Assembly: GCA_026387835.1 (NCBI GenBank)
Contig: JAPLKZ010000007.1
Span: 35,284-67,283, forward strand
Length of the DNA: 32,000 nucleotides
Direction of reading: 5' to 3'
From: Candidatus Saganbacteria bacterium
GTDB lineage: Bacteria > Margulisbacteria > WOR-1 > JAKLHX01
The notes beneath the pieces are model-generated. The model was not told the DNA's origin. It ran no database searches and saw nothing but the letters and a program-made list of their open reading frames with translations. Positions 1-32,000 of the stretch are shown here, piece after piece. Positions within the stretch are counted from its first letter, which is position 1. The number at the start of each line of letters is the position of its first letter. The position numbers were made by a program, and so were the translations under genes.

Positions 1-360
1 GAAGGTTTTAGCAGGACAAAGATCGCCACAAAAGCCGGCGAGATGATGCTGCACGCGAAGCCGCATGAGGGTGCCGACGGCGCAAAAGCCGCACCGGCGG
101 ACAATCCCGACGGAAAAGCGGCCGAAATAATCCAGCAGGCGTACCAGGTCTCAAAAGAGATCAGGGCGGGCGCGGACAGATACGCGGATGATGTCCTGGC
201 GACGCTTGAAGCCACAACCGGCAGGATAATAAGGACGGTAAAGAACGGCAGGGTAAGGCTGAACAAAACAAACCCTTCGGACTCGCAGTATCAGGGCGCT
301 TCCAGAGAACCGGTCCCGGAAATATTCACGCAGATCGACGCGCTGGAGACAAAGACTTGA
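1..360 (+). CDS. hypothetical protein, 5'-truncated by the window edge
   Basis: Frame 1 is open from base 1 (gaa ggt ttt agc ...) to the TGA at 358-360, so the track Met at 43 is probably internal. Ala-rich helical segment (AAEIIQQAYQVSKEIRAGADRYADDVLATLE). No family recognised by eye. Confidence 0.5.
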   Translation, partial: EGFSRTKIATKAGEMMLHAKPHEGADGAKAAPADNPDGKAAEIIQQAYQVSKEIRAGADRYADDVLATLEATTGRIIRTVKNGRVRLNKTNPSDSQYQGASREPVPEIFTQIDALETKT

Positions 361-379
361 CACAAAAGGAAACTCTCTC

Positions 380-1444
380 TTGAAAGCCTTGATATTATCC
401 GGCGGCGCGGGCACAAGGCTGCGTCCGCTAACGCACACGAACGCGAAACAACTGATCCCCATCGCGAATAAACCCATAATATTTTACGGTATCGAAGCGA
501 TAGCCCGCGCCGGGATAAAAAATCTTGCGATAATCGTCGGAGATACGGCCGAAGATGTGATGAGAGAGGTCGGGGACGGCAGCCGCTGGGGCATAAGGAT
601 CACCTATATAAGACAGGAAGCTCCTCTCGGCCTGGCGCACGCGGTGAAGATATCCCGGGATTTCATGAAGGACGATCCTTTCATAATGTACCTCGGGGAC
701 AATATCCTGAAAGAAGACCTGAACGAGTTCGTGAACAAGTTCAATAATAACAAGCCGAATTCGCTGATCCTTCTGACAAAAGTGCCCAACCCCGAGCATT
801 TCGGGGTCGCGGAGATCGATAAGGACGGCAACGTATTAAAACTTGTTGAAAAACCGAAACAGCCAAAAAGCGACCTTGCTCTTGTCGGGGTATACCTGTT
901 CGATAAAAATATTTTCAAGGCCGTAAATTCCATAAGACCGTCGGCGAGGGGAGAGCTCGAGATAACCGACGCGATCCAATGGCTGATGGATAACGGGTTT
1001 AAAGTCGAGCATCACCGCGTCACGGGATGGTGGAAGGACACAGGAAAACCTTCGGACATCATCGAAGCGAACCGTCTTATTCTTGAGATGGCGGAAAGCA
1101 AAATATCCGGAAGCATCGATGAAAAAACCAAGGTAAACGGTGTAATAATTTTGGGTGCCGGCGCCAGCATAACCGGCAGCAGGATAAACGGACCGGTCGT
1201 GATCGGTGAAAATGTCAGGATCATTAACTCTTCGATAGGCCCGAACGTTTCGATAGCGTCCAATACGGTAGTAGAAAACAGTTCGGTCGAGAACAGTATA
1301 ATACTTGAAGAATGCAAAATAATAAATATAAAAAACCCGATATCGCAGAGCATACTCGGGAGAGGCGTTTCTATCGTTTGCCGGGAAGGCAAAAAAAATG
1401 TTGCTATTTTGGGCGATAGAAGTGATATAATATTGGCGAATTGA
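380..1444 (+). CDS. rmlA: glucose-1-phosphate thymidylyltransferase, long form
   Basis: N-terminus MKALILSGGAGTRLRPLT is the sugar nucleotidyltransferase signature. The 354-aa protein has C-terminal hexapeptide-repeat-like segments (VIGENVRIINSSIGPNVSIASNTVVENS). TTG start. Adjacent to rmlB. Confidence 0.9.
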   Translation: MKALILSGGAGTRLRPLTHTNAKQLIPIANKPIIFYGIEAIARAGIKNLAIIVGDTAEDVMREVGDGSRWGIRITYIRQEAPLGLAHAVKISRDFMKDDPFIMYLGDNILKEDLNEFVNKFNNNKPNSLILLTKVPNPEHFGVAEIDKDGNVLKLVEKPKQPKSDLALVGVYLFDKNIFKAVNSIRPSARGELEITDAIQWLMDNGFKVEHHRVTGWWKDTGKPSDIIEANRLILEMAESKISGSIDEKTKVNGVIILGAGASITGSRINGPVVIGENVRIINSSIGPNVSIASNTVVENSSVENSIILEECKIINIKNPISQSILGRGVSIVCREGKKNVAILGDRSDIILAN

Positions 1445-1453
1445 TATATATAA

Positions 1454-1492
1454 TTTATAACGGAGCGGGTTCGGGACCCTGTACGTTATAAA
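1454..1492 (+). other. intergenic nested stem-loop between rmlA and the rmlC-like gene, function unknown
   Basis: TTTATAACG (1454-1462) pairs with CGTTATAAA (1484-1492). The 21-nt loop contains a GGGT(1467-1470)/ACCC(1476-1479) mini-stem. No clean U-tract follows. Confidence 0.3.
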
Positions 1493-1516
1493 AATATAAT
1501 TATTTAGGAGATAAAT

Positions 1517-1972
1517 ATGATCGAGGGCGTCGAAACCAAAAAACTGAAAGTGATCCCCGATGAAAGAGGCCGATTGATGGAGATGCTGAGGAGCGATGAG
1601 CCGATATTTCAAAAATTCGGGCAGGTCTATATGACCACGGCATATCCCGGCGTTGTAAAAGGGTGGCATTACCATAAAAAACAATCCGACAATATGGTCG
1701 TAGTATCCGGGACGATGAAAATAGTCCTTTTTGACTCGAGGAGCGATTCAAAGACAAAAGGCGAGGTCAACGAGTTCTTTTTGGGGGATCACAACCCCTG
1801 TCTTCTCCGTATCCCGCCGTACGTCTATCACGGGTTCAAATGCGTAAGCGAAAAAGAGGCCATGGTGATAAACATTCCCACGGAAATGTATGATCACAAA
1901 GATCCTGACGAGTTCAGGGTTGACCCGCACAAGAATGATATCCCGTATAAATGGGACAGGAAGGACGGATAA
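1517..1972 (+). CDS. rmlC: dTDP-4-dehydrorhamnose 3,5-epimerase family cupin (short, SpsL-like)
   Basis: 151-aa cupin. GWHYHKKQ and DSRSDSKTKG resemble the RmlC catalytic His/Lys block and the D-x-R-x-x-S-x-T-x-G block. Located between rmlA and rmlB. AGGAG SD upstream. A keto-isomerase role cannot be excluded. Confidence 0.72.
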   Translation: MIEGVETKKLKVIPDERGRLMEMLRSDEPIFQKFGQVYMTTAYPGVVKGWHYHKKQSDNMVVVSGTMKIVLFDSRSDSKTKGEVNEFFLGDHNPCLLRIPPYVYHGFKCVSEKEAMVINIPTEMYDHKDPDEFRVDPHKNDIPYKWDRKDG

Positions 1973-2989
1973 ATGAAACGGGTATTGGTCACCGGCGGGG
2001 CAGGTTTTATAGGCAGTAATTTTGCCAGGTATCTTCAGGAAAAACATCCTGATTATCATGTGACGGTGCTTGACTGTCTGAGCTACGCCGGGAACATCGA
2101 TAATCTCAAGGACCTGACGGAAAACCCGAACTTTTTTTTCTATCACGGCGACATCAGGGACAAGAATGTCGTCAATAATCTGGTGTTCAACTGCGACAGC
2201 ATCGTTCATTTCGCGGCGGAAACGCATGTTGACAGGTCCATAATAGACGCGGATTCGTTCATTTCGACCGATGTCTACGGGACTTATGTTCTGCTTGAAG
2301 CGGCGCGCTCTTACGGGATAGAAAAATTCGTCCATATCTCCACGGACGAGGTCTACGGCGAAGCGCCGGACAGGCCGTCCGTCGAAGAAGATGCCCTTAA
2401 TCCTAAAAGCCCGTATGCCGCGAGCAAGACAGGGGCCGACAGGCTGGCGTTCTCATATTTCACTACCTATAATGTTCCGGTCGTCATTTCGCGGTGCGCG
2501 AATAATTACGGACCGTACCAGTATCCGGAAAAACTCATACCGCTTTTCGTGTCTAACGCGCTCGAAGATAAACAACTCCCGGCTTACGGAACGGGAAAAA
2601 ATACAAGGACCTGGATACACGTGCTTGATCACTGCTCCGCGATAGATATGCTCCTTCACGGGCCGGATGCCGCGAACGGCCACGCGTTCAACATCAGTTC
2701 AAGGGAGGAATTCTCGGTACTCGATATCTCAAATATCATACTTAAGACGCTGAAGAAACCGCCTTCCCTGATACAGTTCGTCAAAGACCGGCCGGGGCAT
2801 GTCGTGAGGCACGCTGTTGACCCTTCGAAAATGGAAAAGATGTTCGGTTGGAAGTCAAAGATAAAATTCGAAGAGGGGATAGCAGAGACGATAAAATGGT
2901 ACAGCGATAACCGGGACTGGTGGACAAAGATCAAGGACAGGCAGAAAGAATATAAAGATTTCCAAAAAAAATGGTATGAAGAAAGATGA
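1973..2989 (+). CDS. rmlB: dTDP-glucose 4,6-dehydratase
   Basis: VLVTGGAGFIGSNF Rossmann motif, STDEVYG, SPYAASK (Y-x-x-x-K). 338 aa. Start overlaps the preceding stop (TAAATG). Confidence 0.92.
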   Translation: MKRVLVTGGAGFIGSNFARYLQEKHPDYHVTVLDCLSYAGNIDNLKDLTENPNFFFYHGDIRDKNVVNNLVFNCDSIVHFAAETHVDRSIIDADSFISTDVYGTYVLLEAARSYGIEKFVHISTDEVYGEAPDRPSVEEDALNPKSPYAASKTGADRLAFSYFTTYNVPVVISRCANNYGPYQYPEKLIPLFVSNALEDKQLPAYGTGKNTRTWIHVLDHCSAIDMLLHGPDAANGHAFNISSREEFSVLDISNIILKTLKKPPSLIQFVKDRPGHVVRHAVDPSKMEKMFGWKSKIKFEEGIAETIKWYSDNRDWWTKIKDRQKEYKDFQKKWYEER

Positions 2990-3004
2990 AAAAAGGAGGC
3001 AAAA

Positions 3005-3982
3005 ATGAAAACCGGAATTAAGGCTCTCTTTTTAATTATGGTATTCCTTTTGATCCCGGCGATCGCTTCAGGCGAGGAAGCATACAAGATAGGTGCCGGA
3101 GATGTACTGGAGGTGCACGCGTGGGACGCCATGGATTCCGATCTGTTGATAGTAAATCCGATACTTCCGGGATTGACCCAGGCATATATAGACCCTCATT
3201 CCGTCACGGTCTCAAGGGACGGGAAAATTTACATACCCATGCTGGGATCGCTATATGTCAAAGGAATGGATGTCAAGAGACTTGAAAGCATACTGCGTAC
3301 GGGCTTAAGAAGATATGCCAAAGGCTCAAACGTGACCGTGATGATAAAAACCCCAAAATCAATAACAGTCAATATCGCCGGCGAAGTAAGGAATCCCGGC
3401 GCGTACAATATCCCCGACGGTCGGCTTAATGAGCTCTCACTGTTGAATTATATAAAGAACGCGGGCGGTTATACCGAGGACGCGGATATAGATGAGATAG
3501 AGATCACCAAAATGAACGGTTCGAAGAGAACGGTCGACCTGCGCAAAATGATGAACGAAAACGACATTTCACAAAATGTGACACTGCATGACGGGGATAC
3601 GGTGGTAGTGCCTCAGTCCGTCGCAAGGGTATATGTCTTAGGCCAGGTCACAAGGCCCGGAGGGGTGAAATTTATCAATGGTTCTACGGTCATAAGTTAC
3701 ATCGCGATGGCAGGCGGCCTCCTGAAAACCGCCGCGTCCGATAATATAGGTGTCGTGAGAGGAGATCCTGGAAACCCCGTCGTAAAGAAGGTCAAGGTGA
3801 ACAGGTTCGCGAATTATGACAGTCAGGACACGCAGATAGCGGTATTGCCCGGCGATATCATCTTTGTGCCGATGAGCTGGTATTACAACTGGTCGGATGT
3901 GGCGTCGCTGATCGTCGGATACAGGGATGCGAGGGACGCGTCTATCGACCTGATAAGTCCGAACGAATGGAAACTCAGATAA
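3005..3982 (+). CDS. polysaccharide export protein, OPX/Wza-like (copy 1)
   Basis: Signal peptide (LFLIMVFLLIPAIASG, no lipobox Cys). Poly_export-type motif YKIGAGDVLEV. Two SLBB-like blocks (GEVRNPGAY, GQVTRPGGV). GGAGG SD. Confidence 0.85.
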   Translation: MKTGIKALFLIMVFLLIPAIASGEEAYKIGAGDVLEVHAWDAMDSDLLIVNPILPGLTQAYIDPHSVTVSRDGKIYIPMLGSLYVKGMDVKRLESILRTGLRRYAKGSNVTVMIKTPKSITVNIAGEVRNPGAYNIPDGRLNELSLLNYIKNAGGYTEDADIDEIEITKMNGSKRTVDLRKMMNENDISQNVTLHDGDTVVVPQSVARVYVLGQVTRPGGVKFINGSTVISYIAMAGGLLKTAASDNIGVVRGDPGNPVVKKVKVNRFANYDSQDTQIAVLPGDIIFVPMSWYYNWSDVASLIVGYRDARDASIDLISPNEWKLR

Positions 3983-4001
3983 GCGTATCGGAAGGTAGAT
4001 C

Positions 4002-5699
4002 GTGGAAATAAAAGAATTTATCGGAGTATTGTTAAAAAGAAAGAACATCGTGTTACTTTCGACGGTCATTATCTTCGTGATCGTGGCGGTATGGACGATG
4101 CAGCTGAAACCGGTATATCAGTCAAGTATCAAAATACTTGTGCAGAAAACCTCTCCCGGCCTACCCGGTCTTTCAGATCTTGCGGACCTGGGGCAACTAA
4201 CGGGGAACTCCAATTTCAGCAATCCCATGAGCACGCAGATCGAGCTGATGAAGATGCGGCCGGTAGTCGAAAGGGTCATACAACAGTTAGATATCAGAGA
4301 CGAGGACGGTTCTTTGATCAGTTACGAATCAATGCTAAAGAGGGTCACGATCTCAAATGTCAAGACGACCGATATAGTCCGGCTTGACGTAAGATCAAAT
4401 GATCCTGTGGAAGCGATGAATATCGCGAATTCGATAGGCAGGGTCTTTATGGAGCATGACGAAAAGACAAAAAAGGAGATGGCGAATGAAATAAGGAGAT
4501 TCATAGAAACTCAGGTGGCTGTCACGGGCAGGGAACTGGCCGTGGCGGAGGTCCCGATGTCAAAGAACATCAATATCGCCAAGAACACGCGTTCAGGCAT
4601 GATCACGGCCCAGAATTATAAGGACCTTTTAAAAAAACTGAGCGAAGCTAAGATATCCGAAGCATTGAATATCAGCAATGTAAGGATAGTAGAAGCGGCG
4701 GAACTGCCGGAGAAACCTATATCGCCCAAAAGACTGTTGAATTTCCTTCTGGGTTTGATAGCCGGCTTTATGACCGGAGCATCGATAGCCGTATCGCTGG
4801 AATATTTTGACGATTCGATAAAATCCCCGGAAGAATTGAGCGCGGCCGTTAAACTTCCGATACTCGGCAGTATCCCCGTTCTGCCTGTCAAGGACGGTAA
4901 AGCAGTTTCTTTAGAACAGGCAAAAGGTTTCAGGCTCCGTGATTTTCCTGCCTGGCTTTTTGGCATGAGGCCAAAAACAAGCAAGCACGCCCTGCCTGTC
5001 AAGAGCAATTTCAAGGAGCTGATAATCCTTGAAGACCCGAACAGCCCGCAGTCCGAAGCTTTCAGGACAGTAAGGACGAACATCGAATTCGTAAGGCCGG
5101 ACGAGCCCGTAAAAACGATGGGGGTAACAAGTTCAGTCCCGAACGAGGGGAAAACGGTCTTTACGTGCAATTTAGCCGTCGCGCTGGCGCAGACGGGAAA
5201 AAGTATACTTCTGGTCGATTGCGACCTCAGGCAGTCGCGGGTGCACGACATATTCGGGCTTAAAAACGACAAGGGCCTGTCGTCATACCTTTCGGGCGTT
5301 TCAGACATCACCGATATAATACAAAGATCCGGTGTAAATAATTTAAGCATAATCACCGCAGGGCCCCTCTCTCCGAATCCTTCCGAGCTCCTGGACTCGA
5401 AACGAATGAAGATATTCATCGATGAACAGTCGGTGAAATATGATCACATATTGATCGATTCCCCCCCCGTCAATCTCGTTACGGATGCGGCGATCATGGG
5501 CTCTAAACTGGACGGGATGCTGATAGTCGTTGATTACCAGTCCACCCGCAAAGCTGATGTCATTGAAGCAAAGCGGCTGCTTTCCGAGACGATGTCGGAC
5601 GTGCTCGGCCTGGTCATCATGAAGATCGTGCTCAACAAGAAGAACAAGTATTATAAGAAATATTATTACCGAAAGTTCGATATAAAGAAGAAGCAGTAA
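4002..5699 (+). CDS. wzc: polysaccharide co-polymerase with tyrosine autokinase domain (PCP-2a, Wzc-like)
   Basis: Wzz-type N-terminal TM plus a second TM (LLNFLLGLIAGFMTG). P-loop domain with Walker A SSVPNEGKT, A' LLVDCDLR and B ILIDSPP. C-terminal Tyr cluster KYYKKYYYRKF. GTG start behind GGAAGG. Confidence 0.9.
   Translation: MEIKEFIGVLLKRKNIVLLSTVIIFVIVAVWTMQLKPVYQSSIKILVQKTSPGLPGLSDLADLGQLTGNSNFSNPMSTQIELMKMRPVVERVIQQLDIRDEDGSLISYESMLKRVTISNVKTTDIVRLDVRSNDPVEAMNIANSIGRVFMEHDEKTKKEMANEIRRFIETQVAVTGRELAVAEVPMSKNINIAKNTRSGMITAQNYKDLLKKLSEAKISEALNISNVRIVEAAELPEKPISPKRLLNFLLGLIAGFMTGASIAVSLEYFDDSIKSPEELSAAVKLPILGSIPVLPVKDGKAVSLEQAKGFRLRDFPAWLFGMRPKTSKHALPVKSNFKELIILEDPNSPQSEAFRTVRTNIEFVRPDEPVKTMGVTSSVPNEGKTVFTCNLAVALAQTGKSILLVDCDLRQSRVHDIFGLKNDKGLSSYLSGVSDITDIIQRSGVNNLSIITAGPLSPNPSELLDSKRMKIFIDEQSVKYDHILIDSPPVNLVTDAAIMGSKLDGMLIVVDYQSTRKADVIEAKRLLSETMSDVLGLVIMKIVLNKKNKYYKKYYYRKFDIKKKQ
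5461..5468 (+). repeat. C8 homopolymer inside the wzc Walker B codons (gat tcc ccc ccc gtc = DSPPV)
   Basis: Read directly from the sequence: eight consecutive C at 5461-5468. It is the only long G/C homopolymer I noticed. A/T runs of 8-9 are common in the window. Confidence 0.9.
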
Positions 5700-5723
5700 A
5701 ACCATTTACAAGCCCACAGTATA

Positions 5724-5753
5724 TTGATTGTCTGATCAAGAGTATGATATATT
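5724..5753 (+). promoter_or_regulatory. candidate promoter for OPX copy 2 (TTGATT-18 nt-TGaTATATT), ATG 6 nt downstream
   Basis: -35-like TTGATT at 5724-5729. Extended -10 TG(5745-5746)-a-TATATT(5748-5753). ATG at 5760. No SD sequence in between. Confidence 0.4.
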
Positions 5754-5759
5754 TAGACT

Positions 5760-6551
5760 ATGCGAAAGAAAGCCATTAAATTCATTGCCGCAATAGCGGC
5801 ATTCTGCTTCTCAGCAAACGCAATGCCTTGTTTTGCGCAGGACTATGCGGGAAGCAACGCGCCTTCTCCCGCAAATTACCAGTCGCAGTATTTATACTCT
5901 CAGCAGGAAATGAAAGTCTATAAACTTACGCCGGGAGATTCGATAGAGCTCGCGATAATAGTGGGGGATAACGCTAAAAGTCTGGATTATAAATTTATCA
6001 TTTCTCCGATGGGGGAGATATATATACCTAATATCGGGTTAGTGGATATCATGGGGCTTTCGATAGAGGATGCCCGCGCGAAGATCGATAAAGAAATAAA
6101 AAAGTATTTCAAAGAGCCGTTCAGGTCGTATCTGGTCCTGGTCCAGCCGAAGATCACCCGGCTAAAAATGCAGGGAGACGCGATCACCATCCCTTACACG
6201 CAGAGATATGTTTATGTTTACGGTGAAGTGGCGGACCCGGGGAGATTCGGATTTCTGCCGGGATCAAAGCTGTCAGATTACTTTAATTTCGCGGGAGGCC
6301 CCACGGGAAGGGCAAATCTCAGCTATGTAAGCGTTGCCAGGAATGTTGAGGGAAAACCGCAAGTGTTTAATGTTAACGCCAATGATCTTATATATAAAGG
6401 CGTCAAGGATAATGATGTCGTAATACAGGCCGGAGATATAATAAAGGTTCCCGCGAACTTCTTCTACTTTTCGGACTTCGCGACATTCGTCAATACTATA
6501 TTGCTTGGAATTACGCTTTACTATACAGTGCAGAATTTTATAAAGAGATAA
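5760..6551 (+). CDS. polysaccharide export protein, OPX/Wza-like (copy 2)
   Basis: Signal peptide (AAIAAFCFSANAMPCFAQD). YKLTPGDSIELAI Poly_export-type motif. GEVADPGRF SLBB-like block. C-terminal hydrophobic helix (FVNTILLGITLYYTV). Confidence 0.8.
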   Translation: MRKKAIKFIAAIAAFCFSANAMPCFAQDYAGSNAPSPANYQSQYLYSQQEMKVYKLTPGDSIELAIIVGDNAKSLDYKFIISPMGEIYIPNIGLVDIMGLSIEDARAKIDKEIKKYFKEPFRSYLVLVQPKITRLKMQGDAITIPYTQRYVYVYGEVADPGRFGFLPGSKLSDYFNFAGGPTGRANLSYVSVARNVEGKPQVFNVNANDLIYKGVKDNDVVIQAGDIIKVPANFFYFSDFATFVNTILLGITLYYTVQNFIKR

Positions 6552-6555
6552 AAAT

Positions 6556-7452
6556 ATGGATGATGAAATAAATATTAAAGAAATAGCAGCGATACTCGCC
6601 AGATGGTGGAAGCTTATCGCCGCGGCCGTTCTGTTGTTCGGAGCCTCTGCTTTCATTCTCTCCTCCATCGCAAAGCCGGTCTATGAGGCCAAAGCAAAGA
6701 TACTGATGAGGGCTTCAGGAGGCGGTTCTTCTTTGGGCGCTCTGTCCGGTCTGGCAAGCATTGCCGGAATAAATATCGGTGCGGGCGGGGCCGGAGAATT
6801 ACAGGGTCTTATAGACAGCCGCAAAGTGCAGGATTATGTATCCGAGGACCTGATCAACAGCCGCAATGTTACGGAGTTTGTTTCAAAGGAAGTCGCTACT
6901 TTGTTTGCGGACGGAAAACCTGCTGACATGGGGAAAATGACAGCCAAGCTCGAAGGCAGTTATTTTGTTATCACAGTGAGACACAAGGATCCGTATGCAG
7001 CGCAGCTGATAAGCAATGCCTATGTGCCGGCTCTTTCTCTTTACTGGAACAGTTTGAATGCATCGGAAGCCAAGAAGAAGATCGAGTATATAGAAAAAGA
7101 AATGCCAAAAATACAGGCGCAACTGAAAACTGCCGAAGAAAGACTTAAGAGCCTGACGTATTTAAATGATACCCAGAGTGCGATTGAGACTGTCGAGATA
7201 TTAAGGGCTAAAAGAGAAGTTGAGATACTAAACTCAGTATATATGATGCTAAGAAATCAATACGAGACCGCCAAGCTTGACGCGGCCAAAGAGATCTCTC
7301 CTTTTTCAGATGTGGAGCCGGCTTTTTTGCCTGCCTATCCTGTATCTTCCAAGACCCCCTTTAACACTGCAATCGGGTTCATAATGGGTTTGTTTGCCGG
7401 AGTCTTTGCGGCCTTTACAGCAGATTTTCTGTTTCCCAAGAAAAAAGGCTGA
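6556..7452 (+). CDS. Wzz-like chain-length determinant / PCP without a kinase domain
   Basis: N-terminal TM (WWKLIAAAVLLFGASAFIL) followed by PVYEAKAKIL. Gly-rich segment, coiled-coil-like middle region, C-terminal TM (IGFIMGLFAGVFAAF). No P-loop. Confidence 0.75.
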   Translation: MDDEINIKEIAAILARWWKLIAAAVLLFGASAFILSSIAKPVYEAKAKILMRASGGGSSLGALSGLASIAGINIGAGGAGELQGLIDSRKVQDYVSEDLINSRNVTEFVSKEVATLFADGKPADMGKMTAKLEGSYFVITVRHKDPYAAQLISNAYVPALSLYWNSLNASEAKKKIEYIEKEMPKIQAQLKTAEERLKSLTYLNDTQSAIETVEILRAKREVEILNSVYMMLRNQYETAKLDAAKEISPFSDVEPAFLPAYPVSSKTPFNTAIGFIMGLFAGVFAAFTADFLFPKKKG

Positions 7453-7455
7453 CAC

Positions 7456-7815
7456 ATGAAGATACTTTTCGGAATATTCACCGTAGGATTTCTAGTGGCT
7501 TTTGGACAGGTATCGCTCAAAATAGGGTCAAAACTTATTCAGGGAACTAGAATATCCCTGCCGCTGTTTGCGGATCTGATAAAGAACCCCTTCATATTAT
7601 TCGGCGGCTTTTCTTTTGCCGCGGGATTTCTCCTTTGGATAATGATACTTTCTAAGGCCAATCTCGGGACCGCTTATCCCGTGATGATGGGCACGGAGTT
7701 TTCATTGATAGTCCTTTTTTCGTACTTTCTTCTTAAAGAGCCTATGAACATCGGAAAGATCATCGGGATCATGGTCATCTTTATCGGAATTATAATCGTA
7801 TCAAAGAACTTATAA
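7456..7815 (+). CDS. small 4-TM EamA/SMR-like protein, ArnE/ArnF-like (putative lipid-linked sugar flippase subunit)
   Basis: 119 aa with four hydrophobic helices. The blocks FGQVSLKIGSK and GTAYPVMMG...LKEP resemble by eye E. coli ArnE (AGQLCQK, GIAYPML, HEP). Confidence 0.6.
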   Translation: MKILFGIFTVGFLVAFGQVSLKIGSKLIQGTRISLPLFADLIKNPFILFGGFSFAAGFLLWIMILSKANLGTAYPVMMGTEFSLIVLFSYFLLKEPMNIGKIIGIMVIFIGIIIVSKNL

Positions 7816-7826
7816 AGCCCCTATGA

Positions 7827-7856
7827 TTGTTCAAGAAATGAACACTATGTTATAAT
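7827..7856 (+). promoter_or_regulatory. candidate promoter for the MarR-type regulator (TTGTTC-18 nt-TGtTATAAT), ATG 6 nt downstream
   Basis: TTGTTC at 7827-7832. TG at 7848-7849. TATAAT at 7851-7856. ATG at 7863. The intervening ctccat has no SD. Confidence 0.45.
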
Positions 7857-7862
7857 CTCCAT

Positions 7863-8384
7863 ATGGACGATAACGAACTGAAGGCAATTTCTGAAATACA
7901 AAGAAATTCCAGAGCTTCCCAAAGGGAGCTGTCAAAAATTCTCAATTTATCGCTTGGCATGACAAATATCATCCTGCACCGTCTCATGGAAAAAGGATAT
8001 ATGAAAATAAAGCAGCTTGACGGAAGAAAAGTCCAGTATTTTCTTACTCCGAAAGGACTGAGCGAGAAGCTCCGGAGGTCAAGGCAGTATTTACAGGATA
8101 CAATACTCAATTTCGAGAAGATCAAAGAATTGATGAAAATGGCAATAGTAGAAAAAAAGGAGCAGGGATACAGCGATTTTTATATTTTCGGGGATTGGTA
8201 CCTTGATCATATAATTGAGCTCGGATTAAAAGAAATAGGCGACAGATCAATATCATGCAAACGCGTTGATGATCTTTCCGGTTTAAAAGGTAAACATGCG
8301 GTTTTGTTCTGCGCGGGAGATGTCCCTGCTGTTTTGACCGGCAGCGGGGTAATTGTTGTGGATATCGCAAAAATACTTTCGTAG
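7863..8384 (+). CDS. winged-helix (MarR-type, EPS-locus-associated) transcriptional regulator with an extra C-terminal domain
   Basis: wHTH segment SQRELSKILNLSLGMTNIILHRLMEKGYMKIKQLDGRKVQYFLTPKGL. An additional ~75 aa (DFYIFGDWYLDHIIELGLKEIG...AVLFCAGD) belongs to no family I recognise. Confidence 0.7.
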   Translation: MDDNELKAISEIQRNSRASQRELSKILNLSLGMTNIILHRLMEKGYMKIKQLDGRKVQYFLTPKGLSEKLRRSRQYLQDTILNFEKIKELMKMAIVEKKEQGYSDFYIFGDWYLDHIIELGLKEIGDRSISCKRVDDLSGLKGKHAVLFCAGDVPAVLTGSGVIVVDIAKILS

Positions 8385-8406
8385 AAATATTAAAGGAGCA
8401 AACCGT

Positions 8407-9507
8407 ATGCCAATCCCGATCTTAGACTTAAAAGCCGAATATAGATCAATTAAAAGCGAGATCGACACCGCTGTTGCGCAGGTGCTTGAAAGCGGCCATT
8501 TTGTACTCGGGCCAAATGTGGCGGCACTGGAAAAAGAGATCGCTTCTTACTGCGGGACAAAATACGGCGTCGCGGTCGCTTCCGGGACAGACGCCCTTTT
8601 CCTTTCACTTAAAGCGCTCGGGATAAAGGAAGGGGATGAAGTAATAATCCCGACACTGACTTTTTTTGCGACAGCGGAAGCGGTGTCTTATACGGGAGCA
8701 AGGCCGGTCTTTGCGGATGCCGACCCGGAAACACATAATATCGATGTCGAAAAGATAAAAAGTTCGATAACAAAGAATACAAAAGCGATAATGCCCGTAC
8801 ACCTGTGGGGACTTCCGGCGGAGATGGAAAAGATAATGGGCATCGCAAAAGAAAATGGTCTTTTTGTTGTCGAAGATTGCGCGCAGTCGATAGGCTCGGA
8901 ATATAATGACAAGAAAACAGGTTCTTTCGGGAATACCGGATGTTTTTCGTTCTTTCCGACAAAGAATCTCGGGGCTTACGGAGATGCGGGTATGATCGTT
9001 ACGGACGATGAAAAGATATTTGAAAAATTAAAACTTCTGCATTTGCACGGAAGCAAAGCCCGCGGGGTGCACGAGATGATAGGGTATAATTCAAGGCTTG
9101 ATGAGCTTCAGGCGGCGGTACTCAGGATAAAACTTAAATACATCGATATCTGGAACGGGAAAAGAAGGACCAACGCAAAATATTACACATCCAGGTTCTC
9201 ACAAGCCGGGATAAAATGTCCTGCTGAGCCGGAAGGCTTTAAACATGTCTATCATCAATACACAATTGAAGTGGACGACAGAGAAAAGGTATTGAAAAAC
9301 CTGACAGAGCAGGGTGTTTCTGCTTTTATCTATTATCCCAATCCCGCGCACCTTCAGGCTCCCTACAGGGAGCTTGGATACGGTGCAGGCGATTTTCCTG
9401 CGGCCGAAAAAATAGGAACCAGGATGCTTTCGATACCGGTGCATCCTTTCTTATCGACTGAGGATGTCAAGGCTGTAGCTGATGCCGTAGTGGAAGCAGT
9501 GAAGTAA
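8407..9507 (+). CDS. DegT/DnrJ/EryC1/StrS-family PLP sugar aminotransferase
   Basis: GHFVLGPNV, ASGTDAL, FFPTKNLGAYGDAG (PLP-Lys context). I prefer ATG 8407 behind AAAGGAG over the track start 8353, which overlaps the regulator gene. Confidence 0.9.
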   Translation: MPIPILDLKAEYRSIKSEIDTAVAQVLESGHFVLGPNVAALEKEIASYCGTKYGVAVASGTDALFLSLKALGIKEGDEVIIPTLTFFATAEAVSYTGARPVFADADPETHNIDVEKIKSSITKNTKAIMPVHLWGLPAEMEKIMGIAKENGLFVVEDCAQSIGSEYNDKKTGSFGNTGCFSFFPTKNLGAYGDAGMIVTDDEKIFEKLKLLHLHGSKARGVHEMIGYNSRLDELQAAVLRIKLKYIDIWNGKRRTNAKYYTSRFSQAGIKCPAEPEGFKHVYHQYTIEVDDREKVLKNLTEQGVSAFIYYPNPAHLQAPYRELGYGAGDFPAAEKIGTRMLSIPVHPFLSTEDVKAVADAVVEAVK

Positions 9508-9543
9508 GGAAAAATGTCCAATTTCCAATGACCAATGTCCAAT
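9508..9543 (+). repeat. repeat block 1: GGAAAAAT + (GTCCAAT TTCCAAT GACCAAT GTCCAAT)
   Basis: Four in-phase heptamers at 9516-9543, starting right after the DegT stop codon. Near-identical copy at 9947-9982. Confidence 0.9.
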
Positions 9544-9573
9544 TAAGGAGTCGCCTGTGGCGACGGCATTTAA

Positions 9574-9939
9574 ATGCAAAAACATGATATTTACGACAGA
9601 GTAACCGATTTTGTAGTAAGGGTTATTAAGTATTCAGAGAAAATATCAAAACTATTTTCGGGGAGAATTATTGCAAAACAAATGGTCCGGTCAGCGAGTT
9701 CCATCGGAGCGAATATGCAGGAGGCGGATGGTGCAACAACAAAAAAGGATTTTATAAACAAAATGGGCATCTCGAGAAAAGAAGCACAGGAAACCAGATA
9801 CTGGTTAGACCTATTGAAAAAGGCTGACATTATCAAGAACCATGGCAATATTTTAGAGCTCGATAATTTGCATAAAGAGAGCGATGAAATTTCAAAGATC
9901 CTGAGCAGCATCATTAATAAGACGATTAAGAATCAATAA
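9574..9939 (+). CDS. four-helix-bundle protein (23S rRNA intervening-sequence protein / Avd-like family)
   Basis: 121 aa. MVRSASSIGANMQEADG...KDFINKMGISRKEAQETRYWLDLL matches the family hallmark (R-x-A-x-S-I-x-x-N-x-x-E ... E-x-x-Y-W-L). Confidence 0.85.
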   Translation: MQKHDIYDRVTDFVVRVIKYSEKISKLFSGRIIAKQMVRSASSIGANMQEADGATTKKDFINKMGISRKEAQETRYWLDLLKKADIIKNHGNILELDNLHKESDEISKILSSIINKTIKNQ

Positions 9940-9946
9940 TGGTAAT

Positions 9947-9982
9947 GGAAAAATGTCCAATTTCCGATGTCTAATGTCCAAT
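9947..9982 (+). repeat. repeat block 2: GGAAAAAT + (GTCCAAT TTCCGAT GTCTAAT GTCCAAT)
   Basis: Direct copy of block 1 with 3 substitutions, a few nt after the four-helix-bundle stop codon (heptamers 9955-9982). Confidence 0.9.
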
Positions 9983-10002
9983 AAATGAATAAATCATTAG
10001 GA

Positions 10003-10030
10003 ATTGGAAATTGGCAATTGGACATTGGAA
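10003..10030 (-). repeat. repeat block 3, inverted: ATTGGAA ATTGGCA ATTGGAC ATTGGAA (reverse complement of NNCCAAT x4)
   Basis: Reverse complement is TTCCAAT GTCCAAT TGCCAAT TTCCAAT. It can pair with block 2 (25 of 32 positions by hand alignment) or with block 1 (23 of 28). Confidence 0.9.
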
Positions 10031-10060
10031 ATTTGTTTCGATGAAATTAAGTGTCTTCTT

Positions 10061-11170
10061 ATGGAAAAGATTAAATATTCAATAATCGGCGCAGGAGTAA
10101 TAGGTCTGGCCGTAGCTTATGCCCTTTCTCAGGACCAGAACGGCGAGATCGCGGTTTTTGAGAAGAACGATACTTTTGGGCAGGAAACCAGCTCCCGCAA
10201 CAGCGAGGTCATCCACGCGGGGATATATTATGTCAAGGATTCACTGAAGAGCAGACTGTGCATGGATGGCAATAAACTTCTCTATGAGTTCTGTGAAAAG
10301 AACGCTGTAAAGCACAAAAAATGCGGAAAGCTTATCGTGGCAACGGACGGAGAAGAAGTCAAAAAGATAGAGAAAATATATGCCAATGCTGTTTCAATGG
10401 GCGTGCCGGGATTAAAACTGATCGGGCAGGACGAAATAAAGAAATATGAGCCTGAGGTGTCCGCTTTAGGCGCTGTTTATTCAAAAACCACGGGAATAAT
10501 CGACAGCCACGGGCTTATGCAAAAGCTTTATGATCTGGCTAAAAAAAACAGGGTGATGTTTTCTTTCAAAAATGAAGTTATCGGCATCAGGAAAGAAAAA
10601 AATGGTTATGTTATAAAACCCCTGCAGGGGGACGAGGTCTTATCTGAGTTTGTAATAAACTGTGCCGGACTTGCGGGCGACAAGACCGCTGAGACGGCCG
10701 GTTTTGATATAGACAAGCTCGGATACAGGCTCCATTACTGTAAAGGCGATTATTTTGCGGTCCCGGGTGCGAACGGCAGATTAAGTCATTTAGTATATCC
10801 TCCGCCTCATGATAAAGGATATGGCCTGGGAGTCCACGCGACCATCGATCTGTCGGGACGTATCAGGCTCGGTCCGGATACTACATATGTGGACAGCATC
10901 GGTTATGATATCGATCCGGCGAAAGCAATAGATTTCTTTTCATCCGCAAAGAAGTTTCTGCCTTGGCTTGAAGAAAAAATGGTAGTTCCGGACACTTCAG
11001 GAATGCGCCCTAAGCTCCAGGGGCCGGATGACGGGATAAGAGATTTTGTGGTCAAAGAGGAATCGGACAACGGATTCCCGGGATTTATTAACTTAATCGG
11101 GATAGAATCTCCCGGGCTCACAAGTTGCCCGGCTATTGCTAATCTGGTCTCAAATTTAACAGGCAAATAA
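10061..11170 (+). CDS. FAD-dependent oxidoreductase, DAO family (LhgO/GlpD-like)
   Basis: From ATG 10061 the protein begins MEKIKYSIIGAGVIGLAVAYAL (dinucleotide-binding fold). SSRNSEVIHAGIYY is as in L-2-hydroxyglutarate oxidase-like enzymes. The track start 10004 lies inside repeat block 3. No clear SD, so the start is uncertain. Confidence 0.75.
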   Translation: MEKIKYSIIGAGVIGLAVAYALSQDQNGEIAVFEKNDTFGQETSSRNSEVIHAGIYYVKDSLKSRLCMDGNKLLYEFCEKNAVKHKKCGKLIVATDGEEVKKIEKIYANAVSMGVPGLKLIGQDEIKKYEPEVSALGAVYSKTTGIIDSHGLMQKLYDLAKKNRVMFSFKNEVIGIRKEKNGYVIKPLQGDEVLSEFVINCAGLAGDKTAETAGFDIDKLGYRLHYCKGDYFAVPGANGRLSHLVYPPPHDKGYGLGVHATIDLSGRIRLGPDTTYVDSIGYDIDPAKAIDFFSSAKKFLPWLEEKMVVPDTSGMRPKLQGPDDGIRDFVVKEESDNGFPGFINLIGIESPGLTSCPAIANLVSNLTGK

Positions 11171-12211
11171 ACTTCGTACCGCTTTCGTCGAGGGTTTTAT
11201 TATCCCTTTTTCTGTGATTATTCCTGTTATGTATTTTGCGGGTGTTACGTCAAAGGCGGGATTAAGCGCTTTGGATCCGGGAGAGCAGACTAAAATTTTT
11301 CTGATGACCCCTTTTTTATCAGGCCCCGTCTGATACAGGACTTCTTTCATATCCCTTTCCTCGATAGGAATATCTTTTCCCGAACCGCATTTCAGGTCAA
11401 ATGTCGAGGTGGGAGCGGCAACATAGAAAGGAATTCCGTATTCTTTGGCGCATATTGCTTTTTCAAATGTGCCTATCTTGTTTGCCGTATCTCCGTTGGC
11501 CGCTATCCTGTCCGCGCCGACAATCATAAGATCTACTTTTTCCCCTGACATCAGATATGCCCCGGCATTATCCGGGATTATCACGTGTGGGATATTTTCG
11601 TTCCTTAGTTCCCATGCGGTGAGCCTTGCACCCTGGCTTCTCGGTCTTGTTTCATCCACATACACAAATACTTCCTTCCCTTTCCTGGCAGCGGAATAAA
11701 CAGGGGACAGGGCGCTTCCCCAGTCGACAAAAGCAAGCCAGCCGGCATTGCAGTGAGTTTCAACTGCGTATCCGCTTTTTATCAGTTTCTCCCCGAACTG
11801 TCCGATCTTTCTGCAGCTTTCAGCGTCTTCGTCAGCAATCGCCAGGGCTTCCTGTAAAGCTGTCTTGCGCGGATCTTTTGAGCCGGAGCCCTTTTTAAAG
11901 ACCCTCTCGACCGCATAGAAGAGGTTCTGGGCCGTCGGTCTTGTGGATTCTATCTCCTTTTTAGCTTTGAGAATAAAGCTTTCAAAGCCCCTTTCAGGCG
12001 CCTCAAGATATGCCTGTGCCATCGCGAAGCCGGCCGCGGCACCTATGGCTCCCGCGCCGCGTACGGTCATTTTCTTTATTGCTACGCAGGTTTCTTTATA
12101 TGTTTTAGATCTGAATACTCTAAAAGTGAAGGGCAGCAGGTTCTGTTCGATCATGAACACAGAACCGTTTTCCATCGAAACAGTCCGGTAATGTTTTTTG
12201 TTGACTTTCAT
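11156..12211 (-). CDS. mtnA: S-methyl-5-thioribose-1-phosphate isomerase (eIF-2B alpha/beta/delta-like family)
   Basis: VRGAGAIG, THCNAGWLA (catalytic Cys context), ETRPRSQGARLTAWEL, NPAFDVTP. An N-terminal beta-domain (MIEQNLLPF) is present as in MtnA. Confidence 0.85.
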   Translation of the reverse strand: MKVNKKHYRTVSMENGSVFMIEQNLLPFTFRVFRSKTYKETCVAIKKMTVRGAGAIGAAAGFAMAQAYLEAPERGFESFILKAKKEIESTRPTAQNLFYAVERVFKKGSGSKDPRKTALQEALAIADEDAESCRKIGQFGEKLIKSGYAVETHCNAGWLAFVDWGSALSPVYSAARKGKEVFVYVDETRPRSQGARLTAWELRNENIPHVIIPDNAGAYLMSGEKVDLMIVGADRIAANGDTANKIGTFEKAICAKEYGIPFYVAAPTSTFDLKCGSGKDIPIEERDMKEVLYQTGPDKKGVIRKILVCSPGSKALNPAFDVTPAKYITGIITEKGIIKPSTKAVRSLFAC

Positions 12212-12217
12212 ATAGGG

Positions 12218-12245
12218 ATTATAGCAAATATTCGTTGCTTGACAA
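12218..12245 (-). promoter_or_regulatory. candidate mtnA promoter (TTGTCA-16 nt-TGcTATAAT), ATG 6 nt downstream
   Basis: On the minus strand: TTGTCA (12240-12245), TG-c (12224-12226), TATAAT (12218-12223), ccctat, then ATG (12209-12211). No SD. Confidence 0.45.
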
Positions 12246-12266
12246 ATATAAAGGCGGTCATATAGG
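12239..12266 (+). promoter_or_regulatory. candidate promoter for the aldolase-ADH pair (TTGACA-16 nt-TATAGG)
   Basis: TTGACA at 12239-12244 overlaps the opposing -35 box. Weak -10 at 12261-12266. AGGAGG SD at 12276-12281, which would leave a very short leader. Confidence 0.3.
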
Positions 12267-12288
12267 ATTATTCCTAGGAGGGGAAAAT

Positions 12289-13068
12289 GTGGACTGGGGA
12301 ATGCAGAATAGATTAAATAATCTTATGCCGGGCGGGCGGTGTTTTTTCATGCCCATTGATCACGGTTACTTTCAGGGCCCGACATCAGGGCTAGAAAAAC
12401 CGCGGGAGACCGTAAAGCCGCTTCTTCCTTATGTAGACGCGCTTTTTTGTACGAGAGGCACCCTTCGTGCGTGCATAGATCCAAAAAACACAAAACCGAT
12501 AGTGCTCAGGGTTTCCGGCGGAACCAGTATGGTCGGGAAAGATCTGGCAAACGAAATGATCACAACTTCGATAGATGAAATAATCGCTCTCAACGCGTCC
12601 GCGGTCGGGGTCTCGGTTTTTATCGGGAGCAGCTACGAGAAGGAAACTTTAAAGAACCTGACTGACATGGTAAACCAATGCGAGAAATATGGGATCCCCG
12701 TAATGGCAGTGACGGCCGTGGGCAGGGAAATGGAAAAGAGGGATGCCCGTTATTTATCATTATGCTGCCGGATAGCTGCGGAACTGGGTGCAAAGGTCGT
12801 GAAAACATACTGGTGCGATGGCTTTGAAAAGGTCGTTGAAGGCTGCCCTGTACCGGTGATCATAGCCGGAGGCCCTAAATGCAATACAGAGACAGAAGTT
12901 TTTGAGTTCGTACACGACGGGATGAAAAAAGGCGCGGTCGGGATAAATCTCGGGCGCAATGTCTGGCAGAGCCCGCATCCCGTAGCAATAGCAAAAGCCC
13001 TGCAGGCGATCATCCACAAAAATGCTTCGGTTAAGGAAGCTCTTTCTATCTTTAACAGCAGCAAATAG
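12289..13068 (+). CDS. class I (Schiff-base) aldolase, DhnA/FbaB/LsrF family
   Basis: FMPIDHGYFQGP, VSVFIGS, GAKVVKTYW (Lys context), IIAGGPK, GINLGRNVWQ. GTG 12289 lies 7 nt after AGGAGG. ATG 12301 and the track TTG 12235 are alternative starts. Confidence 0.75.
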   Translation: MDWGMQNRLNNLMPGGRCFFMPIDHGYFQGPTSGLEKPRETVKPLLPYVDALFCTRGTLRACIDPKNTKPIVLRVSGGTSMVGKDLANEMITTSIDEIIALNASAVGVSVFIGSSYEKETLKNLTDMVNQCEKYGIPVMAVTAVGREMEKRDARYLSLCCRIAAELGAKVVKTYWCDGFEKVVEGCPVPVIIAGGPKCNTETEVFEFVHDGMKKGAVGINLGRNVWQSPHPVAIAKALQAIIHKNASVKEALSIFNSSK

Positions 13069-13083
13069 ATCAAAAACTAAACC

Positions 13084-14061
13084 ATGAAAGCAGCGCAGTA
13101 TCATAACAATAAGGATATCAGGATCATCGATATTCCTGTTCCCAAAATAGGCGAGGGAGAACTTTTAATAAAGGTCATCTCGAGCGGTATTTGCGGGACG
13201 GATGTCATGGAATGGTACAGGATAAAAAAAGCCCCGAGGATACTGGGCCATGAGATCGCAGGAGAGGTTGTCGAATCAAGATCTGATAAATTCAAAGTTG
13301 GTCAGAGGGTCTTTGTAAACCACCACGTACCTTGCAACAGCTGTAAATACTGCATGGCCGGGAACCACACTGCCTGCGAGACATTGCACAAAGGTAATTA
13401 TGATCCGGGCGGCTTTAGCGAATTTGTCAGGGTACCGAAAATAAATGCCGATGCCGGCACGTATTTGCTTCCAGATAGCGTTTCCTATGATGAGGGAACC
13501 ATGATAGAGCCGCTGGGTTGTGTAGTCCGCGGTCAGAGGTTGATCGACATTAAAAAAGGACAAACAGTCCTGATCCTGGGAAGCGGATTTTCCGGGCTCA
13601 TGAATATCAAAATGGCAAAGCTCAAGGGGGCTTATGTCATCGCAACGGATATAAACGAGTTCAAACTTAAGAAGGCAAAAGAATACGGTGCTGACAGGAT
13701 CGTAAATGCAACTACAAAGTTGGATATAAAAGCAGATAAGATAATCGTCTGTACCGGAGCATACCAAGCCATAGTTCAGGCTTTTGAAACGATAGACAGA
13801 AAAGGCACTATTTTGCTGTTCGCGATACCTGACAGGAATATCGAAGTCCCGACGGTAGATTTCTGGAGGAATGAAATAACGATGACATCATCCTATGGTG
13901 CGGGCCCGGTCGATCTTGAAGAGGCATTGACGTTAATAAATAACAAAAAAGTAGATGTTAAATCTTTTATTACACACAAATTTCCTCTTAATGATATCCA
14001 AAAGGGATTTGACACGGCAGCAAGCGCGAAAGATTCTATGAAAGTATTAATCAAGCCCTAA
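13084..14061 (+). CDS. zinc-dependent alcohol dehydrogenase (MDR superfamily)
   Basis: GICGTD, GHEIAGEV, structural-Zn Cys cluster CNSCKYCMAGNHTAC, nucleotide fold LILGSGFSG. Confidence 0.85.
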   Translation: MKAAQYHNNKDIRIIDIPVPKIGEGELLIKVISSGICGTDVMEWYRIKKAPRILGHEIAGEVVESRSDKFKVGQRVFVNHHVPCNSCKYCMAGNHTACETLHKGNYDPGGFSEFVRVPKINADAGTYLLPDSVSYDEGTMIEPLGCVVRGQRLIDIKKGQTVLILGSGFSGLMNIKMAKLKGAYVIATDINEFKLKKAKEYGADRIVNATTKLDIKADKIIVCTGAYQAIVQAFETIDRKGTILLFAIPDRNIEVPTVDFWRNEITMTSSYGAGPVDLEEALTLINNKKVDVKSFITHKFPLNDIQKGFDTAASAKDSMKVLIKP

Positions 14062-14067
14062 TTAAGG

Positions 14068-14595
14068 TTAATCTCCTTCAAACTCTGTTTGCGAGTACAC
14101 AGAGTAACCGGCGTCTTCCAGCTTTTTTCTCCCACCCAGGTCAGGCAGATCGACTATAAAAGCAAGCTCGATCACATCTCCTCCAAGCTTTTTGACGAGT
14201 TTTGTGGCTGCGGTTGCCGTGCCTCCGGTGGCAAGAAGATCATCAATAATAAGGACCTTCATTCCTTTTGCTATAGCGTCTTTGTGGATCTCGATGGCAT
14301 CAGTTCCGTATTCAAGGCTGTATTCTTCTCTTTCGATTTCTGCCGGAAGCTTCCCCTTTTTTCTTATAGGGACAAAGCCTTTACCCAGAACAAAAGCGAG
14401 CGCACCCCCAATAATAAAACCCCTTGAATCGATCCCCGCGATCATATCAATATCTTTCTCTTTGTACCGGTTCATAAAATCGTCTATGCAGAGTTTTAGG
14501 CCTACGGGATCTTTGAGCAAAGTGGTAATATCACGGAACATGATCCCCTGTTTGGGCCAGTGCGGAACGGTCCTTATCCTTGATTTGATAGGCAT
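14068..14595 (-). CDS. apt: adenine phosphoribosyltransferase
   Basis: 175 aa. PRPP-binding motif [14 protein letters not shown]. The N-terminal FRDITTLL block is typical of Apt. Confidence 0.92.
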
Positions 14596-14597
14596 CT

Positions 14598-15323
14598 TTA
14601 TATCCTCCCTGCCACTTTGATCAGAAGTTTCTTCACTTTTTCGGCGTTATCCTTCATCCTTTGCATCACCATTTCATAAGTGACCGGTGCTTCATCGTCC
14701 TTCCAGCAGTCATAATCGGTAGACATCGCGATAGTCATGCCGAGCTCATTGGCAAGAATTACCTCGGGGCATGTAGACATGTTTATGATATCAGCGCCCC
14801 AGGCCCTGAACATATGGCTTTCAGACTTGGTTGAGAACCTCGGGCCTTCTATTGTGATAACGGTCACATCCTTGTTGTATGTGATACCCATCTCATCGCA
14901 TGTCTTGCATAATATGTCGGTCATGGCATTATCATACGGCTGGCTCATGGACGTGTGGACAACGCTGTCATGGAAATAGGTCAAGTTCCTATGCCTTGTA
15001 AAATCAATGAACTGTGACGGAAAAACCAAATTTCCGGGTTTGATCTCTGCCCTGAGGGATCCCACGGCGGTCACAGCCAGGATATGAGTGCATCTTTCTT
15101 CTTTAAGGGCGAACATATTAGCGAGAAAATTGATCTTAGTGGGGGAAATTGAATGGTTCTTTCCGTGCCTTGCAAGGATGACCACATCCGTCCCGTCTAT
15201 TTTTCCTGTTATAAGGGGAGAAGTGCAATGGCCAAACCTGTTGGATATCTTCTTTTCTTTTGGATTATCGAGGATATCCGGATTGTCCAGTCCCGAGCCG
15301 CCGATTATTGCTATTTTGGTCAT
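14598..15323 (-). CDS. mtnP: S-methyl-5'-thioadenosine phosphorylase
   Basis: [37 protein letters not shown]. These are MTAP-type PNP family blocks. AAGGAG SD. Confidence 0.85.
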
Positions 15324-15372
15324 ATAAACTCCTTTATTTGTAATTCCGTGTATATATTATAATACTACATAT

Positions 15373-15401
15373 ATTATAGATATCGCATGCCTTGTATACA
15401 A
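15373..15401 (-). promoter_or_regulatory. candidate mtnP-apt promoter (TTGTAT-17 nt-TATAAT)
   Basis: On the minus strand: TTGTAT (15396-15401), 17-nt spacer, TATAAT (15373-15378). The -35 lies in the 10-nt palindrome TTGTATACAA (15392-15401). Confidence 0.45.
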
Positions 15402-15407
15402 CCCTTG

Positions 15408-15436
15408 TTGACAAAAGAGATTAAAAAAGATAGAAT
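15408..15436 (+). promoter_or_regulatory. candidate pse operon promoter (TTGACA-17 nt-TAGAAT)
   Basis: Consensus -35 TTGACA at 15408-15413, exact 17-nt spacer, -10 TAGAAT at 15431-15436. AAAGGAG SD at 15459-15465. ATG at 15475. Confidence 0.6.
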
Positions 15437-15451
15437 GTTCAATAATTGAAC
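15437..15451. promoter_or_regulatory. perfect 7-1-7 palindrome GTTCAAT-A-ATTGAAC abutting the -10 box (candidate operator)
   Basis: Read directly: the reverse complement is identical except for the central base. It covers the predicted transcription start region. Confidence 0.45.
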
Positions 15452-15474
15452 AGTCAGTAAAGGAGTTTAAAAAT

Positions 15475-16458
15475 ATGAGTATATTTGACGGAAAAACGAT
15501 CTTGATCACAGGAGGCACGGGGTCTTTTGGGAACAGATTTACTGAAATTATCTGCTCGGAGCATAAACCGGAAAAAGTCATTATTTTCAGCAGGGACGAG
15601 TTTAAGCAATATGAAATGCAAGAAAGGCTGAGCGGTGAAAAATATAAAGTGCTCAGATTTTTTATCGGGGATGTGAGGGACAAAGAACGGTTGAACAGAG
15701 CTATGAGCAATGTGGATTATGTGGTGCATGCCGCCGCTTTAAAACAAGTGCCGGCGATGGAATATAATCCGTCGGAGGCGATAAAAACCAATGTATTTGG
15801 GGCAATGAATATAATAGACTGCGCGATACAAAACAGGGTCCAGAAAGTAATCGCTTTGAGCACCGATAAAGCGTGCAACCCCATCAATCTTTACGGGGCC
15901 ACAAAACTTTGTTCAGACAAACTTTTTGTTGCGGGCAATCATTACACACAAGGAGATAAGCCCAGGTTTTCTGTTGTTAGATATGGAAATGTTGTCGGAA
16001 GCAGGGGAAGTGTTATTCCGTTTTTTATCGAGAAAAAGAAAACCGGCGTTCTTCCGATAACGGACGAGAAGATGACGAGGTTCTGGATCACGCTGGAGCA
16101 GGGGGCTAGATTTGTCATTAAGAGCTTTGAGAGGATGTTCGGAGGCGAGATATTTGTCCCGAAGATACCGAGCATGCACATCGTAGATCTGGCAAGAGCG
16201 ATAGCCCCGGAATGCAAGATCGAGATTATCGGCATACGCCCGGGCGAAAAATTGCATGAAGTCATGATCTCCGATGATGACGCAAGAAACACGGTTGAAA
16301 TTGATTTTTCATATATTATTCAACCCGCGTTCCACTGGTGGGGCAACAGCAACCATACAAACGCTAAGCCTGTTCCTGAAGGGTTTCGCTTCAGCAGCGA
16401 TACGAATACGCAGTGGGTCACGGTTGAGCAGCTGAAACAAATGATAAAAGAAAAATGA
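15475..16458 (+). CDS. pseB: UDP-N-acetylglucosamine 4,6-dehydratase (inverting)
   Basis: ILITGGTGSFG, FSRDEFKQ, FFIGDVRD, STDKA, YGATK. 327 aa. First gene of the operon. Confidence 0.9.
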   Translation: MSIFDGKTILITGGTGSFGNRFTEIICSEHKPEKVIIFSRDEFKQYEMQERLSGEKYKVLRFFIGDVRDKERLNRAMSNVDYVVHAAALKQVPAMEYNPSEAIKTNVFGAMNIIDCAIQNRVQKVIALSTDKACNPINLYGATKLCSDKLFVAGNHYTQGDKPRFSVVRYGNVVGSRGSVIPFFIEKKKTGVLPITDEKMTRFWITLEQGARFVIKSFERMFGGEIFVPKIPSMHIVDLARAIAPECKIEIIGIRPGEKLHEVMISDDDARNTVEIDFSYIIQPAFHWWGNSNHTNAKPVPEGFRFSSDTNTQWVTVEQLKQMIKEK

Positions 16459-17588
16459 AAATACCTTATGCGACGCAATGGATAGATGACGACGACATAG
16501 ATGCGGTCGTTAAAGCGTTAAAAACATCTCATCTGACCCAGGGGCCGGTCGTAAATGAGTTTGAAAAGCAAGTCGCTCTTTATTGCGGCGCAAAATATGC
16601 CGTTGCGGTGAATTCGGGCACCTCTGCGCTTCACGCGGCCTGCTTCGCGGCGGGTATCGGAAAAGGCGATGAAGTAATAACTTCCCCCATAACTTTCGTG
16701 GCTTCCGCCAATTGCGTGCTGTATTGCGGCGGAAAACCTGTTTTTGCCGACATCCAGGAAGACACAGTAAATGTCGATCCTCTTTCAATAGAAAAACATA
16801 TCGGTTCAAGGACAAAAGCGATTATCCCCGTGCATTTTGCGGGCCATCCGTGCGACATGAAAGAGATAAAGCGGATCGCGGATAAGAGCAGTTTGATGGT
16901 GATCGAGGATTGCTGCCACGCGCTCGGTGCGGAAAATGAAGGCTCAAAAATAGGTTCTTGCAAGCATAGCGATATGGCGGTGCTGAGTTTTCACGCGGTA
17001 AAGCATATAACCACAGGTGAAGGCGGCATGGTGCTGACAAACAATAAAGATATTTACGAAAAGCTTTTAATGTTCCGGACGCATGGGATAACGAGGCAGC
17101 AGGACAAACTGGAGCGGCCTGATGAAGGCCCCTGGTATTACGAAATGCAGATGCTCGGATTTAATTACAGGATCACCGATTTTCAATGCGCTCTCGGCAT
17201 CAGCCAGCTGAGCAAGCTTGAAATGTTCGTCAAGCGCAGAAGAGAGATCGTAAAGAAGTATAACGGCGCGTTTTCCGGGATAGACGGCCTGGTCATCCCT
17301 GTTGAGCGCGCCAATGTGAAAAGTGCGTGGCATTTATATGTTTTAAGATTGAAAAATGACAGGAAACTCATTTTTGACAGGTTAAAAAAGGCCGGCATCG
17401 GTGTCAACACGCATTATTTTCCTGTCTATCTCCAGCCGTATTATCAAAGCATCGGCTACTTAAGCGGTTTGTGCCCTAAGGCCGAAAACTATTATTCCCA
17501 GGCCATAACGCTGCCTCTTTTCCCGAAGATGAGCGATGAAGATGTTGAAACAGTGATAAAGGAAGTAAAAAAGGCAGTACAAAAATGA
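16455..17588 (+). CDS. pseC: UDP-4-amino-4,6-dideoxy-N-acetyl-beta-L-altrosamine transaminase
   Basis: IPYATQWIDDDD...LTQGP, NSGTSALH, SFHAVKHITTGEGG (PLP Lys). ATGA overlap with pseB. Confidence 0.9.
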   Translation: MKIPYATQWIDDDDIDAVVKALKTSHLTQGPVVNEFEKQVALYCGAKYAVAVNSGTSALHAACFAAGIGKGDEVITSPITFVASANCVLYCGGKPVFADIQEDTVNVDPLSIEKHIGSRTKAIIPVHFAGHPCDMKEIKRIADKSSLMVIEDCCHALGAENEGSKIGSCKHSDMAVLSFHAVKHITTGEGGMVLTNNKDIYEKLLMFRTHGITRQQDKLERPDEGPWYYEMQMLGFNYRITDFQCALGISQLSKLEMFVKRRREIVKKYNGAFSGIDGLVIPVERANVKSAWHLYVLRLKNDRKLIFDRLKKAGIGVNTHYFPVYLQPYYQSIGYLSGLCPKAENYYSQAITLPLFPKMSDEDVETVIKEVKKAVQK

Positions 17589-18466
17589 GCAAGATAGCCC
17601 TTGGAACAGCGCAATTCGGCCTCGACTACGGGATAAACAACAAAAGAGGGAAGATCCCGCAGGCAGAGATATTTGAAATACTGGACCTCGCATCACAAAA
17701 CGGGATCGATATGCTGGATACCGCCCCGGCTTACGGCGGCAGCCAGGAAATTATCGGAGAATATCAGGCCGCTCACGGCAGCAGATTCAATGTGGTCTCA
17801 AAGCTTTCCAAAGGGTCATTTCCGGATATACAAAAAGCGATCGATGGTATTTTGACGGAAATAAGAGCGAAAACATTGTACGGTTTGATATATCACAGTA
17901 TTGATGATTTTAAGGCAAATGAGGATAGCTGGAAAACACTCGAAGATAATAAGGCCAATGGCAGGATAAAAAAGATCGGTTTTTCACTTTATACCCCGCG
18001 TGAGCTTGAATATCTCTTTGAAAAGTCGGTAAGGTTTGATCTTGTGCAGGTGCCTTACAGCATTTTTGACCAGAGATTTAAAAAGTATTTTAAGGTGCTG
18101 AAAGAGAGAAATGTTGAGGTGCATGTAAGGTCCGTTTTCTTGCAGGGTTTGTTCTTTATGGATGCAAATAAGCTCGACCCATTTTTTCTCGGCATTAAAA
18201 ACGAGCTTGAGCATCTTCGCGAGATAACTGATGAGCTCAAAATATCTATGGTGGATCTTTGCCTCGGATTTGCTTTGATGAACAACAGTGCCGATATGGT
18301 GGTCGCGGGAGTAGACGGCATTAACAATTTAAGAGAGATAATATCCGCTTTAACAAACCTAGACGCAATAAAAAACATATACGAGAAACTTCTTGATCTG
18401 GAGATTGATGATGAAAAATTTCTGCTTCCGTTCAATTGGAAATTATGCGCTAAAGGGGCTATTTAA
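17585..18466 (+). CDS. aldo/keto reductase
   Basis: IALGTAQFGLDYG and LDTAPAYGGSQE are AKR N-terminal blocks. ATGA overlap with pseC. Confidence 0.85.
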   Translation: MSKIALGTAQFGLDYGINNKRGKIPQAEIFEILDLASQNGIDMLDTAPAYGGSQEIIGEYQAAHGSRFNVVSKLSKGSFPDIQKAIDGILTEIRAKTLYGLIYHSIDDFKANEDSWKTLEDNKANGRIKKIGFSLYTPRELEYLFEKSVRFDLVQVPYSIFDQRFKKYFKVLKERNVEVHVRSVFLQGLFFMDANKLDPFFLGIKNELEHLREITDELKISMVDLCLGFALMNNSADMVVAGVDGINNLREIISALTNLDAIKNIYEKLLDLEIDDEKFLLPFNWKLCAKGAI

Positions 18467-19239
18467 TGAATGTAGTTGCGATAATCCAAGCCAGGACAAG
18501 TTCGACAAGATTGCCTAATAAAGTTCTTCTTGATCTTGAAGGCAAGACAGTGCTTGAACGGGTAATTGAAAGGGTATCAGCCGCGAAGACCGTTGACAGA
18601 GTGGTCGTGGCGACCAGTATAGATAAAAGCGATGATGCGATAGAAGAGATTTGTAAAAAAGCCGGCATCGATTGTTACAGGGGATCTCTTGAAGATGTTC
18701 TTGACAGGTACTATCAGGCGGCAAAAAAGTATGGAGCCGATAGTATTGTCCGAATAACTGCCGATTGCCCTTTGATGGACCCGTCTATTATTGATTCGAC
18801 CGTAAGTAAATACATTAGCAGTGGAGCAGATTATATTTCCAACGCTTTAAAAGAGACATTCCCTGACGGAGAAGATGTCGAGATATTTACTTTTAAGGCA
18901 TTAGAGCGAGCGTGGAATGAATCAAAAAAAACTTCGGAACGTGAGCATGTGACACCTTATATCAGGAACAATACAAATATTTTCAAGATAGCGGGATTTG
19001 AGGCTGACAGGGATTTGTCGGAAAAAAGATGGACATTGGACAATGCGGAGGATTATGAGTTTTTGGTAAAAGTATATTCCCGCCTTTATAAAACGAATCC
19101 GCTCTTTGGATTGGAAGAGATATTAGAGTTATTAAAAAACGAACCCGATCTAAATAAGATAAATAGTCATATTGTCCGCAATGAAGGGTATGCGAGATCA
19201 TTGCGTGATGATAAATCAGTAAAAGAGGAGGATTTGTAA
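18466..19239 (+). CDS. SpsF-like cytidylyltransferase-fold protein (possible CMP-nonulosonate synthetase substitute)
   Basis: VAIIQARTSSTRLPNKVL is the SpsF-type N-terminal motif. 257 aa. No canonical PseF (IPARGGSK-type) is present elsewhere in the window. Confidence 0.7.
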   Translation: MNVVAIIQARTSSTRLPNKVLLDLEGKTVLERVIERVSAAKTVDRVVVATSIDKSDDAIEEICKKAGIDCYRGSLEDVLDRYYQAAKKYGADSIVRITADCPLMDPSIIDSTVSKYISSGADYISNALKETFPDGEDVEIFTFKALERAWNESKKTSEREHVTPYIRNNTNIFKIAGFEADRDLSEKRWTLDNAEDYEFLVKVYSRLYKTNPLFGLEEILELLKNEPDLNKINSHIVRNEGYARSLRDDKSVKEEDL

Positions 19240-20549
19240 TGGGAAAAGGACAAGAATTATACAAGAGGGCAAAACAAATAATTCCCGGAGGCACGCAATT
19301 GCTTTCTAAAAGGCCGGAAATGTTCTTGCCGGACCTATGGCCGGCTTATTATGATAAAGCAAAGGGCTGCGAGGTTTGGGACCTGGACGGGAATAAATAT
19401 ATTGATATGAGTTACATGGGAGTGGGGTCTTGTATTCTTGGATATGCTGATCCGGATGTTAATGCCGCTGTTGAAAAGGCCGTTAAAAACGGTTCAATGT
19501 GTACACTTAACGCGCCGGAAGAGGTGGAATTGGCCGATCTGCTCTTAAACCTTCATCCATGGGCGGAAATGGTGAGATATGCCCGCACAGGCGGAGAATC
19601 AATGAGTATTGCAGTCAGGATAGCAAGGGCGGCCACTAAAAAAGATATGATACTTTTTAGCGGATATCATGGTTGGCATGATTGGTATTTATCTTCAAAT
19701 CTGGCTGATGATAAATCCTTGGACGGCCATCTGTTGCCGGGGCTATCTCCGAATGGTGTTCCAAGAGGATTGTCGGGCACTGCAAAACCTTTTATTTATA
19801 ATGATACTGACGGATTCCTTTCCTTAATAGAAAAATTCCGAGGGAAAATCGCGGCTGTCGTTGTGGAAACAATAAGAAGCGATGATCCGAAACCGGAATT
19901 CCTTGAAACGATCAGAAAAGTAACAAAAGAAAATGGAATTGTGATGATCGTTGATGAGGTGAGTTCCGGATGGAGATTGAATGTGGGAGGCGCGCATCTT
20001 CTTTTTGGGATCGCGCCTGATATCGCGGTATTCGCTAAGGGGATCAGCAATGGATTTCCGATGGCTGCAATTATCGGGATTAAAAATATAATGCAAACGG
20101 CGCAGGACAGTTTTATAAGCAGTACTTATTGGACAGATAGGATTGGTCCCGCTGCAGCTCTGGCGACGATAAGAAAAATGAAAATACACGATGTGCCAGA
20201 TCACCTGATAACTGCCGGTAAAAAAGTAAAGGCGGGCTGGCAAGCATTGTCTTTAAAGCACGATTTAGATGTCAAGGTATCGGGAATGGATCCCATCGGG
20301 CATTTTGACTTTAATTACAAAGACCCCCTGATTTTAAAAACGCTGTTTACGCAATTAATGCTTGGCAAAGGGATTTTGGCAACAACAGCTTTTTATGCAT
20401 CTTATGCTCATAAAGATAAGCATGTTAAGTATTATTTAAATTCTGCGGATGAAGCCTTTGGCTTTATTAAAAAGGCCATATTAGAAGGCAATCCTCAAAA
20501 GTATTTAAAAGGCCCAATATGTCATTCTGGTTTTAAAAGGTTAACCTAG
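19239..20549 (+). CDS. class III PLP aminotransferase (glutamate-1-semialdehyde aminomutase-like)
   Basis: GYHGWHDW, VDEVSSGWR, FAKGISNG (PLP Lys). 436 aa. Confidence 0.85.
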   Translation: MGKGQELYKRAKQIIPGGTQLLSKRPEMFLPDLWPAYYDKAKGCEVWDLDGNKYIDMSYMGVGSCILGYADPDVNAAVEKAVKNGSMCTLNAPEEVELADLLLNLHPWAEMVRYARTGGESMSIAVRIARAATKKDMILFSGYHGWHDWYLSSNLADDKSLDGHLLPGLSPNGVPRGLSGTAKPFIYNDTDGFLSLIEKFRGKIAAVVVETIRSDDPKPEFLETIRKVTKENGIVMIVDEVSSGWRLNVGGAHLLFGIAPDIAVFAKGISNGFPMAAIIGIKNIMQTAQDSFISSTYWTDRIGPAAALATIRKMKIHDVPDHLITAGKKVKAGWQALSLKHDLDVKVSGMDPIGHFDFNYKDPLILKTLFTQLMLGKGILATTAFYASYAHKDKHVKYYLNSADEAFGFIKKAILEGNPQKYLKGPICHSGFKRLT

Positions 20550-21649
20550 TGGAAAATAATGTCATTATCAGGGTGGATTCTTCGCCAGAAATAGGAAGCG
20601 GCCATTTAATGCGGTGCTTGGCACTGGCGGATAAATTGCATGAGAAAGGTATGCAAGTCTCATTTATATGCCGTGAACTGCGGGGGAATATATGTCAACT
20701 GATCGATGAGAAAAAACATAAATTATTTCATTTGCCATATTATGGTAAAGGGGCTGAAGGTGATGATAAGTCCGGATATTTAAATTGGCTGGGTGTGTCT
20801 TTTCAAAAAGATGCAGATGAGACAGTCAAAGTCATAAATAACAAATTAGGGAGTGTTGAATTGTTGATCGCCGATCATTATGCTTTAAATGAAGAATGGG
20901 AAAAATCAATACGTCCGTATGTTAAAAAAATAATGGTTATCGATGACCTGGAAGACCGTAAACACGATTGTGATATTCTGTTGGATTGCAACTATAATAC
21001 TCCCGATAAAGAGAGATATGTTAACTTAATACCCAAATATTGCAAGCTGCTTTTAGGCCCTAAATATGCCTTACTCAGGAATGAATTTATAGAAGCAAGA
21101 AGACAATTAAAGGAAAGAACCGGAAGAGTAGACCGGATTTTAGTTTATTATGGCGGGGCCGATCTTACCAATGAAACGAAAAAAACAATTAATGGCCTTA
21201 TACAATTAAATCGTCCGGAAATTGAAATAAATGTGATCATCGGGGCTTTAAATAAGAATAAAATAAATATTGAGAAAATGTGTTCCGCTCTCCCTAATGC
21301 GAAATGTTATTCGCATATAAATAATATGGCCCAAATAATGATGTCGGCGGACCTGTTTATCGGTGCGGCAGGGATCACAACCTGGGAAAGGTGTTGTTTG
21401 GGCTTACCATCGATCGTGATAACTGTGGCAAATAACCAAGTAAAAATTATCGAAAATATGGCAAAAGATGATTGCCTGTATCTATTGGGAGAAAATTATA
21501 AAGTAAATGATAAGGATATTTGTGCGGCAGTTAAATATATGATCGATCATCCGGAGGTGTTGAAGAGTTATTCTTTAAACTCGATTGATCTTGTGGACGG
21601 AACGGGGGCCGAGAGGTGCGCTGATTTGATAAACAGCATTAATAATTGA
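20549..21649 (+). CDS. pseG: UDP-2,4-diacetamido-2,4,6-trideoxy-beta-L-altropyranose hydrolase
   Basis: IRVDSSPEIGSGHLMRCLALADKL and GAAGITTWERCCLGLPS. GTG start shares one nt with the preceding TAG. Confidence 0.85.
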   Translation: MENNVIIRVDSSPEIGSGHLMRCLALADKLHEKGMQVSFICRELRGNICQLIDEKKHKLFHLPYYGKGAEGDDKSGYLNWLGVSFQKDADETVKVINNKLGSVELLIADHYALNEEWEKSIRPYVKKIMVIDDLEDRKHDCDILLDCNYNTPDKERYVNLIPKYCKLLLGPKYALLRNEFIEARRQLKERTGRVDRILVYYGGADLTNETKKTINGLIQLNRPEIEINVIIGALNKNKINIEKMCSALPNAKCYSHINNMAQIMMSADLFIGAAGITTWERCCLGLPSIVITVANNQVKIIENMAKDDCLYLLGENYKVNDKDICAAVKYMIDHPEVLKSYSLNSIDLVDGTGAERCADLINSINN

Positions 21650-21662
21650 AAGGACAATATCA

Positions 21663-22550
21663 ATGGGAAAAGAAAAATATAAGATAATAAAAGATCCAAA
21701 ACATGATTATTTGCGAATAGATCCAATCCCCACCCAGCAAGAAGTTGAGCGGTATTATAAGGAAGAATTCTACTCGTCAGCATACAAACAATTTAACGAT
21801 TCTTCCCTTAAGGTGCAAAAAGAGGAACAAGAGTTCTTTAAAAGTCGATGGGAAAGCATTTGCAATATATGTATGAATATCTACGGCGGGCTGGAAGGGT
21901 TGTCTTTATTTGACATCGGTTTCGGATATGCCCAGGCGCTTTTATATTTCAGGGAAAAAGGCATGAAAGTCAGTGGTTTAGAGCCTTCACCTGAAGGTGT
22001 AGAATATGCAAAATCTCAGGGGTTGGATGTGTTTCAGTCTGGAATTGAGGATTTTTCCTGTGTAGGATCGAGACGCTATGACATTGTTACGCTAATCAAT
22101 GTCCTGGAACATCTTCGCGATCCGGCAGATGTTTTAATGAACATAAAAAAACAACTATTAAAACCCAACGGATTATTGGTCTTAGATGTGCCCAATGAGT
22201 TTAATGACTTTCAGACAGCAGCCAATGAGGAATATTCGCTCGATGAATGGTGGGTCTGTCCGCCAAACCATATTAATTATTTTTCCGGAAATTCATTGAG
22301 TAAACTGTTGAATGATTGTGGATATGAAATAAAAAGCAAGGAGGCATCTTTTCCTTTAGAGATATTTCTGCTAATGGGAGATATTTATGTCGGGAATAAT
22401 GAACTTGGCGGAATATGTCACAATAAGCGTGTTAAGTTCGAATATCTTATGAAAAAGCACGGTAAAGGCCAAAAATTAACCAAATTTTATCAGGCTTTGG
22501 CTGACCTTGATCTCGGAAGACAAACAGTGGTTTATGCGACCCCGAAATAG
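21663..22550 (+). CDS. class I SAM-dependent methyltransferase
   Basis: LFDIGFGYAQ (motif I-like), LINVLEHLRDP, KPNGLLVLDVPN. 295 aa. Confidence 0.8.
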   Translation: MGKEKYKIIKDPKHDYLRIDPIPTQQEVERYYKEEFYSSAYKQFNDSSLKVQKEEQEFFKSRWESICNICMNIYGGLEGLSLFDIGFGYAQALLYFREKGMKVSGLEPSPEGVEYAKSQGLDVFQSGIEDFSCVGSRRYDIVTLINVLEHLRDPADVLMNIKKQLLKPNGLLVLDVPNEFNDFQTAANEEYSLDEWWVCPPNHINYFSGNSLSKLLNDCGYEIKSKEASFPLEIFLLMGDIYVGNNELGGICHNKRVKFEYLMKKHGKGQKLTKFYQALADLDLGRQTVVYATPK

Positions 22551-22570
22551 AAATTAGAGGAGGGATATTT

Positions 22571-23638
22571 ATGGAGTTTGTTGATCTTAGCCGATATTTG
22601 CCAGTTAAGGGAGAGGAAATATTGCCATTCAGTGAGCTGCGCAAAATGAAGCCGGTATGGCTTACGTCAGATCTTCAGATCGTAGATGAGCCTGAAAATA
22701 TGACTTATGCTAAGTATTTAGCAGAAAAGGGGATCGCGGTTACGGCCATAAGAAAACGACCTCCCTTTTCAAAGTATATAGACAGGACCTCTTTCCCGAG
22801 GCGGATACTATTTGAGATGACCAGCAGATGCAATTTTGAATGTCGGATGTGTCCCCAGCAAAACCTAAAGCGGCCTCGTATGGATATGCCGGGTGAGCTT
22901 TACAGAAAAGTTGTTGATGAAATAGATAAATATGGTGTCGAAGGTCTCTGGTTGTATCATTTAGGGGAATCTCTTTTGCATCCGGAATTTCGCGATAATC
23001 TTAAGCATATCAGCACAAAGAAGAATCTCGGGGTGATCTGGATGAGCACTAATGGACAATATTTTAATGAAGATAATATTCGATGTGTTCTTGCGTCAAA
23101 TATTGATTATATCAATTTTTCCGCGCACGCTGTAACAAAAGAAACATATAAAACCGTGGCTTCTCAAGGAGATTTTGATGTTGTTCAGGGCAATTTGGAA
23201 AATTTTTATTCAATTAAAGGAACGGACAATCTCCCTCGAAAACCATATTTACATTGCCAGATGATAGAACAGGAGACAACTAAACATGAGATCGATGCTT
23301 TTATTGCCAAGCATTATAAGCGCGCGGAAGTTGTAAGCATAAACATGCTTGAGTATGTCAATCTCCCGAATAATGCTTATGGTTTAAAGCAAAGAGAGCG
23401 CAAACCGTTGACTTCTTGCATGCGCATATCCAGAAATGATTGTTTTATATGTTCAAATGGCCACGTAACGCTTTGTGACGCGGCTTATAATGGCGAAATA
23501 TTTCTTGGGGACGTTAATAAACAGGCTCTTTATGATATTTGGAATGGCCAGGAACGCAAGAAAATACTGGAGCTTAACAAACAAGGACGAATGAGAGAAA
23601 TTGAAATATGTTCAAAATGTACGGACTACGATATTTAA
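22571..23638 (+). CDS. radical SAM enzyme with a C-terminal SPASM/twitch-like Cys cluster
   Basis: CNFECRMC = C87-x3-C91-x2-C94 (nt 22829-22852), preceded by an ~85-aa N-terminal extension. C-terminal Cys pattern CMRISRNDCFICSNGHVTLC ... CSKC. GAGGAGG SD. Confidence 0.85.
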   Translation: MEFVDLSRYLPVKGEEILPFSELRKMKPVWLTSDLQIVDEPENMTYAKYLAEKGIAVTAIRKRPPFSKYIDRTSFPRRILFEMTSRCNFECRMCPQQNLKRPRMDMPGELYRKVVDEIDKYGVEGLWLYHLGESLLHPEFRDNLKHISTKKNLGVIWMSTNGQYFNEDNIRCVLASNIDYINFSAHAVTKETYKTVASQGDFDVVQGNLENFYSIKGTDNLPRKPYLHCQMIEQETTKHEIDAFIAKHYKRAEVVSINMLEYVNLPNNAYGLKQRERKPLTSCMRISRNDCFICSNGHVTLCDAAYNGEIFLGDVNKQALYDIWNGQERKKILELNKQGRMREIEICSKCTDYDI

Positions 23639-23641
23639 GCC

Positions 23642-24151
23642 ATGAGAGAACATGCGAACATTTCTTTAAATGAATTTACCGGTGATCACATAAACCAGGC
23701 CTATGAATGGGTGAAAAACCCCGGGTTCAAACATTTATTTTTATTGAGGGGAGAGATTACCTTCGAAGGGAACCAGCGTTATTTCGAGAAAGTTATGTCG
23801 GATCCTTGTCAAAAAGTATACGCCATTTACTATAACGGGAAACATATCGGTAATTGCGGAATTAAAGATATATCGCTAAAAAACAAGGAAGCAGAGATCT
23901 GGATTTATATCGGGGACCCTTCATTGCGGGGGAAAGGCGTCGGATCGCAGGCCACTAAAAAACTGCTAATAGAAGCAGCTAAAAAATTCGGTATAGAAAA
24001 GACATATTTGCATGTCGCAGAATATAATACCGCCGCAATTAAAATGTACAAAAATCTTGGATTTAAAGAGGTCCCATTAAGAAAAATGGAAGGTGAATGG
24101 TCAGGCCGCGGTTGTGAAATAATATATATGGAGTTAAAAAATATTTTATGA
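23642..24151 (+). CDS. pseH: GNAT N-acetyltransferase, PseH-like
   Basis: 169-aa GNAT fold with the acetyl-CoA loop RGKGVGSQATKKLL. The size and the position among pse genes fit PseH, but the assignment is contextual. Confidence 0.6.
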   Translation: MREHANISLNEFTGDHINQAYEWVKNPGFKHLFLLRGEITFEGNQRYFEKVMSDPCQKVYAIYYNGKHIGNCGIKDISLKNKEAEIWIYIGDPSLRGKGVGSQATKKLLIEAAKKFGIEKTYLHVAEYNTAAIKMYKNLGFKEVPLRKMEGEWSGRGCEIIYMELKNIL

Positions 24152-24918
24152 ATGTAGCCATGATGCAGCCGACATTTTTACCCTGGACAGGATATTTTGA
24201 GCTGATCAGCAAAGCGGAAAAATTCATCATCCTGGACGATTTTCAGTTTTCAGTCCAAAGCTATCATCAGCGCACGCGTCTTTTCATTGACAAGGCAAGG
24301 ATTGCCTGGTATACAGTCCCGGTCAGGAAGGATATCTCATTTGGGAAGCCGCTCAACGTTACCAGAATAAACGAGGATCTTCCTTGGCGGAAGAAAATGG
24401 CGAGGTGCATCGAGCAGAATTACGGCAAGGCCCCTTATTTTAAAGAATTATATCCTCAAGTCAGTGAATGGTTATTAAAACCGGCAGATTCACTTTCTGC
24501 GCAGAATGTCGCTTTTATTAAATTGGCTTGTGAAATTCTTGGTTGGCAAAAAGAGATTATCTACAGCTCGCAATATCCTTCGACGTTAAAAAGATCCGCT
24601 AGAGTGTTAGATCTGTTGCGCCGGGCCGGGGCTAAACGTTATCTCTGCGCGAGGGGCGCATTTGAATACATGAAAGCCGAAGGGCTCTTTCCTGTCAACG
24701 ACATTGAGGTTGTTTTTCAAAATCACCATCCCCAGCCATATCCGCAGGTCGGTTCGCCGGCAGAATTCGTTCCTTATTTGTCAATCCTGGACGCTCTTTT
24801 TAATGTTGATCCGGCACGTGCGGCCGAACTTGCAAATACAGGAACAACCAAATGGCTGACATGGCAGGAGATGGCCAAGGCGGCCGGTGAACAAAAGGAG
24901 AATCTCGATGAAAATTAA
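24148..24918 (+). CDS. WbqC-like family protein (function unknown)
   Basis: MQPTFLPWTGYFELISKAEKFIILDDFQFS...YHQRTRL matches the WbqC-family N-terminal consensus as I remember it. Confidence 0.72.
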   Translation: MNVAMMQPTFLPWTGYFELISKAEKFIILDDFQFSVQSYHQRTRLFIDKARIAWYTVPVRKDISFGKPLNVTRINEDLPWRKKMARCIEQNYGKAPYFKELYPQVSEWLLKPADSLSAQNVAFIKLACEILGWQKEIIYSSQYPSTLKRSARVLDLLRRAGAKRYLCARGAFEYMKAEGLFPVNDIEVVFQNHHPQPYPQVGSPAEFVPYLSILDALFNVDPARAAELANTGTTKWLTWQEMAKAAGEQKENLDEN

Positions 24919-25957
24919 GATAGGGAAGAGATCGGTCGGGGAAGGCTGCGAGCCGCTCATTGTTGCTGAGATGTCTGGTAATCATAACCGCTCACTCAAG
25001 CGGGCGCTGGCGATAGTTGACGCGGCTGCTAAGGCCGGAGTTCATGCTTTAAAAATCCAAACATATACTGCCGATACGATGACGCTCGATCTGAATTGCG
25101 GAGAATTTTTCATCAAGGACAAAAAAAGCCTCTGGAAAGGAAAATCTCTTTATGAACTTTATAAGCGGGCCGCAACCCCCTGGGAGTGGCATAAGGTGAT
25201 CTTTGACCGATGCAGGGAACATGGGATCATCGGTTTTAGCACGCCATTCGACGCGACCGCTGTCGATTTTTTGGAAAAATTGAATGTTCCCTGCTATAAG
25301 ATCGCTTCCTGTGAACTGGTGGATATTCCGCTGATCAAGAAGGCGGCATCGACCGGTAAACCGCTGTTAATGTCGACCGGCATGGCGACACGTCGGGAGA
25401 TAGCCGAAGCGATCGGCGCGGCCAGAAAGGCAGGCTGCCGTAAATTGGTCCTGCTTAAATGTACCAGTTCTTATCCGGCTGATCCAAAGGATTCAAATCT
25501 AGAGACCATTTATGATATGAAAAAAAGATTTGGATGTGAGGTCGGTTTATCAGATCATACATTAGGGATCGGGGTATCTTTAGCAAGTATTGCATTGGGA
25601 GCGGCAGTTATAGAAAAACATTTTACATTATCAAGAAAAGATGGCGGGGTTGATTCGGTTTTTTCTATGGAGCCCGATGAGATGCGGATGTTAGTTGAGG
25701 AAGCAAGTATAGCGTGGCGATCCTTGGGGAAGATATCTTACGAGCTATCCAGTAAGGAAAAAAAATCGCTTGTATTTAGGCGATCATTATATGCCATAAA
25801 AGATATTAAAAAGGGAGAAACTATTACAAAAGATAATGTCAGGTCTATAAGACCCGGGTTAGGGCTTCCGCCGAAATACATTGATGACATTATTGGCAGG
25901 AAAATTAACAGAAACATCACTAAGGGGACGCCGATGAGATGGGACATTATGAAATAG
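24908..25957 (+). CDS. pseI: pseudaminic acid synthase (NeuB family)
   Basis: LIVAEMSGNHN, ALKIQTY, LSDHTLG, C-terminal SAF-like GETITKDNVRSIRPG. ATG 24908 behind AAGGAG is preferred over the track start 24887. Confidence 0.92.
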   Translation: MKIKIGKRSVGEGCEPLIVAEMSGNHNRSLKRALAIVDAAAKAGVHALKIQTYTADTMTLDLNCGEFFIKDKKSLWKGKSLYELYKRAATPWEWHKVIFDRCREHGIIGFSTPFDATAVDFLEKLNVPCYKIASCELVDIPLIKKAASTGKPLLMSTGMATRREIAEAIGAARKAGCRKLVLLKCTSSYPADPKDSNLETIYDMKKRFGCEVGLSDHTLGIGVSLASIALGAAVIEKHFTLSRKDGGVDSVFSMEPDEMRMLVEEASIAWRSLGKISYELSSKEKKSLVFRRSLYAIKDIKKGETITKDNVRSIRPGLGLPPKYIDDIIGRKINRNITKGTPMRWDIMK

Positions 25958-25958
25958 A

Positions 25959-27080
25959 ATGTTGCATGAAATAATTCAATTAACGGAAGACAATCATCCT
26001 CTTTGGGGTGAACTGTGCCAAAAATCAAATGATGCCTGGTTCTGGCATACGACAGAGTGGATGAATTATTGTATTTCTTATGGTTTTGAGAAGCACAGGT
26101 CTAAAAACCTCAGTTTTATAATGATCGATGATTCTGGTCCCATAGCCATTTGCCCATTAGTATTGGAAAGTCACGCAGGGCCTGACGGCAAGGAAAGACA
26201 AGAGTTCTCTATTTCCGGAAGCGGAGGATATTTAGAAATGCCGGCAGTCAGGAGCAACTTAACCAAAGGGCATACGGACAAAATTATGGATGAAATACTT
26301 GAAACGATCGATCAGATGGCTGTTCGTCATCAAGTGTCCAGGGTGTCATTCAGATCTGCTCCATTGGCTCAACAAAGATATAATATCAATTCATTTGAAA
26401 AATTCGGATATCTTGACTGTTCACTAAGCACACATGTGATCGACCTTAAACTTTCGTTAGCCGAGATCTGGAGCGACGTCAGGAAAGGGCATAAGTATGA
26501 TATACATCGCGGAGAAAAAAATTTCATTATCCATATTTATGACAAGGATAATGCGGATAAATCGATTTTTGATCAATACAGGCTTCTTCACCACAAAGCT
26601 TCAGGCCGGGTGACCCGCCCAATAGAAACTTTTGAAATGATGTATGACTGGATCGTGCGTGGGCTGGGCATGTTGTGTGGTGTATGTCGGAACGGACAAT
26701 ACGCAGGTTTTTCATATATAAGCCTGTATAAAGATTCTGCTTATTATACCTCAGCAAGTGATGACCCTGATTTTCAGACAGATGTGCCCATCTCCCATGT
26801 CATACAATGGTCGGTTATCAAATGGTTGAAAGAAAAGGGATTTCAAACCTACGAGATAGGCGGGCAGCATTACGGGCCACATATTTATGATCTGCCTTCA
26901 GCAAAGGATGGCAGCATTGCTTTTTTCAAACGCGGATTTGGCGGAAAACAGCTTCCGTTGTACCGCGTAGAAAAATATTTTGATCGTGATTATATGAGGT
27001 TATCATATGAACTCAAGATAAAAGCTTTGCAGGAAAAAGCCTCAAAAGAAATGATCAAAGAAGGAGCCACCCCCGGATGA
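25959..27080 (+). CDS. FemAB-family / Acetyltransf_6-like GNAT-fold acyl(aminoacyl)transferase
   Basis: 373 aa. The blocks VRKGHKYDIHRGEK and AFFKRGFGG resemble the FemX/FemA conserved blocks. An N-terminal second GNAT-like half is present. Confidence 0.62.
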   Translation: MLHEIIQLTEDNHPLWGELCQKSNDAWFWHTTEWMNYCISYGFEKHRSKNLSFIMIDDSGPIAICPLVLESHAGPDGKERQEFSISGSGGYLEMPAVRSNLTKGHTDKIMDEILETIDQMAVRHQVSRVSFRSAPLAQQRYNINSFEKFGYLDCSLSTHVIDLKLSLAEIWSDVRKGHKYDIHRGEKNFIIHIYDKDNADKSIFDQYRLLHHKASGRVTRPIETFEMMYDWIVRGLGMLCGVCRNGQYAGFSYISLYKDSAYYTSASDDPDFQTDVPISHVIQWSVIKWLKEKGFQTYEIGGQHYGPHIYDLPSAKDGSIAFFKRGFGGKQLPLYRVEKYFDRDYMRLSYELKIKALQEKASKEMIKEGATPG

Positions 27081-28609
27081 TCCTAAAGAATATCAAAGCA
27101 GTTTTTCTTTCTAATATTTTGATCCAGATTATCGGCTTTATCGCTTCATTTATTATAAAACGATTTATAGAGCCCTCTCTCATGGGTGTATGGAACCTGG
27201 TCAATATCGTTGTTAGATATATCCTGATGTTGAATTCGGGCGTTGGGTCGGCAGCCCAGAGGGAGATCCCTTACTTGGCCGGCAGGAATGACAAAGATGC
27301 GGAGGAAAAAACGAAGCAGACTTTTTTTGCCGTCATAGTTATTGAGCTTTTTGCCGCCACGGTGCTGTTTTACTGCTTCTTCTTTTTTAAGCGCGACATA
27401 TTTCAGTCCAATCTTTGGTACCTTTTTTTGGCGGCGCCGTTCTATGCTTTTACAACCCGGATCTATGATGCGTTTGTGACAGTTTTTCAGGCACACCAGG
27501 AATTTGTGAAATTAAGCAAGCTAAATGTTCTCTTTTCTGTAGTAAATATTGTCCTTTCCGTGGCGGGCGCACTGTTTTTCGGGATCACGGGCCTTTTTGT
27601 GGGGATCGGCATATTCTATTTGTATAGAATTTATAAAATATGGGCACTTTCAAAACAAAGCGAAATAAAAATAAGCATTAAATTTCACTGGGATACTTTT
27701 GTGAATCTAATAAAGATAGGATTTCCACTTGAAACCGGCTCTTATTTTTATGGGCTCTTTATTACTATTGACAGCCTGCTTGTTGCCAAATGGCTTGGGG
27801 TCACTTCGCTTGCCTTTTATTCCATGGGATTAGCAATTTCAAGACAGATGGGAGATTTTCCCACGCAAGTAAATACTATTATCTTTCCAAGGATCATGAA
27901 AAAGTTTGGACAAAACCACAATCTTCGGGAGATATCAAAGGACGTTTATGTGTTTTTTATCGGTAATCTGCTTATCATAATCCCTTTTCTTGTTCTGTTT
28001 GTCGTATTCGTGGGCCCGTGGCTCGTCAGGCTTTTTATCAGAAATTACATAGAAAGCATTCCTTCTCTTGTCATCCTGGCATTTTCAATGTTCTTTATCC
28101 CACAGATACACTTGCCGTTTAATATATTCCTGTTAAAAAAGCAAATGATAAAAGTGGTCGGGTATACTGCGCTGAACTTCATAATACTTCTTACGTCGAT
28201 TTTTCTCATTAACTTCCAATCACCAAGCCTAATGATGATAGCTGTATCTGTCTTGATCGGTCAGTTTATATGTTTTATTGTTGTATTTTGGGATTCCATG
28301 ACAGATGTGTTGACATTAAAAGAAAAAATAATAGTATTGCTCTTCCTACAGGCGGCATTTTGGTCATGCCTGATCATCATGCTGGTCCTTGAAAGGATAT
28401 TTCCGTCATCCATGTCCAGGGGCGCAGACACGATCAATATGTTGATAAAAACAACGCTCTCTTTCATTATTTGCGTGCCTATAGCCGTCTGGGCACTTGC
28501 CTTTACAGGAACATGGGACAAGGTAAAGGACGAAATATATTCGACGCTAATTAATTTCAGGACAAGGTTCGGATTTACTGCTGTCGATTCAAACACAGAG
28601 GCCGAATGA
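27077..28609 (+). CDS. wzx: Wzx-like oligosaccharide flippase (MOP superfamily)
   Basis: 510 aa, polytopic (12 or more hydrophobic segments by eye). Typical position in a glycan locus. ATGA overlaps at both ends. Confidence 0.75.
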   Translation: MILKNIKAVFLSNILIQIIGFIASFIIKRFIEPSLMGVWNLVNIVVRYILMLNSGVGSAAQREIPYLAGRNDKDAEEKTKQTFFAVIVIELFAATVLFYCFFFFKRDIFQSNLWYLFLAAPFYAFTTRIYDAFVTVFQAHQEFVKLSKLNVLFSVVNIVLSVAGALFFGITGLFVGIGIFYLYRIYKIWALSKQSEIKISIKFHWDTFVNLIKIGFPLETGSYFYGLFITIDSLLVAKWLGVTSLAFYSMGLAISRQMGDFPTQVNTIIFPRIMKKFGQNHNLREISKDVYVFFIGNLLIIIPFLVLFVVFVGPWLVRLFIRNYIESIPSLVILAFSMFFIPQIHLPFNIFLLKKQMIKVVGYTALNFIILLTSIFLINFQSPSLMMIAVSVLIGQFICFIVVFWDSMTDVLTLKEKIIVLLFLQAAFWSCLIIMLVLERIFPSSMSRGADTINMLIKTTLSFIICVPIAVWALAFTGTWDKVKDEIYSTLINFRTRFGFTAVDSNTEAE

Positions 28610-30315
28610 TGAAAAAAGCAATGCTGGTCAATTCGCTGGAACAAGCAAAGTATGCGATAAGTATCATTGATCCAAAAGGTGAGTGTGATATCTTTTGCCT
28701 GGATTATCTGACATATAAGACATCTTCGGAAGGGCGGCAGCTTAAATATTACTATCAAAATACCAGCTATTGCCCTAGGAAAGACTTTGAACTCCTTGTC
28801 AACAGCTGGCATAAAGACAAGCAAGGTCGTGATGTTACCTGTTATGAAGGCATCTCCGCGGGTCATATCATGAATAATTTAATTACCATGTCACTAGCAA
28901 CGATCATAAGAGAATGGAACAATATAAAAGAAAAATGCGGTAATTACGAACACCTTTATATTCCGGAAGACATGCCCCCGTTAACATCTTCTGTTATTGA
29001 ATGCTATTGCAATAATAAAAGCATTGTGTTTTCAAAGTACAACTGCAAATCCGAGATACAATCACTTAATACTTGTGATGAGCGAATAATTGGGTGGTAC
29101 CCCCAAAGCAGTTTTAGAACGATATTAAGTAATCAATTAAGAAATCTCACGAGCCGGATTAAAAACAATAGGATACTATTTATCCTTGATTGGACTTACA
29201 GGCCAATTCTAAACATATTGCCTCAATCATCCTACATCGGCTTTGATTATCTAATCGCTTACTTGAATGTTTTTCGCAAGGCAAGGGTCAAAAAGCTTTT
29301 TGATAAGCTGCAGGAACTCGTCGAGATTAGCGTCAACGATGAGGAGAAATGGAGAAGATGTGACTTCATCGAAAAGGGTTGTCGAAAGTTAGTAATAAAT
29401 TATATTAAACATATATTCAAGGTCAATAGAAAAAAGTATGAATACACGTTAAATATGTTTGAGCAGGTATTTAGCGATCTAAAACCGCAATTATTTGTTG
29501 TTCCGTCAGACAAATACGATCCGTATGCTATTGGCTTGCAAGTAGCAAAAAAGCACGGAATTAAAACAATGCTGCTCGTAGATGGATATTATGCTTCAAA
29601 ACCAGAAAACACGGATGAATACGGAAAATACTTATTCGATTATTATGCGGCTTTCGGAGAGGCGGCTCGCGCAGATTTTAAATTATTCGGAATCAATAAC
29701 AGTGAAATAATCAATATGCCGGCCATATTATTGGGCAATTACTTTGATCCGATGCCCGATGAAGAAAGATACCAGGTTATAGTTATGACATGGATACCAA
29801 ATCATGAAAACCCAAATGTAAATCTCAATTATCCTGCGAAATATCTTATAGAGACAATAGAGCTGCTAATCTCTATGGGATACAAGAATATCGCTGTGAA
29901 AATGAAGTCCGGCAGGGAACGACAGTATGTCGAAAGGATAGCAGCTTTATTTGGGGCTTCTATAAAGATCGGGATCATCTGCGGCTTATTCAAGGATGTG
30001 GCAGGCCTGTCAGATACTTTTATTGGCGGAGTATCCTCGGCAATCACGGAGATCGGTTTTCTTAAAAAGAAATATTATATCTATGAGCCGGAGGAAAATG
30101 GCAATGATTTCTCAATTGAAAGTGCGCCAAACATGTTCCAAAAACTTAACATCGCAAGAACAATCGATGAATTAAGCGATAATCTTACCTCCGGCAGGCA
30201 GGCGCTGGCCGCAGAGGGAGAATACTTCTTCGGGTTGAAGACAAACAACAAGCAGGAATATGAAGAGAAAGTCAAGTCTGCTTTTGCAAGGTGGACCGGT
30301 GGAAATGAGCAATAA
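28606..30315 (+). CDS. hypothetical 569-aa protein, candidate GT-B-like glycan biosynthesis enzyme (paralog A)
   Basis: Long ORF translationally coupled to wzx. The C-terminal half (YQVIVMTW..., NIAVKMKSGRE, SDTFIGGVSSAITE) looks like a Rossmann-type transferase C-domain. It shares colinear blocks with the next ORF. Family not recognised. Confidence 0.6.
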   Translation: MMKKAMLVNSLEQAKYAISIIDPKGECDIFCLDYLTYKTSSEGRQLKYYYQNTSYCPRKDFELLVNSWHKDKQGRDVTCYEGISAGHIMNNLITMSLATIIREWNNIKEKCGNYEHLYIPEDMPPLTSSVIECYCNNKSIVFSKYNCKSEIQSLNTCDERIIGWYPQSSFRTILSNQLRNLTSRIKNNRILFILDWTYRPILNILPQSSYIGFDYLIAYLNVFRKARVKKLFDKLQELVEISVNDEEKWRRCDFIEKGCRKLVINYIKHIFKVNRKKYEYTLNMFEQVFSDLKPQLFVVPSDKYDPYAIGLQVAKKHGIKTMLLVDGYYASKPENTDEYGKYLFDYYAAFGEAARADFKLFGINNSEIINMPAILLGNYFDPMPDEERYQVIVMTWIPNHENPNVNLNYPAKYLIETIELLISMGYKNIAVKMKSGRERQYVERIAALFGASIKIGIICGLFKDVAGLSDTFIGGVSSAITEIGFLKKKYYIYEPEENGNDFSIESAPNMFQKLNIARTIDELSDNLTSGRQALAAEGEYFFGLKTNNKQEYEEKVKSAFARWTGGNEQ

Positions 30316-32000
30316 GAATATTAGCAACAAAAAACTGATCGTTCTTGGCAGAACTGCAAGCGAAGGCGACTGCAGGCGTATAGTTGCCGGTTGCGATGAT
30401 GCGCTTATTTGCGACTTTTCGGAATATTATCAGATAAACCGTGACGAACTTTTAAAGCGCGCCAAAGAGGGCCTGCATATCGAACTTTCGGCAATATTTC
30501 ACAAAGTGCAGGAGGATATGAGAGATAAATATCTTGACTTTATTGCTGATTGGCCCAATAAAGTATTATGGCGCGGGAAGGATTTTAAAGAGCTTTTTGC
30601 CTGGAAGGGAATAAGCCTTTGGTGGTTCAGCGAGCCGGCGAGGAAGGTTATCGGGGAATACGGAGAATATTCAAAGATCTGCGAGATATTCACAATAAGA
30701 GATATTATTAGTTCGTGCGGTATTGATAGCGTTCAATTAATTTCGTGCCCAAAAGCCTTTCGCCCCACGCTAAAGAAGATCTTTCCGAAAATAAGGATCT
30801 CACATATTGGTCCCGCTAAGGAATGCGGACTATTAAAACATCTGCTCAGAAGAATAATAGTAATGTTTAATGCAATCCTCATAAAGTTCATTTTTAATGA
30901 CAAAAGCAATAGATACGGAAAAGATAGGATCGGTATTATCTCATTCAATCTTTATAATTGGATAGAGAGCAATAAGGTGCCGGTAGACCGCCTGTACCAG
31001 GGACTTGTTGAAGACAAAAGCCTCGGGAATGTGTTTGACTGGATATTTGTCACATCCGCTAATATGGTCGATCTGATCCGCAAAAAAAAACTGAAGGATA
31101 CTTTGGGGCTTTTCAGAAGGATCAGGGACCATTATGGAAGATCATCATTAACATTCGTGGAAAACAAGATCGGTTTCAGCCAAATTGTATTACGGTTTGT
31201 CGATTGTTCCGCAATAATCAGATATTTGTTGCTGGCAAGAAAGAAAGAGTTTAGGGACAGCCTGACAATCGAAGGGGTCAACATATTTGATATTTTTCAT
31301 AATGCCTTTGTCAAATCATTTGTTGTGAATACATTTGAGTCCCAGATGTTGTCGGAATGTTTTTATCGCCTGAATAGGGACGTAAAACACGAGACATATG
31401 TAACTTATGCGGAATTCTTCCCGACCGGCAGGGCGGTGATACACGGGGTAAAGAGGGCTGATACAAAATCCAGGATAGTCTGGCATCAGCATTCTATGCA
31501 AACCAAAGGAAAGACAATGTTTATCAACAGGATCGGTGAAACAAATAAGTCCGGAAGTAAAAATTATGTGCAGTCTTTTCCGATAGCGGATAAATATCTG
31601 ATGTGGGGAAAGCAGGCAAGGTCGGTAGTCGCTCCGGGTTTTCCGGAGAGCAGGATAAAACTTATAGGGTCCTATAAGTATGTTGATAATTTCTATGCAA
31701 TTGCAAGCCATAAGGAGGAATCAAAAGGCGGTAAAAAAAAGATATTGATAGTGCCCTCAAATTACCGCAGGGACTGGCTTTTCCTGTTTAATATCATTTT
31801 TAACGCATTAAAAGATGCGGGAAATCAATATGATGTGAAGGTGACAAAACATCCGGCTGTCCAAAAAGAGATGTTCATTAACGATCTTAAGAGATTTAAA
31901 GGCGGGGTGGATGTTGTCTACAGGGACAGCACGTCAGATGCTCTTACAGAAGCGGATATAGTGATAGGAGGGGTCACTACGGTCATTCTCGACGCAATAC
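30305..32000 (+). CDS. hypothetical protein of at least 565 aa, 3'-truncated by the window edge (paralog B); absent from the ORF track
   Basis: I translated the frame by hand from ATG 30305 (MSNKNISNKKLIVLG...) to base 31999 and found no stop. AAGGTGG lies ~10 nt upstream. Blocks WKGISLWWF, KKILIVPSN, DVKVTKHPA and ADIVIGGVTTVILDA parallel paralog A. Alternative start at ATG 30260. Confidence 0.65.
   Translation, partial: MSNKNISNKKLIVLGRTASEGDCRRIVAGCDDALICDFSEYYQINRDELLKRAKEGLHIELSAIFHKVQEDMRDKYLDFIADWPNKVLWRGKDFKELFAWKGISLWWFSEPARKVIGEYGEYSKICEIFTIRDIISSCGIDSVQLISCPKAFRPTLKKIFPKIRISHIGPAKECGLLKHLLRRIIVMFNAILIKFIFNDKSNRYGKDRIGIISFNLYNWIESNKVPVDRLYQGLVEDKSLGNVFDWIFVTSANMVDLIRKKKLKDTLGLFRRIRDHYGRSSLTFVENKIGFSQIVLRFVDCSAIIRYLLLARKKEFRDSLTIEGVNIFDIFHNAFVKSFVVNTFESQMLSECFYRLNRDVKHETYVTYAEFFPTGRAVIHGVKRADTKSRIVWHQHSMQTKGKTMFINRIGETNKSGSKNYVQSFPIADKYLMWGKQARSVVAPGFPESRIKLIGSYKYVDNFYAIASHKEESKGGKKKILIVPSNYRRDWLFLFNIIFNALKDAGNQYDVKVTKHPAVQKEMFINDLKRFKGGVDVVYRDSTSDALTEADIVIGGVTTVILDAI

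Follow-up and report, generated by a model that had tools for sequence, protein, structure and literature searches.

A salvage operon for 5'-deoxyadenosine in a Candidatus Saganbacteria genome in which an LsrF-type enzyme and a zinc dehydrogenase appear to have displaced a class II aldolase

The window analysed here, a 32,000 nucleotide stretch of a Candidatus Saganbacteria genome, appears to carry a salvage operon for 5'-deoxyadenosine, possibly also for MTA, in which the last step has been exchanged. A mobile two-gene module, encoding an LsrF-type enzyme and a Zn dehydrogenase, seems to have been acquired horizontally and to have displaced a class II aldolase of the DrdA/Ald2-like kind. It is tentatively suggested, at a little under an even chance, that the dehydrogenase acts first and is followed by a CoA-dependent cleavage to DHAP and acetyl-CoA, providing an exit from the salvage of 5'-deoxyadenosine and perhaps of MTA. 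No paper on such an oxidative-thiolytic route was found in the literature and the route is not yet described.

The source organism is a small uncultured anaerobe. Five open reading frames adjoin one another in the window, running from mtnA to mtnP, as was originally predicted, and both their coordinates and their family assignments hold when checked by ORF comparison and profile searches. The features are listed below, with scores in bits.

10004-11170, plus strand: FAD oxidoreductase resembling LhgO or a type-2 glycerol-3-P oxidase (PF01266; NF008726 226, cut-off 299; NF033460 179)
11156-12211, minus strand: mtnA, 5-methylthioribose-1-P / 5-deoxyribose-1-P isomerase (TIGR00512 376.8, cut-off 279; NF004326 396)
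12212-12288: divergent control region of 77 bp, common to mtnA and the LsrF-like/dehydrogenase pair
12289-13068, plus strand: LsrF-type DeoC-family enzyme, 259 aa (NF006081 354.9, cut-off 297)
13084-14061, plus strand: MDR Zn dehydrogenase, NAD-type, 325 aa (PF08240, PF00107)
14068-14595, minus strand: apt, adenine phosphoribosyltransferase (NF002634 271.5, cut-off 170; TIGR01090 223.8)
14598-15323, minus strand: mtnP, 5'-methylthioadenosine / 5'-deoxyadenosine phosphorylase (TIGR01694 264.6; PF01048)

The DHAP shunt, or 5-deoxyribose disposal, is found in Rhodospirillum rubrum, E. coli ExPEC strains and Bacillus thuringiensis and utilises MtnP, or MtnN with MtnK/DrdK, followed by MtnA/DrdI and Ald2/DrdA (PMC6079011, PMC10986504). 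The isomerase of the MtnA/DrdI type is present in the window on its TIGR00512 score, and orthologues of mtnA that are 67-73% identical lie inside the mtnP-apt-mtnA operons of 33 genomes. In relatives the apt orthologue, 79-91% identical, has mtnP on one side and mtnA on the other. The score of mtnP is 10 bits under the TIGR01694 equivalog cut-off of 274.85, yet its orthologues, 70-79% identical and first in the operon of the relatives, pass that cut-off, and the nucleoside phosphorylase of the shunt is also taken to be present. Within this 95%-complete genome neither a RuBisCO-like protein nor ARD/MtnD was found. Its radical SAM genes number 17 and no spermidine synthase scores above its cut-off, which makes 5'-deoxyadenosine the certain substrate.

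The window operon resembles the shunt in its phosphorylase, its isomerase and the breakage that would follow of the C3-C4 bond of a ketopentose-1-phosphate to yield DHAP, and relatives of the window genome keep the canonical form with a class II aldolase-family gene. It differs in carrying apt and in having two genes in place of a class II metal aldolase, no Ald2/DrdA being clustered with the salvage genes, and the second product is likely to be acetyl-CoA (with NADH) rather than acetaldehyde.

Ancestrally the operon of the class has the order mtnP-apt-mtnA with a class II aldolase-like gene, here termed aldII, after mtnA, and 22 genomes show this arrangement. Throughout the phylum 21 of 54 mtnA neighbourhoods have a class II aldolase-family gene of ~190 aa directly after mtnA, usually as mtnP-apt-mtnA-aldII; aldII occurs in 23 of the 146 genomes, adjoins mtnA every time, and has DrdA (6BTD) as its closest solved relative. 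The genome G092, which belongs to the same family as the window genome (G000), has the order FAD oxidoreductase, aldII, mtnA, apt, mtnP, and the oxidoreductase is a conserved neighbour, with the order FAD oxidoreductase (plus), aldII (minus), mtnA (minus) in G092, G099 and G123. In the window the stop codons of the oxidoreductase and mtnA overlap exactly where these relatives carry the aldolase gene. The slot is empty, and the LsrF-like and dehydrogenase genes are instead placed between mtnA and apt, thus mtnA is separated from mtnP-apt by the inserted pair, with a promoter-like site to itself. That site is on the minus strand (TTGTCA-16-TATAAT with TG, 11/12, 12245-12218) and a second faces the pair on the plus strand (TTGACA-18-TAGGAT, 10/12, 12239-12268), both being consensus matches only. 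The LsrF-like gene starts at ATG 12289, the start common to its homologues, and not at the upstream TTG 12235.

The same exchange is seen in G120, in which mtnP-apt-mtnA-lsrF-adh are all co-directional and the pair occupies precisely the place of the aldolase gene, whilst in G139 the pair is 6.4 kb from mtnA. The aldII type that lies beside mtnA in relatives was not found anywhere in the window genome, and all eight LsrF-positive genomes of the phylum are without it. Of 34 genomes that have an operon of this type, 22 carry aldII, 4 LsrF, 8 neither and none both (Fisher p = 0.011), although related genomes are not independent, which makes such p-values optimistic, and the 8 with neither module show that genomes other than LsrF carriers can also be without aldII. 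Both modules are found together in none of the 146 genomes. The LsrF copies of G000 and G120 fall on opposite sides of a 100/97 branch and the eight copies in the phylum need at least four origins, therefore the operon has been independently hit at least twice (chance roughly 1e-4).

The empty slot in the window genome, the pair in the slot of G120 and the lack of double carriers support the non-orthologous replacement of the shunt aldolase that the original prediction proposed, and because of this displacement evidence the contiguity of the genes is more than chance. The five genes are not, however, the self-contained island that was envisaged, but an old mtnP-apt-mtnA operon with an inserted mobile two-gene module, and so not one evolutionary unit. 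The statement that there is no class II aldolase is true of the island but not of the genome, which has one gene of the family at G000:C9:145711-146226 beside a PfkB kinase.

The protein encoded at 12289-13068 had been labelled a class I aldolase of the DhnA/FbaB kind. Profile searches bear out the DeoC family but not a DhnA-type aldolase, as the protein passes the LsrF thiolase equivalog NF006081 and fails the aldolase models. Identities as ADH synthase (TIGR01949 199 against a cut-off of 299.45) and archaeal FBP aldolase (NF040816 130.6 against 430) were rejected, and the model NF006704 was not reached (52 against 277). Compared with the PDB it matches LsrF (3gkf/4p2v) at 260 bits, MJ0400 at 150 and archaeal FBPA at 88, and it is 47% identical to E. 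coli LsrF over the full length. It is encoded by the sole DeoC-family gene in the window genome.

LsrF has solved structures (PDB 3GKF, 3GLC, 4P2V), and the roles of its ligand-binding residues have been named (PMC2728841). LsrF Lys203, Asp57, His58, the phosphate site Gly226/227, Gly253 and Arg254 show no variation among the 88 family members, and the window protein has the Schiff-base Lys172 together with Asp24, His25, Tyr174, Gly194, Gly195, Asn220 and Arg223, and so retains Asp57, His58 and Tyr205 of LsrF along with its Schiff-base Lys and the Gly-Gly and Gly-Arg that bind phosphate. The Tyr that is catalytic in DhnA aldolases (MJ0400 Tyr153, T. tenax FBPA Tyr146) has no counterpart in the window protein, which is gapped there to the same length as E. 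coli LsrF, where the residue is known not to be conserved (PMC2728841); it is lost in both. One difference from LsrF is that Asp251-Met252 is replaced by Asn-Leu in every one of the 88 members. Asp251, beside the catalytic Lys of LsrF, has been proposed as a catalytic residue (PMC2728841) and is Asn in all 88 members (Asn220 in the window), which counts against reading the protein as a thiolase. On balance the product of the gene is proposed, from its sequence, to be a 3-hydroxy-2,4-pentanedione-5-phosphate (P-HPD) thiolase.

The best NCBIfam matches of the neighbouring dehydrogenase are both Tdh and both lie below cut-off (172.7 against 380 and 169 against 458), and on these scores it is a relative of L-threonine 3-dehydrogenase and not a member. 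Its PDB matches are sorbitol DH (137 bits), ketose reductase (128), arabinitol DH (126), Tdh (120) and classical ADH (114), which places it in the MDR superfamily's polyol/threonine/butanediol (PDH) branch, although by a modest margin over the classical ADHs (137 against 114). The residues expected of the polyol/threonine branch are all found: Cys37, His56 and Glu57 at the catalytic Zn, with Glu142 opposite the IEPL motif of sorbitol DH in the alignment; Cys84/87/90/98 at the structural Zn; and, following GSGFSG at 166-171, Asp189 as the NAD-type Asp after beta-B. Of 80 loci in other phyla at least 67 have the dehydrogenase gene beside the LsrF-like one, as do all eight pair-carrying genomes of this phylum and, with the gene order reversed, 20 of 20 second-subfamily loci. 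Across many phyla the LsrF-like gene hardly ever lacks this partner, which is proposed to be a 5-deoxyribulose-1-P 4-dehydrogenase.

In the oxidative-thiolytic route MtnP would phosphorolyse the nucleoside, Apt would recycle the adenine so freed and MtnA would convert 5-deoxyribose-1-P to 5-deoxyribulose-1-P, functions that follow from family-model assignments. The Zn dehydrogenase could then use NAD+ to oxidise the C4 hydroxyl of 5-deoxyribulose-1-P, the product of which would be P-HPD, a known LsrF substrate. The LsrF of the E. coli/Salmonella lsr operon is reportedly a P-HPD thiolase (Marques et al. 2014 PNAS). The LsrF-type enzyme would form a Schiff base via Lys172 and transfer the acetyl group to CoA to give DHAP and acetyl-CoA, with NADH formed alongside and no free acetaldehyde released. 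The CH3-CHOH-CHOH- end of 5-deoxyribulose-1-P is the motif oxidised by threonine and butanediol dehydrogenases, and in the Tdh/Kbl system a CH3-CHOH- carbinol is oxidised by an MDR Zn dehydrogenase into a methyl ketone, which then undergoes CoA-dependent retro-Claisen cleavage to acetyl-CoA. The proposed route would share this two-step logic, and Tdh is the best NCBIfam match of the window dehydrogenase, but it falls below the Tdh cut-off (173 against 380), its proposed substrate is a sugar phosphate and cleavage falls to a Schiff-base TIM barrel in place of a PLP enzyme. With MTA as the substrate the product would be (methylthio)acetyl-CoA, for which we know of no fate, and this counts against the thiolase route.

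The original prediction placed the cleavage first, with the LsrF-like protein as a class I aldolase splitting 5-deoxyribulose-1-P or 5-methylthioribulose-1-P into DHAP and acetaldehyde or 2-(methylthio)acetaldehyde, which the dehydrogenase would reduce to ethanol or 2-(methylthio)ethanol; in effect a DHAP shunt with a Schiff-base aldolase. This is less likely, although it is the nearest competitor. The displacement and linkage evidence serves it equally well, the Schiff-base Lys, general-base Asp and phosphate site are conserved, the bond cleaved is that of the LsrF reaction, and as Asp251 is not conserved the chemistry may differ from that of LsrF. A dedicated reductase would also be a reasonable partner for a toxic aldehyde, and the known DHAP shunt does reduce 2-(methylthio)acetaldehyde (PMC6302742). 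However, the protein fails every aldolase model whilst passing that of the LsrF thiolase, the catalytic Tyr of the nearest true aldolases is missing, and the class II aldolase operons that were replaced carry no dehydrogenase gene, yet the LsrF-like gene is almost never without one. An aldehyde-reducing role for the dehydrogenase is itself doubtful, as it is of the secondary-alcohol (polyol/Tdh) type and not one of the classical aldehyde-reducing ADHs. Its branch and its near-constant pairing fit oxidation followed by thiolysis better than cleavage followed by reduction.

A rather improbable explanation is that the pair acts on some other ketose phosphate of the 1-deoxy or 5-deoxy kind, for instance DXP, or a 6-deoxyhexulose-1-P that would give lactoyl-CoA, and that its position among the mtn genes is an accident of insertion. 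DXP oxidised at C4 would also be P-HPD and the genome has Dxs, whilst an insertion that runs against the direction of its host operon, as that in G000 does, can be neutral. At the 80 loci of other phyla the pair is solitary, without conserved neighbours, and is in no case next to mtnA, and in the subfamily with reversed order it adjoins mtnA at 1 of 20 loci; this near-absence of linkage outside the phylum also weighs against the thiolase route. Against an accident are the two independent acquisitions in a single three-gene operon with a third within 6.4 kb, the co-directional pair exactly in the aldolase slot of G120 and the complete exclusion between the pair and the aldolase of the operon. 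The pair in Desulfobaccales often has another class II aldolase-like gene at a distance of 2-10 kb, and exclusion therefore does not hold in that group.

The expected co-occurrence with mtnA is indeed high, at 119 of 122 LsrF-positive genomes in three lineage scans, which also argues against an unrelated substrate, but mtnA is very common in the scanned phyla and the figure is therefore weakly informative. Among the three exceptions are a genome that is 51% complete and another with only a fragment of the LsrF gene at a contig end. In Omnitrophota mtnA is present in 65 of 66 LsrF-positive against 107 of 135 LsrF-negative genomes (p = 8e-5), and in Desulfobaccales in 47 of 48 against 33 of 35 (p = 0.57). 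It is also present in 10 of 10 further LsrF-carrying genomes, five of them Omnitrophota that may overlap the former sample.

It is very improbable that the protein is a quorum-signal enzyme which breaks down imported phospho-AI-2, as LsrF does. The NF006081 match and the database names ('AI-2 aldolase', 'P-HPD thiolase') point that way, and the genome has unlinked FGGY-family kinases, so some LsrK-like activity is conceivable. The window genome has no LuxS, though, and the lsr transporter (LsrACDB), LsrK, LsrG and LsrR lie beside the gene in none of ~100 loci; the constant dehydrogenase partner is missing from the lsr operon, and Asp251 is changed. A housekeeping role, as glycolytic FBP aldolase (FbaB-type) or as the ADH synthase (AroA') of an alternative shikimate entry, is scarcely credible, for although the DeoC/DhnA fold, Schiff-base Lys and general-base Asp are shared with T. 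tenax FBPA and also with M. jannaschii MJ0400, the second-best PDB match, the protein lacks the catalytic Tyr, its scores fall far short of the cut-offs of both families, the genome needs neither activity as it already has a class II FBA and a canonical DHQ synthase AroB, and the gene occurs in only 8 of 146 genomes of the phylum and 0 of 7 of the same family.

If the oxidative-thiolytic route is correct, carbon would be conserved as an activated acyl group with no aldehyde released, and thousands of genes annotated 'AI-2 aldolase / LsrF' in Omnitrophota, Desulfobaccales, Syntrophales, Planctomycetota, Zixibacteria, Elusimicrobia and the phylum of the window genome would have this as their true function. 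The LsrF-type gene with its Zn dehydrogenase is a widespread two-gene module, to which the window adds evidence of displacement in situ. The phyla in which the pair is distributed are anaerobic and mostly uncultured.

The five genes of the original prediction are all present in the window, where mtnA (-), an LsrF-like gene (+), a Zn-dependent dehydrogenase gene (+), apt (-) and mtnP (-) follow one another. By family models mtnA scores 376.8 bits (TIGR00512, cut-off 279) and apt 271.5 (NF002634, cut-off 170), with mtnP at 264.6 falling ten bits below the cut-off of its model (TIGR01694, 274.85), and the remaining two are a DeoC-family protein and a Zn-dependent MDR dehydrogenase. The start of the DeoC-family gene is the ATG at 12289, which matches its homologues, and a TTG upstream is not used as a start. 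Three features of the window are referred to by position:

9574-9939 (+), small four-helix-bundle gene
10004-11170 (+), FAD oxidoreductase gene
12289-13068 (+), LsrF-like gene

The insertion of the LsrF-like and dehydrogenase genes has separated mtnA from mtnP and apt. One control region may be common to mtnA and the new module, because the 77 bp separating the LsrF-like gene from mtnA have strong promoter-like matches on both strands (consensus matches only).

Disposal of 5'-deoxyadenosine is, to our knowledge, a need of every organism that has radical SAM enzymes. The Saganbacteria assembly (1.5 Mb, 95% complete, 13 contigs) holds 17 radical SAM genes, including one in the neighbouring pse operon. 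In this 95% complete genome no spermidine synthase reaches the cut-off, and neither a RuBisCO-like protein nor ARD was found. It is therefore certain that 5'-deoxyadenosine is the substrate of the operon, and a complete methionine salvage pathway is absent from the genome.

Within the class to which the window belongs the usual gene order is mtnP-apt-mtnA, and at 21 loci the gene directly after mtnA is a class II aldolase-family gene of about 190 aa (here aldII), which has weak matches to MtnB and FucA and whose closest solved relative is DrdA (6BTD). The phylum was sampled with 146 species genomes, from which 54 mtnA neighbourhoods were fetched and the window proteins mapped onto them. A phylum-wide search found aldII in 23 genomes, beside mtnA every time, and in none of the eight genomes that carry the LsrF-like gene (8/146 in the phylum, 0/7 among the other genomes of the window's own family). 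In G092, a genome of that family, the order is FAD oxidoreductase (+), aldII (-), mtnA (-), apt (-), mtnP (-). In the window the end of the FAD oxidoreductase gene overlaps the mtnA stop, the aldII slot is therefore empty, and the LsrF-like gene and dehydrogenase separate mtnA from apt and run in the opposite direction. A second carrier of the pair, G120, has the operon mtnP, apt, mtnA, lsrF, adh, co-directional and with short gaps, so that the pair occupies precisely the place of aldII. In a third, G139, 6.4 kb lie between the pair and mtnA (L083:5764-11987), holding a 1041-aa ORF and two small ORFs that resemble a nucleotidyltransferase-type toxin-antitoxin or Abi pair; this stretch may be an insertion that split a once-divergent arrangement like that of the window.

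Of the 34 genomes that have this type of operon, aldII is present in 22 and the LsrF-like gene with its dehydrogenase in four; eight lack the one module as well as the other, and no genome combines them (Fisher p = 0.011, a value that is optimistic as related genomes are non-independent). The eight in which neither module is detectable are G117, G090, G136, G100, G103, G127, G138 and G137 (loci L107, L109, L119, L120 and L131-L134). The predicted replacement of the shunt aldolase is thus upheld, with the slot of the class II enzyme either vacant or taken over by the pair and the two modules never together.

Elsewhere in the window's genome, at C9:144742-146391 (L001:532-2181), a PfkB-family kinase gene is followed by the only class II aldolase-family gene of the genome, which encodes 232 aa and has NF006413 as its top match (131, cut-off 203). 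Other classes of the phylum have homologues of it (29-38% identity) placed between mtnP and mtnA (L089, L090, L093, L102, L103), and it may serve as a second shunt aldolase away from the operon.

The two operon insertions did not arise from one event. In a maximum-likelihood tree of 89 LsrF-like sequences the eight copies from the phylum fall in at least four places, with those of the window's genome, G104 and G116 inside a clade supported at 100/97 and made up mainly of Omnitrophota, Elusimicrobiota and Desulfobaccales, and those of G120, G139, G105, G143 and G144 outside it. As the window's copy stands inside this clade and that of G120 outside, the mtn operon was entered on two separate occasions. 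Given about 1500 genes, and counting four junctions in or at the operon, the chance of two such landings among 4-8 acquisitions is approximately 1e-4, which we take as good evidence that the pair acts on the product of MtnA. The comparison of operons is a clean natural experiment, in which 22 genomes have aldII and two independently derived cases have the LsrF-like gene and dehydrogenase instead.

It does appear that the two genes travel as a module. The dehydrogenase adjoins the LsrF-like gene in all eight carriers of the window's phylum and in at least 67 of 80 loci from other phyla (Omnitrophota, Elusimicrobiota, Planctomycetota, Desulfobaccales, Syntrophales, Zixibacteria, Ignavibacteria, Nitrospinota and Aminicenantes) whose LsrF-like gene is 69-82% identical to that of the window, most of the other loci stopping at a contig edge. 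Unbiased clustering of all neighbouring ORFs gave no other broadly conserved neighbour. A second LsrF-like subfamily of Omnitrophota (52-59% identity) also has a Zn-dependent dehydrogenase partner in 20/20 loci (L141-L160; G378, G390, G404 and other genomes), with the order reversed, the dehydrogenase lying upstream at 19 loci; in 12 cases the two are set apart by about 1.6-2.9 kb of variable genes (membrane proteins, a PEPCK-like gene). One of these loci, L144, has a gene of the PNP family and an eIF2B/MtnA-like one 3-6 kb downstream, together with a 508-aa ORF that matches a class II aldolase and whose N-terminus looks eIF2B-like by eye.

Co-occurrence with mtnA across genomes, which the original prediction had proposed as a check, is enriched in two groups but uninformative in a third. 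In a sample of 201 Omnitrophota mtnA is present in 65/66 LsrF-positive and 107/135 LsrF-negative genomes (p = 8e-5), and in the window's phylum in 7/8 (the exception being 51% complete) and 50/138 (p = 0.006). In Desulfobaccales the figures are 47/48 and 33/35 (p = 0.57), which says little since 80/83 genomes have mtnA. Ten of ten further LsrF-carrying genomes also have mtnA; five are Omnitrophota, possibly overlapping the sample of 201, and the rest are complete chromosomes from other phyla. This pattern is what dependence on MtnA predicts, and its support is moderate because mtnA is very common in these phyla.

Complementarity with class II aldolases was considered in Desulfobaccales and rejected, as another class II subtype, OtnC/AraD/FucA-like, is present in 78/83 genomes and often near the pair. 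In this group (L010, L023, L032, L038; G146-G216) the pair often has two paralogous family III CoA-transferase genes at a distance of 2-10 kb, along with a gene for a SIS-domain regulator of RpiR/MurR type and one resembling class II aldolases, a neighbourhood that looks like a lineage-specific island of sugar-phosphate and acyl-CoA genes.

The product of 12289-13068 had been described as a DhnA/FbaB/LsrF-family aldolase, of which the LsrF assignment stands and the generic DhnA/FbaB one does not. It passes NF006081, the NCBI equivalog model for the LsrF thiolase (354.9, cut-off 297), and falls below cut-off for ADH synthase (199 vs 299), an enzyme of MJ0400 type distinct from the dehydrogenase, and for archaeal FBP aldolase (131 vs 430). 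Against solved structures the best score by a wide margin is to E. coli LsrF (260 bits; 47% identity over 255 residues), followed by MJ0400 (150) and T. tenax FBPA (88). The ligand-binding and catalytic residues of LsrF are Asp57, His58, Lys203, Tyr205, Gly226, Gly227, Gly253 and Arg254 (PMC2728841), and all eight are invariant in an alignment of 88 family members. The catalytic Tyr of DhnA-type enzymes (MJ0400 Tyr153, T. tenax Tyr146) falls in a gap in the window protein, which has the same length there as E. coli LsrF. One LsrF-specific feature is lost, Asp251-Met252 of E. coli being Asn-Leu in 88/88 members. The family is extraordinarily conserved, with 130 of 258 columns at least 95% identical across several phyla, and very large, one search giving >8000 strong homologues, mostly labelled "AI-2 aldolase" or "P-HPD thiolase". 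Among the named homologues, those from Saganbacteria/WOR-1 reach 81-82% identity and those from Margulisiibacteriota 80%, which suggests Margulisiibacteriota as the phylum of the window.

The partner has L-threonine 3-dehydrogenases as its top curated matches, under cut-off, and its closest solved relatives are sorbitol dehydrogenase, ketose reductase, L-arabinitol 4-dehydrogenase and Tdh, with classical alcohol dehydrogenases after these. It has a Cys-His-Glu zinc site with the Glu of an IEPL motif, the Cys4 of a structural zinc and an NAD-type Asp. This MDR branch oxidises secondary carbinols neighbouring a second hydroxyl or amino group, and threonine and butanediol dehydrogenases, relatives of this enzyme, oxidise the motif that 5-deoxyribulose-1-phosphate has at its CH3-CHOH-CHOH- end.

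The mechanism of LsrF, in which a C-C bond of 3-hydroxy-2,4-pentanedione-5-phosphate (P-HPD) is broken, was reportedly set out in a 2014 PNAS paper. Judging from the structures of the compounds, P-HPD would be 5-deoxyribulose-1-phosphate with the C4 hydroxyl as a ketone, the oxidation state of one carbon being the sole difference, and the bond cut by LsrF would be the one an aldolase would target in 5-deoxyribulose-1-phosphate. We therefore favour, tentatively, an order in which the dehydrogenase would act first and CoA-dependent cleavage would then give acetyl-CoA and DHAP, much as Tdh is followed by Kbl. Such an order would explain why the LsrF-like gene so rarely lacks a dehydrogenase partner, whichever gene comes first, and also why an LsrF-type enzyme is present without LsrK, LsrG or LuxS. 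The class II aldolase operons have no dehydrogenase gene of this kind.

The order first proposed, aldol cleavage followed by reduction of the aldehyde, draws on identical linkage evidence, and with Asn in place of Asp251 the chemistry need not equal that of LsrF; it is less likely than the favoured order and probably not right, given that the LsrF model is passed and the dehydrogenase is of the secondary-carbinol branch. Roles unconnected with MtnA are, all together, slightly less likely still: the separate operon insertions point away from them, although mtnA, mtnP and apt lie within 8 kb of the pair in 0/80 loci from other phyla, so that gene order outside the window's phylum lends the original prediction no support. 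Narrower roles were rejected, a glycolytic one as the gene is in so few genomes of the phylum and the window's genome has a class II FBP aldolase, an AroA'/AroB' route from the ADH-synthase score and a canonical DHQ synthase, alternative DXP synthesis as Dxs is present, and AI-2 processing as LuxS was not found in the genome and the gene has no lsr neighbours. From sequence comparison it is likely that the genome runs the DHAP shunt in an altered form with new enzymology.

Clusters for disposal of 5'-deoxyadenosine are not ubiquitous and other strategies must exist (Beaudoin et al., PMC6079011). Full-text literature searches gave only class II aldolases in this pathway, and no paper that ties an LsrF-type enzyme or a class I aldolase to salvage of 5'-methylthioadenosine (MTA) or 5-deoxyribose. 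The window contributes three new points: a class II aldolase replaced in situ within an operon that is otherwise conserved, two modules that exclude each other, and two operon insertions that arose independently. If the chemistry holds, SAM by-product salvage would have a further branch, LsrF-type enzymes would gain a role outside quorum sensing, very many database annotations would be corrected, and the concentration of the pair in strict anaerobes rich in radical SAM enzymes would be explained.

Two neighbours of the operon recur. The FAD oxidoreductase gene adjoins mtnA or the mtn operon in 8/55 neighbourhoods, the window's and L082:1044-2144 (G120), L094, L098, L099, L118, L124 and L130, and in genomes with the other mtnA type (G142, G143, G145) it runs in the direction of mtnA and follows it after about 40 bp. 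The window copy is LhgO-like (226 bits) and like type-2 glycerol-3-phosphate oxidase (179 bits), both under cut-off, and a tie to the DHAP or aldehyde product is conceivable. The small four-helix-bundle gene of the window has a counterpart in G120 at L082:11531-11890 (-), each a few kb from the mtn operon; the two have the motif SIGANxxEADG in common and are of a type annotated as 23S rRNA intervening-sequence protein.

Follow-up and report, generated by a model that had tools for sequence, protein, structure and literature searches.

The window analyzed here, a 32,000-nucleotide stretch of a Candidatus Saganbacteria genome, carries a run of 12 open reading frames between positions 15475 and 27080, all on the plus strand (Table 1). 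Annotation of the reading frames with Pfam and NCBIfam profiles returned the same 12 gene identities given in the original prediction, with genes of pseudaminic acid (Pse) synthesis interleaved with genes of other enzyme families.

Table 1 Features of the nonulosonic acid locus (bit scores are followed by the model cutoff where given)
Feature	Position	Strand	Match or remark
Promoter-like site, TTGACA-17 nt-TAGAAT	15408..15436	+	11/12 consensus positions; consensus match only
PseB, UDP-GlcNAc 4,6-dehydratase (inverting)	15475..16458	+	TIGR03589, 521 bits (cutoff 408); PF02719
PseC, DegT-type aminotransferase	16455..17588	+	TIGR03588, 526 bits (cutoff 423)
Aldo/keto reductase (AKR)	17585..18466	+	PF00248, 110 bits
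SpsF-type cytidylyltransferase, probable CMP-nonulosonate synthetase	18466..19239	+	PF02348, 136 bits
Class-III PLP aminotransferase, glutamate-1-semialdehyde-aminomutase-like	19239..20549	+	PF00202, 153 bits
PseG, UDP-sugar hydrolase	20549..21649	+	TIGR03590, 315 bits (cutoff 154)
SAM-dependent methyltransferase (Methyltransf_23)	21663..22550	+	PF13489
BtrN-like radical SAM enzyme, one auxiliary-cluster (twitch/SPASM) domain	22571..23638	+	PF04055 + PF13186
PseH-like GNAT N-acyltransferase	23642..24151	+	Best family TIGR03585 (PseH), 63 bits, below cutoff (93)
WbqC-family protein	24148..24918	+	PF08889, 193 bits
PseI, pseudaminic acid synthase	24908..25957	+	TIGR03586, 501 bits (cutoff 340)
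FemAB-like transferase, variable accessory gene	25959..27080	+	PF13480, 28.5 bits (cutoff 22); TIGR04421, 98 bits, below cutoff (250)
Wzx-like polysaccharide flippase	27077..28609	+	PF13440 + PF01943
568-aa protein, possible glycosyltransferase	28609..30315	+	Start overlaps flippase gene end
Putative nonulosonate transferase, first 565 codons of 652 aa	30305..32000	+	Frame open to window end

Neighboring genes overlap at 16455-16458, 17585-17588, 18466, 19239, 20549, 24148-24151, 27077-27080, and 28606-28609, and also at 24908-24918 if PseI begins at the ATG at 24908, a start taken from gene calls on identical contigs. The remaining gaps between cassette genes are 13, 20, 3, and 1 nt. Given the shared strand, the overlaps, and the short gaps, the proposal of a single translationally coupled unit is a reasonable reading. 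However, that unit does not end at 27080, because the operon runs on into the flippase gene, two putative glycosyltransferase genes, and at least ten more genes outside the window. The predicted promoter was the joint-best match between positions 14500 and 32000. As shuffled sequence contains at least as many promoter-like matches overall (47.6, against 46 in the real sequence), the argument for this site is its position rather than statistics: it lies within the 151-nt gap that separates divergent genes, the only sizeable intergenic gap. A ribosome-binding site, AAGGAG, is found at 15461-15466, 8 nt before the pseB ATG. Other samples have yielded independent assemblies that match the DNA from 15475 to 30315 at 100% identity, and thus the locus is not an assembly artifact. 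Genes encoding Wza, Wzc, and Wzx flank the operon, which we take, with slightly more confidence than doubt, to be one long operon in a surface-polysaccharide locus.

A neighborhood search found 11 of the 12 genes (those encoding PseB, PseC, the AKR, the cytidylyltransferase, the class-III aminotransferase, PseG, the methyltransferase, the radical SAM/SPASM enzyme, the GNAT, WbqC, and PseI) together in about 15 other lineages spanning many phyla and at least one archaeon. The 11 genes share one strand in Ca. Methanoperedens, Rhodocyclaceae, Syntrophaceae, Geobacteraceae, Omnitrophota, Verrucomicrobia, Elusimicrobia, Desulfarculia, Desulfonema magnum, a Desulfovibrio sp., and Acetobacterium, where the copy sits in a flagellin-glycosylation island. 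Only the FemAB-like gene varies between loci. The genome scan was pattern-limited and gave 20 loci. Among 15 loci with long flanks, the methyltransferase, WbqC, and PseI genes were each present in all 15 and the aminotransferase gene in 12. The combination had been described as unfamiliar from known pathways. We likewise found no characterized locus with this gene set and no characterized product for any of its carriers, but the combination is not peculiar to this genome. Since the set is fixed across many lineages, it probably makes a widespread modified sugar.

Six functions (PseB, PseC, PseH, PseG, PseI, and PseF) suffice for synthesis of CMP-Pse5Ac7Ac. The locus resembles the Campylobacter jejuni and Helicobacter pylori pathway in having PseB, PseC, PseG, and PseI, all four above the cutoffs of their equivalog models, plus a PseH-like GNAT. 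It differs in that the GNAT falls under the PseH cutoff, five conserved extra genes are interleaved with the core, and an SpsF-type cytidylyltransferase is found in place of the PseF type. With the SpsF-type enzyme replacing PseF, these proteins would probably provide a complete route to CMP-pseudaminic acid.

The cytidylyltransferase scored only 28 bits on the PseF model (cutoff 206), and it matched PDB entry 6oew (E = 5e-48). It is the sole cytidylyltransferase detected in loci L011, L013, and L017, the first of which is the Acetobacterium flagellin/Maf island, and Bacillus subtilis SpsF is genetically required for legionaminic acid transfer (PMC7439481). For these reasons it is most likely a functional PseF equivalent rather than an extra, and the five core plus seven extra functions of the original prediction become six plus six. 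A Clostridium PseF has also been predicted via SpsF homology (PMC13317340). The B. subtilis sps pathway (SpsM, C, D, G, E, and F) shares with the present locus the SpsF-type enzyme and a PseG-like hydrolase acting on UDP-linked precursors, and its sugar, as is probable here, goes to a surface layer rather than to flagellin (PMC7439481). In contrast, it makes legionaminic acid rather than a Pse-type sugar and has no AKR, class-III aminotransferase, radical SAM enzyme, methyltransferase, or WbqC.

The AKR, class-III aminotransferase, and SpsF-like enzyme might instead build a separate CMP- or CDP-activated block (an amino-alcohol or another acid), with a canonical PseF encoded elsewhere activating plain Pse. 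The low PseF score would fit such a scheme, as would fusion of the cytidylyltransferase to the class-III aminotransferase in three lineages (L010, L014, and L033) and the finding that L033 and, going by annotation, Legionella have the same trio but no radical SAM gene with it. We consider it unlikely, because several loci that need a CMP-sugar, the Maf-type island among them, have this cytidylyltransferase as the only one detected, because SpsF is tied genetically to nonulosonate transfer, and because the trio always lies within the PseB to PseI interval.

With the cytidylyltransferase assigned to the core, the five conserved extras are the AKR, the class-III aminotransferase, the methyltransferase, the BtrN-like radical SAM enzyme, and WbqC, to which the FemAB-like protein is added in this genome. 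The extras look like sugar-tailoring enzymes, and their conservation with the core favors the earlier proposal that they tailor the sugar, although the cytidylyltransferase is no longer one of them. As all six sufficient functions are present, the product could be plain Pse5Ac7Ac, with the extras modifying the completed polymer or having substrates of some unrelated kind. This seems highly improbable given that about 15 lineages keep the five genes interspersed among those of the core, that two of the five have fused with partners from the core pathway (the aminotransferase as above, and WbqC to the GNAT in L031), and that an exported polymer is an unlikely substrate for soluble PLP, AKR, and radical SAM enzymes. 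Both fusions suggest functional coupling.

The AKR catalytic tetrad (D45, Y50, K73, and H104) is invariant in nine cassette orthologs. The protein may be an NAD(P)-dependent sugar oxidoreductase that either makes a ketone for the aminotransferase or reduces one. In L033 the AKR is replaced by a Gfo/Idh/MocA oxidoreductase, a swap that fits classic dehydrogenase plus aminotransferase logic. In the class-III aminotransferase, K267 and D239 are invariant in 14 orthologs, and the sugar C-6' aminotransferases GenB are among its relatives in the PDB; it may put a further amino group on the sugar. Assignment of this protein as HemL was rejected, as it scored only 202 on the HemL equivalog (cutoff 527).

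Seven cysteines of the radical SAM enzyme (C87, C91, and C94 plus C283, C302, C347, and C350) are invariant. BtrN was the only PDB match of the family profile (E = 1e-14), the four C-terminal cysteines fall within the stretch aligned to the BtrN C-terminal domain, and BtrN (4m7t) was the top Foldseek match of the AF2 model (pLDDT 87). In butirosin biosynthesis BtrN, which has a single four-Cys auxiliary cluster, oxidizes a secondary alcohol of an aminocyclitol to the ketone, which is then transaminated. The window enzyme shares this cluster layout, but the likeness is remote (about 18% identity in the fold alignment). It has an extra family-specific N-terminal domain of about 75 residues, its predicted substrate is a nine-carbon acid sugar, and its partner aminotransferase is of class III rather than the DegT type. 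Note that radical SAM chemistry is not deducible from the fold; the enzyme may carry out a BtrN-type reaction. Our literature search found no paper connecting radical SAM enzymes with nonulosonic acids.

The radical SAM protein is 50-89% identical between cassette-bearing phyla, and the methyltransferase gene (44-71% identity) adjoins its gene in most loci. No cassette genes were found near a Binatia ortholog (68% identity). In two loci of the Desulfocapsa type, genes for the radical SAM enzyme, the methyltransferase, and WbqC occur without those for the AKR or aminotransferase. Hence, the radical SAM enzyme cannot serve solely to feed the aminotransferase, and the tailoring set divides into two sub-modules. 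Retention of the radical SAM gene in loci lacking the aminotransferase, together with the intact AKR tetrad, would also suit a scheme in which these two enzymes alter only stereochemistry, by oxidation and re-reduction or by NeoN-like radical epimerization, to give a new 5,7-diacylamido nonulosonic acid stereoisomer with no new substituents. Radical SAM sugar epimerases such as NeoN and AviX12 do exist. We regard this scheme as quite unlikely: it leaves no role for the adjacent methyltransferase, the aminotransferase, or WbqC, and the closest solved relative of the radical SAM enzyme is a dehydrogenase rather than an epimerase.

Acylation could involve three proteins. WbqC may be a partner of the GNAT in N-acylation; its AF2 model (pLDDT 90) gave no significant PDB fold match, and there was no PDB sequence match. 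Four FemAB-like homologs carry a fused domain of the tRNA-binding GatB/YqeY family, and others are encoded in nonulosonate loci alongside the class-III aminotransferase. The window protein belongs to the same broad acyltransferase family (PF13480) as the aminoacyl-tRNA-dependent FemAB/FemX transferases of peptidoglycan synthesis. However, it scores below the cutoff of TIGR04421, the nearest curated family, and its gene is in a nonulosonate rather than a cell-wall locus. The acceptor would be a sugar amine, which the protein may aminoacylate using aminoacyl-tRNA.

Downstream of the flippase gene, the 568-residue protein had no Pfam, NCBIfam, or PDB match. The full 652-residue protein (L007) weakly matched TIGR04326 (56 bits) and the BFO_1060 family (31 bits), both below cutoff; BFO_1060 relatives are Tannerella transferases of Pse/Leg derivatives (PMC5420450). 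Beyond the window lie genes for an HpcH/HpaI aldolase, a 2-hydroxyacid dehydrogenase, several methyltransferases, and a KdsB-like cytidylyltransferase, and the aldolase and KdsB-like genes also occur beside the cassette in L012, L020, and L022. These genes bring to mind the Treponema denticola flagellin glycan, 2-methoxy-4,5,6-trihydroxyhexanoyl-Pse (PMC13439194). The whole locus might make a similar sugar, Pse N-acylated with a methoxy-polyhydroxy-acyl group that the pyruvate aldolase, dehydrogenase, and methyltransferases would build and WbqC or the FemAB-like protein would attach. One half of the TIGR04321 model (spiro-SPASM protein) is SpsF-like and the other is of the radical SAM/SPASM type, and the two window proteins weakly match the respective halves, but at 35 and 57 bits they are far under the cutoff of 250. 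Moreover, the downstream block is missing from most cassette loci, and the KdsB-like enzyme points rather to synthesis of a second CMP-ulosonic acid. We therefore hold a T. denticola-like product to be very doubtful.

The interpretation that we favor, with slightly more confidence than doubt, is that one operon encodes a CMP-pseudaminic acid route, the conserved five-enzyme tailoring set, and the FemAB-like protein. The sugar made is likely to be a pseudaminic acid derivative that bears one more amino group, a methyl group, and N-acyl groups of an unusual kind, its exact chemistry being conjectural. A new nonulosonic acid derivative, as originally proposed, is still a prediction, strengthened by the conservation of the cassette. 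Tailoring would occur at about the stage of cytidylylation. The AKR acting as a dehydrogenase, the radical SAM enzyme acting like BtrN, or both would oxidize one secondary alcohol of the nine-carbon sugar to a ketone, from which the class-III aminotransferase would generate a third amino group. The methyltransferase, the constant partner of the radical SAM enzyme, could place a methyl group on nitrogen, on oxygen, or on the carbon beside the ketone. Acylation of the amino groups would fall to the GNAT-WbqC pair, here together with the FemAB-like protein using aminoacyl-tRNA; the two large proteins encoded downstream would then use the CMP-sugar and the Wzx-like protein would flip the glycan. 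Weighing against this interpretation are the Desulfocapsa-type loci, the remoteness of the BtrN likeness, the Binatia ortholog, the lack of PDB matches for WbqC, and the GNAT score below the PseH cutoff. A further point against it is that PseG, a class-III aminotransferase, a cytidylyltransferase, and an aryl-alcohol dehydrogenase are all listed for a serogroup 6/12 LPS locus of Legionella pneumophila (PMC3694923). To our knowledge, there is no report of a triamino sugar in Legionella.

Precedent for modification at the CMP stage by pathway-embedded genes, including a methyltransferase, is found in Campylobacter, where PtmG and PtmH act in late-stage tailoring of CMP-legionaminic acid, and in CMP-level deacetylation and formylation in Ca. 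Kuenenia (bioRxiv 10.64898/2026.04.20.719630), although those systems use other families (amidotransferase, deacetylase, and formyltransferase) and have no radical SAM enzyme or extra aminotransferase. Magnetospirillum gryphiswaldense, which is not among the 20 loci of the pattern-limited scan, provides only a lead. Two reports (PMC8157484; bioRxiv 10.64898/2026.04.20.719630) describe orphan higher-carbon, three-nitrogen CMP-ulosonic acids from this organism with masses of 679.198, 693.214, and 707.230, for which we found no gene assignment in their text. By our own arithmetic, the masses given there exceed that of CMP-Pse5Ac7Ac by C2H3N, C3H5N, and C4H7N, that is, by one extra nitrogen plus zero to two further CH2 units, increments that would be expected from an extra aminotransferase and an acetyltransferase together with methylation.

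The same 11 genes recur on one strand in about 15 other lineages, as found by neighbourhood search, so that the idea of a one-off mixture of genes is no longer tenable. Homologues of the radical SAM enzyme (59-89% identity) were found in over 100 sequence clusters, and these span widely different organisms. Their contexts were read together with 20 loci from a pattern-limited genome scan, and the encoded proteins were scored against those of the window. The recurrent genes encode PseB, PseC, an aldo/keto reductase (AKR), a cytidylyltransferase, a class-III aminotransferase, PseG, a methyltransferase, the radical SAM enzyme, a PseH-like N-acyltransferase (GNAT), WbqC, and PseI. Carriers include the archaeon Ca. 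Methanoperedens, Rhodocyclaceae, Syntrophaceae, Geobacteraceae, Omnitrophota, Verrucomicrobia, Elusimicrobia, Desulfarculia, Desulfonema magnum, an oral Desulfovibrio isolate, and Acetobacterium, the cassette of which adjoins genes for flagellin and a Maf glycosyltransferase. Of the 15 loci having long flanks, all 15 have the methyltransferase, WbqC, and PseI, 14 have PseG, 13 the GNAT, 12 the aminotransferase, and 11 each the AKR and the cytidylyltransferase. The FemAB-like gene of the window was seen in only one other of these 15 loci. Two Desulfocapsa-type loci have neither the AKR nor the aminotransferase and retain the rest, and thus the extra genes divide into one sub-module of AKR and aminotransferase and another of methyltransferase, radical SAM enzyme, and WbqC. 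The cassette is a widespread and tightly conserved extension of the pseudaminic acid (Pse) pathway, the product of which is uncharacterised.

The core enzymes were assigned using profile models. PseB (TIGR03589, 521 bits versus a cut-off of 408), PseC (TIGR03588, 526 versus 423), PseG (TIGR03590, 315 versus 154), and PseI (TIGR03586, 501 versus 340) all pass the NCBI curated equivalog models. The top family of the GNAT is TIGR03585 (PseH), although its score of 63.1 bits falls below the cut-off of 93.1. The cytidylyltransferase belongs to the CTP_transf_3 family. The PseF model TIGR03584 (cut-off 205.7 bits) gave only 28 bits with this protein and 37 bits with a KdsB-like protein encoded downstream. 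In several loci, including a Maf-type island, the window-type enzyme is the sole cytidylyltransferase detected. The related B. subtilis SpsF is needed for the transfer of legionaminic acid but not for making it (PMC7439481), and in a 2026 study of Clostridium the PseF assignment was made through homology to SpsF (PMC13317340). As these loci require a CMP-sugar, the SpsF-type enzyme, judged by sequence and by these precedents, probably supplies the PseF function. With this assignment six canonical functions are present and six extra genes are left; the original prediction counted seven extras, all of which are real genes, but had placed the SpsF-like enzyme among them.

The AKR is a member of its superfamily (PF00248, 110 bits) and the Asp-Tyr-Lys-His tetrad (D45, Y50, K73, and H104) is invariant in nine orthologues. 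The methyltransferase belongs to Methyltransf_23. The class-III aminotransferase is a PLP enzyme (PF00202) in which the PLP lysine and the aspartate are kept in all orthologues, and its solved relatives include sugar C-6' aminotransferases. Identification of this protein as HemL was rejected, given scores of 202 versus 527 bits (TIGR00713) and 256 versus 486 bits (NF004856). The cytidylyltransferase and aminotransferase are fused in Desulfonema, in a Syntrophaceae MAG, and in another locus (L033), and the GNAT and WbqC are fused in the Desulfovibrio isolate, indicating that the fused partners are functionally linked. In L033 a Gfo/Idh/MocA oxidoreductase occupies the AKR position, a swap that fits a dehydrogenase and aminotransferase pair converting OH to NH2 near the cytidylylation step.

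In the radical SAM enzyme C87, C91, and C94 of a CxxxCxxC cluster and C283, C302, C347, and C350 of a four-cysteine auxiliary cluster are invariant in 15 orthologues, an arrangement of the BtrN type. When the family profile was searched against the whole PDB, BtrN was the sole match (E 1e-14). The match extends over both core and C-terminal domain, and the stretch aligned to the BtrN C-terminal domain includes the four auxiliary cysteines. The predicted model (pLDDT 87) gave BtrN as the top fold match (Foldseek E 2.4e-10, target-normalised TM 0.70), followed by SuiB and then by the sugar-modifying DesII. BtrN oxidizes a secondary alcohol to a ketone, which is then transaminated. An N-terminal domain of about 75 residues is common to the orthologues and absent from more distant relatives. 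The spiro-SPASM model TIGR04321, in which SpsF-like and radical SAM/SPASM parts form one polypeptide (cut-off 250), gave 34.7 and 57.2 bits, and here the two parts are separate genes, four genes apart. The enzyme could instead be a RiPP peptide maturase placed here by chance, a reading that we rejected given that its gene is syntenic with sugar genes in about 15 lineages, to which a Binatia MAG is the exception. Around the orthologue of that MAG (68% identity) the 6 kb upstream and the 10 kb downstream are free of nonulosonate genes, and its neighbours include another radical SAM/SPASM protein and a HATPase/STAS-like protein. For the window enzyme a BtrN-like two-electron oxidation of alcohol to ketone would be the best available analogy. 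In a distant relative (P0503, 455 aa) a GNAT domain is joined to a radical SAM/SPASM domain that shares 29% identity with the window enzyme, a further pairing of an acyltransferase with a radical SAM protein.

WbqC scored 193 bits with PF08889 (gathering threshold 21.3), and searches of the PDB with its sequence and its predicted model (pLDDT 90) gave no sequence or fold relative. The FemAB-like protein passed PF13480 (28.5 versus 22 bits) and scored 98.4 bits with the TIGR04421 FemAB_IMCC1989 model, below its cut-off of 250. Homologues, of which 148 were found, are placed in nonulosonate loci with a class-III aminotransferase, and four of the homologues have a fused GatB/YqeY domain (PF02637), a member of a tRNA-binding domain family. 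This fusion indirectly supports an aminoacyl-tRNA as the putative donor of the FemAB-like enzyme. A strain polymorphism was rejected as the explanation of the shorter, 339-aa FemAB-like gene call of some assemblies, the DNA being identical and only the choice of start codon differing. A PDB sequence search gave no useful match for the FemAB-like protein, the AKR, or the 568- and 652-aa proteins encoded downstream.

Coordinates of the features discussed (window numbering unless a locus is named)
Feature	Coordinates	Remarks
RmlA-, RmlB-, and RmlC-like, two Wza-like, two Wzz/Wzc-like, and DegT aminotransferase genes		Upstream of operon
First export set, Wza-like	3005-3982	
First export set, full Wzc-like tyrosine-kinase protein	4002-5699	
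Second export set, Wza-like	5760-6551	
Second export set, Wzz/GNVR protein	6556-7452	No kinase domain
119-aa ORF	7456-7815	Matches only C-terminal half of EamA transporter domain
Metabolic gene block	10004-15323	FAD oxidoreductase, MtnA-like isomerase (IF-2B family), DeoC-type aldolase, zinc alcohol dehydrogenase, phosphoribosyltransferase, purine nucleoside phosphorylase
Promoter-like site	15408-15436	TTGACA-17-TAGAAT
Twelve operon genes	15475-27080	+ strand
FemAB-like gene	25959-27080	Variable accessory
Segment identical in assemblies of other samples	15475-30315	14.8 kb
Second sugar-acid module, same contig	L007:13665-21707	About 2-10 kb past window end
Desulfonema magnum >1500-aa protein	L010:16798-21068	Directly after WbqC
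Binatia radical SAM orthologue	L025:6348-7436	
Syntrophaceae accessory genes	L032:11083-15288	

Profile-HMM annotation of the ORFs bore out the identities first proposed for the 12 genes, and the ORF coordinates agree with the start/stop overlaps and give gaps of 1-20 nt. The proposed promoter site also held up, being the joint-best match of the region and lying in the sole real intergenic gap; an AAGGAG site precedes the ATG of the first operon gene. The window proteins are 100% identical to those of a Candidatus Saganbacteria MAG. The unit had been thought to end at 27080, but the + strand run of genes that starts at 15475 is unbroken to the window end. It continues with a Wzx-like flippase, a 568-aa protein without a family, and a 652-aa protein, the gene of which extends past the window end, and therefore the sugar is most likely destined for a Wzx-dependent surface glycan. 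The 568- and 652-aa proteins are not paralogues of one another. The latter has weak similarity to TIGR04326 and to the BFO_1060 family, members of which are genetically defined transferases of Pse/Leg derivatives in Tannerella (PMC5420450).

At least 10 further genes lie on the source contig (L007) beyond the window, and these include a second sugar-acid module. The module encodes four methyltransferases (three large and one small, two of them with N-terminal CxxC...CxxC motifs), a KdsB-subfamily cytidylyltransferase (313 bits versus a cut-off of 255), an HpcH/HpaI pyruvate aldolase, a 2-hydroxyacid dehydrogenase, a hexapeptide acetyltransferase, an SDR, and a HAD hydrolase. Three other loci (L012, L020, and L022) likewise have the aldolase and KdsB-like genes next to the cassette. 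A possible product of the module is a second CMP-activated 3-deoxy-2-ulosonic acid or, alternatively, a methoxy-polyhydroxy-acyl group.

The prediction of a tailoring set is partly supported: the identities, conservation, and fusions of the extras are observations, whereas their exact chemistry is what we infer. In the most likely route, the order, positions, and donors of which are our proposal, PseB, PseC, the GNAT, PseG, PseI, and the SpsF-type enzyme would give CMP-Pse5Ac7Ac or a close analogue. A secondary alcohol would be oxidized by the AKR and/or the radical SAM enzyme, the ketone would be transaminated to a third amine, and the methyltransferase would add a methyl group. The GNAT and WbqC, and here also the FemAB-like enzyme, would acylate the amines, after which the two large downstream proteins would transfer the sugar and the Wzx-like protein would flip the glycan.

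Flagella, capsules, LPS, and S-layers bear nonulosonic acids, which influence recognition by phages and by the immune system of the host. The known routes to these sugars use six enzymes and a small number of simple tailoring steps. A fixed set of five extra enzymes kept from Saganbacteria and Desulfobacterota to an archaeon, with 50-89% identity for its radical SAM member, thus implies a common, still undescribed sugar and new enzymology: a role for the WbqC family, radical SAM chemistry with a sialic-acid-like sugar as the substrate and, perhaps, sugar aminoacylation by a FemAB-like enzyme. Two carriers are in culture, Desulfonema magnum 4be13 and Desulfovibrio sp. OH1186_COT-070, and allow a direct test of the prediction. 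In the literature we found no paper linking radical SAM enzymes with nonulosonic acids and none on WbqC with pseudaminic acid, and papers on Geobacillus, Leptospira, Clostridium, and Accumulibacter give no function for the extras.

Assignment of the product might also give genes to orphan mass-spectrometry signals. The flagellin of Treponema denticola bears Pse with a 2-methoxy-4,5,6-trihydroxyhexanoyl group as the acyl substituent (PMC13439194), and an acyl skeleton of this kind could in principle be made by the aldolase, dehydrogenase, and methyltransferases encoded downstream. Magnetospirillum gryphiswaldense has CMP-ulosonic acids with a 'C10' marker fragment (PMC8157484; bioRxiv 10.64898/2026.04.20.719630), the masses of which, by our own arithmetic, equal CMP-Pse5Ac7Ac plus C2H3N, C3H5N, and C4H7N. 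This bacterium was absent from the 20 loci of the pattern-limited genome scan. The orphan sugars of both organisms may relate to the cassette, that of Magnetospirillum as a lead only. A bolder reading, which we regard as improbable, is that the cassette is the first radical-SAM-dependent nonulosonic acid branch, making a Pse-derived sugar that has gained both a methyl carbon and a third amino group, possibly by way of an 8-keto intermediate, methylation of the neighbouring carbon, and then transamination. Such a sugar could then account for the three-nitrogen 'ten-carbon' CMP-ulosonic acids seen by mass spectrometry in Magnetospirillum and Methanococcus, which are as yet unexplained.

Some loci have additional genes. 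The >1500-aa protein of Desulfonema magnum has methyltransferase, radical SAM/SPASM, and glycoside-hydrolase-like or cyclase-like regions, and the cassette of this organism also contains a B12-binding radical SAM gene. In a Syntrophaceae locus (L032) an ATP-grasp gene is followed by a FemAB-like gene and then by LIC12162-family, PLP_IMCC1989-family, and B12-radical-SAM genes, apparently another accessory set that recurs in nonulosonate loci.

No tRNA genes or Rfam families were found in the window. The metabolic block upstream of the operon is unrelated to the two sugar regions that it separates. Upstream of this block two export sets occur in succession (3005-7452), and the 119-aa ORF that follows them is possibly a gene remnant.
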